A stretch of DNA of 64,000 bases from an uncultured Gammaproteobacteria bacterium. Its GTDB lineage: Bacteria > Patescibacteriota > Patescibacteriia > Magasanikbacterales > UBA922. Numbering within the stretch: the stretch's first letter is position 1; each line of letters opens with the position of its first letter. The DNA lies in contig CAYGHM010000002.1 in NCBI GenBank assembly GCA_964349825.1, positions 620-64,619 on the forward strand. Direction: 5' to 3'. The position numbers and the translations under genes are program-made. Shown in pieces: positions 1 through 64,000 of this stretch. The notes below the pieces were generated by a model. It was given only the letters and a program-made list of their open reading frames with translations, searched no databases and was not told the origin of the DNA.

Positions 1-666
1 TATATCAAAGAACATTTCACCAAACCACATCAGGAAATCTGGCGAGAACTAAAAGGAGAATATGTCTATCCGGTGCTTATGGAAGAAAAAAATTCCTATG
101 CCTCAATTTCCAAAACTCGCACCTTTACTCCAGCAAGCAGCAACAAAGATTTTGTCTATGCGCAATTATTAAAAAATGTTGAAAACGCCTGTATTAAATC
201 TCGCCAATACAATCTCGTTGCCAAAAAAATTGTTATCTTCCTAAAAACACAAGACTTTCAGATCCGTGCCCTTGAAGCAACTCTCCCACGTGCATCGGCG
301 TACCCAAATGACCTTGCCCCTATTGTCAAAGAACTATTCGATGTCCTCTACAATCCAAAAACACTGTATCGCACGACCGGTATTACATTGAGCGAGCTCG
401 CCGATCATGTTCAAATACAACAATCCCTTTTTGAACCACAGCACATACTTGAAAAAATGGAGGGTGTCTATGCCAGCATTGATACATTGGCCCAAAAATT
501 TGGCAAGCACACGGTGCATCTCGGCAGCAGCCTCCCCGCTCACGCATTTGATGCCAAAGAAGAAAAACAACAGACAGAAACATCATGGAAAAAACTTTTA
601 CAACTGACCGGAGAAACAGCACGCATGAGATTAAATATACCGATGTTGGCATTGCAATTAAAATAG
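1..666 (+). CDS. Y-family DNA polymerase (DinB/UmuC-like), C-terminal part; the gene starts upstream of the window
   Basis: The frame is open from base 1. The translation ...SISKTRTFTPASSNKDFVYAQLLKNVENACIKSRQYNLVAKKIVIFLKTQDF resembles the little-finger region of Pol IV-type polymerases. The listed ORF 73..666 is only the internal Met. Confidence 0.45.
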   Translation, partial: YIKEHFTKPHQEIWRELKGEYVYPVLMEEKNSYASISKTRTFTPASSNKDFVYAQLLKNVENACIKSRQYNLVAKKIVIFLKTQDFQIRALEATLPRASAYPNDLAPIVKELFDVLYNPKTLYRTTGITLSELADHVQIQQSLFEPQHILEKMEGVYASIDTLAQKFGKHTVHLGSSLPAHAFDAKEEKQQTETSWKKLLQLTGETARMRLNIPMLALQLK

Positions 667-741
667 TCACAAGCATATATAAACACATACACAAACATAT
701 CAAAAGAAAATCACAGCTCTTTACAAGATGTGGCTATCTAC

Positions 742-775
742 AAAAAACTTCCCGATAATATCGGGAAGTTTTTTG
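742..775. terminator. bidirectional intrinsic terminator hairpin between convergent genes
   Basis: aaaaAACTTCCCGATAatatCGGGAAGTTtttt forms a perfect 11-bp stem with an A-run and a T-run on the flanks. Confidence 0.55.
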
Positions 776-798
776 TATTGGTGAATTGTATATGAGAC

Positions 799-1554
799 TT
801 ACTTTATTATTTTTGTTTTATGCACAACAAAAGACCAACCAATATTTACCTGCCGTACCGATTCCAGTCCATATACTTTTATTGCCACAACCACAATATC
901 CCACATCATGCCAAAACGGCGAATTAAGCCGAGTAATAATCCGTATTTTTTCTCCTTAATAATTTGACTCACCCCTGGCATCAATTCAAATCCCATTCCC
1001 CCTGGCATACGCTTCGAAAAATAATTCAATGCAATTTCAATCTGAAAATTTTTCTTAAAGCTTGTAGGTACTTTATACCACAGCTCTTTCGACAGAGCGC
1101 GTTCACCACCGAGAATTGGTGTAAAACGAAGAAGCGCATTCATCCAATATATTTTTCTTTCCCGAACACCAACATACATCGCATATTTCTTGGAAAGAAC
1201 CGGAGCCAAAATTCGATCAATCGCCTGAACATGCAGTCCAATAACATCCGCATCGCAAAAAAATATATACGATGATTTTGCGGCAGACACTCCAGCATTC
1301 ATTGCCGCAGATTTTCCGCAATTTCTTCGTAATTCAATAATTTTTATTGGCTTTTCTGATTGAGCCTTAAGTTCAAAAACCTCCTGAACCGTCCGATCCG
1401 TTGAACCATCATCAACGACAATCACCTCTCGAATCGCATCATGACATAATAAAGCGAGAATAACCTCGCGAATTGTTTTTTCTTCATTAAATGCCGGGAC
1501 AACCGCAGAGACACAACGATACGCATTCATATATATAATGGACAAAATAATCAT
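799..1554 (-). CDS. family-2 glycosyltransferase (dolichyl-phosphate sugar transferase-like)
   Basis: VVPAFNEEKTIREVI...VVDDGSTDRT...FFCDADV carries the DxD-type GT2 signature. The true start may be the internal MNAYR. Confidence 0.7.
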   Translation of the reverse strand: MIILSIIYMNAYRCVSAVVPAFNEEKTIREVILALLCHDAIREVIVVDDGSTDRTVQEVFELKAQSEKPIKIIELRRNCGKSAAMNAGVSAAKSSYIFFCDADVIGLHVQAIDRILAPVLSKKYAMYVGVRERKIYWMNALLRFTPILGGERALSKELWYKVPTSFKKNFQIEIALNYFSKRMPGGMGFELMPGVSQIIKEKKYGLLLGLIRRFGMMWDIVVVAIKVYGLESVRQVNIGWSFVVHKTKIIK

Positions 1555-1674
1555 CTTTCTATTTTTGTTTCTGTTTCTCTATACAGCATAACCCCACTTC
1601 ATCTTCTTGACAAGAGAAGTGATGAATAAAATCTAAAAATTTTGGATTATACAATAATGTTGTATTGACTGTCC

Positions 1675-2478
1675 TTATTTTTTTATAGCATTCATTAACC
1701 CAACAACCAATAACGTAGCCACACCGACCATAACGATCGTTGCTCCAGAAGGAAGATCAAAATAGTAAGAAAGAATAAGACCGAGGATAACAAAAAATAT
1801 ACTTGCAATCACGGAGTACCACTCAAACTGCACAAACGATCGAGAGAGCATTTTTCCTACCGTACTTGGCAAAATAAGAAGACCGCTGACTAGTACAATA
1901 CCCACTACCTTGATTGATAACACAACCGTCACGGCAATAAGAATAGTAAGCAACAGTTCCAACGGCGATCTTTTAATTCCGCTCATTGCCGCTCCCTCTG
2001 GATCAAGCGTAAGAAAAATAAATTGCCGTCTCAAAAGAAGAAGCGTCATAAAAATAAGCACACCAACCACACCCATGACGTAAATATCAACCGTACGTAT
2101 TGCCAGCAAATTTCCAAATAAATAACTCACGAGTTCCGGAACATACCCCTCATAAAACTGAAGTAAAATAATACCGAGTGCCATCCCGGTTACAAAAATA
2201 ACACCAATGGCCGTATCCTGAGAAACATTTTTTGTTTTTCCCAAAAGATGAATACCCGTAGCAATAAAGACACTCGCAACCAATGCGACAGGAAGCGGTG
2301 ACCATCCCAATAAAATTGCCAAAGCAACAGCAGCCAGCGACGCATGTGCTACACCATCCCCAACAAAACTCATTTTTCTTGCAATCGCATAAACGCCGAG
2401 CCATCCCAAAAGCACCGCAATAATAATCCCGGCAATAAACGCGCGTTGCATGAATGGGTAGGTCAATATATCAAACAT
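1675..2478 (-). CDS. znuB: zinc/manganese ABC transporter permease (ZnuB/ABC-3 family)
   Basis: A multi-TM protein, MFDILTYPFMQRAF...GWLGVY..., typical of ABC-3 permeases. It lies in an operon with znuC and znuA. The start was moved to the internal Met at 2478, because the listed N-terminal extension covers a palindromic repeat. Confidence 0.7.
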   Translation of the reverse strand: MFDILTYPFMQRAFIAGIIIAVLLGWLGVYAIARKMSFVGDGVAHASLAAVALAILLGWSPLPVALVASVFIATGIHLLGKTKNVSQDTAIGVIFVTGMALGIILLQFYEGYVPELVSYLFGNLLAIRTVDIYVMGVVGVLIFMTLLLLRRQFIFLTLDPEGAAMSGIKRSPLELLLTILIAVTVVLSIKVVGIVLVSGLLILPSTVGKMLSRSFVQFEWYSVIASIFFVILGLILSYYFDLPSGATIVMVGVATLLVVGLMNAIKK

Positions 2479-2489
2479 AGATGAAGGTG

Positions 2490-2592
2490 ATAGGAAATAC
2501 AGAATAGAGAATGAAGAATAGGGAATAAAATACACACGCTCTTCATTCTATATTCTCTATTCTTCATTCTCTATTCTGTATTCTGTATTCTG
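2490..2592. repeat. long imperfect palindrome built from GAATAGA/GAATGAA heptamer runs (family copy 1), lying between znuC and znuB
   Basis: aggaaatacagaatagagaatgaagaatagggaataaaa...ctcttcattctatattctctattcttcattctctattctgtattctg forms two inverted arms. Confidence 0.6.
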
Positions 2593-2593
2593 A

Positions 2594-3313
2594 TCAATGT
2601 TTATGCTCACAATCATGCGCATAATGTCTCACATGTCCGCCGTACATTTTTTCAATCACATCTGCAGTGAGTACTTTTTTGGGTAACCCGGTACAGAGCA
2701 AACGGCGATTAAGACAAATCACATTCGTCGCATATTGATACACAAAATCAAGTTCATGCGAGATAACAATAATAGTGGTGCCATCTTCATGATTCAAACG
2801 GTGTAATAATTCATACAATGCTTCTTCTCCACCAACATCAATACCACTCGTCGGTTCATCAAAAATTAAAATATCTTTTTTATGTAATAATGCCCGAGCA
2901 ACCAAAATACGTTGCAGTTGACCTCCAGACAATATTCCAAGTCGTTTCTTTTCACTACCCGCCAAGCCAACACGAGACAATGCACGAGAAATCAATCGAG
3001 CATCTCCGCCTTTTGCCAATAACAGAAATTCTTCTACACTAATAGGAATCGTACGATCGACATTAAACCGTTGTGGCACATAGCCAATATTACCCATGAA
3101 CGACACCGGATCTTTTCCATTGATCTGAATTTTTCCTTCGGTTGGATTTTCAAGTCCAATTAACAAAGTTGCAAGTGTCGACTTTCCCGATCCATTTGGC
3201 CCGACCAATGCAACAATATCTCCTTTTTCAATAGTAAAGGAAATATCTTCAAGTGCGACAAAATCACCAAATTTTTTGGTGACGTTTGAAACGCTGATAA
3301 AAGGAGTAGGCAT
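2594..3313 (-). CDS. znuC: zinc ABC transporter ATP-binding protein
   Basis: Walker A GPNGSGKST, ABC signature LSGGQLQR and Walker B ILIFDEPTSGID are present. The start MPTPFISVSNV overlaps the znuA stop (TAAtATG). Confidence 0.8.
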   Translation of the reverse strand: MPTPFISVSNVTKKFGDFVALEDISFTIEKGDIVALVGPNGSGKSTLATLLIGLENPTEGKIQINGKDPVSFMGNIGYVPQRFNVDRTIPISVEEFLLLAKGGDARLISRALSRVGLAGSEKKRLGILSGGQLQRILVARALLHKKDILIFDEPTSGIDVGGEEALYELLHRLNHEDGTTIIVISHELDFVYQYATNVICLNRRLLCTGLPKKVLTADVIEKMYGGHVRHYAHDCEHKH

Positions 3314-3314
3314 A

Positions 3315-4232
3315 TTAATGTGATACAGCGAGCGCCTGTTCCACTTCGCGAACATTTGCCGAAATTAAATCAATATAACTTTCTTTACCATCTTTTCCTC
3401 CCATTTCATCGAGCACACCAATCGCCGCACCAACATCGGCAGCAAACGCATCGAGTCCTGCTCGAGATAACTGTGGTTCGATAAACAAAACACGAATATT
3501 ATAGTCTTTCACTACGCCATGTAGATCAGCTAAATATTGTGGACTTGGTTCTTTGCCAACGAAGGGTTCATACGTAGCGACGACATGTAGATTAAAATGA
3601 TTGGCAAAATAATAAAGTGCGTCATGAAAGGTGAGAATATCACGCTTAGTAAATTCTGCCAATTGATTCTTCCAAAGAATATCTTGTGCTTCAAGTTTGG
3701 TAATGAACTGATCTTTGCGTTCAGTATATGCTTCTTGATGAGAAGGGTCCAATCGAATTAATTCATCCGTAATAGTCGCCGCCATAATTTTGGCATTATT
3801 CGGATCAAGCCAGTAATGCGGATCAACAGCACCTTGCTCTTCTTCGTCTTCGTGTTCATTACGAACGGTTTCACGAAGGGTAATACCTTTATCCATACCA
3901 ATTACCCGCACATTTGGTATCGCCTGCTGAATTGATGCGATCCAATCATCCACACCATACCCAATATTAAATATAATATCAGCACCCTGTAGACCTTTCA
4001 CTGTCTCCGCGGAAATATCAAATGAATGTGGACTGGTTCCAGGAGGGACAATTAATTTCACATCTGCATCCGGTCCAGCAATACTGCGTGTGATATCGTA
4101 GATAGGAAATATAGTCGCAGCAACAACGGTACGATTATTTTCAATAATTACATTTTTAGGAGAAAGAAAAACTACAGCAGTACCTGCGATGACTGCCAAT
4201 ATTCCCAAAATGATATATCCTGTTTTTTTCAT
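3315..4232 (-). CDS. znuA: zinc ABC transporter substrate-binding protein (TroA/ZnuA family), with an acidic/His-rich loop
   Basis: Has a signal peptide or TM, the HYWLDP motif and a NEHEDEEEQGAVDPH loop. It lies in an operon with znuC and znuB downstream of a Fur-family gene. Confidence 0.8.
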   Translation of the reverse strand: MKKTGYIILGILAVIAGTAVVFLSPKNVIIENNRTVVAATIFPIYDITRSIAGPDADVKLIVPPGTSPHSFDISAETVKGLQGADIIFNIGYGVDDWIASIQQAIPNVRVIGMDKGITLRETVRNEHEDEEEQGAVDPHYWLDPNNAKIMAATITDELIRLDPSHQEAYTERKDQFITKLEAQDILWKNQLAEFTKRDILTFHDALYYFANHFNLHVVATYEPFVGKEPSPQYLADLHGVVKDYNIRVLFIEPQLSRAGLDAFAADVGAAIGVLDEMGGKDGKESYIDLISANVREVEQALAVSH

Positions 4233-4238
4233 AAAAAA

Positions 4239-4631
4239 TTATATGGTGCAGGAAGTACACAACCCCGTCATGGTTAAAGAATGGTGAACATGGGAAAATC
4301 CTGAAATCTTTTTAGTTGGCATATCGCATGATATACAATCACTTGCAAGACATTTGGTACAAACAATGTGGTGGTGATGCGCTCCTTCTTGGTGCACTTC
4401 ATAATACTGTTGTCCTTCAAGTTGTGCTGCCCCATGAATAATATCCAGATCAGCCAATAATTCGAGTGTTCGGTAAATGGACACTTTATCCATCTTGGGC
4501 ATCGCTTTCAATATCTGGGCTGCACAAAAAATACCATCATGTTGTTCCACAAAAGCAAATATTTTTTCACGCTGGAGTGTTAATTTGTATCCCGCCTCTT
4601 TTACTTTTTGTTCAATCCAAGATTTGGTCAT
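4239..4631 (-). CDS. zur: Fur-family metalloregulator (likely Zur)
   Basis: DNA-binding N-terminus KLTLQREKIFAFV, an HHHH run and a CxxC...CxxC structural zinc site. It is the first gene of the znu operon. Confidence 0.75.
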   Translation of the reverse strand: MTKSWIEQKVKEAGYKLTLQREKIFAFVEQHDGIFCAAQILKAMPKMDKVSIYRTLELLADLDIIHGAAQLEGQQYYEVHQEGAHHHHIVCTKCLASDCISCDMPTKKISGFSHVHHSLTMTGLCTSCTI

Positions 4632-4775
4632 ATTTTTTATTGAAACTCATTTGCATTTAGATTTTACCGTGAATGACCTCTCCTGTCAAGAGTCTGTACG
4701 TAAAGAGCAAAATATATGATAAAATAAAAGCAGTAGACACAGTTGTGACATTCTCTTAATCTATTACTTCTTTCT

Positions 4776-5153
4776 ATGTCCTCCCCTTCCCTCAAAATTC
4801 TCCGCATCGGTCTCGGTATTACCTTCCTCTGGCTCGGATACCAAATTTGGATGGAGCCACTCGCATGGGGCAGTTTTATGCTTCCTTGGGCACAAGGGCT
4901 GATCCCTGGATCACTTGAATCATTTATGAAATCTACCGCGATTGGTGATATGTTCCTCGGTCTCTGGCTTATCATCGGCTGGCGCGTCTGGATTCCCGCA
5001 CTCCTTGCATCCCTACACCTCATCGGCGTCCTCGTAACCACGACCGGCAGCCTTGAACTCGCCGTACCCCGCGATATTGGACTATTGGCGGGCACCCTTG
5101 CAATACTGGTAGACACATTACCAACCTGGATAAAAAACAAGATGATCAAGTAA
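4776..5153 (+). CDS. small integral membrane protein (DoxX-like)
   Basis: Four hydrophobic segments, LRIGLGITFLWLGYQIW...LHLIGVLVTTTG; the similarity to DoxX is weak. Confidence 0.4.
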   Translation: MSSPSLKILRIGLGITFLWLGYQIWMEPLAWGSFMLPWAQGLIPGSLESFMKSTAIGDMFLGLWLIIGWRVWIPALLASLHLIGVLVTTTGSLELAVPRDIGLLAGTLAILVDTLPTWIKNKMIK

Positions 5154-5155
5154 AC

Positions 5156-5281
5156 AACATACGAATTACGAATCCTCGAAGACTCGGTACGAATAGCGAA
5201 TAATTAAAAGACGTTCTCCTAAGTAGAGAACGTCTTTTTTAGTTTAATTCGTTATTCGGTATTATTCGTAATTCGCATGTT
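5156..5281. mobile_element. MITE-like repeat copy A: 18-bp terminal inverted repeats flanking an internal terminator hairpin
   Basis: Left TIR aacatacgaattacgaat; right TIR attcgtaattcgcatgtt. The interior holds aaaagacgttctc-ctaagta-gagaacgtctttttt. Homologous copies sit at 15770, 30788 and 44953. Confidence 0.55.
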
Positions 5282-5317
5282 GTCATCTCTGGCAATTCAG
5301 GGACAAAACAGGTAATA

Positions 5318-5346
5318 TTGACAAAAGCAGGCAGTCATGATATACT
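5318..5346 (+). promoter_or_regulatory. sigma70-type promoter TTGACA-N17-TATACT (extended -10 TGa) driving GC-rich cassette 1
   Basis: tatTTGACAaaagcaggcagtcaTGaTATACT. Confidence 0.5.
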
Positions 5347-5517
5347 CACCCGTTCTCAAGATAGTGTATCTGAGGTTCTTTGACAACTGAATACCCTCGT
5401 AGCAGGGAGAAACATGCCCACGGACCCCGTGGCATGAGGTTCAAACCCCCATGCCCATTCGCGGGCATTATGTCACTCTCTGTTACAGAACCATTTCCCC
5501 AACACCACGAGGACACC

Positions 5518-6351
5518 ATGACGACGAAACGTACCCTCATCAGTGTGGCGACGGTCGCCATGCTCGCCCTCATCTCGGCTTCGGCATTCGCTGCCAAGCC
5601 CCCCAAGAAGGTCGCACCCTCGAGTGTGGCCGACAACAAGGAGGAGAAAGTTGCTGCTGAAGCGGCCCTGGAGCACCACTCCAAAGGAAACTTCGACAAA
5701 GCCGGCGCGCTCTACGCGGCCGCCTTCGAGAAGTGGAAGCGTGCCACGCACATCTTCAATGCAGCTCGGTGCTACCACAAAGGGAAGATGTTCGTCCGTG
5801 CAGTTCAGCTGTACAACCAGTATCTGGAACTCGCCGACGCGAGTGAAGAAGGCAAAGCTGAGGCGCGGCAGCATATCGCCGCGATCGAAGCTGAAACCGC
5901 CGTCACTACCCCGACCAAACCAGCCACCAGCAAGGAGCCGCCCACTCCGCAACCAGCAGATCCCACCACAACAACGGTGACGATCACCAAGCCCACGCCA
6001 CCATCGGCTCCAGACCGAATTCTCACCTGGAGCATGATCGGCGGAGGCAGTCTCCTGGCCCTGGCTGGAGCTGGCGGTCTCATCACGGCAGAGGCCAAGA
6101 TGACCGACCTCAACGGCAACGGCATGGACTGGGCCACACCCAATGCCCAAGCGACCTACAAGGACAGTGTCTCGGAGGTCAAAACCCTCCGCACCATGTC
6201 CATGGTGGGCGCCGGTATCGGACTCGCGGCTGCAGGCTGGGGCGTCTACCGGTTCTTTACGGAGCCAGAAGCACCTCCGTCGGGAATGCCGACGGTCCAC
6301 CCAACCATCACCCAGGACGGCGCTCGCGTCGTACTGGAATGGAAACGGTGA
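5518..6351 (+). CDS. GC-rich (about 60%) secreted or membrane-anchored protein: signal peptide, TPR-like helical domain, Pro/Thr-rich linker and two C-terminal TM helices
   Basis: SD GAGGA lies 5 nt before the ATG. The protein reads MTTKRTLISVATVAMLALISASAFA...HIFNAARCYHKGKMFVRAVQLYNQYLE...PTKPATSKEPPTPQPADPTTTTVTITKPTPP...LLALAGAGGLITA. Codon GC3 is far above the background. A GC-rich hairpin terminator follows at 6376-6420. Confidence 0.55.
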   Translation: MTTKRTLISVATVAMLALISASAFAAKPPKKVAPSSVADNKEEKVAAEAALEHHSKGNFDKAGALYAAAFEKWKRATHIFNAARCYHKGKMFVRAVQLYNQYLELADASEEGKAEARQHIAAIEAETAVTTPTKPATSKEPPTPQPADPTTTTVTITKPTPPSAPDRILTWSMIGGGSLLALAGAGGLITAEAKMTDLNGNGMDWATPNAQATYKDSVSEVKTLRTMSMVGAGIGLAAAGWGVYRFFTEPEAPPSGMPTVHPTITQDGARVVLEWKR

Positions 6352-6559
6352 CCAAGACAAAACCAAGGAGCACTGAGTGGGGCGGCAGGCTGGATCATCC
6401 AGACCTCGCCGCCCCACTCGGAGATATACACAGAGAGTGACATACCCAAACAATAATATATAACGCATAATAGGCGTTTTTTTATTTGGTAAATTCTGGT
6501 AAACTAGATAAGAATAGAGAATAGTGAATGAAGAATAAAGAATTTAATATTAATAATAT

Positions 6560-7015
6560 ATGGCAAAAATTCCGGCGTTTTCGCTTGCTGATCAGGATGG
6601 GAAAATTCATTCATTGAAAGACTATAAAGGCCAATATCTGCTTTTGTATTTTTATCCAAAAGATAATACGCCAGGCTGCACCACCGAAGCACAATGTTTC
6701 CGTGACCGCATGGGTGAATTTAAAAAACACGGTGTACAAATAATCGGTGTCAGTATTGACGATGAAAAATCACATAAAAAATTTGTTGATAAATATTCAT
6801 TGAATTTTCCACTACTTGCTGATACTGACAAAAAACTCGTATCGGCTCTTGGTCTCTGGGTAGAAAAATCCCTATATGGCAGAAAATATATGGGAACACA
6901 ACGAGATTCATTCCTGATTGGACCAGACGGAACCATTCTCAAACACTATGAAAAAGTAAGTCCGGCGAAACATGTCGATGAAGTGATGGAAGATATAAAA
7001 CAATTAAAAAACTGA
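6560..7015 (+). CDS. bcp: thiol peroxidase / peroxiredoxin Bcp
   Basis: YFYPKDNTPGCTTEAQCFRD is the peroxiredoxin CxxxxC motif. Confidence 0.85.
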   Translation: MAKIPAFSLADQDGKIHSLKDYKGQYLLLYFYPKDNTPGCTTEAQCFRDRMGEFKKHGVQIIGVSIDDEKSHKKFVDKYSLNFPLLADTDKKLVSALGLWVEKSLYGRKYMGTQRDSFLIGPDGTILKHYEKVSPAKHVDEVMEDIKQLKN

Positions 7016-7025
7016 GGCTATAACC

Positions 7026-7301
7026 TCAGTTTTTTAATTTATTTTCTAATGTGTTTTTCAATACCTTACCCAATGTCTCTCTTCCCCTACCAGTTTTGTA
7101 ATAAGACTCCTGATCCCGAGCATCTTGCTCACTTAAAAAAGATTCAGCGTGAATTAACTGAAGAGGGCGTCTGCCCTTGGTGGATGTATTGAGTCCAGCG
7201 TTATGTTGCTCAATTCTTTTTGATAAATCAGTAGTGTAACCGGTATATAATTTTTTATCTTTTAAACTAAACAAAACGTATACATAATACCACATACACA
7301 C
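7026..7301 (-). CDS. GIY-YIG nuclease-family protein
   Basis: YVYVLFSLKDKKLYTGYTTDLSKRIEQHNAG...GRRPL matches the GIY-YIG motifs. Confidence 0.7.
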   Translation of the reverse strand: MCMWYYVYVLFSLKDKKLYTGYTTDLSKRIEQHNAGLNTSTKGRRPLQLIHAESFLSEQDARDQESYYKTGRGRETLGKVLKNTLENKLKN

Positions 7302-7339
7302 CCCTTATTATACAAAAATCCGCCATAAAGGCGGATATG

Positions 7340-7423
7340 TGGGCCGGGCATGATTCGAACATGCGAAGGCGCAAGGCCAGCAGATTTACAGTCTGCCCCG
7401 GTTGACCGCTTCGGTACCGACCC
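7340..7423 (-). tRNA. tRNA-Tyr (GTA), type II with long variable arm
   Basis: The reverse complement GGGTCGGTACCGAAGCGGTCAACCGGGGCAGACTGTAAATCTGC...TGTTCGAATCATGCCCGGCCCA has acceptor, anticodon and T stems that pair, and an anticodon loop CUGUAAA. Confidence 0.75.
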
Positions 7424-7502
7424 ATCTAACTCATTTACAATGACAGCTAGTGATTATTAGTTAACAACGGTTAGTTAGCAATCATTAAATGTCCATTAAT
7501 TG

Positions 7503-7594
7503 TGGGCCGGGCATGATTCGAACTGCGAAGCCCGCCAACGTCGGCGGGCAGCAGATTTACAGTCTGCCCCGGTTGACCGCTTCGGTACCGACCC
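7503..7594 (-). tRNA. tRNA-Tyr (GTA), second copy, with an unusually long GC-rich variable arm
   Basis: Same acceptor, D, anticodon and T arms as copy 1. The variable arm is TGCCCGCCGACGTTGGCGGGCTTCGCA and the total length is about 92 nt. Confidence 0.6.
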
Positions 7595-7688
7595 AAGATC
7601 AATATTCAATTTTCAATTTCTAATTTTTAATTGCATTCCACTTAGCACATAAATGGAAATTGAGAATTGAAAATTGGAAATTTCTAAT

Positions 7689-7764
7689 TGGAGCCAACTC
7701 GGGGATTCGAACCCCGGACCGACGGTTTACAAAACCGTTGCTCTACCAGCTGAGCTAAGTTGGC
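7689..7764 (-). tRNA. tRNA-Thr (TGT), CCA encoded
   Basis: Reverse complement GCCAACTTAGCTCAGCTGGTAGAGCAACGGTTTTGTAAACCGTCGGTCCGGGGTTCGAATCCCCGAGTTGGCTCCA; the acceptor stem is perfectly paired and the anticodon loop is UUUGUAA. Confidence 0.85.
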
Positions 7765-7902
7765 ATAAATTTTAATTGCACACTTCCGGTGTAACCATCG
7801 AAAGCTACCTGTCCCGATGTACTCATCGGGAAGTTGGCATGGTATATTCAAAGAAACAAAAAACGGTGGCCTTATCCCACCGCCTATATGCGCTAATGGA
7901 AC

Positions 7903-8808
7903 TTATTTTATCTGCCGAATTTTATCCTTAAAGACATCCAATTTCTTGTTTTCTGGGTTGACTCGGCGCAAGCGCTGATACCCATCTTCTGCAATGTCTT
8001 TTCGCCCACATAATACACTAATTTCAATAAGTCTGTCAAGATATCTTGGATTTTCCGCTTCCAGCTCGACCGCCTGACTAATGGCCTCAAGAGCAGCTGA
8101 GTATTGTTCTAACTCTGAAAATAAATTTGCCAATCGAAAAAATCTTGGAGAAAGACCATCATTTAGCAAAATTGCCTCTTGAAGATATTCAACTGCAGCA
8201 GTCAAATCTTTTCTTTGCTCTGCCACATCGGTAAGACGCACATAGGTCAATTCATCGTTTGGATCAAGCTGCAAAAGAAAATTATACGTTTCTTCTGCTT
8301 CACGATATTGTTCTTGCGCAAAATAAACATCGCCAAGCCCACGATATGCATCTTTATTTTTCATATCAACCCGAATTGCAGCAATAAATTGCTTTTCAGC
8401 ATCCTCATACCGTTCTTGTTCATATGCCGCCATACCTTCCTGGATCATCCAGCGCAACTCATCTGGAGTAGCAACAGATACTTCTTCCGCATTACCCTTC
8501 TCTTCTTTTTTTCTCTGACCTTCTTCCTGCACTCGTTTCTGTACTTTTCCCACGATACTTCGAAATAAATTCTGACCCCTCTCGGCGTGTTGCTTAATAG
8601 GATGAAGACGTTGTGACCAGGTGTCACGTGCTTTAGAAATTCGTTCCTCAGCACGACGTTTTACTAATTCATCTTTTTTCTTTTCTTCTTTAATATCCGG
8701 TGCATTATCAATATCAAGAAGAGTAAGTTGTGGATATTTTCGGACAACAATAACAATAATCGTAGTAAGTGATGCAATAATCAAAATGAATGGAAGCACA
8801 GTCGCCAT
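7903..8808 (-). CDS. TPR-repeat protein with N-terminal TM anchor
   Basis: N-terminal hydrophobic helix; repeated TPR-like units (AYRGLGDVYFAQEQYREAEETYNFLLQLDPND...). Confidence 0.6.
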   Translation of the reverse strand: MATVLPFILIIASLTTIIVIVVRKYPQLTLLDIDNAPDIKEEKKKDELVKRRAEERISKARDTWSQRLHPIKQHAERGQNLFRSIVGKVQKRVQEEGQRKKEEKGNAEEVSVATPDELRWMIQEGMAAYEQERYEDAEKQFIAAIRVDMKNKDAYRGLGDVYFAQEQYREAEETYNFLLQLDPNDELTYVRLTDVAEQRKDLTAAVEYLQEAILLNDGLSPRFFRLANLFSELEQYSAALEAISQAVELEAENPRYLDRLIEISVLCGRKDIAEDGYQRLRRVNPENKKLDVFKDKIRQIK

Positions 8809-8818
8809 AAATAAACGT

Positions 8819-9562
8819 TTATGGAAGCTTTTCTGCTAGATGAATAATACGAGTAAATGAGTCAATATGAGTAGACGCGCTCCCAATAAGTACCCCATCT
8901 ATAGGATCTAGTGATAGATATGATACCACATTCTTTTCATCTACACTACCACCATACAGTACAGGAATCGTCATCTTGGTATATTGACGAAGTTCACGTT
9001 TGATGAACTGGTGGATTTCTGCCGCTTCGACAGAATCGCAGGCCTCACCTGTTCCGATTGCCCATACCGGCTCATAGGCAACTATCACCGTTGCATGTTC
9101 AGGAATAACAAGTCCGTCAAATAATTTCATTAACTGCTTTTTCAAACGGTACTCTCGCTTCCCTGCTTCCCGATCCTCTTTTGTTTCTCCAATACAGACA
9201 ACGGGAATAATGCCAGCATCAAACGATGCTTCTAATTTCTTACGAGCGGCTTCGTCTGTTTCACCAAAGATATGGCGACGCTCGGAGTGTCCAACCAATG
9301 CATACGAACAACCGAGCTCTTTATATATGTGCGCTGACACTGCACCAGTATAAGCACCCTTTGGTACCCATGCCACATTCTGTGCTCCTACACCAATTGC
9401 ACTACCACGACACGTGGCAATGACATCAGATGATGCAATGGAGATAGGAAAAACAACAACCGTATTCGTGCTAGGCAAATGCTCTGTCACCAATTGCTTT
9501 GCCAACATATTGGTTTCTGAAAAATCAAGATACATTTTCCAGTTAGCAAAGATATATTTCAT
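8819..9562 (-). CDS. tpiA: triosephosphate isomerase
   Basis: IFANWKMY, ALVGHSERR and IAYEPVWAIGTG are canonical TIM motifs. Confidence 0.9.
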   Translation of the reverse strand: MKYIFANWKMYLDFSETNMLAKQLVTEHLPSTNTVVVFPISIASSDVIATCRGSAIGVGAQNVAWVPKGAYTGAVSAHIYKELGCSYALVGHSERRHIFGETDEAARKKLEASFDAGIIPVVCIGETKEDREAGKREYRLKKQLMKLFDGLVIPEHATVIVAYEPVWAIGTGEACDSVEAAEIHQFIKRELRQYTKMTIPVLYGGSVDEKNVVSYLSLDPIDGVLIGSASTHIDSFTRIIHLAEKLP

Positions 9563-9587
9563 ATTTCAAGTATTAAGAGGCGGATAG

Positions 9588-10847
9588 TTAAAAGATGATA
9601 TTTTTTTCTTCTACATCTCCAATAATACCAACACGCATTTCTTTTAATACGAATAATTTTTTCGCAACTTTTTGTACATCTTCCTGGGTTACCGCATCAA
9701 TAAACGCAATGCGTTCCTGTGGAGTATATATTTTATCCATAAATAAATGCTGTTTGGCATACCAACCTGCCTGCGCACTCGAATCTTCCATAGACAAGGT
9801 TAACCCGCCATGAATATGCGTCTTCGCATCAGCAAGCTCTCGTTTTGACACGCCCTTCTCCGCCATCCGTTGGACTTCTTCTTGAATTGCCTTTATTGCT
9901 TTATTCAAATTTTTTGCCTCAAGTCCAGCGCGGATAAACACATATCCTTTGTCACGGAACGTATCCGATCCACTGCGAACACTATACGCTAGTCCTAACT
10001 TTTCTCGAATACGGACAAAAAGACGTGAACTCATAGAACCACCCAGAATCGTATTCATGACGGAAACAGCTGGATTGTGTGGATCAGTATGAGAAAAACC
10101 AGGAAATCCGAGCATGAGCTGTACTTGATCCGTCTTTTTATGCTGGATAAACAAACGCTCTTTTTTTCCACTACTTCCAAAACGAGCCGGCTCAAAAGGG
10201 CGGATTTTTGGCGCTTTTCCAACATGACCACCAAAATATTCTTCCACAATCTTTTTGGTTTCTTCGGTAATACGTCCCGCAACCACAATAGTCATATTTG
10301 CAGGATGGTAATACTTATTATGAAAAGCAAGGACCTCGTCACGCTTATACGACAAGACATGTTTTTCTGTTCCAGCAATATCTGACCCAAGCGCTCCTTC
10401 AAACATAACTTGTTCAAAGACGCTATCGATATTCATGAGTGGATTATCATGATACATCCGAATTTCTTCCACAATAACATGTTTCTCTTTCTCCATTTCT
10501 TTTGCATCAAAAACAGAATGGAATAACATGTCTGAAAGAATATCGCAAGAAATATGCGTATATGATGCGTCAGTTTTAATATAATACCCCGTATATTCTT
10601 TTCCCGTAAACGCATTATACTCTGCACCAAGCCGATCAATTTCACGGGTCAAAATAAACGAGTTTTTTCTTTTTTTTGTTCCTTTAAACATGAGATGTTC
10701 AATATAATGAGAAACACCTCGCATCTTTTCTGTCTCATAACGCGATCCAACCGGATACATGATCATGACCGTCGCCGAAGCAGTGTCTTTTTGCGCTACC
10801 AAAATAACATTTGCTTTGTTTTTTAATTGATATTGTTCGTAATGCAT
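9588..10847 (-). CDS. M16-family zinc peptidase (pitrilysin/insulinase-like)
   Basis: The inverted zinc motif HYIEHLMFKGT (HxxEH) is present, at about 419 aa. Confidence 0.8.
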   Translation of the reverse strand: MHYEQYQLKNKANVILVAQKDTASATVMIMYPVGSRYETEKMRGVSHYIEHLMFKGTKKRKNSFILTREIDRLGAEYNAFTGKEYTGYYIKTDASYTHISCDILSDMLFHSVFDAKEMEKEKHVIVEEIRMYHDNPLMNIDSVFEQVMFEGALGSDIAGTEKHVLSYKRDEVLAFHNKYYHPANMTIVVAGRITEETKKIVEEYFGGHVGKAPKIRPFEPARFGSSGKKERLFIQHKKTDQVQLMLGFPGFSHTDPHNPAVSVMNTILGGSMSSRLFVRIREKLGLAYSVRSGSDTFRDKGYVFIRAGLEAKNLNKAIKAIQEEVQRMAEKGVSKRELADAKTHIHGGLTLSMEDSSAQAGWYAKQHLFMDKIYTPQERIAFIDAVTQEDVQKVAKKLFVLKEMRVGIIGDVEEKNIIF

Positions 10848-10938
10848 ACTGAATAAACATTATTATTTTCTATCCTCTTATCATAACATGGATACCCCTC
10901 TTCCAAAAGAGGTGCGCATGCTCCAGTGATATAACGTC

Positions 10939-12318
10939 TTATCGGTTCAACTTCTCAGCAACGTACGCAGAAAGATCAGCAATAGCAATACGCTCCTGCT
11001 GCATCGAATCACGTTCACGAATCGTAATACTCTCATCATTGAGAGAATCAAAGTCAACTGTCACACAGAATGGTGTTCCGATTTCGTCTTGTCGGCGGTA
11101 ACTTTTTCCAATATTTCCACTCGCATCAAATTCACACATGTACTGCTTTTTCAATACATCAAAAATACCACGCGCTTTATCAACCAACTCTGGTTTATTT
11201 TTAAGAAGCGGCATAACAGCAACCTTGATCGGTGCAAGCGATGGCTTCAATTTCAATACAATACGTGTTTCATCCCCCACCGCTTCTTCTGTATAGGCTT
11301 CAGTAAGGAGTGCCAAAAACGTTCGTCCTACACCGACTGATGATTCGATAATATGCGGAAGATACTTTTCACTTGATTGTGAATCAGTATATCGTAAATC
11401 TTTACCGGAAAATGTACTATGCTGCGTCAAATCATAATTACCACGAGCATGGATACCTTCCAATTCTTTGAAACCAAATGGGAAATTATATTCGATATCA
11501 AACGCTTCCTTTGCATAAAATACCAAATTTTCATGCTTATGCCAGCGTAAATTTTCTGGTTTAAACCCAAGATCAAGATAATACTGCCAACGATAGTCCT
11601 TTAATTTTTCATACTCAACCATTTCCTGATCAGGTTGTGTGAAATATTGCATTTCCATTTGTTCAAACTCACGAGTACGGAAAATAAATTGACGCGCAGT
11701 AATTTCATTACGAAATGCTTTTCCAACCTGAGCAATACCGAATGGAATTTTGACACGTGAAGAATCCATAACATTCTTATAATTCACGTAGATTCCCTGA
11801 CATGTTTCACCGCGCAAATACGCCGGCTCTTTGGTCCAGTCTGAGGTAAAATTACCCAAGTTTGATTTTACCAATAAATTGAATTTTTTTGCATCACTAA
11901 AGTTGCTCGTCCCACATTTTGGACAGGTAATTTTTGCTTTATGTTCATTGAACAATGTATTTATTTCTTCTTCGGACATTTTTTCATCTGCCGCCACATG
12001 AATATCCTCAAGCAAATGATCAACACGAAGACGGCTATGACATTGTTTACACTCTGCCAAAGGATCGGAAAAACCACCAACATGTCCGCTCGCTTCCCAA
12101 ATCTTTGGGTGCATAAAAATTGCGGAATCAAGACCGACAATATCATCACGATATTGTACCATCCATTTCCACCATGCCGCTTTAATATTATTCAATAATT
12201 CAACGCCGTATGGGCCGTAATCATACACAGCAGCAAAACCACCATAAATTTCTGATGATGGAAAAACAAAACCGCGGCGTTTGCACAATGAGATGAGTGT
12301 GTCGATTGATACAGACAT
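10939..12318 (-). CDS. glyQS: glycine--tRNA ligase, dimeric glyQS type
   Basis: MSVSIDTLISLCKRRGFVFPSSEIYGG...; class II aaRS motifs; 459 aa. Confidence 0.9.
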   Translation of the reverse strand: MSVSIDTLISLCKRRGFVFPSSEIYGGFAAVYDYGPYGVELLNNIKAAWWKWMVQYRDDIVGLDSAIFMHPKIWEASGHVGGFSDPLAECKQCHSRLRVDHLLEDIHVAADEKMSEEEINTLFNEHKAKITCPKCGTSNFSDAKKFNLLVKSNLGNFTSDWTKEPAYLRGETCQGIYVNYKNVMDSSRVKIPFGIAQVGKAFRNEITARQFIFRTREFEQMEMQYFTQPDQEMVEYEKLKDYRWQYYLDLGFKPENLRWHKHENLVFYAKEAFDIEYNFPFGFKELEGIHARGNYDLTQHSTFSGKDLRYTDSQSSEKYLPHIIESSVGVGRTFLALLTEAYTEEAVGDETRIVLKLKPSLAPIKVAVMPLLKNKPELVDKARGIFDVLKKQYMCEFDASGNIGKSYRRQDEIGTPFCVTVDFDSLNDESITIRERDSMQQERIAIADLSAYVAEKLNR

Positions 12319-12498
12319 AAAAAAATAAAAAAGACCCTTACTAAAGGTCTTGGGGTCCCTGAGGTTATCGGGACGGTTCCACCCAAGCTCCCCCCGATTA
12401 CACGTCGGGAGACACTTTTATGATTGTCAGACTACTCGGAAGGAGCCACCCTTCGTCACTGCAGTCACTTATTACTATAGAGAAAGCAGAACAATTTG
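12319..12498 (-). promoter_or_regulatory. putative glycine T-box leader with intrinsic terminator upstream of glyQS
   Basis: On the minus strand the RNA reads ...GCUUGGGUGGAACCGUCCC... (T-box-like AGGGUGGNACCG; the UGGA bulge is complementary to tRNA-Gly UCCA). A GGC-containing loop lies upstream. The hairpin AGACCTTTAGTAAGGGTCT plus a U-run ends 14 nt before the ATG. Confidence 0.5.
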
Positions 12499-12954
12499 TC
12501 AACTTTTCTTTTCGGTATCAAGAATCAGTGTAAGTGGCCCATCGTTCACTAATGCAATATCCATATATGATCCAAATCTCCCAGTTTCCACCTTTACACA
12601 GGTCTCACGAAATCGACGCACCATGTATTCATATAATCGATTCGCTTGTTCAGGTGGAGCAGCATTAGTAAAACTTGGCTTTGTTCCCTTTTTACAATCA
12701 CCATACAAAGTAAACTGAGAGACAACCAAGAGATCCCCGCCAGCATCAATAATATTTTTCTCCATAAAACTATCTGATTCAGCATCAGAAAAAATGCGCA
12801 ATTTTATTATTTTTTCAACCAGCCAATCAGCGTCTTTTTCCGTATCAGCATGAGCTATCCCTACAAAAAGAAGCAGCCCATGGGAAATTTTCCCTATGAC
12901 AGAATCATTAATAGATACTGAGGCATTTTTTACTTTTTGCAATACGATCTTCAT
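12499..12954 (-). CDS. dtd: D-aminoacyl-tRNA deacylase
   Basis: MKIVLQKVKNASV...SQFTLYGDCKKGTKPSF...NDGPLTLIL; the start was taken at the internal MKIVLQ. Confidence 0.85.
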   Translation of the reverse strand: MKIVLQKVKNASVSINDSVIGKISHGLLLFVGIAHADTEKDADWLVEKIIKLRIFSDAESDSFMEKNIIDAGGDLLVVSQFTLYGDCKKGTKPSFTNAAPPEQANRLYEYMVRRFRETCVKVETGRFGSYMDIALVNDGPLTLILDTEKKS

Positions 12955-13009
12955 AAAAATGGAAAAGGCTAAAGTAAACACTTTAGCCCACAACTCTTTT
13001 ACTATTACT

Positions 13010-13561
13010 TTAAATCGTAGTAATCTCTATCTCCTTTTCCTCTCCGATCGCCCTTACTTTATCATTATATTCTTTTACTATTTTTTCCACAGCATCCTGC
13101 ATTTTAAATTTCTCATCCTCACTAATCTGTTTATCTTTTTCCGCTTTTTCAATTGCTTCGCGTACATCTTCGCGTACTTTGCGAAGCGTGATGCGAGCTT
13201 GTTCCAATTTCGTATTTAATACTTTAATCAATTCCTGACGTCGTTCGTGAGACAACTCTGGCAACGGCAGACGAATCATTTTTCCATCATTTACTGGATT
13301 AATACCAAGATTTGAATCACGAAGTCCTTTATCCAGGGCCTGGATAATACTTTTGTCCCATGGCTCAATAGCAAGTGTTTTGGCATCAAGAACAGAAATT
13401 GATGCAAGTGCTTTTACCGGCTGACGCATACCATAAGCTTCAACAACAATATCTTCAACAATTGCAGGTGTTGCACGGCCGGTACGAAGACTTGTGATAT
13501 CATGTTTCAAATGATCGATTACTTTATCGAACTCGGGTTTATGTTGATTGACAATAACCAT
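13010..13561 (-). CDS. frr: ribosome recycling factor
   Basis: LRTGRATPAIVEDIVVEAYG...IRLPLPELSHERRQELIK is the RRF signature. Confidence 0.9.
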   Translation of the reverse strand: MVIVNQHKPEFDKVIDHLKHDITSLRTGRATPAIVEDIVVEAYGMRQPVKALASISVLDAKTLAIEPWDKSIIQALDKGLRDSNLGINPVNDGKMIRLPLPELSHERRQELIKVLNTKLEQARITLRKVREDVREAIEKAEKDKQISEDEKFKMQDAVEKIVKEYNDKVRAIGEEKEIEITTI

Positions 13562-13703
13562 ATAAAAAAATTTAAGAGATGGGAAGCTGTAGATAGAAAA
13601 TATAGAGAAAAATCACCGTGTTGTCAAGTAGAACGCAGAAATGAAGAATCTGAGGAAGGCTCCCCAGATTCTTTCTTCTTATAGGTATGTTCTTTCTTAT
13701 TTC

Positions 13704-14789
13704 CTATTTTTTTGGCGGAATAGCAAAACCTAGGTAAAGATAATCTTTCACTGGATGTGTTCGCATGGTAATCGGAACTTGTCCGGTTGGAAGACGTTTG
13801 GTGGTCCAATTCTTGCCACCATCTATACTCCGATAGAATGTTGATCGACTAAGATCTTTCAATGTTGCGGTATAGTACATTTCCTGATCATTTTTTGGAT
13901 TGACCGCAAACGAGTAAATATTTACGCTTCCTGGAGGAGTAATGAGATCAATAGGTTGCCACGTATCTCCCGCATTAATTGAATAGAGAATACCGTATGT
14001 AGATACCCAATAAATAACATTTGGTTTTGTCGGATGCATGACAAATCCGCGGTATTCAAGTGCGCCTGAATAATCTTTGAGCGTATCAGCAAGCGGTACC
14101 CAAGTGACGCCACTGTCTGTGCTGCGGTACAAACCATTGTCACGAGTCACAATATATAATTGTCCTGCCTTAAGGCGATCCGCTTCAATATGGGTAATTC
14201 GACTGTCAAATCGCTGAAGCACAGTCCAACTTTTTCCTCCGTCCATACTCTGCAACAAATTTCCATTGTCTTCACCCATGAACAAACGATATGGTTCAGC
14301 ATGTTCGAAACGGAGTGCTTGAATCAACACACCACTTCGTGATTCGCGATATACTTCTTCATACGTACGACTGCAATCATTGCTACGGAATACCTGATTT
14401 CCATTTGTTACATAAATCGTACATTTATCTTTTGGATGTACGGCAACACTGTAAATAAAACCTGATTGTAAAATAGGATCAGTTGGCCGTTGCCATGTAC
14501 GCCCATCATCATAGGTATAATACATTCCCTGCGCACGCGTTGTGAGATACATCGCATTAGGATCTTGCGGATCTTCAAACATGCGGTAAACATTTGCATC
14601 GGCAATACTTTTTATCCCATCTGCTTCTGGAAGCGCAGTGAGATGATTCCAATTTTCTCCTTTATCCGTTGATACAAATACACCGGCCACCCCTTCGGTG
14701 GTTACTTTATTTCCACCAAGAGATACACATCCCTGACCAACAAGTAAGAGCATGCTCATCATAATGACGAGACTTTTCCACGTCGACAT
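13704..14789 (-). CDS. secreted BNR/Asp-box repeat protein (Ycf48/sialidase-like beta-propeller)
   Basis: Signal peptide plus six SxDxGxxW Asp-boxes (STDKGENW, DDGRTW, SMDGGKSW, STDSGVTW, SINAGDTW, SIDGGKNW). Confidence 0.7.
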   Translation of the reverse strand: MSTWKSLVIMMSMLLLVGQGCVSLGGNKVTTEGVAGVFVSTDKGENWNHLTALPEADGIKSIADANVYRMFEDPQDPNAMYLTTRAQGMYYTYDDGRTWQRPTDPILQSGFIYSVAVHPKDKCTIYVTNGNQVFRSNDCSRTYEEVYRESRSGVLIQALRFEHAEPYRLFMGEDNGNLLQSMDGGKSWTVLQRFDSRITHIEADRLKAGQLYIVTRDNGLYRSTDSGVTWVPLADTLKDYSGALEYRGFVMHPTKPNVIYWVSTYGILYSINAGDTWQPIDLITPPGSVNIYSFAVNPKNDQEMYYTATLKDLSRSTFYRSIDGGKNWTTKRLPTGQVPITMRTHPVKDYLYLGFAIPPKK

Positions 14790-14801
14790 AGGCCTAAAAA
14801 A

Positions 14802-15755
14802 TTATGGTATACGCAATAAAATTTGTTCAATAAGGAGACGAGGATGAATATTTTTTGCAATCAGACGTTCCGCACTCACGATACTATTATCAATATCGAG
14901 TACTTGGCTGCGAGATACACGAGGCACACCCTCTATCTCATGAATAGATCGGTCATCCTCTTTTTCTTGGTGCATCAATATGTCTCTCAGAAGTAAACGC
15001 CAGGTACGAAGGACGTCTTTTATTTCCTCGCGAGCCTGAATCGCATCAGTCTTATCCCCAAACAAGGAATCAACTGAAGACAATTTGTCATGAAATGTTT
15101 TTCCAAACAATTGCATGAACCGATGTACCTCTTCTTTGTAGCGCGCAAATTCATCACTAGTATGATACCACGAAATTGCCAATCCGGGGAGGCCTCTCGA
15201 TAAACGAGCAATATCTTCCGCTTTGTTTTCCTCTGCGCCCTCTATTTTTATCTGCTGTGCAATCAACATTGGGTCAACCGGAGCAAATCGAATCATGTGG
15301 CAACGAGAACGAATGGTAGGAAGCAAAAGCGCTTCGTCCGTGGTTAAAAGAAAAAGATGACTATTTGGGGACGGCTCTTCTAGCGTTTTTAATAATGCAT
15401 TCGATGCACTTGTACTCATTCTATTCGCCTCGGGAATAATAACAATTTTATGTCCATGTGCTTTCAATGCACTCCGCGCCATAAAAAGCGCAACGTCTTT
15501 CATTTGATCAATAGAAATATCTTTTTTTGTTTTTCCTGTTTTTTCATCTTGCAATCGTTCGACTATGAGCGCATCCGGAGATGCCCCCACGCGATCACTC
15601 GACGTGCCAAGAAGTACCCCTGCTAAATGACGGGCAACCCGTTCTTTTCCCACATGCTCTGGCCCAATAAAACAATACGCATGACCAAACATCCCCGCTT
15701 TCTGCGCTTGTTCCAATAATCTAATAATTGTATCGTGGCCGATGATAGTATTCAT
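14802..15755 (-). CDS. holB: DNA polymerase III delta-prime subunit
   Basis: HAYCFIGPEHVGKERVARHLA (Walker A-like) and LLKTLEEP; about 317 aa. Confidence 0.75.
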   Translation of the reverse strand: MNTIIGHDTIIRLLEQAQKAGMFGHAYCFIGPEHVGKERVARHLAGVLLGTSSDRVGASPDALIVERLQDEKTGKTKKDISIDQMKDVALFMARSALKAHGHKIVIIPEANRMSTSASNALLKTLEEPSPNSHLFLLTTDEALLLPTIRSRCHMIRFAPVDPMLIAQQIKIEGAEENKAEDIARLSRGLPGLAISWYHTSDEFARYKEEVHRFMQLFGKTFHDKLSSVDSLFGDKTDAIQAREEIKDVLRTWRLLLRDILMHQEKEDDRSIHEIEGVPRVSRSQVLDIDNSIVSAERLIAKNIHPRLLIEQILLRIP

Positions 15756-15769
15756 AATAGAGACATCAT

Positions 15770-15854
15770 AACATGCGAATTACGAATAATACCGAATTAC
15801 GAATATATATACTTTGGTAATTCGTTATTCGTCCCCATTCGTAATTCGCATGTT
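15770..15854. mobile_element. MITE-like repeat copy B (short, 85 bp) between the GT4 stop and the holB start
   Basis: aacatgcgaattacgaat...attcgtaattcgcatgtt: perfect 18-bp TIRs with an internal ccgaattacgaat/attcgttattcg subrepeat. Confidence 0.55.
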
Positions 15855-15856
15855 TT

Positions 15857-17065
15857 TTACATACCAAGCAGTACTTTTTTTGTCGCATCTGCACTAGCGC
15901 GCCAAGAAAAACGCGTAACTTCTTTATATCCTTTTATTATTGCAGCCTGCTGCAGTTCACGATCTTGCATAAACATATGCATTTTTTTCATTAATTCATG
16001 CACATGAAATGCATCGACATACGCAATAGCATTTCCTCCCACTTCTTCCAAACTATTCTCACGTGAGGCAATCACCGGAACCCCCACTGCCATGGCTTCC
16101 AGAATTGGCAACCCAAACCCTTCATACAAACTGGGAAAAACAAATACTTCGGCTCCAGCTAACAAATAAGGGATATGAGATTCTTCCACCCATCCAGTTT
16201 TAATAATATCAACGCTATGAACGCTTCCATTTATTTCATCCACCACTTTTTTATATCCAACACCCGGTTTCCCTGCCAAGACAAGCTGCACGTCATTATT
16301 AGGATATACACTTCTCATCTGGTCAAACGCTTTCACCAACCGCCACGTATTCTTTTTTTCTTCCAAACGGCCAACAGTCAGTATATAGGGTTTGGTAATG
16401 CCATATATTTCTTTTACCCGACGTATTTCTTCGACATCATCCTTCACCTCTTTTCTAAATACGCCCACATCATACGCATGTGGTACAACATAAATATGTC
16501 CAAATAATTTTTTTATTTCTTCGGAGACAACATCATATCCTCTATGAAGCGAAGCGTCTTTGCTTTCATGTTTTATTGCTTTAATGGTTTGATGACGACA
16601 AAGTCTCACCAGCTCATCGCGAGTAAAATAACTTGGTACAATAATACGCCACAAATTTCTCACCGCCACTTTTGCCGACCAAATACTGTACCATCGTTCA
16701 AACCATGTATACACAATTGGAAAACGAAAAGCCGCGACATCATGAACGGTCATGACTGTTTTTTCAGGATGAATAATGGGTGCCACATGCGCAGGAATAA
16801 ATAATACATCTGGGGCATGAAATACCATTTCCATACTCAACCGTATTTGTGTCCAAAATCTTTTTGGCGGCCATACGAGTACTTTCGATTGCCAATTTTC
16901 TGGTAATACAGCAAGTTCACCCACAAGTGGTTCTCTCGAATATAAAATAACCCGTACAGTGGACGGGATACTTTTTTTCAATTCCTGAATTATATGAAAT
17001 GCATAGACTTCCACACCAGTCTTTTCCGTATGGTTTGCCCGAGATGCATCAATACCTATTATCAT
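15857..17065 (-). CDS. family-4 (GT-B) glycosyltransferase
   Basis: The C-terminal motif VFVFPSLYEGFGLPILEAMAVGVPVIAS is typical of GT4. Confidence 0.8.
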   Translation of the reverse strand: MIIGIDASRANHTEKTGVEVYAFHIIQELKKSIPSTVRVILYSREPLVGELAVLPENWQSKVLVWPPKRFWTQIRLSMEMVFHAPDVLFIPAHVAPIIHPEKTVMTVHDVAAFRFPIVYTWFERWYSIWSAKVAVRNLWRIIVPSYFTRDELVRLCRHQTIKAIKHESKDASLHRGYDVVSEEIKKLFGHIYVVPHAYDVGVFRKEVKDDVEEIRRVKEIYGITKPYILTVGRLEEKKNTWRLVKAFDQMRSVYPNNDVQLVLAGKPGVGYKKVVDEINGSVHSVDIIKTGWVEESHIPYLLAGAEVFVFPSLYEGFGLPILEAMAVGVPVIASRENSLEEVGGNAIAYVDAFHVHELMKKMHMFMQDRELQQAAIIKGYKEVTRFSWRASADATKKVLLGM

Positions 17066-17074
17066 AGAGTGGGG

Positions 17075-17145
17075 AAGAATTTAGAATAAAGAATGAAGAA
17101 TCAAATGTATTTTATTCTCTATTCTAAATTCTTATCTCGTTGCCA
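17075..17145. repeat. GAATAGA/GAATGAA-type palindrome (family copy 3)
   Basis: gaagaatttagaataaagaatgaagaatc...tattttattctctattctaaattcttatc. Confidence 0.55.
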
Positions 17146-18139
17146 TAATACTACGCTTATAATTCTCAAGATTTTCAAGCGCAATACCCGTCCCCTTTGC
17201 GACACACAATAATGGTTCGTCTGCTACGTAGCACGGAACGCCTGTTGCCTGAGAAATCAATTCATCCAAATTGCGAAGTTGAGACGATCCACCACTCATG
17301 ATAATTCCCTTATCAATAACATCGGCAGATAATTCCGGCGGTGTTTTGTGAAGCACGTCTTTCACCGCTTCGATCAATCCTTCCAAATCATGTTGAAGCG
17401 CTTGCGTCACATCATTTGAGGTAACAGAAATCATTTTTGGCAAACCGCTTGCCATATCACGTCCTTTTATTTCCATTTTTAATGGGTTATCCATATACAT
17501 GGCTGACCCAACCTTAATTTTTAAATCCTCAGCCGTTCTTTCTCCGATGGCAAGCCCGTGCATACGTCGAATAAATTCACCAATTGATGCATCAAATCGA
17601 TTACCACCAATACGCACTGATCCACAAGACACAATACCACCAAGAGAAATAACCGCAATTTCGGCAGTTCCTCCACCAATATCAATAATCATATGTCCGC
17701 TTGCACTTCCAATAGGAATATCAGCACCAATCGCTGCAACAATAGGTTCTTTAATAATGTATGCGGCGCGTGCGCCTGCCATCATGGCTGCATCAATAAC
17801 AGCACGACGTTCTGTGGAAGTAATTCCCGCAGGAACCGCAACCATTACTTCTGGACGAAATAAACGAATACCACCAAGCGCTTTGTTAATAAAATAACGA
17901 AGCATGGCTTCTGTTGTGTGATAATTCGCAATCACCCCATCTTTTAATGGCCGTTCTGCGATAATGGTATCTGGCGTTCTTCCAATCATCTCTTTTGCTT
18001 CTGCACCCACCGCCAATACTTGTCTGTCATCTCGAGAAATTGCAACGACCGACGGTTCATTAATCACAATACCGCGCTTTGGAATATGTACCAAAACATT
18101 TGTCGTCCCAAGATCAATTGCTACTTTTTTAATCCACAT
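17132..18139 (-). CDS. mreB: rod-shape determining actin homolog MreB
   Basis: IDLGTTNVLV, PSVVAI and MIIDIGGGTAEIAVISLGG are actin-fold motifs. Confidence 0.9.
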   Translation of the reverse strand: MWIKKVAIDLGTTNVLVHIPKRGIVINEPSVVAISRDDRQVLAVGAEAKEMIGRTPDTIIAERPLKDGVIANYHTTEAMLRYFINKALGGIRLFRPEVMVAVPAGITSTERRAVIDAAMMAGARAAYIIKEPIVAAIGADIPIGSASGHMIIDIGGGTAEIAVISLGGIVSCGSVRIGGNRFDASIGEFIRRMHGLAIGERTAEDLKIKVGSAMYMDNPLKMEIKGRDMASGLPKMISVTSNDVTQALQHDLEGLIEAVKDVLHKTPPELSADVIDKGIIMSGGSSQLRNLDELISQATGVPCYVADEPLLCVAKGTGIALENLENYKRSIMATR

Positions 18140-18175
18140 AAATATTTCTAAAATTGTAGTGATCTACGGTCTATT

Positions 18176-19633
18176 CTACTCTATTTCAACCCCAAAACGT
18201 CTATCCATCCGTAAGTCAGTATCTACCCTATATTCAGCATCACCCCAGTATTTTTCTGCCTCTGGCGGATTTGCCCCCCTAATACTTGTACCAAAATTGA
18301 GGCGGAGCGTCAAACCATGAGCAATAGTTCCTGCCTGTTTTTGAATAAATAATTGATAGTCTTTTTGAGCAATTTTTGTAGTCAATGCGTCAGGAAGCAC
18401 ATAGGTAAAGCGGAGTGTCTTGGTCTGCCCCGGTTCAATGGAGATAAAAGTACCAAACCACGTTTTATTCAATTCAACTCCCTGATCGACACGTCCTGCT
18501 TCGGAAGATTTATCTTTGAGCATGGACCCTTCAACAGATACCAGCTGTGCGCCCTGTGGTACATACACTCGTGCATATGTGCGATATCGCGATGTACGCC
18601 AATCAAATGACCCTGTATTCACATAGGTCATCGTTGCCACAGCCACATATTTTCCTTTTCCGTCTGGACGTAATTCATAGGCAAGCGATCGTTTCATTGC
18701 ATGATCAGTTTTGAGTGCAGCCAAATTGGCATCTACCCACTGAAGATAGTCCCCATCAAATTCTTTTACTTTTCCAGACCACCCAAATTCATCTATCTTT
18801 TTTTGCACGTCTTTTGTGTCTACTGATAAAACAATTTGTTTTTCATCAGCCATTTTTTTCATTTCTGCAATAAAATCATTCAAATCAAAAAATGCATGCA
18901 ATCGAACCTTGTGGAGTAATTCTGTCATGAACGGTTTTAGAATTTGTTTCCGAGTTTCAAATGGAATATCTCGATCACGGTATCCATATTCTACTTCATA
19001 TTCCAATTTTTCAGTTACGTTTTCTGCGGTAAATGTAATATCTTGTATGGTAATTGGTCCGGTAATGCGAAGCAAAGCCTCAACCACGGTTGGAGTAACA
19101 GCAATAACGCCATCAATATCTGCCGCGGCAACACCTGTTTCTGCAGCATATAATTCACGCACTTTTTTTGCGCTTTCACTAAAATCAGGCGACCAATTTG
19201 CATCACGAAAATACCACTTTGACACACCAAGGTGTTCTGTAAGTGGAAGTGGTGGAACAGGCTTCCACTCCGGCGGCGTCCGTCGATCCAATTCTTCGCT
19301 TCCTTCTACTGCAAGCATGTCCATTTTTCCCTTATCAAGATGCACGGCTGCATAGGCGCCGATAAAGCCACCACTTGGACGCATTTCGGTATTATTTTGA
19401 AATAAAAACAAATACGTTTGTGGTTCAGTAAAACCCAAAAGACGTGGCATAAGTGCTACCACCTCATTGTTTTCTTCTCCTGCGTATTTTTTTATCGTAT
19501 CAGACGCAACAATTTTTTCTACCGTGAGTGTGCGCAGTCCGGTATACACCATCCATACACCTACCCCGACCAATACCAATAATACAAGTAGTGCCCATGG
19601 CCAAATGCGTCGTTGTTTTTGGTCAATAAACAT
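18176..19633 (-). CDS. hypothetical membrane-anchored extracytoplasmic protein (possibly DUF4012-like)
   Basis: N-terminal TM WALLVLLVLVGVGVW followed by a large hydrophilic domain containing MRPSGGFIGAYA. The start was taken at MFIDQKQRR. No catalytic motif was recognised. Confidence 0.35.
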   Translation of the reverse strand: MFIDQKQRRIWPWALLVLLVLVGVGVWMVYTGLRTLTVEKIVASDTIKKYAGEENNEVVALMPRLLGFTEPQTYLFLFQNNTEMRPSGGFIGAYAAVHLDKGKMDMLAVEGSEELDRRTPPEWKPVPPLPLTEHLGVSKWYFRDANWSPDFSESAKKVRELYAAETGVAAADIDGVIAVTPTVVEALLRITGPITIQDITFTAENVTEKLEYEVEYGYRDRDIPFETRKQILKPFMTELLHKVRLHAFFDLNDFIAEMKKMADEKQIVLSVDTKDVQKKIDEFGWSGKVKEFDGDYLQWVDANLAALKTDHAMKRSLAYELRPDGKGKYVAVATMTYVNTGSFDWRTSRYRTYARVYVPQGAQLVSVEGSMLKDKSSEAGRVDQGVELNKTWFGTFISIEPGQTKTLRFTYVLPDALTTKIAQKDYQLFIQKQAGTIAHGLTLRLNFGTSIRGANPPEAEKYWGDAEYRVDTDLRMDRRFGVEIE

Positions 19634-19770
19634 AGTTAATGCTTTAATATTTCCGAATCTACAAATTTGCCCCAATCAACGAATTCTACTAATCTACCAA
19701 TTATAAAATGCTGAATATCTGTAGTTTTGTAGAATTTGTAGGTTAGGAAAAATTTGTAGATTCGGACGTA

Positions 19771-21258
19771 TTACTTTCTTTTTTTCTTAGAAACATTGAA
19801 TCCTAAATATTTACCAAACATCATATGTGTTACCGCATCAATAGCGGGAATTGCACTTACAAAAATCATAGAAATAGGAACTAGTACCCACTGTAATGCC
19901 ATAGTAATCATTTTATAGCGCGGTTCAGAATCGGGCATTTTTGGCAAAAGTGGAAAACTCAATACAGCGGTCATAAACAGTCCAACCATAGAAATAGTCA
20001 TGAGCGTTTCGAGCATGTGTGGCGCATTAAAATATAATGCCGTTTGGCGAACTTCCTCACCGGCCACCCACATAGGCAGACGACCAAGAATAGTAATGAT
20101 AATTGCCACCAAACACCATGACCATTTTCCTTCCCATTCCAAAAAAATATATTTTGCTTTTTTCCACAGAGGAATTTTATTTCCTTTTAAACGGAATTCC
20201 CACAATAAATACGGCACGTGTTCCACGCCCCACGCCCAACGGCGTTGTTGTTTGTACAAATTTTTAATACTCTGCCACCACGAATCATCACGCGGCGTAT
20301 CCATAGACACAGGAAGATACATCGGTGTAACAGAATAATCTCCATTATACGTCAAAAGACATTGATAAAAAATACGAGAATCCTCACTCACAATACGCTT
20401 ATCATGAAACCCGGCATCAACCAGTGCGCGAAAACTCAATGAATGCGATGAAAATGTCACTAGTCCGTCCTGACGCGCAAGCGAGGTAAGCATCCAGAAG
20501 GTGGTACCAAATGCCATAATACGCAATACCGCAGGCGACTCCCACATATTATTATTATACAAAGCAATCGGCTGATAAGAACTTCTCGTTGGATTTGAAT
20601 GCGTACAGTATAAATACGTGAGATACCCAAAATACTGTGGATGGCACACGGTATCAATATCAAAAATAGTCGCAATAATATCATCGTATTCCCAGCCTTT
20701 TTTATCAATATATTTTTTTGCTTCCCGTTCTGCATAATGAAGATTGGATCCTTTGCCCGGAATTTCTTCTTGCAAATGCATAGGATGACAGGTGCCAATA
20801 ATCGTTCCAAAGCTATCGCCGTAAGTCTGTTTTACCAATTGCAAAATATGTTCATGATGTGTTTTAGCCCGTTCTTCACCAGCAATGACAATTAAAAACT
20901 GTTCTTTGTCATACGCGGCGTCACAAACACTTTGTATCGCAGTATGCACAACATCCCACGTCTCATCATACAATGTCAAAAATACAACATGTCTTTTTTT
21001 CTTCCAATCCGGAATCTCATGAAATAATTTATCTTTCCAATCAAGGCGTCTAGCCACACGGAAACGAGTCCAGGCAACCGTAAGATAAAAGGCAAAATTA
21101 AGTACTTTTAATACCCAATAAATATCAAATACAATAATAAAATAGATCATCCATAGAGGACGAACGTACGCAAGAAATAAAGACAAAATAAGAGTCAACC
21201 AAATAGAAAGACCCGGGAGCACTTCGTACAACCGATACCGATGATAATCCGACAACAT
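19771..21258 (-). CDS. processive family-2 glycosyltransferase (cellulose/chitin-synthase-like) with multiple TM helices
   Basis: The QQRRWAWG (QxxRW) motif, D-rich loops (LYDETWD, IFDIDTV) and N- and C-terminal TM helices are present. Confidence 0.65.
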   Translation of the reverse strand: MLSDYHRYRLYEVLPGLSIWLTLILSLFLAYVRPLWMIYFIIVFDIYWVLKVLNFAFYLTVAWTRFRVARRLDWKDKLFHEIPDWKKKRHVVFLTLYDETWDVVHTAIQSVCDAAYDKEQFLIVIAGEERAKTHHEHILQLVKQTYGDSFGTIIGTCHPMHLQEEIPGKGSNLHYAEREAKKYIDKKGWEYDDIIATIFDIDTVCHPQYFGYLTYLYCTHSNPTRSSYQPIALYNNNMWESPAVLRIMAFGTTFWMLTSLARQDGLVTFSSHSLSFRALVDAGFHDKRIVSEDSRIFYQCLLTYNGDYSVTPMYLPVSMDTPRDDSWWQSIKNLYKQQRRWAWGVEHVPYLLWEFRLKGNKIPLWKKAKYIFLEWEGKWSWCLVAIIITILGRLPMWVAGEEVRQTALYFNAPHMLETLMTISMVGLFMTAVLSFPLLPKMPDSEPRYKMITMALQWVLVPISMIFVSAIPAIDAVTHMMFGKYLGFNVSKKKRK

Positions 21259-21383
21259 AAAAAATTATGGGTAGCGACGCGATTTATCGCGCCGTACCCA
21301 AAAATAACAACCACTCTTAGAAATAACGTAGATATCATACGTTAAAATCGCCAAAAAGTCTATCACATGAACACCGCCAATTC

Positions 21384-21412
21384 TTGACAAAAAACAATGT
21401 TCCTGATATGCT
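21384..21412 (+). promoter_or_regulatory. sigma70-type promoter TTGACA-N17-TATGCT for GC-rich cassette 2
   Basis: ttcTTGACAaaaaacaatgttccTGaTATGCT. Confidence 0.45.
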
Positions 21413-21518
21413 CTTCGATTCAGATGGCAGATCCAGGCCTATTGCCTCATGTCTCTGAAAGACAATTAAAAAATGATTCGTGGCATAGTACAAAAAAGGA
21501 GGTACTCTCCCGCGAATC

Positions 21519-22139
21519 ATGTCGAAACGCGGTCATCCTGACTCATTGACCCAGTCCAAGCAAGGATACACCATGTACACCAACCCCAGTGAATCTCTCG
21601 CCCTCATCCTCCGTACCATGGGAGGTATCGCCCTCGTGCGCCCTGCGCTACCTGTCGACAATATCGACGTTGCAAAGTACTTGCGCCAGCGTTGGGCAAT
21701 GACGACGCCATCGGTAGAAATCGTCGTGGCGAACGCCTCGGAAAGCGGTATCGAAATCACGATGGCGGGGATTGTCGGCAGGAGCCCACTCACCGCCTCG
21801 GTGGACATTATGCCGCTCCCGCAGTGGCAACCGATCCAGTCAGCAAGCACCATCCTCGCACGATGGCATTCGCGGATCGACGAACTCATCCTTCGGCTAC
21901 ATCCATCTCCCGTACCGACTGATCGGCTCGTCGCCGTCATCGACGACAAGCAAGCGCTTGTCGAGCTGGCTCGACGGGTGATGTTCGAGCTGAATCTGGA
22001 GATGGACTTCTTGCACAAGGCCAGCGATTTCCTCGACCGGCCTGGTGATGGTCTCATCATCGACCGCCATGGCAATATCACGGACATGCCCGTGATTCCC
22101 CGCTGCCTCAAGCACGAGTCGGTCCTTGCCTTGGGCTAG
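21519..22139 (+). CDS. GC-rich hypothetical protein (no recognisable domain)
   Basis: About 60% GC; a GGAGGT SD lies upstream; MYTNPSES is an alternative start. A terminator hairpin CCCCCGGTATGCTTCATCGCTGCCGGGGG plus T-run follows at about 22255-22290. Confidence 0.45.
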   Translation: MSKRGHPDSLTQSKQGYTMYTNPSESLALILRTMGGIALVRPALPVDNIDVAKYLRQRWAMTTPSVEIVVANASESGIEITMAGIVGRSPLTASVDIMPLPQWQPIQSASTILARWHSRIDELILRLHPSPVPTDRLVAVIDDKQALVELARRVMFELNLEMDFLHKASDFLDRPGDGLIIDRHGNITDMPVIPRCLKHESVLALG

Positions 22140-22328
22140 TAGTACTCTGTACTAGCCCGACCACCGCTCCTTCTTGAGAGTAGTTTCCCAACCCAGTGTC
22201 TTTTTTCCTGCCCTACCCTCCCGACGTAATGTCGGGGACCAAGGCGGACGTTCTACCCCCGGTATGCTTCATCGCTGCCGGGGGTTCGTCATTTTTATGC
22301 TTATTTTAGCGTAAATATGGCAAAAGTA

Positions 22329-22357
22329 TTGACAAAACTGCCGAATTATGATACACT
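22329..22357 (+). promoter_or_regulatory. sigma70-type promoter TTGACA-N17-TACACT (extended TG) for GC-rich cassette 3
   Basis: taTTGACAaaactgccgaattaTGaTACACT. Confidence 0.45.
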
Positions 22358-22571
22358 TTGCCGTTCGGTAAACAATGAAATTACCCCTTTGGGAGACCTT
22401 TCTTGTACCCGATGATCTTTGACAAGAGAATAATGTGTGAAAAATGATTTGTGGGATTTTCAGTTTCTTAGGGAGATTGAAAAACCCACAAATCGACGCA
22501 AGGCGCGTCCGAATGTGGTAACCCCTGCTGATCCGTTAAGTCGGATTGGCCATTGCTCAACGGAGCTCATC

Positions 22572-23186
22572 ATGAACGACTTGCAATTCGTCCTCAGTCG
22601 CGGCAACAAAATCTTCTTCGTCCGCCACAGCCTTGCCGCCCCGGCCGCTGAAGGCCAAGAAGATTTCAACCGTCCACTGACCCAGAAAGGCCGAGAGCTC
22701 GCCAAAAAGACCCGCAAGGAAATCGACCTGAGCAAGGTCGTCTACGTCGCCTACAACCCGGCCATTCGGTGCAAGGAAACGGCCGACGTGCTGATGGACG
22801 GCCTCAAGACGTCGCGTCTCTCCATGCCGCTCGCCTATGGCCTCCACCCGGATTCACCGGGACGGGAGGTGATTTTCCCGGTCTTCCTCCAAATCCGGGA
22901 TTCGTCCCTCGCCGACTACGCCAAACATGGCTGTGCGGAAGCCTTCACGCTGCATGCAACCACGATCCTCGGTTACATCAACAGCGTGTTGAACGACCTG
23001 CCCGAGCTGTACGGCGATCTCATGATCGTCACCCACGGCACCATGGCCGCGGCCCTCGCCCTGCACCTGGGCCAGGCGCTGAAATTCAACACCGATGAGG
23101 TGATGAACTTCAAGCCGACGGAGTGCATGGTGATCACGGTCAGCAAGGACGGCATCACCTGCCACGACTCGCAACTCGTAGACTAA
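22572..23186 (+). CDS. GC-rich histidine-phosphatase-superfamily protein (SixA/PGAM-like)
   Basis: IFFVRHSLAAP (RH-type catalytic motif) and THGTMAAAL. The start was taken at MNDLQF with a GGAG SD; the AT-rich 5-prime extension of ORF 22437.. is probably leader. Confidence 0.5.
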   Translation: MNDLQFVLSRGNKIFFVRHSLAAPAAEGQEDFNRPLTQKGRELAKKTRKEIDLSKVVYVAYNPAIRCKETADVLMDGLKTSRLSMPLAYGLHPDSPGREVIFPVFLQIRDSSLADYAKHGCAEAFTLHATTILGYINSVLNDLPELYGDLMIVTHGTMAAALALHLGQALKFNTDEVMNFKPTECMVITVSKDGITCHDSQLVD

Positions 23187-23314
23187 CGACATCATTAGTC
23201 TGGGTAGATACTCGCCTGACTACAATGATGATTGTTCACACAATCCCCCTCTTGTCGAACACCCCTGGTTGCACATGCACCCAGGGGTTTCGCTTTTTTA
23301 GAGACAAAAAAATA

Positions 23315-23347
23315 TCACCCTAATGTTTAGGATGATATTTTTTTATT
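23315..23347. terminator. bidirectional terminator hairpin between convergent genes
   Basis: aaaaaaATATCACCCTAAtgtTTAGGATGATATttttttt. Confidence 0.5.
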
Positions 23348-23361
23348 TAAAAACAAATTTT

Positions 23362-24786
23362 TTATAGAATAGTAACACATCCATTATTCGCATCGACTTC
23401 AACATACATACCGCTCTCCAATAATTTTGTTGCCACTTTGGTGCCGATCACACATGGCTTTTTCATCTCTCTCGCAATAATTGCTGCATGGCAAGTAATA
23501 CCACCTTCATCAGTGACAAACCCAGCAGCACGTTCCATGGCAGGCACCATATCGGGTGTCGTCATAGCAGCAACAATAATATCGCCAGCTTCAACCAACA
23601 AAAGATCTTTTTTATGTTTAATTTTTTTCACCTTTCCTCTCACGAGACCACGATACGCGACAGCCCCCTTAATTTCCTCTATTTCTTCTGCTTTATGGAG
23701 ATATGTTTCACGCCAAATTACTTCATCCTCTTTTCTGTCTGAGAATTGTACATTCCCCGGTTCAAGAGCGAGTAACGCAAACCAGTCATCACGACGAGAT
23801 TTTACATCTAAACCAATTGTTTTCCACTGAGCAAGTTCATCCGCACGCAAGGCAGAAATTTCCTCAAGTGTCACCCCCATTCGTTTTGCAATTTCTTCCA
23901 AAAGAGGTACGATCCGAGCATACGCGCATGCGAGATAATCGGTACGGCATGTACGAAAATAAACTATCTCTTTGGCAATCGTTACCACATGTCGAATGTC
24001 ATCATCAGCATGCAATGTGTTGAGCAACTCTTTCGACCGCTGTAAATGTATATTTACGTCCTCCTTCATTTCATGAAGTACTTTTTCGCAATCATTTTCC
24101 AATACCTGATTTAATCGCACGCGAACATCAGAAACATCCCACGCTGTACCACTTCCACCACGAATATTTGTCCACCCAAATTCCTGAGCATGGTCTTGTA
24201 AAAGCTGATCTAACTTATCAGATGGATTTTCCAACTCGCCTCGCTGAATCTGAGCGCCAATCTCAAGTAATGCATATTTTTCAACCGTCTGCACATTTAC
24301 CTTTTCAGGAAAACTAATAATTGCCAATTCCTCCTCAAGATCAGCTCTGTTTTTCAAAAAATCACGCAAACGATCTTCTATCGGAAATTGCAGGCCGTAT
24401 CCTGGCAATGTAACCGCAAACGTCTGAAACATTGTGAGAAAATTATCCCACATAGCCATGAGTTCACTGTCTTTTTTCGAAGTAAAATCATTTTTTTCTA
24501 TCTCTTTCGCATACGCAACCATCTTTTCACCATAGGTATATATTGTATCAAATACACCAGCAAGAAATCCCCGCTCCTCGGTTTCTTTTTTGAGTAATTT
24601 TTCAATAAGCTCAAAACTTTCCGGTCCGTACCACCATTCACCATTAAAATATCCGCAAGTAATATACGTATTATCAAGATGATACAGTGTCTTATAATGT
24701 TCAGGCGTTGAAAGTCCCCGAACATAAATGTCCGCAATCAAAACAGTGTATGGACGAGTAACAATAAGATTTAATTTGTTGTGCAT
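23362..24786 (-). CDS. PEP-utilising-enzyme swivel-domain protein, paralog 4 (unique N-terminal domain + C-terminal phosphohistidine domain)
   Basis: The C-terminus GDIIVAAMTTPDMVPAMERAAGFVTDEGGITCHAAIIAREMKKPCVIGT is the PEP-utilisers mobile domain with its catalytic His. Confidence 0.75.
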   Translation of the reverse strand: MHNKLNLIVTRPYTVLIADIYVRGLSTPEHYKTLYHLDNTYITCGYFNGEWWYGPESFELIEKLLKKETEERGFLAGVFDTIYTYGEKMVAYAKEIEKNDFTSKKDSELMAMWDNFLTMFQTFAVTLPGYGLQFPIEDRLRDFLKNRADLEEELAIISFPEKVNVQTVEKYALLEIGAQIQRGELENPSDKLDQLLQDHAQEFGWTNIRGGSGTAWDVSDVRVRLNQVLENDCEKVLHEMKEDVNIHLQRSKELLNTLHADDDIRHVVTIAKEIVYFRTCRTDYLACAYARIVPLLEEIAKRMGVTLEEISALRADELAQWKTIGLDVKSRRDDWFALLALEPGNVQFSDRKEDEVIWRETYLHKAEEIEEIKGAVAYRGLVRGKVKKIKHKKDLLLVEAGDIIVAAMTTPDMVPAMERAAGFVTDEGGITCHAAIIAREMKKPCVIGTKVATKLLESGMYVEVDANNGCVTIL

Positions 24787-24788
24787 AA

Positions 24789-26117
24789 TTAATTTTTAGT
24801 AAGAATGGTAATTTTTCCTATATGCGCATCTACCTCGACCAGGTCTCCGTCCTTCAAAACTTTTGTTCCAATCTTTGTCCCAATGATACACGGCTTATTC
24901 ATCTCTCGAGCGACAATTGCTGCATGCGATGTAATACCACCAATATCAGTGACAAATGCCGCAGCGCGACGCATACCCGTCAAAAAATCAGGTGTTGACA
25001 TGGCAGCGACGAGAATATCACCTTGTTCAATCTTCGCGCATTCTTTTGCATGAAGCACTACTTTTACTTTTCCAACTACTTTCCCCGGCTGCGCGCACAT
25101 CCCGGTGATTTCTGTTGGCCGCTCTTCTGTGCTCTTCACTTGTTCCTCTTTTCCTTCAAATAATTCAACAGCGCTATCAGTAATTTCCAAAATAAAATTA
25201 TTGCGTGTATCAAATTTCGGCTTGATGTACATGCGGCCGTGCAATACATTTTTTACCTCCTCAATGCGCATGTGTAATAATTCATCATACTGCACAATAT
25301 CGGCAAAACATATCATGACCATTTCTCGAAATAAATATGTGCCATAACAATTGGCTTCCCATTTTTCCGTACGCAATCGAAGAAGTTGCTCAGCATACCG
25401 GACAAATGGTGAATCAACTGCTTCCATTTCTTTTTGTTCTTCGGGTGCATGATGAAGACTATCACGAAGCATCACATACGCTTCAATAACGGTCCATGGA
25501 TGGCCTTTAAAATATTTCATCCCGAGGTATCCATATTTTTTACAAAACGTTTGCAGATCTTCTGTAAGAGAACTCGATAATTCATGTAATTCTTTTCCTT
25601 CCGTATCAAGCAATTCATCACGATATCTGTTTGCCAACTCCGTCAACAGCACTGATGCGCGTGTCGTATCTGTCACAGCAGAACGCATCGCATGCGGTGG
25701 AATACCTTGTCTCGTCAATTCAGCGCTCAACCCGGACTCCAAAACAAATCGCGCAATAGATCCGGTAGCTCGCATTGCTTCATCGAAATATTCATCAATA
25801 AGTTCGGGATGCTGACGCGCAGTATGGAGTTCTGTTTCAAATCTTTTTAAAAATGTTTTGAAGCGATCAAAAATAGTTTCAATCTCATGAATAAGATTAG
25901 TATATTGTTCATCCGTAAGAAGTTTCGTTCCCATTTCCGTATACTGCGCCAATGACCAATTGATATCCCCATTAATATGATTGTACTGAATATACGGATA
26001 CTGAAATGAAAAACCTAATTTCGTAAAATCGGTATATGTATAAATACCACTCAATACCAAATCCTGGGTCAATAAATCAGACCGATGGTTGACAATAATT
26101 TCCCAATCTCTTTGCAT
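24789..26117 (-). CDS. PEP-utilising-enzyme swivel-domain protein, paralog 3
   Basis: C-terminal GDILVAAMSTPDFLTGMRRAAAFVTDIGGITSHAAIVAREMNKPCIIGT; the N-terminal ~330 aa are unrelated in sequence to the other paralogs. Confidence 0.75.
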   Translation of the reverse strand: MQRDWEIIVNHRSDLLTQDLVLSGIYTYTDFTKLGFSFQYPYIQYNHINGDINWSLAQYTEMGTKLLTDEQYTNLIHEIETIFDRFKTFLKRFETELHTARQHPELIDEYFDEAMRATGSIARFVLESGLSAELTRQGIPPHAMRSAVTDTTRASVLLTELANRYRDELLDTEGKELHELSSSLTEDLQTFCKKYGYLGMKYFKGHPWTVIEAYVMLRDSLHHAPEEQKEMEAVDSPFVRYAEQLLRLRTEKWEANCYGTYLFREMVMICFADIVQYDELLHMRIEEVKNVLHGRMYIKPKFDTRNNFILEITDSAVELFEGKEEQVKSTEERPTEITGMCAQPGKVVGKVKVVLHAKECAKIEQGDILVAAMSTPDFLTGMRRAAAFVTDIGGITSHAAIVAREMNKPCIIGTKIGTKVLKDGDLVEVDAHIGKITILTKN

Positions 26118-26121
26118 ATAT

Positions 26122-27540
26122 CTACGCTTTAGTCAGCACTTTAATAGTCCCTTTACTCGCATCGACTTCTACTATATCCCCATCTTTCAATATAGTCGTC
26201 GCCACTTTGGTGCCTACAATACAAGGCACACCAAGCTCGCGAGAAACAATCGCCGCATGAGAAGTAAGTCCGCCAGTATCCGTGACAACGGCGCTTGCCT
26301 TTTTCATGATAAAAACATATTCAGGTGTTGTCATGGAAGTAACCAATACATCTCCATCATCAAACCCTACCACATTATGCGGATCAAGCACAATTTTTAC
26401 TTTCCCTGTCACCAGACCCTTTCCTTTACAGGCAATAATACCACTAAAATTTTCAGTACTAGCGTCTACTTGCACATCCACATAAAGTTTCCAGCCGTCG
26501 AGTGTTTCTGATGAGCCCAAAAACTGAACGGTGTTTTCACTTCCGTACACACCAAAAGCTTTCTTTCTCTCATTCGGATCAACAGCGACCGTACGACCAT
26601 TTAGTAGTTCAATAATTTCTGCCCCGGAACAATTCAATAACGTGTTCACATCGAACTGTGGCAAACGCTGTGCTGCCTCAACAAGCAAAATATGCTTATA
26701 ATGCAAATAAATCCAGATATCTTTTTTTCGTGTATCCTGCCATACGATTGCGTCGGTAATCGCTTCTGCAATTGCCATAACTGAATCAGGCAATTTATAT
26801 TCTTCCTGTGTTTCAATTTTTTGCTGACGCACGAGAGCCAATCTTTCCTCTACCTCTTTTCGTATATCCAGAGAAAGTGTTTTTTTTCTTTCTGCAAAAA
26901 ATTCTACTGGCAATACTTCTACATTGGCATAACTATTTCGCAACCAAAAATATTTTTGTTGATGTACAGCAATATCATCCGTCTCGACCAAATCGATTTC
27001 TTCTTCCTGATAAAATGATTTTCCTTCAGGGGCAGTCAATATTTCCATGACATGCATCATCTGTTCTTCTGGAACAAACGGAACAAGCGAACGACGCAAT
27101 ACATCACTTGATCCATAGTTTGATAATTCTGGCAGAATGGCATATACCCAAAATGTCTTCAATAATTTTCCAAAACGTAATAACACATCTTGAAAGGCTT
27201 CGAATGATAAAAGGGACAAGTCAGTAGCGCCAATCTCTTGATTAAGCATGGTAAAATCATGATGTGCCACCATCCACTGTGCGCGAACAGACTCTCGTTT
27301 CTCACGTGGAAGCATCATTTCCAGAAACAGTTTTTCTCCATTTCGCTGCAATGCATCAGCTTCATGCATCCACACCATTCGATTCTCTTTAAATAAAGCT
27401 AAAAAATCTGGCCATCCATATCCAGGAAATTCCTCTGGATAGTCAATAAAAAAAACATCAAAACAATCTGCATAATAAATGTAGAATGGCGTAGGCCCCC
27501 ATTTGAAAATTTCTTTATGTGGATCAAGGTATTGTTTCAT
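26122..27540 (-). CDS. PEP-utilising-enzyme swivel-domain protein, paralog 2
   Basis: C-terminal GDVLVTSMTTPEYVFIMKKASAVVTDTGGLTSHAAIVSRELGVPCIVGT. Confidence 0.75.
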   Translation of the reverse strand: MKQYLDPHKEIFKWGPTPFYIYYADCFDVFFIDYPEEFPGYGWPDFLALFKENRMVWMHEADALQRNGEKLFLEMMLPREKRESVRAQWMVAHHDFTMLNQEIGATDLSLLSFEAFQDVLLRFGKLLKTFWVYAILPELSNYGSSDVLRRSLVPFVPEEQMMHVMEILTAPEGKSFYQEEEIDLVETDDIAVHQQKYFWLRNSYANVEVLPVEFFAERKKTLSLDIRKEVEERLALVRQQKIETQEEYKLPDSVMAIAEAITDAIVWQDTRKKDIWIYLHYKHILLVEAAQRLPQFDVNTLLNCSGAEIIELLNGRTVAVDPNERKKAFGVYGSENTVQFLGSSETLDGWKLYVDVQVDASTENFSGIIACKGKGLVTGKVKIVLDPHNVVGFDDGDVLVTSMTTPEYVFIMKKASAVVTDTGGLTSHAAIVSRELGVPCIVGTKVATTILKDGDIVEVDASKGTIKVLTKA

Positions 27541-27543
27541 AAA

Positions 27544-28548
27544 CTAAGTTATTTTTCTAATAATTCCTCTGTTCGCATCAACCTCAATAATATCTCCATC
27601 TTTCAACAATTGCGTTGCAATCTTCGTTCCAATAACGCAAGGAATCTTCATCTCTCTAGAAACGATAGCGGCGTGACAGAGTAATCCACCCTCATCAGTA
27701 ACAAAGGCTCCGGCCAATTTCATTGCTGGTAAAAAATCCGGAGTTGTCATTGGCGAAACCAAAATATCACCCTGAAGTACTTTTGATAAATCTTCCTTGG
27801 TATACACAATTTTTACCTTTCCTATTACAGTGCCTTTATACCCTATCTGTCCGCTAATTTCTTTTGCATCAACAACGTCATCAGATGTCAATTCAAAGGC
27901 TTTTTCTGTTGCAAGTTTTTCTATACTGAGAGGATAAATATTTGCAGCACAATCCTCCACAAATAGATTGCTTACATCTGAAATTCTAGAAAATTCTATA
28001 TATTCTATTAATTGTTTTACCTGTATAACTTTTACCTGTTCTAAGGGTAACCCGCTTGATACAAGAGATCTTCTTATAAAATCATCAGCGAGGCTCCAAA
28101 GATCATCTCCTTCTCTCTGTTCTTTACTCCAGCTACGTATATCATCCGGCCATTCTTCTGTCATTGAAGAAATAAACATGACGTGATTTGAAAAACGAAG
28201 GTCGTTAAATAGTCGACACATTTCCAAAACGTCTTTTGGATATACATCTTTTTTTTCTGAAAGTTTTCTTATGCTTTCGGCGATTCGTGTATAATCTTTT
28301 TTTGTTTGTTCAAATAATACACTATCAGTAAGTAGGCTATCTTTTATCTTATTATTCCAGTAATCAAACGATTCCTTGTTTAACCAAAATTCAACAACTC
28401 CATTTTTTACATACTTCAGGACCGGACTACTCAACACCGGATCAAAAGAATCAACCAAGGCTTCTGGAAAATGATAAAAACCAGAAGATGCTAGTAAAAA
28501 TGTAATATCTCTGGAATATGTTTTTTCAAAAACAATTTTTTTATTCAC
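27544..28548 (-). CDS. PEP-utilising-enzyme swivel-domain protein, paralog 1 (shortest, 334 aa)
   Basis: C-terminal GDILVSPMTTPDFLPAMKLAGAFVTDEGGLLCHAAIVSREMKIPCVIGT. Confidence 0.75.
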   Translation of the reverse strand: MNKKIVFEKTYSRDITFLLASSGFYHFPEALVDSFDPVLSSPVLKYVKNGVVEFWLNKESFDYWNNKIKDSLLTDSVLFEQTKKDYTRIAESIRKLSEKKDVYPKDVLEMCRLFNDLRFSNHVMFISSMTEEWPDDIRSWSKEQREGDDLWSLADDFIRRSLVSSGLPLEQVKVIQVKQLIEYIEFSRISDVSNLFVEDCAANIYPLSIEKLATEKAFELTSDDVVDAKEISGQIGYKGTVIGKVKIVYTKEDLSKVLQGDILVSPMTTPDFLPAMKLAGAFVTDEGGLLCHAAIVSREMKIPCVIGTKIATQLLKDGDIIEVDANRGIIRKIT

Positions 28549-28638
28549 ACTGTTTGAATCTTATTCAATCAAAATTAAATTACACTTCTCCTTCATCGTA
28601 TTTTACAAATAACTTTCAAATATATTTGGATATAAATT

Positions 28639-29583
28639 TTACCCCAAAGTCGTAATTGGTCGACTCTGCACAACATAAATAGTACTGTTCTGCATTGCCC
28701 ATTCAATATCACAAGGGAAACCATAGTGCTTTTCAATGCGCATAATCACATCCGACAATTCAACAATCTGTCGACCGGATAATTTTTGCACTGCCTTTTT
28801 ATTATCTTCAACATCTACCCATTCATTACCGCCCTCTGACTTTCGTACCATCATGCGTTCCTGATCAGCAATATTAATATCGAGAATATTACGTGGTTCT
28901 TTTTCCAATACATAACTATCTGGCGTAATCTGTCCGGACACCACTGCTTCTCCCAATCCCCAACCCGCTTCGATAATCATTTGATTATAATCTTGTGTTA
29001 CCGGGTGAACAGAAAATGCGATACCAGAAATTTCTGACTGAACCATCACTTGCACCACAACCGCCACTGAGACGTGGGTTTCACTAAATCCTTTTTCAAA
29101 TCGGTAAAAAATCGCACGCGGCGTAAACAATGATGCCCAACAACGACGAACATTCGTAAGTAAATTTTCTTCGTTTGTATTTAAATAACTTTCCAACTGT
29201 CCTGCCCACGCAGCCTCTGCTCCATCTTCTGCTGTCGCACTCGATCGAACCGCGACATATTCAGCATTCAATCCGTGAAATGATTCAATAATTGATTTTC
29301 CCAAATCTTCAGGAAAAGCCACATTCAAAATAAGCGCATGGATCTGCTCAGAAGCGTTTTCAATCGTATGAATTTCTTGAACATTTACCTTGCCTAAAAT
29401 CGCATTGATCTCTACATTCAAATCAGTTTCTTCAATAAAACGATCAAAAGCAGGAGCGGTAACAACAAATCCTGGAGGTACTGGAATGCCTGCTCGAGTC
29501 ATTTCTCCGAGAGAAGCACCCTTTCCTCCGGCAATATCAACATGATCTTTGGAAAGCTCAGTAAAAGGAACTACGTATTGCAT
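28639..29583 (-). CDS. stand-alone ATP-grasp nucleotide-binding domain protein of PEP synthase / pyruvate phosphate dikinase N-terminal type
   Basis: MQYVVPFTELSKDHVDIAGGKGASLGEMTRAGIPVPPGFVVT...AVRSSATAEDGAEAAWAGQ...FSVHPVT...IEWAM is the PPDK_N/PpsA N-terminal signature. It is the first gene of the five-gene operon. Confidence 0.8.
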   Translation of the reverse strand: MQYVVPFTELSKDHVDIAGGKGASLGEMTRAGIPVPPGFVVTAPAFDRFIEETDLNVEINAILGKVNVQEIHTIENASEQIHALILNVAFPEDLGKSIIESFHGLNAEYVAVRSSATAEDGAEAAWAGQLESYLNTNEENLLTNVRRCWASLFTPRAIFYRFEKGFSETHVSVAVVVQVMVQSEISGIAFSVHPVTQDYNQMIIEAGWGLGEAVVSGQITPDSYVLEKEPRNILDINIADQERMMVRKSEGGNEWVDVEDNKKAVQKLSGRQIVELSDVIMRIEKHYGFPCDIEWAMQNSTIYVVQSRPITTLG

Positions 29584-29686
29584 ATGAATAAATAGGTATA
29601 ATTATAGATAAATAATAGTAAATTTAGCGAAATTTGTCCAGCTCACGGCTCAAAAATAAAATGACGAGGTTTACCCCGTCATCCTT

Positions 29687-30070
29687 CTATTTCTTCTTCG
29701 TAATATTCGGCTCGGCACTATACTCCGGCAATATATACATTCCCGGCTTCTGTCGGAGTAATGTTTTAATCATATCCTGAGGCATTTTTGCCTGTTCTCC
29801 GGTTATGGCAAGAAGTGGCATATGAAACACATAGCCAAATGTATTTGCCACCGTCACCGCAATACGGGTACTGCTAAATCCTCCCGCCCCCACGACTACC
29901 AGTATACCTCGAATCTCTTCGACCTTCCGACCTAGTTCCGTTAAAAATAAGTCAATACAGGTAAGCACTTCACGGTTCATCACCTGATACATTTTTCTCT
30001 CAATTTTTTGCTCATCAAAAAAAGCCAGGACAATCTGGTCACGCACTGAGGTGTCAATAACTAGATACAT
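29687..30070 (-). CDS. tsaB: short TsaB/YeaZ-like protein (t6A biosynthesis partner of TsaD), N-terminal domain only
   Basis: MYLVIDTSVRDQIVLAFF...VVVGAGGFSSTRIAVTVANTFGYVFHMPLLAI parallels YeaZ MRILAIDTA...GPGSFTGVRIG... Confidence 0.55.
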   Translation of the reverse strand: MYLVIDTSVRDQIVLAFFDEQKIERKMYQVMNREVLTCIDLFLTELGRKVEEIRGILVVVGAGGFSSTRIAVTVANTFGYVFHMPLLAITGEQAKMPQDMIKTLLRQKPGMYILPEYSAEPNITKKK

Positions 30071-30078
30071 GGGATTTT

Positions 30079-30185
30079 AAGAGAATGAAGAATGAAGAAT
30101 AGAGAATAGAGAATAGAGTAAAATGCATTTAATTTATTCTTCATTCTTTATTCTCTGTTCTTAATTCTCTGTTCTTAATTCTCTA
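30079..30185. repeat. GAATAGA/GAATGAA-type long palindrome (family copy 4)
   Basis: aagagaatgaagaatgaagaatagagaatagagaatagag...ttattcttcattctttattctctgttcttaattctctgttcttaattctct. Confidence 0.6.
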
Positions 30186-30187
30186 CA

Positions 30188-30790
30188 CTAAACATCAAGT
30201 TTATTCACCACTTTAAAATTCTTCCCCTCAAACATGCTGAATAAAAACTTATCCATCATCTCACGACGGTCACGAAATTCACGTTCTGTCATGAGGGTAT
30301 AACGGATTTCATTGCCGCTTTCTTTTTCATACTCTTCGATCATGCGGGCAATAGTATTTTCTTTGAGGTCGCCAACGATAAGCATGTCACTGGTGGCATC
30401 GTATTCACCTACGAACCTTCCGGCGAGAATGAGAAGCAATACAGAACCGCTCTTATCTTGAAGGGTTCGCAAAAATTGCTGTTCTTCCATAACCTGCGCC
30501 TTCATAATAAGCTGGTGCAATTCCGGATGCATAAGAGACCCAGTATTGAGCTGATAGTATTTTCTCAATGTCGATCCTGCTTTATATTTGTCTGACCGTT
30601 TCTGATCTTCCGCTTCAATAATAATATCAGCATCAAGAAGAAGCTGCAGTTCACGACGAATCGCATTGATCTGGGTATCAATCTGACGCGCCAATTCACG
30701 AACAAAAAAAGTCTTCTCAGGATTGTGGAAGAAGAGCTTCAATAACTTAACCCGGGTTTTTGAACCAAAAAGGTGTTCAAGCATACTAAA
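30188..30790 (-). CDS. winged-helix DNA-binding protein (putative transcriptional regulator)
   Basis: MFSMLEHLFGSKTRVKLLKLFFHNPEKTFFVRELARQIDTQINAIRRELQLL has HTH character. The start was moved to the internal Met because the listed 5-prime extension runs through the MITE copy. Confidence 0.45.
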   Translation of the reverse strand, partial: FSMLEHLFGSKTRVKLLKLFFHNPEKTFFVRELARQIDTQINAIRRELQLLLDADIIIEAEDQKRSDKYKAGSTLRKYYQLNTGSLMHPELHQLIMKAQVMEEQQFLRTLQDKSGSVLLLILAGRFVGEYDATSDMLIVGDLKENTIARMIEEYEKESGNEIRYTLMTEREFRDRREMMDKFLFSMFEGKNFKVVNKLDV

Positions 30791-30909
30791 CATGCGAACT
30801 ACGAAAAATACGAAAGTACGAACAATACAAAGCGAAAATGATTCTGAACTGACAAATTTACAAGTTACCCCCATTTCGTAATTTCGTCCCATTTCGTAAT
30901 TCGCATGTT
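30788..30909. mobile_element. MITE-like repeat copy C (diverged, with internal ACGAA/TTTCGTAA direct subrepeats) in the divergent promoter region
   Basis: aacatgcgaactacgaaa...tttcgtaattcgcatgtt; its right end abuts TTGTCT-N17-TATAAT just upstream of the 30968 gene. Confidence 0.5.
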
Positions 30910-30967
30910 TGTCTATCACGATTACATAGAGTATAATACCGCTAGGCCCAAAAGTCAAAGTATCATT

Positions 30968-33232
30968 ATGAGCCATCTTGAACTACAGGAGTTTTTCGTT
31001 GAAGGGCACGAACAGCGGACATCCCACGTCCTCCTCCATATTACTGAACCGAGCACAGCCGATGAATTGGCCAAAGGCTATTTTTTTGCGTTGATAGAAA
31101 TTAATAGCGCAACTATCGGAAATATAGAGAAATTTCAAAAGATGATTGATGATATTGAAAAGGGATATTATGAAACCGATCACGGTGATGAAAAAGACCC
31201 TTTTGAAGCAACTCTGGAATTTATTAATCGACGTTCAGAGCAATTGCTCGAAGAAAAAATTGAAGTAAACGCCCTTATCGGCGTTATTCGAAACAATACT
31301 CTCGCCTTCGCAGTACATGGAAATCCACATGCCTATCTCTTTTACCGTCAAAAACAAGAGTTTGGCAGTGTAAATATTTTGGAAGGTAATGATGCACAGC
31401 ATACTCGTGAATTATTTCCTTCTGTTCTTCAGGGCAATCTCAATGCAGGTGATTTCCTCTTTGTAGGAACTCCACATGTTATAGAATTCATTGCGCCAGA
31501 CCGATTACAAAAACTCATCACTTCCCGTTCCACCAAACAAAGTTCGGAACATATTCAAAAAGTATTATCAGATACTAATAGCGAATATTCTTTTGGTGGT
31601 ATTATATTCCGTATTCTTCCTCATTCAGAGAAAATACCGCCAACATTCCAACAAAAAGCAAACACCCCACAAGGGTCAGAGGCATCACTGAATAAACTCA
31701 TGCACGCAAAACAACAAACAGCAGAAACACTGTCCCCGCCCGTATTCCGTCAATTACTTCGTCGCATCAAAGAAAAAATGGGGCAAGAAAAACAGACCAA
31801 TACCACCTCCACTCATACCACCAGACACTCGTCTGCCCCTTCCATTGCTAAACAGCATCAATATGACGAATCAACAAAGCATGTGCCAAAACATACTGGA
31901 CCAGAAGAAACAATTTCCAACGCTCTTCTCATTGGTTTCGGTCGTGCAATTGTTATTGGCTTGGTTGGATTTGGCAAAACAATCAAATACATCGTCCTCA
32001 CGCTAGTAAAACTTCTTATCGGACTCTTCATCCTTATTACTAATAAAAACAATAGTCGCAAAGAGGTCGTCCGATCTATGCAAACAAAAGGAAGAAACCT
32101 TCTTGATATCTTTGAAAACCTTCCTGTAATCAGTAAATTCCTATTTGTTCTTACCATATTTGCTGTTATTATTTTTAGTATTAGCCTCAGCACGCTGCAT
32201 ATTCGCAGACAATACGTGGTGAAACAAGAAACATACAAAAATATTATCAGCGCTGTGCAAAATAAAAAAGATGCAGCTGAAGCAAGTATTATTTACGACG
32301 ATAATACAACTGCCCTTACCCTTCTTACCGAGGCTCGCGATCTTCTCAACCAATTACCAGAAAAAGACAAAAAAGCTGATGAACAAAAATCACAATTTGA
32401 ACAAAGCATTCAAGAAAGTTTAAGAAAAGTACAAAAAATGAAAGAGGTATCACCAGAACTCATTACGTCTCTCGGAAGTCCGGGAAAACAAGTGGGTACA
32501 GAAAAATTGGTTCGTATAGATGATACACTCATTGCGTATGGACCAAATGATCCTCTCTTATACCGTGTTAATGTAAATACAAAAGCAATGGAAGAAACAA
32601 ATCACGAAACAATGACCGGACTTCGCATTGCCTCGACACCAAAAGAACAGGATACCATTGTATTTATTCATGCAGACAATCGTATTGCTACCTATCAAAA
32701 AGACTCTGGATTACTTTCACCAAAAACAATTGGCTATCCAGGAACCACTACCAATATTGTGGATGCGTTTATCTACAATGTAAAACTTTATACACTTGAT
32801 CAGAGTACCAATCAAATATACAAGCATAGCAAAACGCAAACTGGTTATGACAAAGGAACAGCATGGTTAAAAACAACAACTGACTTATCACAAGCACAAT
32901 CATTTGCCATTGACGGTGATATGTTTATATTGAACAAGGATGGCAACATCCTTAAATTTACCAGTGGCGAACAGCAGACATTTACCATTTCTGGACTTGA
33001 ACCAGCGCTCGATGAGCCATCACAACTCTGGACGTACAATGAGGTAAAAAATATCTACATTCTGGAACCAAAAAATAAACGTGTTGTTGTGCTTGATAAA
33101 ACAGGAAAGCTCGTTCAGCAATACACCTCTTCTTCTTGGCTTAAACCTACTGACATGGTGATTGATGAAACAGGTAAAACAGCATACATATTAGACGATA
33201 ATAAAATATATTCCTTTGCTTTAGAAAAATAA
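30968..33232 (+). CDS. large hypothetical membrane protein: N-terminal cytoplasmic domain, central TM pair, C-terminal beta-rich extracytoplasmic domain
   Basis: Start MSHLELQEFF; TM helices LLIGFGRAIVIGLVGFG and LFVLTIFAVIIFSISL; no catalytic motif recognised; 755 aa. Confidence 0.45.
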   Translation: MSHLELQEFFVEGHEQRTSHVLLHITEPSTADELAKGYFFALIEINSATIGNIEKFQKMIDDIEKGYYETDHGDEKDPFEATLEFINRRSEQLLEEKIEVNALIGVIRNNTLAFAVHGNPHAYLFYRQKQEFGSVNILEGNDAQHTRELFPSVLQGNLNAGDFLFVGTPHVIEFIAPDRLQKLITSRSTKQSSEHIQKVLSDTNSEYSFGGIIFRILPHSEKIPPTFQQKANTPQGSEASLNKLMHAKQQTAETLSPPVFRQLLRRIKEKMGQEKQTNTTSTHTTRHSSAPSIAKQHQYDESTKHVPKHTGPEETISNALLIGFGRAIVIGLVGFGKTIKYIVLTLVKLLIGLFILITNKNNSRKEVVRSMQTKGRNLLDIFENLPVISKFLFVLTIFAVIIFSISLSTLHIRRQYVVKQETYKNIISAVQNKKDAAEASIIYDDNTTALTLLTEARDLLNQLPEKDKKADEQKSQFEQSIQESLRKVQKMKEVSPELITSLGSPGKQVGTEKLVRIDDTLIAYGPNDPLLYRVNVNTKAMEETNHETMTGLRIASTPKEQDTIVFIHADNRIATYQKDSGLLSPKTIGYPGTTTNIVDAFIYNVKLYTLDQSTNQIYKHSKTQTGYDKGTAWLKTTTDLSQAQSFAIDGDMFILNKDGNILKFTSGEQQTFTISGLEPALDEPSQLWTYNEVKNIYILEPKNKRVVVLDKTGKLVQQYTSSSWLKPTDMVIDETGKTAYILDDNKIYSFALEK

Positions 33233-33534
33233 ACACATGTTTATCTATCGGTGTAAATCTTCTATCCTTGACAAAAGGACCTCTTCATCTAAGAAGAATT
33301 CAAGAGAACGGAACTCCGTTCTCCGAAGAAGTCAAACAATAGATACAGGAAATGATCGTCGTTGGAGAAACCCAAATCCCCTTTGATGAAATCAGATCTC
33401 TCACAGCTGCGATAAAAAACGCCCGGCAAAGCGGTCGAGGAGTTTGAAAGAGTGTTGCCTCGCTCTCTCCCCTACCAGTGTATATAACATGTCATGAATA
33501 CCAATGTCGCAAATACAGGCACATTAATAAATTA

Positions 33535-33571
33535 AAAAACCTCTCCGATATTCTCGGAGAGGTTTTTTTAT
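33535..33571. terminator. intrinsic terminator downstream of rplL (bidirectional)
   Basis: aaaaaaCCTCTCCGAtattcTCGGAGAGGttttttt. Confidence 0.7.
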
Positions 33572-33582
33572 CGATTGAACGA

Positions 33583-33990
33583 TTATTTCAAATTTACTTT
33601 TCCACCAGCGTCTTCGATTTCTTTCTTCAAAGCTTCTGCTTCTGCTTTTGGAAGTCCTTCTTTGATCACTTTTGGAGCAGCATCAACGAGACCTTTTGCC
33701 TCAGCAAGTCCGAGACCGGTTACGTTCTTTACCACTTTGATCACAGCGATCTTGTTTGCACCACATTCAGTAAGTTCAACATCGAATGAAGATTTTTCTT
33801 CTGCTGCTGGAGCTGCCGCACCTGCTGCTGGAGCCGCCATCATCATTGCTGGAGCTGCTGCGCTAACACCGAATTTGTCTTCAAGAACTTTTACAAGTTC
33901 TGAAAGATCAAGAACAGACATTTTTTCAACTTGCTCAACGAGCGCCTTGAATTTCTCTGGTACTTCTACCATTGTTTTTTCTTCTGACAT
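33583..33990 (-). CDS. rplL: 50S ribosomal protein L7/L12
   Basis: Ala-rich hinge followed by C-terminal [34 protein letters not shown]. Confidence 0.95.
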
Positions 33991-34031
33991 AAAAAAATAA
34001 TTATATTCTGTTAGTATATTTAGCCGTATTA

Positions 34032-34556
34032 TTAGGCTGGTTTCTGATCTTTGATCGCATTCAAGACGTTTGCAAGTCCACGGAGGTTACCAGCAAGCAC
34101 ATTCACGAAGCCGGATACCGGCGCGTTCAATGTACCAACCAATTGACCAAGGAGCTGCTGTTTGCTTGGAAGTGCAGAAAGTTGTGACACTTTAACACCA
34201 TCAATAAACTGTCCTTCAAGAATACCACCAAAAACCTTCACGACATCATGACTTTTCGCGAATTTCGCGACGATCTGTGCTGGCGCTACTTCATCTTTCA
34301 TTCCAAGAAATACTGCGACACCACCTTCAAATTCTTTGGTATCAATATCGTATCCAGCATTCTGGAGTGCGATTTTTACCAAGGTTTTCTTGCTGGCAGC
34401 GTAGTATACGTCTTGATCTTTACAGATGCCTCGGAGCTCGTCAATATCTTCCATCTTCAATCCTTGAAAATTCGCAAATACTGCGGATTTTGCAGATTGG
34501 AGATTCTGGGAGATAATGTCTACCGCTTCCTGTTTTTGTTGTCGGGTCTTTGCCAT
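34032..34556 (-). CDS. rplJ: 50S ribosomal protein L10
   Basis: [33 protein letters not shown]; adjacent to and upstream of rplL. Confidence 0.9.
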
Positions 34557-34729
34557 ATTGTAACCCAAAAAAATAAAAAATCTCTGGCACTACCAAAGAC
34601 TAAGTACAATCGACCTAAGAGAAAAATCTCTTAATTTTGCACCTCGGTAGCACTTATCCCCGAAGGGTGGCTACTGTCTTCAGTAATGAGTTGTGAAGAC
34701 ATAATACTATATATGCTGGCCGCTGTCAA
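34557..34729 (-). promoter_or_regulatory. rplJ promoter (TTGACA-N17-TATTAT at 34701-34729, minus strand) plus structured L10-leader-like 5-prime UTR
   Basis: Minus strand: cTTGACAgcggccagcatatatagTATTATg followed by a GC-rich stem region, GAAGACAGTAGCCACCCTTCGGGGATAAGTGCTACCGAGGTGC. Confidence 0.5.
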
Positions 34730-34794
34730 GAGTAAGAACTTTTCACCTCTTTTCTCTAAAATAAGCAAAAATCCCCATTTCTGAGGATTTTATA

Positions 34795-35148
34795 TTACGC
34801 AAGTGAAACCCGTTCTTTCAATTGAATTATATCCCGGCCCATAGCATTCAAATCCTCAAACGTGTTCTTTTTTAAAATTTTCACATCCGTCTCAATTCGC
34901 TGAGTTCTCTCATCAATAACACGCACTTCACCACGAAGAGAGCCGACTTCGTCACGAAGAGCATTAAATTCATCCTTTGTAGCAAAATTCTTTAACTCTT
35001 CCTTGAGATCATCCTTCAAAACAATATTCTCACGCAAAAAATCATTAAACTGAACCTGATCATTTATAAACACACGAACCTCAGCTGCGAAACCCCGCAT
35101 CTCGCTCATGAATTGAGGGAGCTTAGATAATACATCCTCCTTTGGCAT
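34795..35148 (-). CDS. hypothetical coiled-coil protein
   Basis: Charged heptad-like sequence, no motifs; 117 aa. Confidence 0.4.
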   Translation of the reverse strand: MPKEDVLSKLPQFMSEMRGFAAEVRVFINDQVQFNDFLRENIVLKDDLKEELKNFATKDEFNALRDEVGSLRGEVRVIDERTQRIETDVKILKKNTFEDLNAMGRDIIQLKERVSLA

Positions 35149-35280
35149 ATATGTATCGTTAAGATAATAATAAAATGATTATACTCCATCGAATATATTC
35201 TCTGTCAAGAAAATGCAACAAAATAGGGATATTTTAAACAAAACAGTTAAAAAACACCCCGACTGAGTCGGGGTGTTTTT

Positions 35281-35355
35281 TGGTAGCGCCAAGGGGAATC
35301 GAACCCCTGTTCCCAGGATGAAAACCTGGTGTCCTGACCACTAGACGATGGCGCC
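35281..35355 (-). tRNA. tRNA-Glu (TTC), CCA encoded
   Basis: Reverse complement GGCGCCATCGTCTAGTGGTCAGGACACCAGGTTTTCATCCTGGGAACAGGGGTTCGATTCCCCTTGGCGCTACCA; anticodon loop UUUUCAU. Confidence 0.8.
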
Positions 35356-35426
35356 ATAACAATTTTGTAACAACGAGATTATATAAGAAGTAGACATAGT
35401 TGTCAAGTGTCATTTTTCTAATATCG

Positions 35427-35455
35427 TTGACTCCATACCACATTTCTGGTATAAA
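35427..35455 (+). promoter_or_regulatory. sigma70-type promoter TTGACT-N17-TATAAA for GC-rich cassette 4
   Basis: cgTTGACTccataccacatttctggTATAAAt. Confidence 0.45.
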
Positions 35456-35531
35456 TCTCTCAATTCTCTTAACCATGGTGGTGTAGGGAAATACAGTGCA
35501 GATGCGGTCAAAAACCGCATGCGAGGACAAG

Positions 35532-36314
35532 ATGAAAACTACCGCCCAAGGCCATTCGATCGTCAATGTTCATGACATGATGCGGCTGATCCGCGAGCAT
35601 GCAGCCACGCACAGGGCGCACGGCTACGCGCCTGTGTTCTGTCTGGACGTGGACGGTCTCCTGATGGACAATCGACACCGGACCCTGGCCATCCTGCGCG
35701 AACTCGTCCTGGAGGCAGACATCCCCTGGTTCACTCAGGCCATGAGCCAGATGACCCTGGAGGATATCGGCTACGGCGCAAAAGAGACGGTTCGGGGCCT
35801 GCATCAGAAATATGGCTTCGATCCCGTCTACACGTCGAAGGTGATGGTCGAGGAACTTGCCAACACGGTCTACAAGTTCTGGTTCGATCGGTTCTTCACC
35901 AACGAGTATCAGGTCCATGATGTCCCCATCATCGGCGCCCTCCGCCTCGTACAGGAGCTTCGAGACGCCGACATCGGCATCGTGTATGTCACAGGCCGGG
36001 ACGAACCGGGCATGGGAGTCGGGTTCCGAAACTCGCTCCAGCAGCATGGCTTCCCTCTCCCCGGCACGGAGGGGGTGCGCGCGATCCTGAAACCCAAATT
36101 CGAGATGAAAGATCCGGAGTTCAAGAAGAACACGCTCGAACTGCTCCAAACGATTGGTATGCGCGTCATTGGCCTCCTCGACGACAACACGCACAACGTG
36201 AACATCGTCGTGGACCTCTGCAACCTGCCCATTCTCTACGTCAGCTCCTCGGTTTCAACACTCACCAACCTCCACCCCGGAGCATTGGTGCTCGAGAGTT
36301 TCACCACCAGCTAG
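35532..36314 (+). CDS. GC-rich HAD-superfamily hydrolase-like protein
   Basis: GAGGA SD before ATG (MKTTAQG); HAD motif I FCLDVDGLLMDN; a later GRDEPG...LDDN. A GC-rich terminator CGCCCGCC...GGCGGG plus T-run follows. Confidence 0.5.
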   Translation: MKTTAQGHSIVNVHDMMRLIREHAATHRAHGYAPVFCLDVDGLLMDNRHRTLAILRELVLEADIPWFTQAMSQMTLEDIGYGAKETVRGLHQKYGFDPVYTSKVMVEELANTVYKFWFDRFFTNEYQVHDVPIIGALRLVQELRDADIGIVYVTGRDEPGMGVGFRNSLQQHGFPLPGTEGVRAILKPKFEMKDPEFKKNTLELLQTIGMRVIGLLDDNTHNVNIVVDLCNLPILYVSSSVSTLTNLHPGALVLESFTTS

Positions 36315-36451
36315 TAAGTGTTCCCGACTGGATGTCGAGACACTTCGCACAAGAGAACGCCCGCCCAGCCTTTTAGGTTGAGGCGGGTTGTTCATTTTTA
36401 TAGACAAAATAAAATATTCTTTTTTAAAGATACGCCAAACAAATCTACTTT

Positions 36452-37606
36452 GTGATAAAATATAGACTAAATATTATGTGGAAACTCTATTTAATGACGA
36501 TCCGATCTTGGTATGCTCGCCACTGGTGGTTAACACCACTGACTGTTTTTGTTATCTGGAGAATTATTTTAGAAATTATCGGACAGTCTGCCTTCATCCT
36601 ACATCCAGACATAATAATACCTTGGAAAGATAATCCCAATCCTCCAATTTGGGCTCGATGGGATAGCGGTTGGTACTACTCGATTGTAAATGACAACTAT
36701 CACCTAAAAGAAACAGGAGCAATGTCCAATGTCACCTTTTTTCCACTCTTCCCTCTTTTGTGGAAATTTATTGAAATTATTACTCCCTTAAAAGGTTTTG
36801 CCGCAGCCCTCTTTACGACCAATATTCTCACCTGTTTAGGATTTATTATCTTTTACCGCTGGATGAAAGATAAGTGGGATAAACTAATTGCGTTAAAAGC
36901 GTTAATAGCTCTAGCAATTTTTCCGACCTCTTTCTTTTTTATCAGTGCCTATAGCGAATCAACACTTTTTCTCCTTATAGTAACAACACTTTTACTCAGC
37001 TCAAGACAGCAATGGAAGCTCGCAGCAATAACAGTTGCACTAGCGAGCGCGTCGCGTCCCACAGGTATTTTTTTATGGCCGCTCTTGCTATGGTTCTGGT
37101 GGTTACACTATGCAAACAAGTCAAAACCACGGCATGAATTTTTCACAATATTATTTATTCCACCAGTTGGACTTATTATTTTTTCCGCATATCTCTATAT
37201 CAAAACAGGTAATCCTCTTGCATGGTTCACCAGCCAATCAGCTGCTGGACGAGATTTAGTATTACCTACTAATCTCTTGTGGGCATATACCAAAAATATA
37301 TTTGTCAGAGGAGATTATTGGTTAAAACATGTGGCAGAAATGGGAGCATTACTTTTTACAGTAGCCCTATTACCCACATTGAGAAAAATACATCCAGCCT
37401 ATGTATTCTATACTATATTAAATCTTCTTCCATCACTTTTTAGTAATACGCTCACAAGCATACAACGTTTCGTCCTAGTGATAGCACCTTTATTTTTGGC
37501 AGTTGTGATGCAAAAAAAATGGATATATGCGATATATTGTACAATTTCTGGTATTTTACTCTTATACAGCATTCTTTGTTTTATTACTTTTCAATGGGCA
37601 GGTTAA
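36452..37606 (+). CDS. polytopic membrane protein, putative GT-C-type glycosyl/mannosyltransferase (DUF2029/PIG-V-like)
   Basis: About 10 TM helices; the loop motif WARWDSGWYYSIVNDNY is typical of the GT-C mannosyltransferase-like family. Confidence 0.45.
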   Translation: MIKYRLNIMWKLYLMTIRSWYARHWWLTPLTVFVIWRIILEIIGQSAFILHPDIIIPWKDNPNPPIWARWDSGWYYSIVNDNYHLKETGAMSNVTFFPLFPLLWKFIEIITPLKGFAAALFTTNILTCLGFIIFYRWMKDKWDKLIALKALIALAIFPTSFFFISAYSESTLFLLIVTTLLLSSRQQWKLAAITVALASASRPTGIFLWPLLLWFWWLHYANKSKPRHEFFTILFIPPVGLIIFSAYLYIKTGNPLAWFTSQSAAGRDLVLPTNLLWAYTKNIFVRGDYWLKHVAEMGALLFTVALLPTLRKIHPAYVFYTILNLLPSLFSNTLTSIQRFVLVIAPLFLAVVMQKKWIYAIYCTISGILLLYSILCFITFQWAG

Positions 37607-37635
37607 TGGTTTAAAAGGGCTATTTTTATTTAGTA

Positions 37636-37664
37636 TTGACAAAAAACTCAATTTATGATAAACT
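37636..37664 (+). promoter_or_regulatory. sigma70-type promoter TTGACA-N17-TAAACT (extended TG) for GC-rich cassette 5
   Basis: agtaTTGACAaaaaactcaatttaTGaTAAACT. Confidence 0.45.
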
Positions 37665-37778
37665 TCTTTGTTATTTATGTTGGTATAAATAACGGATATT
37701 TTGCTTATCTTCTCTTATGGAAGGTTATAAAAATACCCGTTAGTTTCCAAACACACTCAATACGGGTTGGAGGTGCAC

Positions 37779-38159
37779 ATGCGAAAGTGGACTCTCGTCG
37801 TTATCCTCTGGGATCACGGCAGCAGCTACGAAGCGACCACAATGAAGCTGGTGCGGAGGAAGGACGTGGAAGGATACCTGAAATCCGTGACAAAACACGG
37901 GCAAACACAGGCCATCCCGGGGTTCTTCCAACAGCAGAAGGTGGCGTTCCGGACGTTTTCCGAAGCGTTCCCTGGCCACGTCATCCCCCTGAAGGAGGAA
38001 AAGCGTCCCAGCTGGAAAACGCCGCTGGCAATGCTGACACTTTCCGTGGACAGGGAATCAGTGCTGCGACTCGCGGCCATCCTCAAAGACAGGCCAATCG
38101 CTGTCTTCGAGGGTCATCGCCGTCAAGGTGCCCCACCAGTACAACTACTGTGCGTGTAA
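37779..38159 (+). CDS. GC-rich small hypothetical protein (127 aa)
   Basis: GGAGGTG SD 5 nt before the ATG (MRKWTLVVILWDHGSSYEA...); about 58% GC; followed by a chain of hairpins. Confidence 0.45.
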   Translation: MRKWTLVVILWDHGSSYEATTMKLVRRKDVEGYLKSVTKHGQTQAIPGFFQQQKVAFRTFSEAFPGHVIPLKEEKRPSWKTPLAMLTLSVDRESVLRLAAILKDRPIAVFEGHRRQGAPPVQLLCV

Positions 38160-38285
38160 TACGCAAAATACCCCATCTTCCACCATACGGTGGGGTAGAG
38201 CGATATCTGACTTTATCGCTCCATCTGTTTGCAACAGATGTTCTCGGCTTCACAGCCTGTGAGGAAGGAAAGGTCAGACAACTTG

Positions 38286-38342
38286 GACCGCCCGCAATCA
38301 CTTAAAATTATAAAACATTATAATTTTAAGTGACGGGCGGTC
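38286..38342. terminator. very long perfect hairpin closing cassette 5 (about 24-bp stem)
   Basis: GACCGCCCGcaaTCACTTAAAATTATAAaacaTTATAATTTTAAGTGACGGGCGGTC. Confidence 0.55.
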
Positions 38343-38441
38343 TTTGTGTTTTTACCTATTTCACAAAACTATTTTTATTTATCTTGATTTTCCCCCGGTT
38401 TCATGTTTTAATGCTTTAATGTTTTATTGTTTTCATATCAC

Positions 38442-39569
38442 ATGATCATCCTCGCCATCGAATCCTCCTGCGACGATACTTCAGTCGCCTTACTCGACGC
38501 CTCCGACGAGGGTATTATTGTGCTCGAACAAAAAACTGCGAGCCAGATTGATATTCACAAAAAATATGGCGGTGTTGTTCCTGAAGTGGCAGCGCGCAGA
38601 CATGCGGAAGTTATTCTTCCTGTGGTCGAAACTGTCATGACATCTCTTTCTGTGGGATCATACCCTGGTATGATCCACTCTCCCAACAAACCGGATGCCA
38701 TTGCCGTAACCTCTGGTCCCGGTCTCATCACCGGCCTTATGGTTGGTATTGAAGTGGCAAAAACATTGTCATACACATGGAATGTGCCGCTTATCGGCGT
38801 GAATCATATTGAAGGACATATACACTCATCAATTCTAAATGACAAATTTCAAATTTCAAATTTCAAAAAAAATGCCTTTCCTGCGGTGTGTTTGATAGTA
38901 AGTGGCGGACATACGGAATTAATTTTGATGAAAGACTTTGGTGTATACGAAAAAATTGGTGGAACTAGGGATGATGCGGCAGGAGAAGCATTTGATAAAG
39001 TAGCAAAATTACTAGGATTGGAATACCCAGGCGGACCAAAAATTTCCGAATATGGAAAAACAGGAAATCCCCATGCGATTCGCTTTCCCCGCCCCATGGC
39101 GGATAGCGATGATTTTGATTTTAGTTTTTCTGGATTAAAAACAGCCGCACTCTACTGGTTGAGAGATAATTCTCTCCAGGAAATAAACACAAATCCATTT
39201 GGTGCGATTGCTTCGTGGTTTGGAACAAAAAAAGATGGCATTACCAAAAATGATTTTTGTGCATCTATCGAACAAGCCATTGTAGACGTATTGGTAAAGA
39301 AAACCATGAATGCCATTAAAAAATATAAACCAAAATCTCTCATTCTCGGAGGCGGTGTGAGTAATAATACAAAACTCCGAGAAACCTTGGTGTACGCAGC
39401 AGCACCAGAATTAGGAAAAGAACATATTCATATTCCGGAACGCGAATACACGATGGATAATGCAGCAATGATCGGCGCTGCGGCATATTTTAGACTGAAA
39501 AAAGGTGAGCACATTTCTCGGAAAGACATTCAGCCTGATCCAAATTGGAAAGTATACGATAAAAAATAA
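38442..39569 (+). CDS. tsaD: tRNA N6-adenosine threonylcarbamoyltransferase TsaD (Kae1/YgjD family)
   Basis: MIILAIESSCDDTSVALL..., GVNHIEGHI, VSGGHTEL and DDAAGEAFDKVAKLLGL are canonical motifs. Confidence 0.9.
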   Translation: MIILAIESSCDDTSVALLDASDEGIIVLEQKTASQIDIHKKYGGVVPEVAARRHAEVILPVVETVMTSLSVGSYPGMIHSPNKPDAIAVTSGPGLITGLMVGIEVAKTLSYTWNVPLIGVNHIEGHIHSSILNDKFQISNFKKNAFPAVCLIVSGGHTELILMKDFGVYEKIGGTRDDAAGEAFDKVAKLLGLEYPGGPKISEYGKTGNPHAIRFPRPMADSDDFDFSFSGLKTAALYWLRDNSLQEINTNPFGAIASWFGTKKDGITKNDFCASIEQAIVDVLVKKTMNAIKKYKPKSLILGGGVSNNTKLRETLVYAAAPELGKEHIHIPEREYTMDNAAMIGAAAYFRLKKGEHISRKDIQPDPNWKVYDKK

Positions 39570-39598
39570 AAGAGAACCTACGTAGGCTCTCTTTTTTG

Positions 39599-42500
39599 TT
39601 ATTCAACCACAGATACTGATTCTTCCCCCACCATTTCTTTCAGAAAACTCTCCACATCTTTATTCCATCCTATCGTTGCCTGGGCACGAATCACATCGTT
39701 ACCAACACGGATATACACCGTATGCTGTCCTGGGTAGCGAGAGAAGACTGTTTTCAATCCTTCGCTGCATGCTTTTAATTGATCCCGTGTCATAGTTAGC
39801 GTAATCGTTTTTTCCGGAGCGGCATTTTTTTGTTCTGTTACTTTGCCGAGCGACAACTGTCGCGCAAGCATCTGAACATTATCTTTATTCAAAACATGAA
39901 CATTTTCTACAAATATTTTATTATCCCCTTCTTCTTTTGGTGTTTTTCCGACAATACACACGACTGTATTTTCTTTCCACAGTGCCTGAGTCGTTTCATA
40001 AATTTTTGGGAATACCAGTACTTCCATAGTTCCACTCGGATCTTGAATTGTGACAAAAAGCATCACGTTCCCCTTCTTGGTAATTTTCTTTTTTGCGCTA
40101 TCAATAACACCACATACAACAACCCACGCATCACGATCACACGCCTCTATATCTGAAAGCGGAGTAACGGTTCCTTTCATTTGGGACAAATACACTGCGC
40201 ATGGATGTGATGATACATACAATCCGAGTAAATTCTTTTCCCACGTTAATTTCTGGTCCATGGTTGCGACGGGCGCATCTTTCAGAATCAATTTATTTTC
40301 CATTTCAATCGCTGTGCCAGCAAATAAAGAAAACTGGGTTGTTTCTCGTTTGTCTCTCGTGTGCTTGGCAAATGATAGAATATTTTCACTATTGGTAAGC
40401 AAAACACCACGATCATGACCAAAACAATCGAGCGCTCCCGCTTGAGCCATGCTTTCGATCGATTTTTTATTTAAATCTTTATCCTGCACACGTTCCAAAA
40501 GATCTTGTAAACTTATATATGTTCCATGTTCTTTGCGTTCACGATACACGACTTCACACACATGAGTTCCTACATTTTTAATTGCATTCAAACCAAAACG
40601 AATACGCCCTCGCTCCCCTGGTTTTGATACCATAGCAAAGTTTCGGAAACTTTCATTCACATCCGGAGGAAGTACCTCAATATTCATGCGATGACATTCA
40701 TGAACAATGGCCGCAACTTTCTCTGAATCGCCAAATTCCGCAGCCAAGACAGCTGTCATATACTGTACAGGATAATGTGCTTTCATGAACGCAGTCTGAT
40801 ACGCCACGATACCATAACTTGCCGCATGGGCTTTATTAAATCCATAGGCAGCAAACGGTTCGATTGCCCGCCACATTTCATCAACGATATCTTTTTTCAG
40901 TTTTCCATGATTCAAACAGCCATCGTAAAATTTAATTTTCTGCTGCGCCATTTCTTCTGGAATTTTTTTACCCATGGCTTTACGGAATTTATCCGCTTCC
41001 ATCCAGTCGTACCCCGCCAATTCAATAGCGGTCAACATCACATCGTCCTGATATACAAGAAGTCCGTATGATGCCTGTAAAATTTTCTCAAGGCGAGGAT
41101 CAAAATATTTTACAAATTCAGGATTGTATTTACGCTTAATATATTCAGGGATAGATTCCATCGGACCAGGGCGGTATAAAGCAACCATGGCCATGATATC
41201 ATCGATATTACTCGGACGAAGTTCCTTGAGCCAACGAGTCATACCGGAACCGGACAACTGAAACACACCCATAGTTTCTCCACGCGCGAGCATCTCAAAC
41301 ACCTTAGTATCATCAAGCGGCAAATTATAAATATCCACTTCTTCCCCTGTTGTTTTTTTTACAATTTCGACGGCATTTCCAAGAATCGCCAAATTACGAA
41401 TTCCCAAAAAGTCATTTTTTAATACCCCTGCAGTTTCAACGGCTTTCATTTCATACTGTGTCGTAATCCTATCCCCACCTGTTTCACGTTGGACGGGGGT
41501 ATAATCCGTCAATGGTGTCGGGGAAATAACCACACCTGCCGCATGAATAGATGTGTGGCGTGCACAGCCTTCTACTTTTTTTGCCAGATCAAGCAATCGT
41601 TGTGCATCTTCGTTTGAATCATACAATTTTTTCAAATCCGGTTCTTCTTTGAGCGCACGTTCAATAGTCATAGGAAAACCTTGCGCGCCTTGGGGAATCA
41701 TCTTTGATACCTGATCACAAAAATTATACGACAAACCAAGCGCACGACCCACATCTCGAACACTCGCGCGTGCAGCCATTGTCCCAAAGGTAATAATTTG
41801 AGCAACACGATCTGCACCGTATTTATTGGTAACATATTCAATCATTTCATCCCGACGATCATCGGCAAAATCGGTATCAATATCCGGCGCACTCGGACGA
41901 AATGGATTTAGGAAACGCTCAAACGGCAGTTTAAATCGCAATGGATCTACCGTGGTAATACCCATAACATACGATACCAGTGATCCGGCAGCCGAACCAC
42001 GAGTAGACTCCACGATACCTTTGCTTTTTGCAAAACGCACATAATCCGCTACACACAAAAAGTATGGAGAATATCCTTTTGTTCTAATAATACCCAATTC
42101 GTATTCCAAACGTTCGCGAATTTCATCCGTTAATTCTGGATAATACATGGAAACGCGAGCATACGTTTCTTCCTGAAGCACATCATCTTCTGTTTTTCCT
42201 GGCGGCAAATCAACGGGCGCAAAATGCCATATATTCAGTGGAATTTCCAGATTAATCCGATTGGCAATGACAACCGTATTTTGTACTGCTTCCGGAATAT
42301 GTTTAAAGCGTTCAGAAATTTCTTCGGCAGAACAAAATGACCGATCAATATCGCGATAATCAGCACGATCAGTATAACTTACTTTCCATCCCTCACGAAT
42401 ACAGCATAAAATATCCTGTGCTTCCGCATCTTCGGTATTAAGATAATGTACATCGCGACTTGCCACAAGCGGAATCCCCGTTTCTTGTGAAATCCGAATA

Positions 42501-43072
42501 AGTTCATTATTCACAATAGACTGACCTTCGAGCGCAGGATGATCTTGAATTTCCAAATAAAAATTTCCTTGTCCAAAAATATCATTGTATTCTTCTGCAA
42601 CGCGTTTTGCCTCTTCTAATCTTTGTTGTAATAATAATGAAGGAATTTCTCCATTCAAATCTCCCGAAAGCGCAATAAGTCCTTTTCCGTATTCACGAAG
42701 CAATTCTTTATCAACACGCGGTTTGCCATTAAAAAAACCATCCAAATGACTAATCGACGTCATTTTCATCATGTTTTGATATCCCTGAAAATTTTCTGCA
42801 AGAAGAATAATTGAAAAACGATCTTTATCAAGTTCCAAGTCTTTATCATAGAGCCGACGTGGCCCCAAATACATCTCTGTTCCAATAATCGGTTTGATGC
42901 CTTCCGCAAGGCAAGCCTGGTAAAACTCAATTGCACCATACATCGCGCCGGAATCAGTAATTGCCACAGCCGAAAAACCCCGTGCTTTAGCGGTTTTAGC
43001 AAGATATTTTGGCTTCATCAACCCATCGAGCAGCGAATAATGGGAGTGAACGTGAAGATGAACAAATTCCAT
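39599..43072 (-). CDS. dnaE: DNA polymerase III alpha subunit
   Basis: N-terminal PHP domain MEFVHLHVHSHYSLLDG; 1157 aa; polymerase core motifs. Confidence 0.95.
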   Translation of the reverse strand: MEFVHLHVHSHYSLLDGLMKPKYLAKTAKARGFSAVAITDSGAMYGAIEFYQACLAEGIKPIIGTEMYLGPRRLYDKDLELDKDRFSIILLAENFQGYQNMMKMTSISHLDGFFNGKPRVDKELLREYGKGLIALSGDLNGEIPSLLLQQRLEEAKRVAEEYNDIFGQGNFYLEIQDHPALEGQSIVNNELIRISQETGIPLVASRDVHYLNTEDAEAQDILCCIREGWKVSYTDRADYRDIDRSFCSAEEISERFKHIPEAVQNTVVIANRINLEIPLNIWHFAPVDLPPGKTEDDVLQEETYARVSMYYPELTDEIRERLEYELGIIRTKGYSPYFLCVADYVRFAKSKGIVESTRGSAAGSLVSYVMGITTVDPLRFKLPFERFLNPFRPSAPDIDTDFADDRRDEMIEYVTNKYGADRVAQIITFGTMAARASVRDVGRALGLSYNFCDQVSKMIPQGAQGFPMTIERALKEEPDLKKLYDSNEDAQRLLDLAKKVEGCARHTSIHAAGVVISPTPLTDYTPVQRETGGDRITTQYEMKAVETAGVLKNDFLGIRNLAILGNAVEIVKKTTGEEVDIYNLPLDDTKVFEMLARGETMGVFQLSGSGMTRWLKELRPSNIDDIMAMVALYRPGPMESIPEYIKRKYNPEFVKYFDPRLEKILQASYGLLVYQDDVMLTAIELAGYDWMEADKFRKAMGKKIPEEMAQQKIKFYDGCLNHGKLKKDIVDEMWRAIEPFAAYGFNKAHAASYGIVAYQTAFMKAHYPVQYMTAVLAAEFGDSEKVAAIVHECHRMNIEVLPPDVNESFRNFAMVSKPGERGRIRFGLNAIKNVGTHVCEVVYRERKEHGTYISLQDLLERVQDKDLNKKSIESMAQAGALDCFGHDRGVLLTNSENILSFAKHTRDKRETTQFSLFAGTAIEMENKLILKDAPVATMDQKLTWEKNLLGLYVSSHPCAVYLSQMKGTVTPLSDIEACDRDAWVVVCGVIDSAKKKITKKGNVMLFVTIQDPSGTMEVLVFPKIYETTQALWKENTVVCIVGKTPKEEGDNKIFVENVHVLNKDNVQMLARQLSLGKVTEQKNAAPEKTITLTMTRDQLKACSEGLKTVFSRYPGQHTVYIRVGNDVIRAQATIGWNKDVESFLKEMVGEESVSVVE

Positions 43073-43238
43073 AATAAAGAGAATTGGAGGGGTAGTGCGG
43101 CTATCCTACCACTTCCGCGCGCCAAGTTCAAGATTTCACAAAATAGACCACTTCAACTATAATAAGATGCAGGCAATAAGTATTTGACTGTTGCTTATAA
43201 CTTATTTACTTACAGCTTTTTATTAATAATACTGTTTT

Positions 43239-43808
43239 ATGAAGTCATTGACAGCATATCTTCTCGTTCTTTCTACCTTGGTATTTATCGGCGCAGGGTG
43301 CAAATCTACTGAAGTAAAGAAAACCGAGGTGTCTGCTCCTCAACCAGAACCGATTGTTCAGGAGGAAAAACAAGATGCTAAAAATCCAGCAACTACAGAT
43401 GAAAAAAATGATGATGAGGTAAATACACAAGGTGAAGTGAAGACTGACATAAAAACCGTATCCCCTATCACAAAACCACAACCTACCCCTGAAAAAAAGG
43501 AAGAAACGCAACCAAAACCAGTCGTGTCAGCAGTAAAAGAATTCACCATGGTTGCCAAAAACTGGAACTTTGAGCCATCAACCATCACGGTCAAAAAAGG
43601 TGATACAGTTAAACTTCATATTAAAAGTGTCGACGTTGATCACGGATTTACCTTAAGCGATTTCGGTGTAAGTAAAACATTGAAACCAGGCGAAACGGTA
43701 ACTGTCGAATTCATTGCTGATAAAGCGGGCAATCACTCCTTCTTCTGCTCAGTATTTTGTGGCGCTGGACACAAAGAAATGCGAGGGACACTCGTGGTAA
43801 CCGAATAA
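43239..43808 (+). CDS. CuA-type cupredoxin-domain lipoprotein (COX2-like copper centre, no oxidase partner nearby)
   Basis: Lipobox LVFIGAGC; C-terminal VDHGFTL...FFCSVFCGAGHKEM matches the H...CxxxCGxxHxxM CuA ligand spacing. Confidence 0.6.
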   Translation: MKSLTAYLLVLSTLVFIGAGCKSTEVKKTEVSAPQPEPIVQEEKQDAKNPATTDEKNDDEVNTQGEVKTDIKTVSPITKPQPTPEKKEETQPKPVVSAVKEFTMVAKNWNFEPSTITVKKGDTVKLHIKSVDVDHGFTLSDFGVSKTLKPGETVTVEFIADKAGNHSFFCSVFCGAGHKEMRGTLVVTE

Positions 43809-43876
43809 CCAAAAAAGACCTGTCCAGCAAGACAGGTCTTTTCTTTTTAAAGGGGTTGGGCTAAGATACCATTACT

Positions 43877-44866
43877 ATGGTAGTTATTATCATTATCTTA
43901 TTAATCCTTATTATCATCCCACTTATGTCCCACGAAACTGGCGCATCACCAAAACATGTATTCATGTACCTGCTCCTCATCGCCATGCTTTACGTAAGTG
44001 TGGTCAGTTTTATTGCAATTATTTTTCAATATATTAATGTTCTTCTTCCTGATCCACTTCAATACTATTTACCGGGAATTTACGATACCATTCGATTTGC
44101 CTCATCCTCACTTGTTGTGGCCTTCCCAGTATATTTACTCATGTCTTGGCTTCTTGAAAAAGAATATATCCGTGTCCCCGAAGCAAAACAATTAAAAAGC
44201 CGAAAATGGCTTGTCTACCTCACTCTCTTTATTGCGGCAATCACTATCATTGTTGACTTGGTTCAATTGGTAAATAACTTTTATCGTGGTGAACTAACAT
44301 GGTCATTCACATTGAAAATAATGACTGTTCTTATTGTGGCGGCCACAGTATTTGGTTATCACTTATGGGATTTACAAAAAGACCTAGAAAGTAAAGTCAA
44401 AAAAATGATTGGAGGAATCATCTCAGTCGTTGTCCTCGCAACACTTATTGCCGGATTCTTCATTGCTGGCTCTCCACAACACCAACGAAATGTACGATTT
44501 GACCAGCAGCGCACGACAGATTTGAATACTATTCAATATCAAATTCTTGATTATTGGCAGAGAAAAAAAACATTACCTGCCCAATTGTCTGATTTGGAAG
44601 ACTCCATTACTGGATTCCAAGTACCAAAAGATCCGGCAACTGGTACAGCGTATACATATGAAATAAAAGGAAACCTTTCTTTTACTCTCTGTGCTGATTT
44701 TGCAGCGGAACAAGAAGGAGGAAAGGGAGACTCCCGCAATATTGCCCCCATGTATCCTATGAATGAATTTGGCGCGAACGACAACTGGTCTCACAAGGCA
44801 GGCCGCACCTGTTTCGACCGAACTATCGACCCGGAGAGACATGCTTTGCCACAACAGAAAATATAG
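43877..44866 (+). CDS. hypothetical polytopic membrane protein with hydrophilic C-terminal domain
   Basis: Five to six TM helices in the N-terminal 200 aa; the C-terminal DLNTIQYQILDYWQRKKTLPAQLSDL...DPATGTAYTYE is weakly pseudopilin-like. Confidence 0.4.
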   Translation: MVVIIIILLILIIIPLMSHETGASPKHVFMYLLLIAMLYVSVVSFIAIIFQYINVLLPDPLQYYLPGIYDTIRFASSSLVVAFPVYLLMSWLLEKEYIRVPEAKQLKSRKWLVYLTLFIAAITIIVDLVQLVNNFYRGELTWSFTLKIMTVLIVAATVFGYHLWDLQKDLESKVKKMIGGIISVVVLATLIAGFFIAGSPQHQRNVRFDQQRTTDLNTIQYQILDYWQRKKTLPAQLSDLEDSITGFQVPKDPATGTAYTYEIKGNLSFTLCADFAAEQEGGKGDSRNIAPMYPMNEFGANDNWSHKAGRTCFDRTIDPERHALPQQKI

Positions 44867-44952
44867 TGAACATGCGAATCCCTCCTTCGCTAAGAAGCTA
44901 CGGTCCGACGTAAAGTATGGACTCCGTATCGCAAGCATCGGAGCGGGCACGT

Positions 44953-45065
44953 ACGAATAATACCGAATTACGAATTATAATAAAAAAGACACCCTCTACT
45001 AAGCAGGGTGTCTTTTATTATTCGCTATTCGTACCGAGTCTTCGAGGATTCGTAATTCGCATGTT
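44953..45065. mobile_element. MITE-like repeat copy D (inverted relative to copy A; left TIR truncated) carrying a terminator hairpin with compensatory stem changes
   Basis: acgaataataccgaattacgaat...aaaaaagacaccct-ctactaagc-agggtgtctttt...ttattcgctattcgtaccgagtcttcgaggattcgtaattcgcatgtt; the 45-bp block is identical to the reverse complement of copy A. Confidence 0.55.
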
Positions 45066-45067
45066 TG

Positions 45068-45415
45068 CTATCGTCGTGCTTTTTTCTTTTTCCGCTTTAC
45101 CTCTTTTTCAAGGTCGATATCATCGAAATCCATAGAAGAACTTTTGTCGATCTTTCCAACAATATATTTTTCGATGACGCTTGCGAGCATAGAACTCATT
45201 ACACCCATTTTTCCAGATACACCATCCATTTTATCGCGGATAAATTCAACAGCATCGGAAATCATTTCCAATTGATTGGTGAGCTTTTCAATAATACGGT
45301 TTGCATTACGCAAAACTCGCGCGGCTTGATAGAGGAGCCAGCAAAGAAATACAGTGAACCATACGATCGATAACGAAAGAACAATATAAAATAAATCTTG
45401 ACTAGTGGTAAACAT
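45068..45415 (-). CDS. small membrane-anchored coiled-coil protein (hypothetical)
   Basis: N-terminal TM IVLSLSIVWFTVFLCWLL and a C-terminal charged tail; 115 aa. Confidence 0.35.
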   Translation of the reverse strand: MFTTSQDLFYIVLSLSIVWFTVFLCWLLYQAARVLRNANRIIEKLTNQLEMISDAVEFIRDKMDGVSGKMGVMSSMLASVIEKYIVGKIDKSSSMDFDDIDLEKEVKRKKKKARR

Positions 45416-45480
45416 ACAGGCAATGTTTAATTTTGATAGAGGTAGTATATCACATTTTTATTTGCAATAATATATTATAA

Positions 45481-45512
45481 AAAAAACGGCGCGATAAATC
45501 GCGCCGCCACTG
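45481..45512 (-). terminator. intrinsic terminator downstream of pheT
   Basis: Minus strand: CGGCGCGATttatCGCGCCG followed by TTTTTTT; the palindrome core CGCGATAAATCGCG recurs at 21268. Confidence 0.55.
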
Positions 45513-45554
45513 GGGAAAATACTTTCTTATAGACCTCTACATTTCTTAATAATG

Positions 45555-48011
45555 CTACACACGAATTTTTGCACCAAACATTTTTGTAAGCATCCTCACT
45601 GCTTCTGCATGGACCTTCTCCACCTCTTCTGTTCCTAATGTTCTTTCAAGTGATCGGTAGACAATATGATACGCCATACTTTTCTTTCCTTCTTCAACAT
45701 GTTTTCCTTCGTAGACATCAAATAATTCTACTGATGCGATAAGTGGATCATGCGATAATAGGGTTTGTATAATATGGGTGTGAGCAATAGATCGATCAAC
45801 GATAAATGCCACATCGCGAGAAATTGATGGGTAAACAGGGACAGCTTGATATTGAACCCTGTCCGGCACCTCAGCAGATAAAAGATCAAGATCAATTTCT
45901 GCATAAGCGATCCGTTCAGAAACACCGATTTGCTCTTGTGTTGCCGGATGAATCTCATATATCTGCCCCACTTCTCTTTCCCCACAAAAAATACTTGCAG
46001 CTCGTCCGCTATGCGCAAACACAGGGGGATTCTCCAGTTCTTTTATCACCAATACCGCATTCATATGTCGAGCAATAACATCAATTGCATGGCGAAGAAC
46101 AAAAAACGGTGTCTTATTTCCTTTTTCAGAAAAAATAATTCCCAACATTTGCGCTTGGCGAGGAAGGAGTTCATCACTATTTGGTGTTGCGCGCTCCCCT
46201 GCTTCCTCGATCTTGTACGTGCGGCCGATTTCAAACAAAGCAACACGGTCAAAACGGTGCGTATTATCTTCAACATTTTCTAAAAGTCCGGACAATAATG
46301 TACGTCGAAGTAATGGACGATCTTTTGCAATAGGATTATCGAGCTCAATATGCAAGGCTTCATTCAGACCAATCTTTTTTATCCAATCACGAGAGACGAA
46401 CGAATAATTATATACTTCGGCACTATGTAATTCTTGAGATAAAACAGTACGAACAAGACGCTCAGCACGATGAACTGGTTGCTGAAGCGGCGGCGCAATA
46501 GAAAAATCAGGGAGTGTAGCTGGAATTTGATCATAGCCATACATGCGAGCAATTTCTTCAATCAAATCTTCTTTTGCAACGACATCTTTTGTTGCTCGCC
46601 ACGTCGGCACCGTAACAGAAAGTACATTCTTTTTTTCTTTAATAGAAAAACCGAGACGTACCAATATATCTACAATAGTTTTTTTATCAATAGCAATACC
46701 GATTTTCTTTTCCACCACGTCAAGAGACAATTCAATCGGCCCTTGTGAAACAGAGAAATTTTTTTCATCCGCAATATTGCTCACCACCGCTGCTCCAGGA
46801 CAGGACAGTGTAATCATTTCTACTGCGCGCCGAAGTGCGAGATCGCAGAGATGAGGATCCAATGTTTTTTCAAAACGGCTTGATGATTCAGTGCGCAAAT
46901 TTAATGCCTGCGCCGTTTTTCGAACCGATACTGCGTTAAAATTTGCAGATTCAAGAATAATCGTTTTTGTTGTATCGGTAACACTTCCCACTTCTCCACC
47001 CATAACACCTGCAATCGCCAGAGCCTTTTCAGAACTTGCGATCACAAGCATGGCGTCAGATAATATGTAATCTTTTCCATCCAGCGCCTGAATGGTTTCT
47101 CCCGCTTCAGCATGCCGAACTGTAATATGAGCATTGATACCCTCTTTTCCTACGGCCACATGACTCGCGTCAAACGCATGGAGCGGTTGACCAATATCAA
47201 GCATGACATAGTTGGTAATATCAACAATATTATTGATAGGACGAATACCAACAGCAATCAAACGTTCTTGTATATGTGCAGGCGAAGGTTTTACTGTTAT
47301 TCCATCAATCATTACCCCCATATAGCGAGAACAAAGTGTTTTTTCCTTTACCTCAACACGTACAAGACGACCCTTTGCCGCTTTTACTGCGGCAGGTTTT
47401 GGTTCAGATAATTCTTTCCGATAGATTGCAGCAATTTCACGAGCCAAACCAAGATGACCCCACAAATCAGGACGGTGGGTCATGGATTTATTATCAATTT
47501 CAAAAATAACATCATCGAGACCAAGTGCTTGTTTGAGAGGTGTTCCTGGTTTATTCTTCAAATGACTAAGATCCAAAATTTCTTTCTCATTTTTTTTGGG
47601 AAACATGGTGCCAAGGCCAATTTCATCTGCGCCACAAATCATGCCGAATGATTCAATGCCGCGAATTTTTGTTTCTGCGAGCACTACAGGTTCTCCTTCC
47701 CCATGCCACAATACTTTTGCACCGATTTTTCCAAGTGCAACTTTCATTCCTTCCACAACGTTCGATCCACCGCAAACAATTTGAATCTCTTCATTGCCAA
47801 TATTTACTTGGCATACTTGCAATCGGTCTGCACTAGGATGCTTTTCTGTTTTTTTCACCAATCCCACGACCACATGTTCTAAATATTCACCCTGGGCAGT
47901 TATTCCTTCGACTTCAACGGTGGTAAGTTTTAATTTTAATGCCAATTCAGCCGGATCAAGTGAATCAGGAAGGAATATGTAATCTCGTAACCAGTTTTTG
48001 CTTATTAACAT
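45555..48011 (-). CDS. pheT: phenylalanine--tRNA ligase beta subunit
   Basis: MLISKNWLRDYI... N-terminus; tRNA-binding, B3/4, B5 and FDX-ACB domain order; 818 aa. Confidence 0.9.
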   Translation of the reverse strand: MLISKNWLRDYIFLPDSLDPAELALKLKLTTVEVEGITAQGEYLEHVVVGLVKKTEKHPSADRLQVCQVNIGNEEIQIVCGGSNVVEGMKVALGKIGAKVLWHGEGEPVVLAETKIRGIESFGMICGADEIGLGTMFPKKNEKEILDLSHLKNKPGTPLKQALGLDDVIFEIDNKSMTHRPDLWGHLGLAREIAAIYRKELSEPKPAAVKAAKGRLVRVEVKEKTLCSRYMGVMIDGITVKPSPAHIQERLIAVGIRPINNIVDITNYVMLDIGQPLHAFDASHVAVGKEGINAHITVRHAEAGETIQALDGKDYILSDAMLVIASSEKALAIAGVMGGEVGSVTDTTKTIILESANFNAVSVRKTAQALNLRTESSSRFEKTLDPHLCDLALRRAVEMITLSCPGAAVVSNIADEKNFSVSQGPIELSLDVVEKKIGIAIDKKTIVDILVRLGFSIKEKKNVLSVTVPTWRATKDVVAKEDLIEEIARMYGYDQIPATLPDFSIAPPLQQPVHRAERLVRTVLSQELHSAEVYNYSFVSRDWIKKIGLNEALHIELDNPIAKDRPLLRRTLLSGLLENVEDNTHRFDRVALFEIGRTYKIEEAGERATPNSDELLPRQAQMLGIIFSEKGNKTPFFVLRHAIDVIARHMNAVLVIKELENPPVFAHSGRAASIFCGEREVGQIYEIHPATQEQIGVSERIAYAEIDLDLLSAEVPDRVQYQAVPVYPSISRDVAFIVDRSIAHTHIIQTLLSHDPLIASVELFDVYEGKHVEEGKKSMAYHIVYRSLERTLGTEEVEKVHAEAVRMLTKMFGAKIRV

Positions 48012-48061
48012 ATAGTAAGTATCTGTGAAAGTCGTGTATTTAAATTCTAAGAAGTTGGGCT

Positions 48062-49099
48062 CTATGAATTGAACTGATTCAAAAATCTCAAATCCCCGCT
48101 CTGTAAATGGCGAACATCCTCAATCTTATATTTCAACATAACCAATCTGGTCAATCCAAGTCCAAACGCAAATCCCTGATATTCCTCTGGATTCGCTCCG
48201 CCCGCATTCAATACATTTGGATGAATCATGCCCGCACCAAAAATTTCCAACCAACCGGTAAATTTACATAGTTTACAACCGTTCCCTGCACAAACGTGGC
48301 AGGTAACTTCTCCATTCATACCTGGTTCGACAAATGGATAAAACTTGGGACGAAGACGGACTTTTGTTTCTGGTCCGTATAATTTTTTTGCGATCGTTTC
48401 AAGCACACCTTTCATATGACTAATGGAAACATCTTTTCCAACGACCACGCCTTCAAGCTGATAAAACGTATGTTCATGACGAACATCAGTTGCTTCATTA
48501 CGAAAACAACGACCAGGCGCAATCATACGCAATGGTACGCCATATTTTTGCATAGCGCGCACCTGAACAGAAGACGTGTGTGTACGCATGACCCAATCGG
48601 AATGATCTTTAATATAAAAGGTATCCTGCATATCACGTGCAGGATGATCAGCAGGGACATTAACACTTTCAAAATTATAATAATCACTTTCGAGCTCCGG
48701 CCCGTCTGCGATAAGAAATCCCATGGAGGTAAATAAATCCTCAAGCTCTTGTTGCACAATAGTATTTGGATGCAATGATCCATGAGGTGTACCCGGCAAT
48801 CGAGGCTGTGTAACATCAATATGTTCATCCATCAACTGTTGTTCCCACTCGGAACGTTTTACTTCCTGTTTTTTGTCTTCAAATGCAGTGTCAATCGCCA
48901 TTTTTATTTCATGCACTTCTTTTCCAATCGTTTTACGCTCGTCTTCACTCAATTCTTTCATTTGTTTGAGGAGTGTGGTGATGGCACCAGATTTACGAGA
49001 AAAATATTCTTGTTCAAGAATATCGAGGTCGGCAACAGTTTTTACTTTCTTAAGTGCTGCTAAGAATTTTTTTTGTAATGCAAGAGCGTCATTTACCAT
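48062..49099 (-). CDS. pheS: phenylalanine--tRNA ligase alpha subunit
   Basis: Class II motifs (FRNE, GWLEIFGAGMIHPNVL); adjacent to pheT. Confidence 0.9.
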   Translation of the reverse strand: MVNDALALQKKFLAALKKVKTVADLDILEQEYFSRKSGAITTLLKQMKELSEDERKTIGKEVHEIKMAIDTAFEDKKQEVKRSEWEQQLMDEHIDVTQPRLPGTPHGSLHPNTIVQQELEDLFTSMGFLIADGPELESDYYNFESVNVPADHPARDMQDTFYIKDHSDWVMRTHTSSVQVRAMQKYGVPLRMIAPGRCFRNEATDVRHEHTFYQLEGVVVGKDVSISHMKGVLETIAKKLYGPETKVRLRPKFYPFVEPGMNGEVTCHVCAGNGCKLCKFTGWLEIFGAGMIHPNVLNAGGANPEEYQGFAFGLGLTRLVMLKYKIEDVRHLQSGDLRFLNQFNS

Positions 49100-49108
49100 A
49101 CAGAATAA

Positions 49109-50278
49109 TTAAAACAAACGTGCAATATCGCGATAGGTCACGACAACAATTAAAAGCATAAGAAGTAAAAAACCAATCGAATGCGCGGCCTGTTCATATT
49201 TTTGTGAAACAGGACGACCAATAACTTTTTCAATAATGACAAATAATAATCTTCCACCATCAAGCGCTGGAATTGGTAAAATATTAATCGCCGCAAGACT
49301 CAAAGAAATCATCGCTGCGACATTAATAAGATACTGGATTCCCATACGCGCACTCTGTCCTACTATGGTCGCAATACCTACCGGTCCAGAGACATCAAAA
49401 GCAAGACCTTTGCCAAGAACGAGCCCCTTAATAAGAAGAAAGAACGCAATAAAAATATTAATAAGACCAACACCTGATGCGATAATTCCTTTATATATTG
49501 CCAAATACCATGGATAACGAATAACTCCTGCATCTGCAAGCATGACACCAAGACGCGGCACATTATCTTCTCCAATATCAGTAGGCGTTAGTTCAACGGT
49601 TTTTATGACCCCTTCACGTCTGATCTCAACGGAAATTGGAACAAAGCCATATTCTTTAATACGTTCTCGCATCTGCTCGGATGAATCCACGGGCACCCCA
49701 TTTAACGAAAGAACTGTATCACCAAACTGAAACCCTGCTTTTTCGGCGGGAGAATCTTTTTCCACTTGCTGAATACTTATTTCAGGAGGATGAACGACAA
49801 TAGCTTTTTTATCCACCCCACCACTAAAATCAGTAGGGAGACCAATCATAAACCCAATACTGAGAAGAACCGCAGCGAGAATAACATTCATTGTTACTCC
49901 GGCAATGAGTACAAGAACACGTTTCCAAATTTTTTGTGCAGCAAAACTATCAGAGGCATTTGCATCTTCACCATTTTCTCCTTTAATTTTTACAAATCCA
50001 CCGAGTGGTAACCAATTCACCGAATATAAAGTACCCGAATATTCTTCCTGGTGAGCTTCACCACCAACGGTATCTTGAAGACCACCTTTTCCTTTGCCCC
50101 ATACCCACACCCATTTTTTTGTTTTTGGGTCTTTATAGGCGCCAAATGCCCGAGGTGGAAAACCCCAGCCGAATTCATATACCTTCATGCCGCTTTTCTT
50201 GGCAACAATAAAATGACCCCATTCGTGGGCCAAAACCAATACACTGAGAACAATAAGAAATACAATAAGAGTCATCAT
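49109..50278 (-). CDS. rseP: RIP zinc metalloprotease (site-2 protease, M50 family)
   Basis: HEWGHFIVAKKSG is the HExxH motif; a PDZ-like middle region; LDGG. The start was taken at MMTLIV, since the listed extension has no support. Confidence 0.8.
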   Translation of the reverse strand: MMTLIVFLIVLSVLVLAHEWGHFIVAKKSGMKVYEFGWGFPPRAFGAYKDPKTKKWVWVWGKGKGGLQDTVGGEAHQEEYSGTLYSVNWLPLGGFVKIKGENGEDANASDSFAAQKIWKRVLVLIAGVTMNVILAAVLLSIGFMIGLPTDFSGGVDKKAIVVHPPEISIQQVEKDSPAEKAGFQFGDTVLSLNGVPVDSSEQMRERIKEYGFVPISVEIRREGVIKTVELTPTDIGEDNVPRLGVMLADAGVIRYPWYLAIYKGIIASGVGLINIFIAFFLLIKGLVLGKGLAFDVSGPVGIATIVGQSARMGIQYLINVAAMISLSLAAINILPIPALDGGRLLFVIIEKVIGRPVSQKYEQAAHSIGFLLLMLLIVVVTYRDIARLF

Positions 50279-50432
50279 AATTGACGAAACAGACAGTAAA
50301 AAGTACAATAGACGTATATCGAGTATGCCACAGGTAAGGGTGTTTTTCAAGTAGGCCCGAGGCGCTGCCTCGGGGCCCTTATAAGAACAGCGCCCCACAT
50401 CACTTATTATTTTATTCATTGTCCCCTCAACT

Positions 50433-50996
50433 ATGACAGCAGTGTATATCCTTATTGGTATAATTGTCCTCCTCGGCCTGTGGATCATTGGCCTATACAA
50501 TGGCCTTATTACCCTACGAAACCGTGTAAAAGAAGCATGGAGTGATATTGATGTTCAATTGAAACGTCGGCACGATCTTATTCCAAACTTACTAGAAAGC
50601 GTAAAGGGGTATATGACCCATGAACGCACTTTGCTTGAAAACATCACAAAAGCTCGTTCCCAAGCTATGACTGCACAAGCAAGTGGGAACACAGCCGAAC
50701 TCGCAAAAGCAGAATCCGCCTTATCCAGTATGATGGGAAGTTTGCGTATTGCCGTTGAAGCTTATCCAGATCTCAAAGCAAATCAAAACATGGCACAGCT
50801 CATGGACGAATTATCCGATACAGAAAACAAAATTCAAGCATCACGTCGCTTCTACAATGGACAGGTGCGTGATTTCAATACAAAAGTTGAACACTTCCCA
50901 ACAAATATGATCGCAGGATCATTGAAATTCGAAAAATTTGGATACTTCGAGATTGAAGATCCAAAAGAACGCGAAAATGTACAGGTGAAATTCTAA
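50433..50996 (+). CDS. lemA: LemA-family membrane protein
   Basis: N-terminal TM followed by YNGLITLRNRVKEAWSDIDVQLKRRHDLIPNL, the LemA signature. Confidence 0.8.
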   Translation: MTAVYILIGIIVLLGLWIIGLYNGLITLRNRVKEAWSDIDVQLKRRHDLIPNLLESVKGYMTHERTLLENITKARSQAMTAQASGNTAELAKAESALSSMMGSLRIAVEAYPDLKANQNMAQLMDELSDTENKIQASRRFYNGQVRDFNTKVEHFPTNMIAGSLKFEKFGYFEIEDPKERENVQVKF

Positions 50997-51070
50997 GAAT
51001 AGAGAATAATGAATAAGGAATATCGAGATGAAAAAAATTCTTCATTTTCAATTCTTCATTTTCAATTCTC
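50996..51070. repeat. GAATAGA-type palindrome (family copy 5, shorter)
   Basis: aagaatagagaataatgaataaggaatat...ttcttcattttcaattcttcattttcaattctc. Confidence 0.5.
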
Positions 51071-51079
51071 AAAAAAAAT

Positions 51080-51964
51080 ATGTACAATCAAATAACAGAA
51101 AACAAAAGAAAGACCCTCTTCCTTATTTTTATCTTCCTTGTCTTCATTATCGGCATCGCATGGTTTGCCGATGTCTATTTGGGATATGGATACAGCCTGG
51201 TAAGTACTGCGATTGTTATTTCCGGAGGAATGACACTTATTAGTTATTTTGCAGGAGATAAAATAGCACTCGCATCAACCGGTGCAAAAGAAATTCAGGC
51301 AAAAGACAATCCTTATATCTGGCGCATGATAGAAAATCTTGCAATCACATCTGGATTACCCATGCCACGCGTCTATATTATTAATAGCCCGGCACTCAAT
51401 GCCTTTGCTACTGGTCGAGACCCTAAACACGCATCTATTGCTGTTACTACCGGACTCATTCAAGCACTTGAGAATGAAGAAATGGAAGGTGTACTTGCTC
51501 ACGAACTATCACATATCCAAAATTATGATATTCGTGTCATGACCATCGTTGTTGTCTTGGTAGGCGCCATTGCTATTCTTTCTGACATGTTCTTTCGTGC
51601 CCGTTTAATGGGCCATTCCGATAATGACAATAGATCATCAGGGCAACTTGGCAGCATTCTTGCCATCTTCGGTATTGTACTGATTGTACTGTCACCAATT
51701 ATTGCTGAACTTATTAAACTATCCATCTCTCGCAGAAGAGAATATTTAGCCGATGCTTCCGGAGCCTTACTCACTCGCTATCCAGAAGGATTAGCAAGAG
51801 CGTTGGAAAAAATTTCGACATCTGCAACACCCTTACAAACAGCAAGTACGGCAACAGCACATCTATTTATTTCAAATCCATTGAAGGGAAAAACGATATC
51901 ACATCTCTTCTCTACTCATCCGCCAATTGAAGACCGCATCAAAAAACTGCGGGAGATGGCATAA
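51080..51964 (+). CDS. htpX: M48 zinc metalloprotease HtpX
   Basis: HELSHIQNYD is the HExxH motif; N-terminal TM helices; the LemA-HtpX pairing is common. Confidence 0.85.
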   Translation: MYNQITENKRKTLFLIFIFLVFIIGIAWFADVYLGYGYSLVSTAIVISGGMTLISYFAGDKIALASTGAKEIQAKDNPYIWRMIENLAITSGLPMPRVYIINSPALNAFATGRDPKHASIAVTTGLIQALENEEMEGVLAHELSHIQNYDIRVMTIVVVLVGAIAILSDMFFRARLMGHSDNDNRSSGQLGSILAIFGIVLIVLSPIIAELIKLSISRRREYLADASGALLTRYPEGLARALEKISTSATPLQTASTATAHLFISNPLKGKTISHLFSTHPPIEDRIKKLREMA

Positions 51965-51973
51965 TCCTATTCT

Positions 51974-52303
51974 ATGACTGAACTACTTTTCGTCTATGGC
52001 TCCCTGCTCGAACGCTCGGTGCAAGAACAAGTAATCAGTCGATTTGAAGAAGGGGTAGATGATATTCTTGACCAGCATAAAAAAATTCCCGCTTTTGTCG
52101 AAGGACAACAATACTCAACCGTTATCCCGGACAAAAAAAGTGAGACAAAAGGAAAAGTATTATCACTGACAGAACAAGAATTGGAAAAAATTGATATGTA
52201 TGAAGAACCAGAATATTCACGAGAAAAAATAAAACTCAAAAGTGGTATTCTCGTATGGATATACACCTATAAAAATACGAGATCAGAAGGTTCTTGGGTA
52301 TAA
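51974..52303 (+). CDS. gamma-glutamyl cyclotransferase-like (AIG2/GGCT fold) protein
   Basis: LFVYGSLL...E...Y is the GGCT signature. Confidence 0.65.
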   Translation: MTELLFVYGSLLERSVQEQVISRFEEGVDDILDQHKKIPAFVEGQQYSTVIPDKKSETKGKVLSLTEQELEKIDMYEEPEYSREKIKLKSGILVWIYTYKNTRSEGSWV

Positions 52304-52386
52304 CAAAAACAGACAAACAAAAACACCCCTCTTACGGGGTGTTTATTTTTCTAATATGGCCAGCCCTGAAAACACTTGTGGTCATA

Positions 52387-52815
52387 TCAGGGCACTTGGC
52401 CGGGCACCTCCTTGGGGTAGTTGATCGGGCGCAGATAACCGCGCCGGGTGACGTAGTTCGTCAGGTAGCTGCTCGTGTAGCTGAAAAAGACGGGCGACAC
52501 ACACGACATCAGGAGCTCAGGCGAATCATTCCACCAATGGCCTGTGAAACTCATCGCAAACGTGAGCGATCCAGCAGCAAGACTCCCCAAGAAATACGAA
52601 CGAAACGCATTGCGAATGGGAGAAAAATGCTGGACAAGCCGTGCGGATACACCAGTTGACAGGAAGCTCGCACATGCCTGGGCGAAGGCAGCAGAAGTGG
52701 CCAAGCCTACCCCATGCTCCCAATTCACACAACAGGCAATTATTGCCTGAAACACAGCGGCCGCACAAGCGAACTTCAGGTTGAACAGGTTGTGATACAT
52801 CAAACGCCAATTCAC
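52387..52815 (-). CDS. GC-rich small membrane protein (hypothetical), GTG start
   Basis: Minus-strand promoter TTGACG-N18-TATACT (52841-52870), SD GGAGGTGA and a GTG start. Hydrophobic segments AAAVFQAIIACCV and FLGSLAAGSLTFAMSF. About 58% GC. The + strand ORF 52294..52659 was rejected. Confidence 0.4.
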   Translation of the reverse strand: MNWRLMYHNLFNLKFACAAAVFQAIIACCVNWEHGVGLATSAAFAQACASFLSTGVSARLVQHFSPIRNAFRSYFLGSLAAGSLTFAMSFTGHWWNDSPELLMSCVSPVFFSYTSSYLTNYVTRRGYLRPINYPKEVPGQVP

Positions 52816-52872
52816 TCGTCACCTCCACTTTGTCGCTATCAGTATAGGCATGGAAAGGTGTTTACGTCAATA

Positions 52873-54243
52873 CTATTCTCCGATTAATCCTTTTATTTTT
52901 TCTACTTCTCTCTCCATTACTTCTTTCGTCTTCGCTTCCAAATTCAATCTGAGTACTGGCTCTGTATTACTTTTTCGGAGATTAATCCATCCCCAATCAC
53001 ATTTCATCCAAATTCCGTCAATCGTAGACACTTCTTTTATCTCGTCTTTATATGCTTCTTGAATACGTGCAATTGCTCCATCTTTGTCATGGACTTCAAA
53101 ATTAATTTCACCTGAGTGGAAATATTTTTTAAGTGGCGACGTCAGCTCACTTAATTTTTTGCCTGATTCTGATAAAAGTCGAACAATATAGAGAAAGCTC
53201 AAATCACTTGACTCAATATCATACAGATCATGATAATACAGATGCAAAGACAATTCGCTCGCAAAAATAGCTTTCTTTTCTTTCATGGTCTTTTTAATTA
53301 AGGCATGGCCGACAGAACACATTTCCGTCGTCGCTCCATGCGATTCCCATGTTTCTTTTATAATTTCACTGGAACGTAAATCATAGAGCATGTGTCCACC
53401 TGGATGAAGTTTTAATACCTCAAGACCTAGCAATGTTCCCACAAATGACGGATCAACAATTTCCCCATTCTCATCGACAAGACCAATGCGATCCGCGTCC
53501 CCATCAGTCGCAAACCCAAAATCTGCACCCAATTCTTTCACTTTTGCTTGTAAATCTTTTAATGTTTCAGATTTTAATGGATTTGCTTCATGGTTCGGAA
53601 ATGTTCCATCTGGTTCTTGAAATAAAAAAGTGGTTTGAAGAGGTAAACCAGCAATAACAGCAGGCATAATCGCGCCACCCATACCATTTCCAAAATCAAT
53701 GACTGCTTTAAGCGGTTTAATTGTATCTTTATTTACCAGCTCATATAACCTCCCCATATAGTCCGGCATAGTATCTCGCGTAGAGACTGACCCTTTTCTT
53801 TCTGATGGTTTCCATACTCCTGCCTCTACTTTTGCCCGGATATCATCCATGCCATTATTTTTTCCAATAGGAAGACCGTTTTCAAGCGTCATCTTGAATC
53901 CATTATACTCGGCAGGATTATGACTTGCTGTTACCATAATACCCCCAGCGTATTCTGGAAAATGTGCACAGGAAAAATTAAATACAGGGGTAGATGCAAG
54001 TCCAATATCAACCACATTGATACCCGCATCGGTAATCCCCTCAATAACTGAGGCTTGATATGTAAGACTGGTATCACGCATATCATAACCCACCACCAAA
54101 GATCGGCCGTCAACTGAAATTCCTTTTTCACGAATGGTTTCGGCAAACGCCCGACCAATACCATAAGCAAGCGAGGCGCTCAATTCCCCCACTACGAGCC
54201 CCCGAATATCATACGCCTTAAAAATATGTGTAGGAAAGGTCAT
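52873..54243 (-). CDS. phosphomannomutase/phosphoglucomutase (alpha-D-phosphohexomutase)
   Basis: AYDIRG N-terminal motif; active-site TASHNPAEYNGFK; GDGDADR metal loop. Confidence 0.85.
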   Translation of the reverse strand: MTFPTHIFKAYDIRGLVVGELSASLAYGIGRAFAETIREKGISVDGRSLVVGYDMRDTSLTYQASVIEGITDAGINVVDIGLASTPVFNFSCAHFPEYAGGIMVTASHNPAEYNGFKMTLENGLPIGKNNGMDDIRAKVEAGVWKPSERKGSVSTRDTMPDYMGRLYELVNKDTIKPLKAVIDFGNGMGGAIMPAVIAGLPLQTTFLFQEPDGTFPNHEANPLKSETLKDLQAKVKELGADFGFATDGDADRIGLVDENGEIVDPSFVGTLLGLEVLKLHPGGHMLYDLRSSEIIKETWESHGATTEMCSVGHALIKKTMKEKKAIFASELSLHLYYHDLYDIESSDLSFLYIVRLLSESGKKLSELTSPLKKYFHSGEINFEVHDKDGAIARIQEAYKDEIKEVSTIDGIWMKCDWGWINLRKSNTEPVLRLNLEAKTKEVMEREVEKIKGLIGE

Positions 54244-54371
54244 ATTTCAACAAAATGATTAATAAACCCGTACATAAGGTAAGATAATTGAAAATAAAGC
54301 AGATTACCTATATACTAATGGTAGATTAGAATAAAGTTCACAAGATAGCAAGTCTATAAATAAACTCTGAT

Positions 54372-56930
54372 ATGGAACCGAAACAAATCCTAGAAAACTT
54401 CTCAACCCACTTAAAAAATGTGATTGCTCGCGCAATTTCTCTCGCCGCGCAATTTAAGCATGAAAAAGTACTTCCGGCGCACCTCCTTCTTGCCATAACA
54501 GAAGAAACAGGGTGCGTAGGAGCTGAGCTCCTCAAAAAGAATAACTTTACCAATAAATCAATTGTATCATATTTAGCTACTCTCAAAACAATTGATTTGG
54601 AAATAAGTTCTGAACAAGGAAAATCAGCTATCGCAACCTTGCCAGAATTACATGAACATGCAAAACAAGTGTTGGAAAAAGCCATGCTTATTGCCTATGA
54701 GTATGCGCACAACCATGTAGGAACAGAGCATCTTTTGCACGGAATTATCACAACAGAAAGTCCAGATTTGTATGACATTTTTATTGCAAGTAAAATAAAA
54801 ACAAAAGAAATTGAAGAACAGCTCCAAACTATTTTTCAAAGTACTAGTAAATTCCCTGATATAGAAGAAATTTCTGAGGTAATGAATCATCTTGATGATA
54901 TGGGAGAAGATATGGAAGACGGACATGAGATGCCGGGACCGCATCCACGACATCCGCCTGAAAAAACAAAAATGAGAAAACCGGGCCCAAGTGCGCTCGA
55001 CATGTTTGCAACCCGACTTACTGACGAAAAAATTCAGGAAACCATCGACCCTGTTATTGGTCGGGAAAAAGAAATCGAACGCGTCATCCACGTATTATCT
55101 CGTCGCAATAAAAATAATCCGATTCTTATTGGTGAGCCGGGTGTTGGAAAAACAGCGATTGTTGAAGGGCTGGCAAAACGGATTACTGCCGGTACTGTTC
55201 CGGCAGTACTCAAAAATAAGCATATTTTTTCTCTCGACATGACCCTGCTTATCTCCGGGACAATTTACCGAGGGGAATTTGAAGCACGCATCAAACAACT
55301 GATCGATGAAGTATCTGCCCATCCTGACTACATTCTTTTTATTGATGAAATACATAATATTATCGGCGCAGGATCAAACCAAGGTACTATGGATGCAGCC
55401 AATATTTTAAAGCCAGCACTTGCTCGTGGTAAATTACGCTGTATCGGCGCAACTACATTTGATGAATACAAAAAATATATTACCAATGACCCGGCGCTTG
55501 AACGACGATTCCAGTCTATCCGCGTGGATGAACCAAGCAAAGGTGATGCTACCAATATTCTTCGCGGGATTAAAAAATACTACGATGCATTTCACCATAC
55601 CGATATTACCGACGATGCAATTCAAGCATCGGTAGAATTAAGCGCGCGCTATATCCATGATAATTTCTTACCCGACAAAGCGATAGATCTTATTGATGAA
55701 GCGGCTGCAGCAGTCCGAACAAAACAAAAAATAACACCACAAGAAGAACAACTCTTTTCATTACAACAACGTGTGAATGATTTATTAAAACAAAAAGAAG
55801 TTGCGATTGATGAAGAAAAATTGGAACAAGCAATTAAACTCAAAGAACAATTAAAAAAGATAGAAAAAGAATTGGCAACAATTCAAAAAAAGGCCAAAAA
55901 ACCAACCAAAAAACGAGCGCTTGTCGGTCGTGATGATATTATTCGTGTTCTTAGTACACGTCTTAATATTTCTCCAGAAATACTCGCGCAAAAAGAATGG
56001 GATCGACTGAGAACGCTTGATACTCGCTTAAAAAAGCATATTATTGGACAGGATTCTGCACTCACTACTATCTCGACCGCATTAAAACGTTCTCATTTGG
56101 GAACAAATCCAAATAGCCGCCGGCCGATTGCTTCTTTTCTCTTTGCTGGCCCAAGCGGCGTAGGAAAGACAGCATTAGCCAAAGCGCTCGCAGAGGAACT
56201 CTACCAAGATCCAAAAGCCTTAATTCGTCTCGACATGAGTGAATTTTCCGAAGGCCATGGTATTTCAAAACTACTCGGCTCCCCTGCTGGATATGTGGGA
56301 TACAAAGACCGCAATCGTTTTGTTGATGAATTAAAACAACGCCCCTATTCAGTTGTTCTTCTCGACGAAATTGATAAAGCACATCCGGATGTGCTCAAAC
56401 TCTTATTACAAATTCTTGACGAAGGGACATTGACTGATAGCGGCGGAAAACACTTATCGTTCCAACATACTGTCATTATCTTGACCACCAATATAGGTGC
56501 TGAATTATATAAAAGTGCAGGTATTGGATTTGGGAGTGTTGGGAGCGATGGAAATGCGCAAGTAGAGCGACGGACGTCAGCCATTGAAGCGCGGTTACAA
56601 GACGCTTTCGGTACCGCCATACTCGGACGCCTTGATGCCCTCTGTGTCTTTAATCCGCTCACACACGATACGGTCACGGCTATCGCCAAAAAACATCTTG
56701 AGGCACTCTCAGCAGCGATGAAAGAAAAAAATAATATTGCCATTCATATTACGGAACCAGCAATTGAACAACTCATCAAAGACGCAAAATACGCGGATAT
56801 GGGGGCTCGCCAGATTGAACGCGTTGCAGACCGAGTAGTACAAGATCTTCTTGTCGACATACTTATGAAAACAAAACATAAAAAACAATATAAGCTTGTT
56901 CATACTGATAATACCTATAAATTGGTATAA
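54372..56930 (+). CDS. clpC: Clp ATPase chaperone (ClpC/ClpB family): two AAA+ modules and Clp_N repeats
   Basis: [15 protein letters not shown] and [15 protein letters not shown] Walker A motifs, with sensor and arginine-finger regions; 852 aa. Confidence 0.85.
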
Positions 56931-56938
56931 CTTTCTCT

Positions 56939-57289
56939 ATGCCAACAGCCGACCAGGAGCGTTTGTGGGCGCATCAATTGCAAAAGAATAAAAACCAAGA
57001 GCATCAAACAAATGCGACCGATTGGGGCCTAAAAGCAGCCTCAATTGTTCAAGATATGACACAAACAAAAAAATATCTAAAACAAGCACTAGAAGAAAAA
57101 AATACAAAAAAAATTCAGGAATACGCAAATACGCTTATTAATCTTCGTGCAGAACAATTTACTTGCGCACTACATCAATACAGAAGAGATGTACAAAAAA
57201 CTGATCCTGATTTTATATCCCGAATGGTTGCTCAGTATAAAAAAGATTGCTCCAATCTTCTTGCAGCAATTACCACATTGCACACATAA
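56939..57289 (+). CDS. hypothetical protein
   Basis: ORF directly after clpC; no motifs. Confidence 0.3.
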   Translation: MPTADQERLWAHQLQKNKNQEHQTNATDWGLKAASIVQDMTQTKKYLKQALEEKNTKKIQEYANTLINLRAEQFTCALHQYRRDVQKTDPDFISRMVAQYKKDCSNLLAAITTLHT

Positions 57290-57298
57290 TCAGCTCCC

Positions 57299-58435
57299 AT
57301 GTCTGAAGAACCACTCGATCTCAATTCACTAAAAACGGGAATGGATAGCGCGCTCCGGAAAGCACTTCCTGATTTTTTGTCTTCCGATGAAAATGCCGAT
57401 ATTATTTCGAGACAAATTGAAGAGATATTGAAAAATAGTCTACCAAACATGGTCGCGGAATCCGCGCAATCTGGCATGGCGCCGCAACAAGCAGAAGACA
57501 TGCTCAACCAATTTGGTGCAAGCCCTCAAGAATCATCACAACCACAAGAAGACGATGCCCAAAGTGGGGCATACGAGGCAGCAGAACCAGATGAGTACGG
57601 CAAAGAAAAAAATGACGAAGAAAATGCGGAAGACAAAGACTCCACTGGTGAAGAACAAGGTAATGAAAAAGACGAAGCGGGAGAACCAGGACAAGAAGAA
57701 GCTGCCGCTGAACCAGAAAATAATCCACAAGAACAAGAACCCCAAACAGAAGCTCCGGCAGCACCAGATAAAAACCCCCAAGAAAATCCCTCTTCTCCAG
57801 AAGGTGAAACAGAAGAACAACCACAAACAAAAGAGGGAGATTCGCTTGGATTTGATAAGCCCACGACAGAACACCCCATGTACGACGAGGCAAATGCAGC
57901 GACCAATCCTGAAGAAAAAAAAGATACAAAGCCAGATGAACAAGAACGTGAAAAAAAACAAGCCGAAGCGCTCCAGCAGGAAAGAAATCAAGCACGTGCA
58001 CAACAAACACAAAATGCCCAACAAGGGCAACAGGCAGCCAATATTTCTTCCCAAAAAAAACAACTTCTTACGAATGCTTCCCGTCTTACGATCAAAGGGT
58101 TGTTTGCATTAAAGGCGGGATATATCGTGACCGACTCTATTGATGTTCTTGAATCTATAGACGGAGCCACAGTTTCTGCCCTCTTCAATATCTTTACTGT
58201 TGCAACTACTGCCAGCATATTTATGGCACAAAATGGAGAAACAAAAAAATTTATTCTCAAAAAATATGCACTTAAAGCATGTGGAGCAGCAATTGCAGAA
58301 TCCATTCCTATTGTGAATATCGTTCCATGGGATACAATAAACGGTTTTATGCTCGCACGTGCTGTCAAAAAGCAAAAAAAAGAGTATACTGAAGAAGCAA
58401 AACGCCTTGAATCAGGAAATCAAACGTCATCATAA
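57299..58435 (+). CDS. acidic low-complexity (E/Q/P-rich) protein with hydrophobic C-terminal region
   Basis: Long EEQPQ/EKDE low-complexity stretch, then LFALKAGYIVTDSIDVLE...ASIFMAQ. Overlapping ORFs in other frames are low-complexity artefacts. Confidence 0.4.
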   Translation: MSEEPLDLNSLKTGMDSALRKALPDFLSSDENADIISRQIEEILKNSLPNMVAESAQSGMAPQQAEDMLNQFGASPQESSQPQEDDAQSGAYEAAEPDEYGKEKNDEENAEDKDSTGEEQGNEKDEAGEPGQEEAAAEPENNPQEQEPQTEAPAAPDKNPQENPSSPEGETEEQPQTKEGDSLGFDKPTTEHPMYDEANAATNPEEKKDTKPDEQEREKKQAEALQQERNQARAQQTQNAQQGQQAANISSQKKQLLTNASRLTIKGLFALKAGYIVTDSIDVLESIDGATVSALFNIFTVATTASIFMAQNGETKKFILKKYALKACGAAIAESIPIVNIVPWDTINGFMLARAVKKQKKEYTEEAKRLESGNQTSS

Positions 58436-58473
58436 AAATAAAAAATTAACTTCCTTAAACCGCAATTACCCAT

Positions 58474-59718
58474 TTGTCATTTCTCCCTATGGACAAAAGA
58501 CGTATCATTATTATCACTATCTTCACGCTCGTGTGTATCGGCATTGGCTATCTTCTTTATCGTGTATTCTTCTATACGGCACCCAAACCACTTATAACAA
58601 CAACAGAAGAATCAACAGAAGGATCTCAATTTCCTCAAGCGAATCAAGGTGGCCCTAAACCAGGAGAAATTACCGAAACAGGAGCACTCCCAGCAAGTGA
58701 AACGCAGCAATCTGGCTCAGAAGAAGGCGGACCTGGAACAGATTTCACCCCAGGACAAGTAGACCAAGTAGTAAGCAATGCCATCACTGGTGTATCCAAA
58801 GATTCCACCTCTGGCAATCCACGTTTTTATAATAGCCAAGATGGAAAATTCTATCGGATCGGCGCAAATGGACAACCTGAAGCATTAAGTGACCAAGTAT
58901 TCTATAACGTTGACGATGTTACCTGGTCTCCAATATCCGATGAGTCAATTATTGAATATCCAGATGGGGCAAATATTTATTATAATTTTGATACAAAAAA
59001 ACAGGCAACGCTTCCAAAACATTGGGAATCATTTTCTTTTGCTCCGAGTGGAGATAAAATTGCCGCAAAAAGTCTTGCCTTCTCACCTGAAAATCGCTGG
59101 CTCGTTGCATCTGATCCAGACGGCAACAATATTGAACTTGTTGAACCGTTAGGAAATAATGCAGACAAAGTTATTGTGGATTGGTCACCAAATAAACAAA
59201 TAGTTGCCTTGTCTACTACAGGAGAAGATTTGGGAAGCGATCGTCAAGAAGTACTTTTTATTGGAAAAAATGGAGAAAATTTTAAATCAACCGTAGTCGA
59301 AGGACGTGGTCTGATAACAAACTGGTCTCAAACAGGAGAAAAATTACTATATAGCGTACATAGCGCGCGAAACGAATTCAAACCTGAGTTATGGATTGTC
59401 CACTCTGCAGGTGATGCAATTGGTGAAAATCGCAAACCTATCCAGCTCAATACATGGGCAGACAAATGTACATTTACTGATGATCGTTTTGCGTATTGTG
59501 GTGTGCCAAGAGAATTACCAAAAGGCGCAGGCTTTGCCCCATCACTTGCAGACAATATTCCTGACGATCTCTACAAAATTGATGTTGAAACTGGTATAAA
59601 AATAAAATTGCCAATAGCAACTGACCACGTCATTGAATCCATGTTTGTCGGCAAAGATGGAAAAACGATTTATTTTACGGATAAAAACCAACCAGGTTTA
59701 TTTACCGTATCCCCATAA
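58474..59718 (+). CDS. membrane-anchored PD40/TolB-like beta-propeller repeat protein
   Basis: N-terminal TM; repeated WSP-type segments (VDWSPNKQIVAL, FAPSGDKIAAKS, TNWSQTGEKLLY). Confidence 0.45.
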   Translation: MSFLPMDKRRIIIITIFTLVCIGIGYLLYRVFFYTAPKPLITTTEESTEGSQFPQANQGGPKPGEITETGALPASETQQSGSEEGGPGTDFTPGQVDQVVSNAITGVSKDSTSGNPRFYNSQDGKFYRIGANGQPEALSDQVFYNVDDVTWSPISDESIIEYPDGANIYYNFDTKKQATLPKHWESFSFAPSGDKIAAKSLAFSPENRWLVASDPDGNNIELVEPLGNNADKVIVDWSPNKQIVALSTTGEDLGSDRQEVLFIGKNGENFKSTVVEGRGLITNWSQTGEKLLYSVHSARNEFKPELWIVHSAGDAIGENRKPIQLNTWADKCTFTDDRFAYCGVPRELPKGAGFAPSLADNIPDDLYKIDVETGIKIKLPIATDHVIESMFVGKDGKTIYFTDKNQPGLFTVSP

Positions 59719-59723
59719 TTGCT

Positions 59724-60365
59724 ATGGATACCAAAAAATTACTCCTCATTTTTATTCCTGCCCTTCTCTTTGTATTACTCGGGTTTGCTTTTCGTGTGTA
59801 CCAATACGAACCACTGATCCCAAACAAAAAAAATACGCAGGAAGAAAAAAAACTTGATCTTGTTCCCCTTCTCGCTGAAGATCCTATAATCGGAGAAAAA
59901 AAAGCTCCTATTACCATAGTAGCTTTTGAAGATCTCGCTTGTGGCGGCTGTCGCGCACAATCAGAAATATTCGACGCGCTCATTGCACAATACCCAGGAA
60001 AAATAAAAATTATTTGGAAATTATTAAACGTCACCACATTTCCTCACAATACTGAGTTGGCACATGATTATGCCTTTTGCGCTCACGAACAAGGAAAATT
60101 TGTTGAGTTTAAAAAAGCTGCATTTGCCAATAGTACAAATTTATCTGAAAACATACTCAAAACCATTGTTTCATCTAGTGGTTTAAACGAGAAAAAATTC
60201 CTTGCGTGTCTTGCAACTGATCGACCAAAACAATACCGAGAAAAAAACCACGCTATTGCCTCCTTACTTCATATTCAGGCAGTACCGGCATTGTTCATGG
60301 ACAATAAACAAATCCAAACACCAGCTACTATAGAACATTGGAAGACACTTCTTAATCTTGAATAA
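59724..60365 (+). CDS. DsbA-family thiol:disulfide oxidoreductase (membrane-anchored)
   Basis: N-terminal TM; thioredoxin CxxC motif in EDLACGGCRAQSEIF. Confidence 0.65.
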   Translation: MDTKKLLLIFIPALLFVLLGFAFRVYQYEPLIPNKKNTQEEKKLDLVPLLAEDPIIGEKKAPITIVAFEDLACGGCRAQSEIFDALIAQYPGKIKIIWKLLNVTTFPHNTELAHDYAFCAHEQGKFVEFKKAAFANSTNLSENILKTIVSSSGLNEKKFLACLATDRPKQYREKNHAIASLLHIQAVPALFMDNKQIQTPATIEHWKTLLNLE

Positions 60366-60379
60366 ATAATTCTGGCTTT

Positions 60380-62173
60380 ATGCGGATTGGCAATACATCT
60401 CTCTCCACTTTGAGCGCAAGAGTAATCGCGGTTTTTTCTGTCCTCATTTTTTTCTGTTTACCAGTATCAGCATTCGCAAAAAATAAAGTCGCAGTTATCG
60501 GCTCATCGAGCTATGCAGGAGGCTGTAGTTATTCGTACGGTTTTGTTAATAAATTAAAAAAAGCCTATCCAGACACTGAATTTGTCTGTTTTACGAAGAG
60601 TGGTTCATCGGCAAATTTTTTCCTAGAACAATACAATGCCAATGTGAAAGGAAAAGGCTATAACGATATTATTGTATTTGGCGGATTAAATGGACTTGGT
60701 AATGCAAGTGGATTAAAGAGCACTCAACAGCATTTAAAAAGTATTTTTATTGCAGCCGAAGCAGAAAAAACTCGTGTGATCGTGACAGGCAGCCAACCCT
60801 TTAAAGGATACAGCTCTTGGACCCAAGAATGGTCTGATAATTTGAAAAAAAATAATGCGTGGCTTGCGACAAAACCAAACGGACTTGATATTTACATAGA
60901 AATATATCCACTCGTTGATAAAAACAATGATGATGCGCTCGACAGTGAATTTGATTCTGGGGACCATTTGCACATGGGTTCAAAAGGACACGCCCTTCTA
61001 TTTGGACTCATTGCCAATAGCGCATATGGTGCCAGTGTCCCTGCGCCAGCAGCAGGAGCAGCAACAGCAGCAGAAGCAGACACGCCTCCTTCTGGACCAC
61101 CCCCTGTTGCATTAGAAGAAATCAAAAAAATTATTGAGGTACCACAAATAAAAATAAAAATCCCAGGTGTTAATTTTACACCCGTCGATGACATACCCAA
61201 TCTGGTTAAAAAAGAAGCGGGACTTAATGGAAAAGAAGGTGTCTATATTACCCTTCCTTTTATTGGAGAATACCTTGCAAGCATCTACCGTTTTGCTGTC
61301 GTTGCAGCATCTATTCTCGCTGTCATTTTTATTATCATTGGTGGATTTATTTGGACCACATCTGCTGGAAGCGCTGACAAAATCACCTCTGCCAAAACCA
61401 TGATCCAGCGTGCCCTTACTGGCCTTGTCCTTGCTACAGGTTCCTATGTTCTTCTCTTTACTATCAATCCAGAACTCGTACAATTCAAAAGTCTTAAAAT
61501 TTTATATATTCCTACGTCTGATATAGACGGATTAGTTTTTGATGGAAATGATGATAATACACCTGAAGATAATTCAGGAAAACCGTATGGTTCAACAGCT
61601 TATGATGAAACATTTAAAAAATTTGCAACCTGCTCGGGTATGAATTGGGAATTATATAAAGCAGTAGCACATCATGAATCTGGTCTCAATCCATCCATCG
61701 TTAACCCAAGAGGGACAGCAACTGGCCTGTTCCAGTGCATAGATGGTAATGCGCATAGAACATGTCGTCGTGTATTAAAAGGTATCGGATGGGATGACAA
61801 ATGCGATAATCCAGGCCTCAAAGATCCTGAAGTTAATACTGCATATGCGACACTCCTCTTCAGATCTAATGCCAAAACAATTAATGGCAGATGCAGCAGC
61901 GCTTCATTTGATGATAAAGTATTTATGTTATATTTTGGACATAGCAGCGGTCCTGGTGCCCTCACGGCAGCAGTGCGTTTGTGGGGATGTGATATTGATG
62001 ATTGGGCAAAGGAAGGAGAGTGGCCAAAAGAAGCTTTATACGGTCTAGGAGGAAAGAAAATTTACAATGGCGCCTCTCGTACCTATATCGAAAAAATCGT
62101 AAAAAAAATTAATAAATTTGATATTAAAAATTTCGAAGGACCAAAAGATAGTTCCTGCCCTATTGGAAAGTAA
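60380..62173 (+). CDS. secreted multi-domain cell-wall enzyme: SGNH/GDSL esterase domain, Ala/Pro linker, two-helix membrane hairpin module, SLT lytic transglycosylase domain
   Basis: Signal peptide; SGNH blocks (VIGSSS, FGGLNG, DSGDHLH); linker PAPAAGAATAAEADTPPSGPPP; hairpin FAVVAASILAVIFIIIGGFIWTTSAGSADK...ALTGLVLATGSYVLLFTINPELV; SLT motifs VAHHESGLNP and ATGLFQ; Cys-rich. Confidence 0.55.
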   Translation: MRIGNTSLSTLSARVIAVFSVLIFFCLPVSAFAKNKVAVIGSSSYAGGCSYSYGFVNKLKKAYPDTEFVCFTKSGSSANFFLEQYNANVKGKGYNDIIVFGGLNGLGNASGLKSTQQHLKSIFIAAEAEKTRVIVTGSQPFKGYSSWTQEWSDNLKKNNAWLATKPNGLDIYIEIYPLVDKNNDDALDSEFDSGDHLHMGSKGHALLFGLIANSAYGASVPAPAAGAATAAEADTPPSGPPPVALEEIKKIIEVPQIKIKIPGVNFTPVDDIPNLVKKEAGLNGKEGVYITLPFIGEYLASIYRFAVVAASILAVIFIIIGGFIWTTSAGSADKITSAKTMIQRALTGLVLATGSYVLLFTINPELVQFKSLKILYIPTSDIDGLVFDGNDDNTPEDNSGKPYGSTAYDETFKKFATCSGMNWELYKAVAHHESGLNPSIVNPRGTATGLFQCIDGNAHRTCRRVLKGIGWDDKCDNPGLKDPEVNTAYATLLFRSNAKTINGRCSSASFDDKVFMLYFGHSSGPGALTAAVRLWGCDIDDWAKEGEWPKEALYGLGGKKIYNGASRTYIEKIVKKINKFDIKNFEGPKDSSCPIGK

Positions 62174-62243
62174 TACTATTACACAAGCAATTAATTGTCA
62201 CCGGTAATCGATACACATAGATACATCACCATTACCGCTTTAA

Positions 62244-63536
62244 TTGCTTTTTTCATCTATGAAAACAAAACATACTCTCCTTAAAAAAATACTCTTCCTT
62301 GGTGGAATTATTCTTTGTACGACACTTCTCTTTTCTACGTTACCCGCACAAGCAGAAACAAATTTGCAAGATATTATTTCTGCGCCACAACCTCGTATTA
62401 AAATTCCTGGACTTAATTTTAGTAGTAATGAAACCGTAATTAACAGTCTCAAAGAAGAGGATGGTCCAGCAGGTAACGGACAATATATTAGCATCCCCTA
62501 TATCGGAGAATATCTTGGTACAATCTATCGATTTGCAGTTGTTTCAACATCTATCATTGCTGTTATCATCATCATTATTCAAGGTTTTGTTATTACTACG
62601 TCTGCTGGAAATTCGTCTCGTATGTCTCATGCCAAAGAGCGAATTGGACAGGCACTTACCGGTCTTATTATTGCTGCAGCATCGTATATAATTTTATTTA
62701 CCATTAATCCGGAATTGGTGAAATTTAAAAATCTCAAAGTATTATATATAAAAAGACAGGATATCCAATTATCCCAATTTGATTCTTCTGATACATTCGA
62801 TGGAACTCCCATCTCTGTTCCGGATGCAAAAAGCAAGTTCAATTATACTATTACTCAATACAAACAATTTGATGGACGGTGGGCAGAAAAACCAATGGAA
62901 TGTAAACCTCCTTTTGCTGGAAACTTAGATATAAAAAGTAATGGGTGTGGATTGGTCTCCAGCCTTATTATTCTTAATGCATTATACCCAGATAAAAAGA
63001 TGGACCCGATCCAATTTATGGATTTTTATCATTCGCATAGTGCCGGCGCTGGCGGAAGCTGCAATTCTAGTGATTATATAAGTCCTTCCTACTACAAAAC
63101 AGAGTGGATGCAAGAACGGTATCCCGGATTAAACGTTCGTCTCAGTCGTACCCAAGGAAATGCCACTGCAATGACAGAAGAATTAAATAAAGGTAATCTG
63201 ATTATTGTGCTTGTGGGTGCCAGCGCCCTTACGAAGGGTGGACATTACATTGTCGTATATGACGTAAGTGAAAAGGACGGACGCTATTGGGCACATGTAT
63301 CTGATGCTGGTGCTGGCCAACCAAAATGTGTCGTCGATTTAGATGGAAAAAATTTAGAAAAAGATCACGAGATAAAGTTAAAAATAAAATCAAATCAATG
63401 TGGAAGCGGCAGCCAATTAGAGCGATGTAAGACTTGTGGTGGTACCACGCTTATGGGACCAGATGTCTATCCACTTTCTTATGTATTACAAGCAGAAAAA
63501 GGATCGCGCATTGTATTCGAACCGCCAAAAAAATAA
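62244..63536 (+). CDS. secreted protein: same two-helix membrane hairpin module fused to papain-like (C39/NlpC-P60-like) cysteine peptidase domain
   Basis: Signal peptide. The module IKIPGLNF...YIGEYLGTIYRFAVVSTSIIAVIIIIIQGFVITTSAGNSS...ALTGLIIAAASYIILFTINPELV is paralogous to the one in the previous gene. Putative catalytic Cys in SNGCGLVSSLIILNA; His in GGHYIVVYDV; Asp in HVSDAG. Confidence 0.5.
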   Translation: MLFSSMKTKHTLLKKILFLGGIILCTTLLFSTLPAQAETNLQDIISAPQPRIKIPGLNFSSNETVINSLKEEDGPAGNGQYISIPYIGEYLGTIYRFAVVSTSIIAVIIIIIQGFVITTSAGNSSRMSHAKERIGQALTGLIIAAASYIILFTINPELVKFKNLKVLYIKRQDIQLSQFDSSDTFDGTPISVPDAKSKFNYTITQYKQFDGRWAEKPMECKPPFAGNLDIKSNGCGLVSSLIILNALYPDKKMDPIQFMDFYHSHSAGAGGSCNSSDYISPSYYKTEWMQERYPGLNVRLSRTQGNATAMTEELNKGNLIIVLVGASALTKGGHYIVVYDVSEKDGRYWAHVSDAGAGQPKCVVDLDGKNLEKDHEIKLKIKSNQCGSGSQLERCKTCGGTTLMGPDVYPLSYVLQAEKGSRIVFEPPKK

Positions 63537-63542
63537 ACACCT

Positions 63543-64000
63543 ATGTCAAAAGAAACTATTTTATTTGCCTGTAACGGCTGTGACGCTCAATACCAGAAAT
63601 GGATTGGGCGTTGTTTAGAATGTGGAAAGTGGGGCACAATTACAGAAATAGAAAACGCAAAGTCAAATAAGCAAATAAGCAAAAATAAAACGCCAGGAAC
63701 AAAAACACAGACATTACAAGACATTTCTGGAAAAGATATTGCGAGAAAAATGACCCACATGCCAGAATTTGACCGAGTACTTGGCGGTGGTATTGTACCA
63801 GGAAGTTTGATACTCCTTGGTGGTGAGCCAGGTATTGGAAAATCAACGTTAACGATCCAGCTTGCATCCGCCCTAGCAAATACCTTGTATATTTCTGGAG
63901 AAGAATCAGTGGAACAGGTAAAATTGCGCGCTGACCGGCTAGGTATTACATCCACGACATTGAAACTCGCGAATGAAACTAATGCTGAAATCATTTGTGC
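63543..64000 (+). CDS. radA: DNA repair protein RadA/Sms (N-terminal part; continues beyond the window)
   Basis: C4 zinc finger CNGCDAQYQKWIGRCLECGKWG; Walker A GGEPGIGKST; no stop before the window end. Confidence 0.85.
   Translation, partial: MSKETILFACNGCDAQYQKWIGRCLECGKWGTITEIENAKSNKQISKNKTPGTKTQTLQDISGKDIARKMTHMPEFDRVLGGGIVPGSLILLGGEPGIGKSTLTIQLASALANTLYISGEESVEQVKLRADRLGITSTTLKLANETNAEIIC

What the first reader, a model, noticed from the sequence alone, without database searches (positions are those of the whole stretch)
56939..63536. Six-gene secreted/surface cassette inserted between clpC and radA
In Firmicutes-type genomes clpC is immediately followed by radA in the ctsR-mcsAB-clpC-radA-disA operon. 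Here clpC (54372-56930) and radA (63543-) are on the same strand but separated by six co-directional, tightly spaced genes. These are a hypothetical protein, an acidic E/Q/P-rich low-complexity protein, a PD40 beta-propeller protein, a DsbA-like oxidoreductase and two Cys-rich secreted cell-wall-active enzymes. This looks like an accessory surface module inserted into a conserved housekeeping linkage.
Basis: partly seen in the sequence, partly recalled or inferred. Interest (0 to 1): 0.7.

Follow-up and report, generated by a model that had tools for sequence, protein, structure and literature searches.

The report
Pilin-anchored cell-wall enzyme operon in Magasanikbacteria
The six genes between clpC and radA are real, but they are a conserved envelope operon of an ultra-small Patescibacteria lineage (Magasanikbacteria), not a recent insertion, and its last genes encode cell-wall-cutting enzymes built around a membrane hairpin related to type IV secretion pilins, an architecture I found described in none of the papers I searched.

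Summary
Six co-directional, tightly packed genes lie between a ClpC-type ATPase and radA.

The genome is Candidate Phyla Radiation (Magasanikbacteria), not Firmicutes. The order clpC-g1-g2-g3-DsbA-[enzymes]-radA recurs across this lineage:
- 32 distinct loci carry both flanks, 4.3-11.5 kb apart and never adjacent.
- The propeller protein g3 has 2262 homologues.

The variable part is the slot between DsbA and radA. It holds 1-4 genes. Each encodes a signal peptide, a conserved ~120-residue two-helix module homologous to Patescibacterial VirB2-like T4SS pilins (PF18895), and interchangeable peptidoglycan-active domains. These include SGNH esterase, SLT, Amidase_2, M15/VanY, C39-like, M23, NlpC/P60, CHAP and glucosaminidase. 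In this window they are SGNH+SLT (g5) and a C39-like cysteine peptidase (g6). Close relatives carry different enzymes.

Most likely function (inferred): a membrane-tethered cell-wall hydrolase module whose folding depends on DsbA. Whether it acts on the cell's own wall or a host's wall is unresolved. No virB4 was found nearby.

Verdict: new variant of known kinds; moderate interest.

The parts
54288..54316 (+). Sigma-70-like promoter candidate (TTGAAA-17-TATACT) in the pgm/clpC divergent intergenic region. It is a possible start of a clpC-to-radA transcription unit.
   Evidence: Consensus scan only. No convincing + strand terminator lies between 56930 and 63540. Co-transcription is inferred, not shown.
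54372..56930 (+). ClpC-type class I Clp/Hsp100 ATPase (upstream flank).
   Evidence: Clp_N, AAA, AAA_lid_9, AAA_2 and ClpB_D2-small. Below the equivalog cut-offs for ClpB and ClpA. GIGFG at residue 717. 49-53% identical to CPR homologues.
56939..57289 (+). g1: small soluble, probably helical cytoplasmic protein (116 aa), weakly conserved.
   Evidence: No TM segment. Only sub-threshold Pfam/NCBIfam hits. 22-25% identical to its positional counterparts. A 105-137 aa soluble ORF follows clpC in 29 of 40 distinct loci.
57299..58435 (+). g2: acidic low-complexity protein with hydrophobic segment(s) near the C-terminus (378 aa).
   Evidence: 73 D+E against 37 K+R; hydrophobic peak at 292-310. No family hit. 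Positional counterparts are 317-643 aa, 12-30% D+E, with a strong TM segment near the C-terminus in 39 of 40 loci.
58489..59718 (+). g3: membrane-anchored extracytoplasmic seven-bladed beta-propeller (409 aa). It is the most conserved gene of the cassette.
59724..60365 (+). g4: membrane-anchored DsbA-like thiol:disulfide oxidoreductase (213 aa).
   Evidence: Thioredoxin_4 79.5 bits (cut-off 23.2) and DSBA 39 bits. N-terminal TM at 5-23. CGGC at residue 73. Follows g3 in 65/67 distinct loci.
60380..62173 (+). g5: signal peptide, then SGNH/GDSL esterase (nt 60497-60997), pilin-like two-helix module (nt 61142-61513) and SLT lytic transglycosylase (nt 61613-61957); 597 aa, 10 Cys.
   Evidence: SLT 39.5 bits (cut-off 21.3). 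Lipase_GDSL_2 30.8 bits (cut-off 32.9). T4SS_pilin 16.4 bits. Motifs GSSS41, GGLNG101, DHLH195 and HHESG431. Module HMM score 171.9 bits. Homologues with the same GDSL+SLT architecture: P0173-P0175 (59-61% identical over the ~33% of g6 that they match, i.e. the module) and L001.
62259..63536 (+). g6: signal peptide, then pilin-like two-helix module (nt 62385-62753) and C39_2-like papain-fold cysteine peptidase (nt ~62859-63311); 425 aa, 8 Cys.
   Evidence: Module HMM 167.3 bits. No Pfam hit for g6 itself. Its 62%-identical orthologue P0167 scores 26.4 bits on Peptidase_C39_2 (cut-off 24). More distant relatives score 45-68 bits. Gln208, Trp213, Cys235, His334 and Asp354 are invariant in alignment A4. 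The AF2 module region (residues 60-160) is a beta-hairpin plus two long helices, pLDDT 72-87.
63543..64000 (+). radA/sms, 5' part (downstream flank; cut by the window end).
   Evidence: TIGR00416 at 1.4e-48; Zn ribbon plus P-loop. Full-length radA sits at this position in relatives.

Best explanation
The region is a lineage-conserved envelope operon of Magasanikbacteria (Patescibacteria/CPR), probably transcribed together with clpC and radA. It has two parts.

Fixed core: g1 (small cytoplasmic protein), g2 (acidic disordered membrane protein), g3 (membrane-anchored extracellular beta-propeller) and g4 (membrane-anchored DsbA).

Variable slot: 1-4 genes for cell-wall enzymes, two in this window.

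Proposed mechanism:
- Each slot protein is exported by a signal peptide.
- A ~120-residue hairpin of two hydrophobic helices, homologous to the VirB2-like T4SS pilins of Patescibacteria, holds it in the membrane. The catalytic domains on the N-side, the C-side or both therefore sit on the outer face next to the peptidoglycan.
- DsbA (g4) introduces the disulfides that these Cys-rich ectodomains, and the propeller's invariant Cys pair, need.
- In g5 the SGNH esterase would remove O-acetyl groups from MurNAc so that the fused SLT lytic transglycosylase can cut the glycan strand.
- g6 would cut peptide stems or cross-links with a Cys-His-Asp papain-type site.
- The propeller and g2 would act as scaffold or regulator.

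Shown: gene order and its conservation, domain identities, module homology to pilins, conservation of catalytic residues, and turnover of the enzyme domains.

Inferred: topology, the DsbA-substrate relation, the esterase-to-transglycosylase coupling, roles of g1-g3, co-transcription, and the target. I favour the cell's own wall (growth, division, or passage of surface machines) over a host wall, but only slightly.
For: Conserved synteny:
- The same order is found in L001, L004, L027 and L029 and in 80 metagenome loci.
- Non-redundant tallies are 38/39, 65/67, 42/47 and 20/24 for clpC, DsbA, module protein and radA.

Module homology to pilins:
- The A1 profile hits free-standing PF18895/PF04956 proteins at E 1e-17 to 1e-4.
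- 42 of 66 slot proteins hit PF18895 at E<=1e-3, best 3.9e-11.
- A related pilin-YkuD fusion and a free pilin sit next to virB4 in other CPR.

Enzyme census of 66 slot proteins: Amidase_2 12, M15_4 12, SLT 9, GDSL_2 8, VanY 6, C39_2 5, M23 4, NlpC/P60 1, CHAP 1, Exo_endo_phos 1. Glucosaminidase is also seen.

Architecture and Cys content:
- All 66 have a C-terminal extension of 181-595 aa, and 42 have an N-terminal one over 150 aa.
- Cys content averages 2.4%, against 0.35-1.45% in cytoplasmic proteins of the window.

Catalytic motifs are present in g5 and g6. The loop between the two helices is basic (K, K, R), which fits an N-out/C-out topology.

Published precedent:
- O-acetyl groups block lytic transglycosylases, and an SGNH esterase (Ape) relieves the block (PMC6174289).
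- MdbA-type DsbA is needed for exported-protein folding in monoderm Actinobacteria (PMC9974433, abstract).

No compositional anomaly. Neighbouring genes are housekeeping.
Against: - There is no experimental datum for any of these proteins.
- g5's GDSL hit (30.8 bits) and pilin hit (16.4 bits) are below Pfam cut-offs, and g6 has no Pfam hit of its own.
- The g6 structure model is poor (pLDDT 56.8) and matched nothing.
- The propeller fold is generic and says nothing about function.
- A strict housekeeping autolysin role fits badly with the swapping of enzyme specificity between close relatives and with loci that hold only one carboxypeptidase-type enzyme.
- A few loci break the pattern: L064-L066, L081, L088 and L108.
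- No DsbB/VKOR partner was looked for.
Confidence: 0.55

Rival explanations
1. Host-directed arsenal. The pilin-anchored enzymes are displayed on the surface of an epibiotic cell to breach or digest the wall (and lipids or nucleic acids) of a host bacterium. The slot diversifies because hosts differ.
For: - Enzyme types turn over among relatives with 74-87% identical g3.
- The slot holds 1-4 tandem copies.
- Non-wall domains occur, such as Exo_endo_phos, and giant LVIVD-repeat surface proteins occupy the same slot in L066.
- Pilin arrays of Patescibacteria are similarly variable and are thought to adapt to hosts (PMC12102498).
- T4SS and pilins are essential for epibiotic growth in a saccharibacterium (PMC10633639).
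Against: - No host is known for Magasanikbacteria. (That rests on my own knowledge, not on a tool result.)
- The enzymes are tethered by a membrane hairpin, which limits their reach.
- The locus sits among housekeeping genes and is nearly universal in the lineage.
- The enzyme classes are the same as ordinary autolysins.
Confidence: 0.3
2. T4SS/pilus accessory. The fusions are the VirB1-equivalent wall-openers of the Patescibacterial T4SS. Alternatively they are minor pilin subunits that co-assemble with free VirB2-like pilins and carry enzymes on the pilus.
For: - The module is homologous to PF18895 pilins.
- A pilin-YkuD fusion lies inside a PrgI/TraC/VirB4 cluster in a Minisyncoccia genome (L115).
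- In class ABY1, virB4 neighbourhoods (+/-20 genes) are reported to include radA and recG (PMC12102498).
- Monoderm T4SS hydrolases are also two-domain enzymes (same paper).
Against: - No virB4 homologue was detected by tblastn in the window (56 kb upstream of the cassette) or in any related locus. Apart from ClpC, DnaE and PheT, the only ORF over 500 aa in the window (775 aa) has just one weak, sub-threshold Pfam hit and no ATPase hit.
- Domains of 180-600 aa on a pilin are hard to fit into a pilus lattice (inference).
- Sequence beyond radA in this genome could not be obtained.
Confidence: 0.15
3. One reading: a recently acquired accessory island inserted into a conserved clpC-radA pair.
For: clpC and radA are directly adjacent in Firmicutes loci L009-L013. 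The enzyme genes vary between relatives.
Against: - g1-g4 are conserved across 78 distinct g3 sequences (77 related loci plus the window), and clpC is never adjacent to radA.
- Base composition and GC3 are native.
- The cassette has no integrase, flanking tRNA or repeats.
- Other CPR classes show no clpC-radA linkage.
Confidence: 0.05

Closest known systems
VirB2-like T4SS pilins of Patescibacteria (Pfam PF18895 T4SS_pilin; TrbC/VirB2 PF04956)
   Same: Both have a signal peptide followed by two hydrophobic helices joined by a short basic loop. Profile-level sequence homology is clear. Both occur as tandem, variable-copy gene arrays.
   Different: - Known pilins are about 100-190 aa and free-standing. 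Here the hairpin is embedded in 350-920 aa proteins between or before enzyme domains.
- The genes lie in a clpC-radA locus with no virB4 detected nearby.
- Pilus formation is untested.
VirB1-type two-domain peptidoglycan hydrolases of monoderm conjugation systems (PrgK of pCF10, TraG of pIP501, CwlT of ICEBs1)
   Same: Both are membrane-associated, multi-domain wall hydrolases that combine a glycan-cutting domain (SLT or muramidase) with a second wall-active domain (PMC12102498; the CwlT comparison rests on my own knowledge).
   Different: - The anchor here is a pilin-like hairpin, not a single N-terminal helix.
- The partner domain of SLT in g5 is an SGNH esterase rather than CHAP/NlpC.
- The genes are not in a conjugation or T4SS cluster.
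- The repertoire of fused enzymes is far wider.
Ape (SGNH O-acetyl-peptidoglycan esterase) acting with lytic transglycosylases in Neisseria
   Same: An SGNH esterase and a lytic transglycosylase work on the same glycan, and de-O-acetylation is a prerequisite for transglycosylase action (PMC6174289). g5 carries Ser, Gly-x-Asn and Asp-x-x-His motifs and an SLT 'ES' motif.
   Different: In g5 the two activities are fused in one membrane-tethered polypeptide. The substrate of the SGNH domain is not established; it could be another ester.
MdbA, the membrane-bound DsbA-like oxidoreductase of Actinobacteria
   Same: Both are monoderm, N-terminally anchored thioredoxin-fold CxxC enzymes that would fold exported Cys-containing proteins (PMC9974433 abstract).
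   Different: g4 is encoded directly upstream of its presumed Cys-rich substrates. Its active site is CGGC. No VKOR/DsbB partner was identified here.
Firmicutes ctsR-mcsA-mcsB-clpC-radA-disA operon
   Same: clpC and radA are on the same strand in the same order.
   Different: There is no ctsR/mcsAB upstream. Six genes lie between clpC and radA. No disA follows radA in relatives.

Membership tests
Firmicutes-type ctsR-mcsAB-clpC-radA-disA operon | clpC immediately followed by radA | tested here: not met
   6.6 kb and six genes intervene. The distance is 4.3-11.5 kb in all 32 distinct loci that hold both genes.
Firmicutes-type ctsR-mcsAB-clpC-radA-disA operon | ctsR, mcsA and mcsB upstream; disA downstream | tested here: not met
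   Upstream is pgm on the opposite strand. Downstream of radA in relatives is recG or IMPDH on the opposite strand.
T4SS pilin (PF18895 / TrbC-VirB2) | Sequence match to the family model | tested here: inconclusive
   - g5 scores 16.4 bits and g6 has no hit, against a cut-off of 26.6.
- At family level, 42/66 slot proteins match at E<=1e-3, best 3.9e-11.
- The module profile finds PF18895 proteins at E down to 1e-17.
T4SS pilin (PF18895 / TrbC-VirB2) | Signal peptide plus two hydrophobic helices with a short cytoplasmic loop | tested here: met
   Hydropathy scan. AF2 helices at 86-119 and 124-154 of g6, pLDDT 72-87. Basic loop sequence.
T4SS pilin (PF18895 / TrbC-VirB2) | Small free-standing subunit (about 100-190 aa) | tested here: not met
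   g5 is 597 aa and g6 is 425 aa. All 66 slot proteins carry at least 181 aa beyond the module.
T4SS pilin (PF18895 / TrbC-VirB2) | Encoded with virB4 and other T4SS genes | tested here: not met
   No virB4 homologue by tblastn in the window or in any related locus. Sequence downstream of radA in this genome was not available.
T4SS pilin (PF18895 / TrbC-VirB2) | Polymerises into a pilus | not testable with these tools
   Needs microscopy or biochemistry.
DsbA/MdbA thiol:disulfide oxidoreductase (g4) | Thioredoxin fold with a CxxC motif, exported or membrane-anchored | tested here: met
   Thioredoxin_4 79.5 bits (cut-off 23.2). CGGC at residue 73. N-terminal TM at 5-23.
DsbA/MdbA thiol:disulfide oxidoreductase (g4) | Re-oxidising partner (DsbB or VKOR) | not tested
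   Not searched for.
SLT lytic transglycosylase (g5 C-terminal domain) | Family model above cut-off and catalytic Glu in an E-S motif | tested here: met
   SLT 39.5 bits (cut-off 21.3). HHESG at residue 431.
SGNH/GDSL hydrolase (g5 N-terminal domain) | Family model above cut-off | tested here: inconclusive
   30.8 bits against a cut-off of 32.9. Other slot proteins reach E 5.8e-20.
SGNH/GDSL hydrolase (g5 N-terminal domain) | Blocks I, III and V (Ser; Gly-x-Asn; Asp-x-x-His) | tested here: met
   GSSS41, GGLNG101 and DHLH195.
Peptidase_C39_2 papain-fold cysteine peptidase (g6 C-terminal domain) | Family model above cut-off | tested here: inconclusive
   g6 has no hit. The 62%-identical orthologue P0167 scores 26.4 bits (cut-off 24). 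L099, P0176 and L085 score 45-68 bits.
Peptidase_C39_2 papain-fold cysteine peptidase (g6 C-terminal domain) | Conserved Gln/Cys/His/Asp catalytic set | tested here: met
   Q208, C235, H334 and D354 are invariant in alignment A4.
TolB/PD40 beta-propeller (g3) | PD40 repeat model match | tested here: inconclusive
   No hit for g3 itself. PF07676/PF26550 hits are on record for some homologues.
TolB/PD40 beta-propeller (g3) | Beta-propeller fold | tested here: met
Genomic island / mobile insertion | Deviant composition, integrase, flanking tRNA or repeats, patchy presence in relatives | tested here: not met
   GC and GC3 are native. None of the six products hits an integrase or recombinase family. 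The nearest tRNA is 21 kb away. g1-g4 are present throughout the lineage.

The most novel reading that the evidence does not exclude
The hairpin is still a working pilin. The fusion proteins would be incorporated, as minor or tip subunits, into the VirB2-like pilus of the Patescibacterial T4SS. This would give an 'enzyme-armed pilus' carrying interchangeable peptidoglycan hydrolases, esterases and nucleases to a host cell's wall. The clpC...radA/recG setting would then reflect coupling of wall breaching to DNA uptake and recombination. The evidence does not exclude this: the module is homologous to pilins, a pilin-enzyme fusion lies inside a T4SS cluster in L115, and ABY1 T4SS loci are reported near radA/recG.
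Probability: 0.1. Interest if true: 0.85.

Novelty: new variant of a known kind. Interest (0 to 1): 0.55.

Why it matters
Patescibacteria make up a large share of bacterial diversity, and most are thought to live attached to other cells. How they remodel or breach cell walls is largely unknown. Their VirB2-like pilins and T4SS are the only envelope machines shown so far to be essential for epibiotic growth (PMC10633639).

A large family of pilin-hairpin-enzyme fusions offers concrete, testable candidates for the wall-cutting step. The family has at least 3,600 clusters (50% identity) at E<=1e-10, and nearly all of the 150 best are long proteins with the module internal. The members sit in a fixed, easily recognised locus together with their own DsbA. 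The family is also a natural example of domain shuffling on a conserved membrane anchor.

For annotation, clpC-radA synteny rules taken from Firmicutes should not be carried over to CPR genomes.

Tried and rejected
I used the g3 alignment instead.
- Sequence searches of the PDB with the g6 C-terminal domain and with g3 gave only chance-level hits.
- The AF2 model of g6 from an 18-sequence alignment was poor (pLDDT 56.8). Foldseek against the PDB gave nothing at E<=0.001. The C39 assignment therefore rests on sequence alone.
- Fold searches with g3 returned only generic propellers. The afdb50 library was unavailable.
- I tried to read beyond the window end. Exact-match look-ups for g6 and g3 returned only short contigs (3.7 and 1.7 kb for g6; 7.0 and 4.0 kb for g3).
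- tblastn with a Minisyncoccia VirB4 and other T4SS proteins found nothing in the window or in Magasanikbacteria loci. The same search with a Moraniibacteria T4CP as query found one homologue, in L088.
- Recent horizontal transfer is rejected on composition.
- An RNA element in the GC-rich stretch 52345-52870 is rejected. There was no Rfam hit at E<=1 and the fold z-score was -0.58.
- Literature searches for pilin-hydrolase fusions in CPR found no description. Absence from this library is not proof of novelty.


Full report
**1. The observation**

The ORF map shows eight co-directional genes on the + strand with gaps of 8, 9, 53, 5, 14, 70 and 6 nt.

- 54372-56930 is a class I Clp ATPase with Clp_N, two AAA modules and the D2-small domain. 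It has a GIGFG motif at residue 717.
- 63543 to the window end is radA (TIGR00416, 1.4e-48).

The six genes between them:
- g1 (56939-57289): 116 aa, no TM segment.
- g2 (57299-58435): 378 aa, 73 Asp+Glu, hydrophobic near the C-terminus.
- g3 (58489-59718): N-terminal TM helix.
- g4 (59724-60365): Thioredoxin_4 at 79.5 bits, DSBA, N-terminal TM, CGGC motif.
- g5 (60380-62173): signal peptide, Lipase_GDSL_2 at 5e-7, SLT at 4.7e-10, 10 Cys.
- g6 (62259-63536): signal peptide, 8 Cys, no Pfam hit.

The description is therefore confirmed, with small corrections to the starts of g3 and g6.

**2. Which organism**

- The best ClpC relatives in one-genome-per-species contigs are CPR MAGs. One is labelled Paceibacter (53%) and two Magasanikiibacteriota (52%). 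A fourth contig, labelled an uncultured gammaproteobacterium but followed by a g1 homologue, is 49% identical. Saccharibacteria and other CPR follow at 36-40%.
- g3 has 2262 homologues. The best 120 are 53-100% identical and about 405-415 aa. Most of those that carry a source name are called Magasanikbacteria or Magasanikiibacteriota (lineage).
- One database entry is 100% identical to g3 (P0001).
- The neighbourhood is housekeeping: DnaE, PheS/T, TsaD, an M50 protease, LemA, an M48 protease and PGM.

The 'Firmicutes-type genome' premise is therefore wrong.

**3. Synteny**

- tblastn of the window proteins on the ClpC loci showed the same cassette between clpC and radA in L001 and L004. Firmicutes loci L009-L013 have radA 75-105 nt after clpC.
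- Gene calls around g3 homologues on long contigs gave the same order: pgm(-), clpC, a ~110-aa gene, a 560-640-aa gene, g3, DsbA, one to three large genes, then radA.
- A metagenome scan with a g3 alignment returned 80 more loci. After collapsing identical g3 sequences there are 78 distinct ones, including the window.

| Feature | Distinct loci with the feature / testable |
|---|---|
| clpC within 4 kb upstream of g3 | 38/39 |
| DsbA directly after g3 | 65/67 |
| Pilin-module protein directly after DsbA | 42/47 |
| radA downstream (loci with at least 9 kb of flank) | 20/24 |

- 32 distinct loci hold both clpC and radA. The two genes are 4.3-11.5 kb apart and never adjacent.
- Between clpC and g3, 29 of 40 loci have a small soluble ORF followed by an acidic ORF with a TM segment near the C-terminus. 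Most of the others have one such acidic membrane ORF.
- Exceptions are few: L064/65, L066, L081, L088 and L108/109.
- Other CPR classes have no radA in the downstream sequence held (10 kb, but 3.4 kb in L006 and 6.4 kb in L021). Instead they have relA/hisS, a surface protein, a T4CP, yidC, or uppP/eno.
- Composition of the cassette is native: GC 0.395 vs 0.411, and GC3 0.27-0.29 vs 0.32 for clpC/radA. The slightly high tetranucleotide distance may reflect the A-rich acidic repeat region of g2, though I did not test that.

An ancestral insertion remains untestable here.

**4. The variable slot and the module**

- g5 and g6 share a central stretch of about 120 residues (PQxxIxIPGxxF ... IPFxGEY ... 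helix ... basic loop ... helix ... INPxLVxF). So do all large proteins between DsbA and radA in relatives (alignment A1).
- An HMM of this module finds only g5 and g6 in the 64-kb window.
- Pfam gives consistent sub-threshold hits to T4SS_pilin (PF18895) over nearly the whole model. Of 66 complete slot proteins, 42 match at E<=1e-3, best 3.9e-11.
- The A1 profile finds free-standing 97-192-aa CPR proteins that carry PF18895, and sometimes PF04956 TrbC/VirB2, at E 1e-17 to 1e-4 in a 5.8-billion-sequence database.
- The AF2 model of g6 is poor overall. It places a beta-hairpin and two long helices in the module at pLDDT 72-87.

I conclude that the module is a diverged VirB2-like pilin hairpin.

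VirB2-like pilins are known to be widespread in Patescibacteria, to form variable tandem arrays and to be essential in one cultivated species (PMC12102498; PMC10633639; PMC12857230). None of the passages I read mentions fusions to enzymes.

**5. What is fused to the module**

Pfam census of the 66 slot proteins:

| Domain | Proteins |
|---|---|
| Amidase_2 | 12 |
| Peptidase_M15_4 | 12 |
| SLT | 9 |
| Lipase_GDSL_2 | 8 |
| VanY | 6 |
| Peptidase_C39_2 | 5 |
| M23 | 4 |
| NlpC/P60 | 1 |
| CHAP | 1 |
| Exo_endo_phos | 1 |
| FGE-sulfatase | 1 |

- Glucosaminidase and YkuD occur in further relatives.
- Every slot protein has 181-595 residues C-terminal to the module, and 42 have more than 150 residues N-terminal to it. 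Mean Cys content is 2.4%, against 0.35-1.45% for cytoplasmic proteins of the window.
- A scan of 1.84 billion cluster representatives with the g5 module gave 16,461 hits at E<=1e-3 and 3,613 at E<=1e-10. Nearly all of the best 150 are 300-920-aa proteins with the module internal. Some carry 2-4 copies.
- g6's C-terminal domain is a C39_2-like papain-fold peptidase. Its 62%-identical orthologue passes the Pfam cut-off, more distant relatives score 45-68 bits, and Gln/Trp/Cys/His/Asp are invariant in the alignment.
- g5 has the SGNH blocks (GSSS41, GGLNG101, DHLH195) and the SLT Glu-Ser motif (HHESG431).

**6. Turnover in the slot**

| Locus | g3 identity to window | Slot content |
|---|---|---|
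| Window | - | SGNH-module-SLT, then module-C39 |
| L114 | 87% | SGNH-SLT, then a truncated gene |
| L112 | 75% | SGNH-SLT, then a 459-aa module protein with an unassigned domain |
| L113 | 77% | module-glucosaminidase, then module-C39 |
| L111 | 74% | module-glucosaminidase, then module-C39 |

More distant loci have 1 gene (11 loci), 2 (8) or 4 (1). L066 has two giant LVIVD-repeat proteins in the slot.

**7. Link to T4SS**

- In a Minisyncoccia contig, a pilin-YkuD fusion lies inside a PrgI/TraC-like/VirB4 cluster (L115). A free pilin related to the module lies next to a virB4 fragment near dnaA (L116).
- A Falkowbacteria contig has an array of pilin genes: six in tandem plus one more about 2 kb upstream, seven in all. 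No virB4 lies within 10 kb.
- The Patescibacteria T4SS survey reports that in class ABY1 the virB4 neighbourhood (+/-20 genes) commonly includes radA, recG and comF.
- In my loci, radA is often followed by recG. However, tblastn with VirB4 and other T4SS proteins found nothing in the window or in any Magasanikbacteria locus. A Moraniibacteria T4CP used as a further query found one homologue, in L088.
- I could not obtain sequence beyond the window end.

The T4SS connection is therefore homology-based and positional at best.

**8. Mechanism**

Best-supported reading: a membrane-tethered cell-wall hydrolase module whose folding depends on DsbA. Its fixed partners are g1, g2 and the g3 propeller, which has an invariant Cys pair.

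- The basic inter-helix loop and the signal peptide predict that both flanking domains face outward.
- The SGNH-SLT fusion fits the known rule that O-acetylation of MurNAc C-6 blocks lytic transglycosylases, and that an SGNH esterase (Ape) removes the block (PMC6174289).
- The DsbA parallels MdbA of Actinobacteria (PMC9974433).
- A promoter-like site precedes clpC, and no convincing terminator lies inside the cassette. Co-transcription is plausible but unproven.

Whether the enzymes act on the producer's wall or on a host's wall is open. Conservation and the housekeeping setting favour the former. Domain turnover and copy-number variation favour the latter.

**9. Novelty and score**

All the parts are known kinds: VirB2-like pilins, VirB1-like and autolytic hydrolases, DsbA and a beta-propeller. 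New, as far as the searchable literature shows, are two things. One is the fusion of a pilin hairpin with interchangeable wall enzymes. The other is its fixed chromosomal slot behind a dedicated DsbA in a whole CPR lineage.

I rate it a new variant of a known kind, with interest 0.55.

Noticed in passing
window 52345-52870: A stretch of about 525 bp at about 50% GC (window mean 41%) lies between the GGACT-family gene, which has a terminator-like hairpin at 52321-52344, and pgm. Relative L112, with the same gene order, has only 44 bp there. The stretch holds a 142-aa hydrophobic ORF on the minus strand (52387-52815) with no Pfam hit. There is no Rfam hit, no RNA-fold signal and no notable flanking repeats. 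It may be a recently acquired small membrane-protein gene.
   Followed up: partly
window 7339-7423 and 7502-7595: Two tandem tRNA-Tyr(GTA) genes. The second is 94 nt long and scores only 38 bits on the Rfam tRNA model.
   Followed up: no
window 30905-33232 (+) and 36452-37606 (+): Two ORFs, 775 aa and 384 aa, with no significant Pfam family. A cupredoxin-like protein (43239-43808) and a DUF5671 protein (43877-44866) lie nearby.
   Followed up: no
L066 12078-20900: In this Magasanikbacteria locus the slot after DsbA holds two giant proteins (1624 and 1260 aa) with LVIVD repeats and DUF4215 domains. A pilin-module gene follows them.
   Followed up: partly
L088 16669-17919 (-): A T4SS coupling-protein (VirD4-like) homologue lies about 3 kb downstream of the pilin-module enzyme gene, in a locus where radA was not found.
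   Followed up: no
P0182, P0200, P0203: Some proteins of the module family carry 2-4 tandem copies of the pilin-like hairpin within one polypeptide.
   Followed up: no
L027 11897-13588; L029 12052-14490 and 15592-17955; L004 ~13850-15374: Many slot proteins carry an unassigned N-terminal Cys-rich domain of about 70 aa just before the module (pattern C..D.DC.....C...C.C...C..YGG...W.C). No Pfam hit to this stretch was reported for these proteins.
   Followed up: no
L121 5676-10803: A Falkowbacteria contig has seven free-standing PF18895 pilin genes, six in tandem and one about 2 kb upstream, with no virB4 within 10 kb.
   Followed up: no

Follow-up and report, generated by a model that had tools for sequence, protein, structure and literature searches.

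Predicted cell-wall enzymes on a pilin-like membrane hairpin in a conserved clpB-to-radA gene block of Patescibacteria

Gene organization of the locus

Here we report that two adjacent genes, A and B, in the window (the whole 64-kb stretch of DNA that was analysed) encode putative exported enzymes sharing a pilin-like hairpin module, and that they lie within a conserved block of closely spaced genes, 5-70 nt apart in the window, opened by clpB and closed by radA (Table 1). The order clpB, 116-aa protein, 378-aa protein, beta-propeller protein, dsbA, one or two pilin-enzyme genes and radA is carried by 11 related loci from Magasanik-, Uhr- and Paceibacteria, complete from clpB to radA in 8 of them, and clpB occupies the same position in those related loci whose fetched flank extends there.

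Table 1. Features of the clpB-to-radA block and domains of the two pilin-enzyme genes
Feature	Position	Strand	Description and basis
clpB, opens the block	54372..56930	+	Pfam AAA_2, Clp_N, ClpB_D2-small; 8 nt to next gene
116-aa protein	56939..57289	+	Kept in block
378-aa protein	57299..58435	+	ORF translation; long acidic low-complexity region, hydrophobic C-terminal part; position conserved
414-aa protein	58474..59718	+	N-terminal membrane helix, predicted beta-propeller
DsbA-like thiol-disulfide oxidoreductase	59724..60365	+	N-terminal membrane anchor; Thioredoxin_4 E=4.2e-22, DSBA E=9.7e-10
Gene A	60380..62173	+	597 aa, 10 Cys; signal peptide, SGNH hydrolase, Ala/Pro linker, pilin-like module, SLT lytic transglycosylase
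A, signal peptide	60380..60475	+	aa 1-32 (...VSAFA/KNK, slash at cleavage site); hydrophobic segment 6-35, AxA motif
A, SGNH/GDSL hydrolase domain	60476..61033	+	aa 33-218; PF13472, Foldseek, residue conservation
A, extended pilin-like module	61100..61564	+	aa 241-395; identity to B module, PF18895 sub-threshold, family-level homology
A, helical hairpin proper	61259..61465	+	Helices aa 294-326 and 332-362; loop TTSAGSADKITSAK
A, SLT lytic transglycosylase head	61592..62173	+	aa ~405-597; 7 Cys; PF01464
Gene B	62244..63536	+	430 aa from TTG; signal peptide, pilin-like module, C39-like cysteine peptidase, Cys-rich C-terminal extension
B, extended pilin-like module	62343..62813	+	aa 34-190; AlphaFold, PF18895, NCBIfam Mbov_0395
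B, Peptidase_C39_2-like papain-fold domain	62841..63323	+	aa ~200-360; Cys235 (NGCG), His334 (GGHY), Asp354
B, C-terminal extension	63324..63536	+	~70 aa; four Cys (362, 386, 395, 398); alignment with P0017
radA (sms), 5' part, cut by window end	63543..64000	+	tblastn with L001 RadA: 75% identity, 151 aa, E=1.5e-71

Among the proteins encoded alongside the pilin-enzyme genes, the 414-aa one is conserved best, and its orthologues stand directly upstream of dsbA at 45-75% identity in nine loci and at 32% in L011; its own family matches are limited to a weak one to WD40, and the L005 orthologue has faint PD40/Tricorn matches. The gene for dsbA, correctly placed immediately upstream of A by an earlier sequence-only reading of this DNA, directly precedes the pilin-enzyme gene or genes in every related locus having the block, and radA comes next after them in the window and nine related loci. 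The two proteins encoded downstream of clpB have no family match (none that is significant for the 116-aa protein), and both recur at their positions: tblastn finds the 116-aa orthologue in L001, L002, L005 and L006, with gene calls of similar size in L003 and L015, and the 378-aa orthologue in L001, L002 and L007, with unannotated genes of 366-525 aa at that place in the other loci.

No virB4 or other type IV secretion system (T4SS) gene was found in the 64-kb window or, for the related loci, over the ~8-10 kb that follow the block, and a search near the block for virB4, prgI/virB3 and trsD was negative in all 11 related loci. The sequence-only reading did not describe the conserved block, nor the head exchange and the family members inside T4SS loci that are set out below.

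Catalytic domains of A and B

The N-terminal domain of A falls just under the Pfam cut-off for PF13472 (E=5e-7, 30.8 bits against 32.9 bits), a precomputed match to this family is present on the orthologues P0001, P0002 and P0004, and SGNH blocks I, II, III and V are kept as GSSS (Ser43), SG (Gly75), GLNG (Asn104) and DHLH (Asp195, His198). These five residues, invariant or near-invariant among 7 homologues, are the likely catalytic ones. The domain is modelled by AlphaFold at a pLDDT of ~90, its best Foldseek matches are SGNH esterases (E=1.6e-6, TM 0.7), and its profile reaches 4iyj in the PDB at 5e-5.

Both carbohydrate O-acetyl esterases and the peptidoglycan O-acetyltransferase PatB occur among the structural neighbours of this domain, PatB of N. 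gonorrhoeae being among the top matches (E=5.4e-6), and SGNH transferases and esterases have one common catalytic triad. The domain could accordingly be a transferase of the PatB/OatA-C type that modifies the wall instead of making it ready for the lytic transglycosylase. We consider this unlikely: in sequence and in structure the domain is matched better by carbohydrate O-acetyl esterases and by acylhydrolases (4iyj, 7tog), the block holds no visible PatA/OatA-type membrane acyl-donor partner, and a fused acetyltransferase would be expected to block its partner lytic transglycosylase. An esterase joined to a lytic transglycosylase would make mechanistic sense, because lytic transglycosylases require a free C6-OH on MurNAc. 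We infer esterase chemistry for this domain, and its labelling as an O-acetyl-peptidoglycan esterase is plausible; it has no sequence match to Ape1, and the solved structures closest to it are those of generic carbohydrate acetyl-esterases and of PatB.

The C-terminal head of A matches the SLT family PF01464 at E=4.7e-10 (39.5 bits, cut-off 21.3). Its predicted catalytic pair is Glu433-Ser434 (HHESGLN), both residues being invariant in 7 homologues, and the GLFQ motif is also present. A family profile matches EmtA (5.9e-7), phiKZ gp144 (6.5e-7) and Slt70 (1.4e-4); AlphaFold models the head poorly (pLDDT 40-70).

Translation of B probably starts at the ATG at 62259. In a Pfam search at E<=1 the protein matched no peptidase family, hence had no direct match to Peptidase_C39_2 (PF13529, clan CA); at the profile level its head belongs with that family by homology, papain-like fold and Cys/His/Asp triad. 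The C-terminal extension is not part of ordinary C39_2 domains. Pfam, profile and fold evidence thus bear out the SGNH, SLT, papain-like C39-type peptidase and DsbA calls of the sequence-only reading, which had labelled the head of B C39/NlpC-P60-like. The C39 part of that label stands on the C39_2 profile and fold. NlpC/P60 (PF00877) found no support, with no Pfam match and with C39 and papain types as the best structural matches.

The hairpin module is a relative of T4SS pilins

The modules of A and B, already noticed to be alike, are 54% identical (E=1e-42). In A, the module runs from a PQxKIKIPGxNF motif through a beta-hairpin, a first membrane helix (TM1), a basic loop and a second helix (TM2) to an INPELVxFKxLKILYI strand; in B, the helices span aa 86-119 and 124-154 (62499-62705) and the cap is a small three-stranded sheet (aa 70-84, 164-168). 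Direct matches to the pilin family PF18895 lie below its Pfam gathering cut-off of 26.6 bits, for A (aa 298-352) at E=0.0098 and 16.4 bits and for B at E=0.019 and 15.5 bits. Because these scores fall under the cut-off, membership of PF18895 follows from transitive, profile-level homology: 74 of the 94 nearest module relatives match PF18895 at E<=1e-3 (best 1.8e-25), some also match TrbC (PF04956), and the NCBIfam family Mbov_0395, a pilin-like conjugal transfer protein of a mycoplasma ICE, is matched by 12 of 28 family modules (best 3.7e-8) and by the B module itself at E=0.0032. A family HMM of the module further matches a 174-aa PF18895 pilin encoded in a virB4 locus (E=8e-12).

The shared segment might instead be a novel membrane module of non-pilin origin, its weak Pfam matches being hydrophobic-helix noise. 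Such a view can point to the sub-threshold scores of A and B themselves, to conserved flanks (PQPRIKIPGLNF, IPxLGEY, INPELVxFKxLK) that fall outside the 71-position PF18895 model, and to a profile search of solved structures with the module, in which no pilin was matched. Fold searches do not discriminate so simple a shape as a two-helix hairpin. Against the matches among the nearest relatives, the mycoplasma family and the pilin of the T4SS locus, this view is already disfavoured and we give it hardly any credence. By profile homology, the module is a divergent, extended form of PF18895, the VirB2-like T4SS pilin of Patescibacteria. A search with its profile returned 20,378 representative protein clusters at E<=1e-3, the best 150 matches being nearly all multidomain proteins of 300-900 aa. 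The novelty first claimed for the module must therefore be given up, and the comparison with VirB2/TrbC pilins, offered then as conjecture, has gained substance.

Several predicted features are consistent with an out-in-out topology: AxA signal peptides, hydropathy (2.87 for TM1 of A), the charge of the loop (+3/-1 in A) and AlphaFold hairpins with pLDDT 80-92 (80-88 for the helices of A, 85-92 for the module of B). The charge bias computed across 160 family modules was counted toward the same prediction. With the short basic loop in the cytoplasm, both ends of the hairpin would lie outside the cell, and every catalytic head would therefore face the cell-wall space. The sequence-only reading had proposed such an arrangement, which the predictions support.

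Wall enzymes as exchangeable heads

The domains fused to the 94 nearest modules are almost all cell-wall enzymes: SLT (14), Amidase_2 (11), VanY (11), C39_2 (10), GDSL_2 (8), M15_4 (5), NlpC/P60 (4), M23 (4), CHAP (2) and GH18 (1), and one more family member carries YkuD (L,D-transpeptidase). That the C39-like head of B processes exported peptides, as the double-glycine leader peptidases of bacteriocin transporters do, and does not cut peptidoglycan, seems to us very unlikely.

Close relatives carry different heads. P0002 and P0004 are 97.5% identical over 362 aa and 33.5% identical thereafter; P0010, with a C39 head, and P0011, with an uncharacterised one, share 74% identity across the module and 19% beyond it, and the head of P0011 aligns with nothing in that of P0010. 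In L001, a fossil of a displaced C39 head, its last ~48 codons, lies in front of radA and preserves a copy of the Cys-rich C-terminal segment seen in B. Heads have been swapped exactly at the C-terminal end of the module, as these alignments place it, apparently by recombination.

Possible functions and the link to T4SS

On these observations, we think it likely that A and B are membrane-tethered wall-cutting enzymes built on a pilin scaffold, with heads that are exchanged and a settled place between clpB and radA. Both proteins would be exported by Sec and stay in the cytoplasmic membrane through the two-helix pilin-like hairpin, A bearing an SGNH esterase-type and an SLT lytic transglycosylase head and B a C39-like cysteine peptidase. 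A and B are rich in cysteines, which the DsbA encoded in the same transcript probably oxidises, and they would thus depend on it. Acting jointly on peptidoglycan, the presumed substrate, the heads could remove O-acyl groups from the glycan, cleave its strand and sever stem peptides or cross-links. The wall so cut may be the cell's own, for growth or for passage of a T4SS or pilus, or that of a host. The pilin module would serve as the conserved carrier, its heads being replaced by recombination at the C-terminal boundary, and in this lineage the genes have their place in the clpB-to-radA chromosomal block and not in the vicinity of virB4. In sum, what the sequence-only reading observed is confirmed, and its interpretation is partly supported.

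Elsewhere the family does meet T4SS genes. Its distant members P0013 and P0022 are encoded with them: in L004, a module with an SLT-like head stands beside PrgI, TraC-like and VirB4 genes and a small pilin, and in L013 a module with YkuD lies two genes downstream of VirB4. Such loci lend themselves to a reading of A and B as true pilin subunits, whose hairpin a T4SS encoded elsewhere in the genome would extract and polymerise into a pilus or stalk. Because both termini of a VirB2-type pilin are on the pilus exterior, the heads would stand out from the fibre or its tip and break down the wall of the host or prey cell where contact is made. Homology of the hairpin to T4SS pilins agrees with this, as do the fusions inside virB4 loci of other Patescibacteria, and frequent head swaps are the pattern expected of parts facing another organism. 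Patescibacterial T4SS with VirB2-like pilins are documented (PMC12102498, PMC10633639), VirB4, TrsD and PrgI are found elsewhere in Magasanikbacteria genomes (PMC12102498 supplement), and a pilin array and T4SS are essential for the epibiotic growth of a Saccharibacterium (PMC10633639; PMC12857230). However, none of the 11 block loci has T4SS genes nearby, heads of ~200 aa at both termini would be expected to crowd a helical pilus lattice, and YkuD L,D-transpeptidase and VanY/M15 carboxypeptidase heads suit maintenance of the cell's own wall better, so that we hold polymerisation of A and B to be improbable. It is similarly doubtful that a T4SS fibre of these ultrasmall bacteria, with exchangeable esterase, lytic transglycosylase, peptidase and amidase heads on its subunits or tip, acts as an enzymatic drill through the host wall at the attachment site; if it did, head exchange at the module boundary would follow the wall chemistry of different hosts.

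The same loci could also be taken to mean that A and B are assembly factors of the VirB1/PrgK type, the pilin-like anchor bringing them to a T4SS or type IV pilus of their own cell, where they would open a local hole in that cell's wall. SLT and cysteine peptidase are combined likewise in the Gram-positive T4SS hydrolases PrgK and TraG, classical VirB1 homologues with linkage to virB4 are few in Patescibacteria, where other glycosidases may substitute, and radA and recG are commonly within 20 genes of virB4 in class ABY1 (all PMC12102498). In the window, radA borders the block. Yet any virB4 would lie at least 8-10 kb away downstream and 60 kb upstream of the block, and an assembly factor should have one enzymatic specificity, while close relatives carry different heads at the same position; this role, too, has only a small chance of being the right one. 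Wall-cutting enzymes tethered to the membrane by a pilin scaffold remain our preferred explanation.

Significance

The Patescibacterial pilin domain is very widely used to carry peptidoglycan enzymes, of which almost all classes are represented. The genes lie either next to virB4 or in the conserved chromosomal block, together with those for DsbA and the beta-propeller protein. Bacteria of the candidate phyla radiation live attached to other cells, a way of life for which their T4SS and its VirB2-like pilins are essential, and these proteins are concrete candidates for the opening of walls, their own or those of a host. The fusions may also bear on the scarcity of classical VirB1 homologues linked to Patescibacterial T4SS. 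The literature that we found covers the pilins, and pilin-enzyme fusions are not described there.

Comparison with known systems

With the PF18895 or VirB2-like pilins (Quinonero-Coronel et al. 2025, PMC12102498; Wang et al. 2023, PMC10633639), A and B share a signal peptide, two hydrophobic helices, a short basic loop, profile-level homology, a distribution largely confined to the candidate phyla radiation and paralogues lying side by side. Pilins of the described kind are small and encoded in arrays next to virB4, whereas the module of A and B sits inside enzymes of 430-597 aa, has extra conserved flanks (the PQPRIKIPGLNF motif and the small beta-sheet cap), scores under the Pfam cut-off and is placed in a clpB-to-radA block without T4SS genes.

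Among the enzymes, Ape1 of Neisseria is generally known as an SGNH-fold serine esterase functionally paired with a lytic transglycosylase, and O-acetylated MurNAc is closed to attack by lytic transglycosylases. Ape1 is soluble, periplasmic and a protein of its own, whereas A has both domains on one membrane-tethered chain, its esterase role being predicted from sequence. B differs from Peptidase_C39_2 proteins (PF13529; B. anthracis 3erv) and the pseudomurein endoisopeptidase PeiR in its loop insertions, its 70-aa Cys-rich C-terminal extension and its lack of a direct Pfam match.

PrgK (pCF10), TraG (pIP501), CwlT (ICEBs1) and VirB1 resemble the family as membrane-anchored extracytoplasmic enzymes combining a lytic transglycosylase or muramidase with a cysteine peptidase, and distant members of the module family likewise adjoin virB4. 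These T4SS enzymes have a plain N-terminal anchor, carry both heads on one chain and are encoded within the T4SS operon; in A and B the activities are divided between two proteins, each with a pilin-like hairpin; there is an SGNH domain besides, and virB4 is unlinked.

The pattern of exchange recalls polymorphic toxins and contact-dependent inhibition proteins (CdiA-CT, Rhs). There, too, the N-terminal carrier is conserved and recombination has a sharp boundary at a conserved motif; carriers that are nearly identical end in unrelated C-terminal heads, and displaced head fragments lie downstream. In contrast to those systems, the next gene is radA and not an immunity gene, in the window and nine related loci alike, the heads are ordinary wall enzymes in place of nucleases or pore formers, and the carrier is a membrane hairpin in place of a secreted filament.

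Two exported enzymes on a pilin-homologous hairpin

Here we report that genes A and B each encode an exported multidomain protein with a hairpin homologous to pilins as its scaffold (Table). Both carry AxA signal peptides, and residues 241-395 of A align with residues 34-189 of B at 54% identity (BLASTP of A against B, E=1e-42), so the shared module proposed by the sequence-only reading, an extended segment with two transmembrane helices (TM1 and TM2) around a basic loop, is real. Beyond these two, no further copies were found in the window by tblastn and a six-frame HMM scan; weak tblastn matches at 13206-13463 and 34383-34478 were dismissed as noise. ATG 62259 is more likely the start of B than TTG 62244, because P0014, a relative with 98% identity, starts at the equivalent ATG (MKTKH...), 15 nt past the TTG; no obvious Shine-Dalgarno sequence precedes either candidate.

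Features of the window, with positions and strands
Feature	Position	Strand	Remarks
Four-tRNA cluster	7340-7764	-	housekeeping feature
Four tandem paralogous genes (474, 442, 472, 334 aa)	23362-28548	-	PEP-utilizers mobile domain
ORF, 775 aa	30905-33232	+	without Pfam match at E<=1e-5
Ribosomal protein L10 leader	34565-34701	-	Rfam RF00557, 50.3 bits
ORF, 272 aa	35496-36314	+	without Pfam match at E<=1e-5
ORF, 384 aa	36452-37606	+	without Pfam match at E<=1e-5
ORF, 216 aa	37655-38305	+	without Pfam match at E<=1e-5
Three genes (116 aa; 378 aa; 414 aa)	56939-59718	+	without family assignment
Gene A	60380-62173	+	ORF, 597 aa
Gene B	62244-63536	+	ORF, 430 aa counted from TTG; adjacent to A

The hairpin had also been described as novel, a claim that fails because sequence databases hold many proteins of this architecture, and as pilin-like, which the family now bears out. 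Direct Pfam matches of the two hairpins to PF18895 (T4SS_pilin, the VirB2-like pilin of Patescibacteria) are weak (E=0.0098 for A, 0.019 for B). A word-indexed search with the module alone gave zero matches, so an index-free profile search was needed; run with a two-module profile, it recovered 20,378 representative clusters at E<=1e-3, of which 5,262 pass E<=1e-10 and 135 pass E<=1e-30. Nearly all of the best 150 matches are proteins of 300-900 aa, and among them the match mostly covers almost the entire 158-position profile. PF18895 is matched by 74 of the 94 nearest relatives of the module at E<=1e-3 (best 1.8e-25) and TrbC/VirB2 (PF04956) by one; the NCBIfam model for the Mbov_0395 pilin-like conjugal transfer protein is matched by 12 of 28 diverse modules (best 3.7e-8), and an HMM built from 160 modules matches a genuine 174-aa PF18895 pilin within a virB4 locus at 8e-12. 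Conserved flanks (PQPRIKIPGLNF, IPxLGEY and INPELVxFKxLK) fall outside the 71-position Pfam model and define the module as an extended subtype of the pilin domain. Among solved structures, no pilin was found with the module profile. A likeness to MscL (E about 1, chance level; two modules weakly in NCBIfam, E about 1e-3) was set aside as coincidence; it spans positions 12-75 of the module alignment A7 (B residues ~45-110), with the PQPRIKIPGLNF motif and TM1 set against periplasmic loop and TM2.

AlphaFold models the hairpin as two long antiparallel helices (A 294-326 and 332-362, B 86-119 and 124-154; pLDDT 80-92), topped in B by a small sheet of strands before TM1 and after TM2. Over the 160 modules the net charge is +1.5 in the inter-helix loop and -2.3 in the flank before TM1. 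Because the loop is positive, the flank negative and AxA signal peptides are present, the hairpin fits an out-in-out topology predicted to place every head (the enzyme domain fused to the module) outside the cell, in agreement with the earlier placement of the flanking domains. VirB2-type propilins likewise have an out-in-out membrane topology.

Enzyme heads and a proposed mechanism

The three enzyme assignments made by eye, an SGNH hydrolase and SLT lytic transglycosylase in A and a papain-like peptidase in B, held up; every domain of A and B falls in a known family, and the catalytic motifs of all three enzymes are intact. Residues 40-206 of A match GDSL_2/SGNH in Pfam (PF13472; E=5e-7, 30.8 bits, under the cut-off of 32.9), and the SGNH blocks (GSSS with Ser43, Gly75, Asn104 and Asp195-x-x-His198) are kept in seven homologues. 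This domain is confidently modelled (AlphaFold, pLDDT about 90) and matches solved SGNH esterases (E=1.6e-6, TM about 0.7), and its structural matches include acetyl-esterases that act on carbohydrates as well as PatB, an O-acetyltransferase of peptidoglycan. Residues 412-526 match SLT over the cut-off (Pfam, E=4.7e-10), Glu433-Ser434 is kept in the same seven homologues, and the A-family profile matches the solved lytic transglycosylases EmtA (5.9e-7), phiKZ gp144 (6.5e-7) and Slt70 (1.4e-4). The peptidase head of B has no direct Pfam match; an HMM built on its four orthologues selects nine other proteins among the related proteins collected, all of which carry Peptidase_C39_2 (PF13529), and hhalign against eight of their C39_2 domains (probability 97.7%, E=1.3e-12) pairs NGCG (Cys235), GGHY (His334) and the Asp354 position of B with those domains.

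Based on these observations, we consider it likely that A and B are membrane-tethered wall-cutting enzymes on a pilin-like hairpin carrier. The hairpin would remain in the membrane and present the heads to the wall. Lytic transglycosylases require a free MurNAc C6-OH, so the SGNH domain of A may act ahead of the fused transglycosylase, stripping O-acetyl groups and thereby enabling it, and B would cleave peptide stems or cross-links. DsbA, whose gene lies directly 5' of A, where the sequence-only reading had put it (Pfam Thioredoxin_4, E=4e-22), could oxidise the Cys-rich heads (A has 10 Cys, B has 8).

Exchange of heads on a common module

The domains fused to the module in its 94 nearest relatives are almost exclusively cell-wall enzymes: SLT (14 members), Amidase_2 and VanY (11 each), Peptidase_C39_2 (10), GDSL_2 (8), Peptidase_M15_4 (5), NlpC/P60, Peptidase_M15 and Peptidase_M23 (4 each), CHAP (2) and GH18 (1). 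Additional module-bearing proteins have a faint glucosaminidase-type match, an Exo_endo_phos domain (endonuclease/phosphatase fold) or an L,D-transpeptidase YkuD domain. More than 100 aa follow the module in 158 of 160 proteins, and in 82 of the 160 more than 100 aa also precede it.

Two homologues of gene A, P0002 and P0004, are 97.5% identical over their first 362 aa, comprising signal peptide, SGNH domain and module through KILYIPG, and 33.5% identical beyond, where both have SLT tails of different lineages; this is a sharp recombination breakpoint, located at the module end and equivalent to ~61480-61500 in the window. Similarly, the C39-headed P0010 and P0011 share 74% identity through the module and 19% beyond, and B and P0009 share 73% in the module and 18% beyond. 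The P0011 head has no family match; by eye it resembles a cysteine peptidase of the NlpC/P60 type. A distance tree of modules tracks head type only partly: SGNH+SLT genes of near relatives cluster, more distant SGNH+SLT proteins branch elsewhere, and C39-headed modules are intermixed with modules bearing the unrelated P0009/P0011 head. In the related locus L001, the second pilin-enzyme gene has a P0011-type head, and between it and radA (L001:13296-13454) lie the last ~48 codons and stop of a C39-type head (GSQLDRCKTCGGSALYGPNSYPLVYLLQAEKGARLIFEPPAKK*). This remnant is the fossil of a B-like head and direct evidence of replacement in place. Taken together, the module-identical, tail-divergent pairs, the tree and the fossil show that heads have been swapped in place by recombination at the C-terminal boundary of the module. 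No immunity-like gene follows the pilin-enzyme genes.

Genomic context and possible roles

The window is ordinary chromosome: it contains pheST, dnaE, tsaD, mreB, frr, rseP, htpX and tRNAs, and its tRNA cluster and L10 leader confirm the context. No T4SS genes were found in it, either by Pfam on 35 ORFs or by tblastn with VirB4, PrgI and TraC-like sequences from the related locus L004. Elsewhere in the window, the tandem paralogues at 23362-28548 have a single Pfam match, to the PEP-utilizers mobile domain at the C-terminus; their first 250-400 aa match no family.

The A and B enzymes may maintain the cell's own wall, a reading favoured by this chromosomal setting and by the YkuD and VanY heads in the family. 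Display of the heads on a polymerised pilus, attacking a host wall, would draw on pilin homology and head exchange; T4SS gene linkage is absent here, however, and we regard such display as unlikely.

From clpB through B the gaps between genes are 5-70 nt, and radA begins 7 nt past B. The order clpB, a gene of ~116 aa, one of ~380-525 aa, a ~410-aa beta-propeller membrane protein, dsbA, one or two pilin-enzyme genes and radA was found again in Magasanikbacteria, Uhrbacteria and one Paceibacteria MAG, 11 related loci in all, with module identity to the window down to about 35-45%; a locus search with the two-sequence module alignment gave 7 loci. The clpB-to-radA span is complete in 8 of the 11; the remaining three end at a contig edge, and one of these (L011) has another module gene, not clpB, upstream of the propeller. 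The block is deeply conserved, and it is probably an operon. The top promoter-like site lies upstream of clpB, and the scan gave no convincing intrinsic terminator between the genes; both signal types are near background in number (promoter-like 32 against 26.5 expected, terminator-like 16 against 9.1).

The pilin-enzyme genes keep a conserved partnership with DsbA and the beta-propeller protein. The 378-aa protein is acidic and of low complexity with a hydrophobic C-terminus, the 414-aa protein is a membrane-anchored beta-propeller, and PHROGs, NCBIfam and PDB searches gave no usable match for these two or the 116-aa protein. In Magasanik-, Uhr- and Paceibacteria alike, all three genes accompany dsbA and the pilin-enzyme genes, and the pilin module may have their products as partners.

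Two more distant family members, from two other Patescibacteria lineages, lie inside real T4SS loci. P0013, with an SLT-like head (L004:10001-12193), occurs with PrgI, a TraC-like protein, VirB4 and a small pilin; P0022, with YkuD (L013:3597-8893), lies two genes 3' of VirB4 and near yidC, rnpA and rpmH, and this locus is therefore near the replication origin. Such neighbours of virB4, and the analogy with VirB1/PrgK, speak for local opening of the cell's own wall for its own T4SS or pilus, which we nonetheless hold to be improbable for A and B.

Comparison with known systems

VirB2-like pilins of PF18895 occur widely among Patescibacteria and are frequently arrayed near virB4, classical VirB1 homologues are rarely linked to virB4 there, and the distance of radA and recG from virB4 is commonly <=20 genes in class ABY1 (PMC12102498). 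In Magasanikbacteria, VirB4, TrsD and PrgI are encoded elsewhere in the genome (supplement of PMC12102498), and in Southlakia epibionticum growth on the host requires the T4SS together with its pilin array (PMC10633639, PMC12857230). No description of pilin-enzyme (pilin-hydrolase) fusions was found in the literature searched. Three observations go beyond those papers: the pilin domain as a general carrier of exchangeable wall-enzyme heads, the conserved clpB-dsbA-radA block of pilin-enzyme genes, and the recombination scars within these genes.
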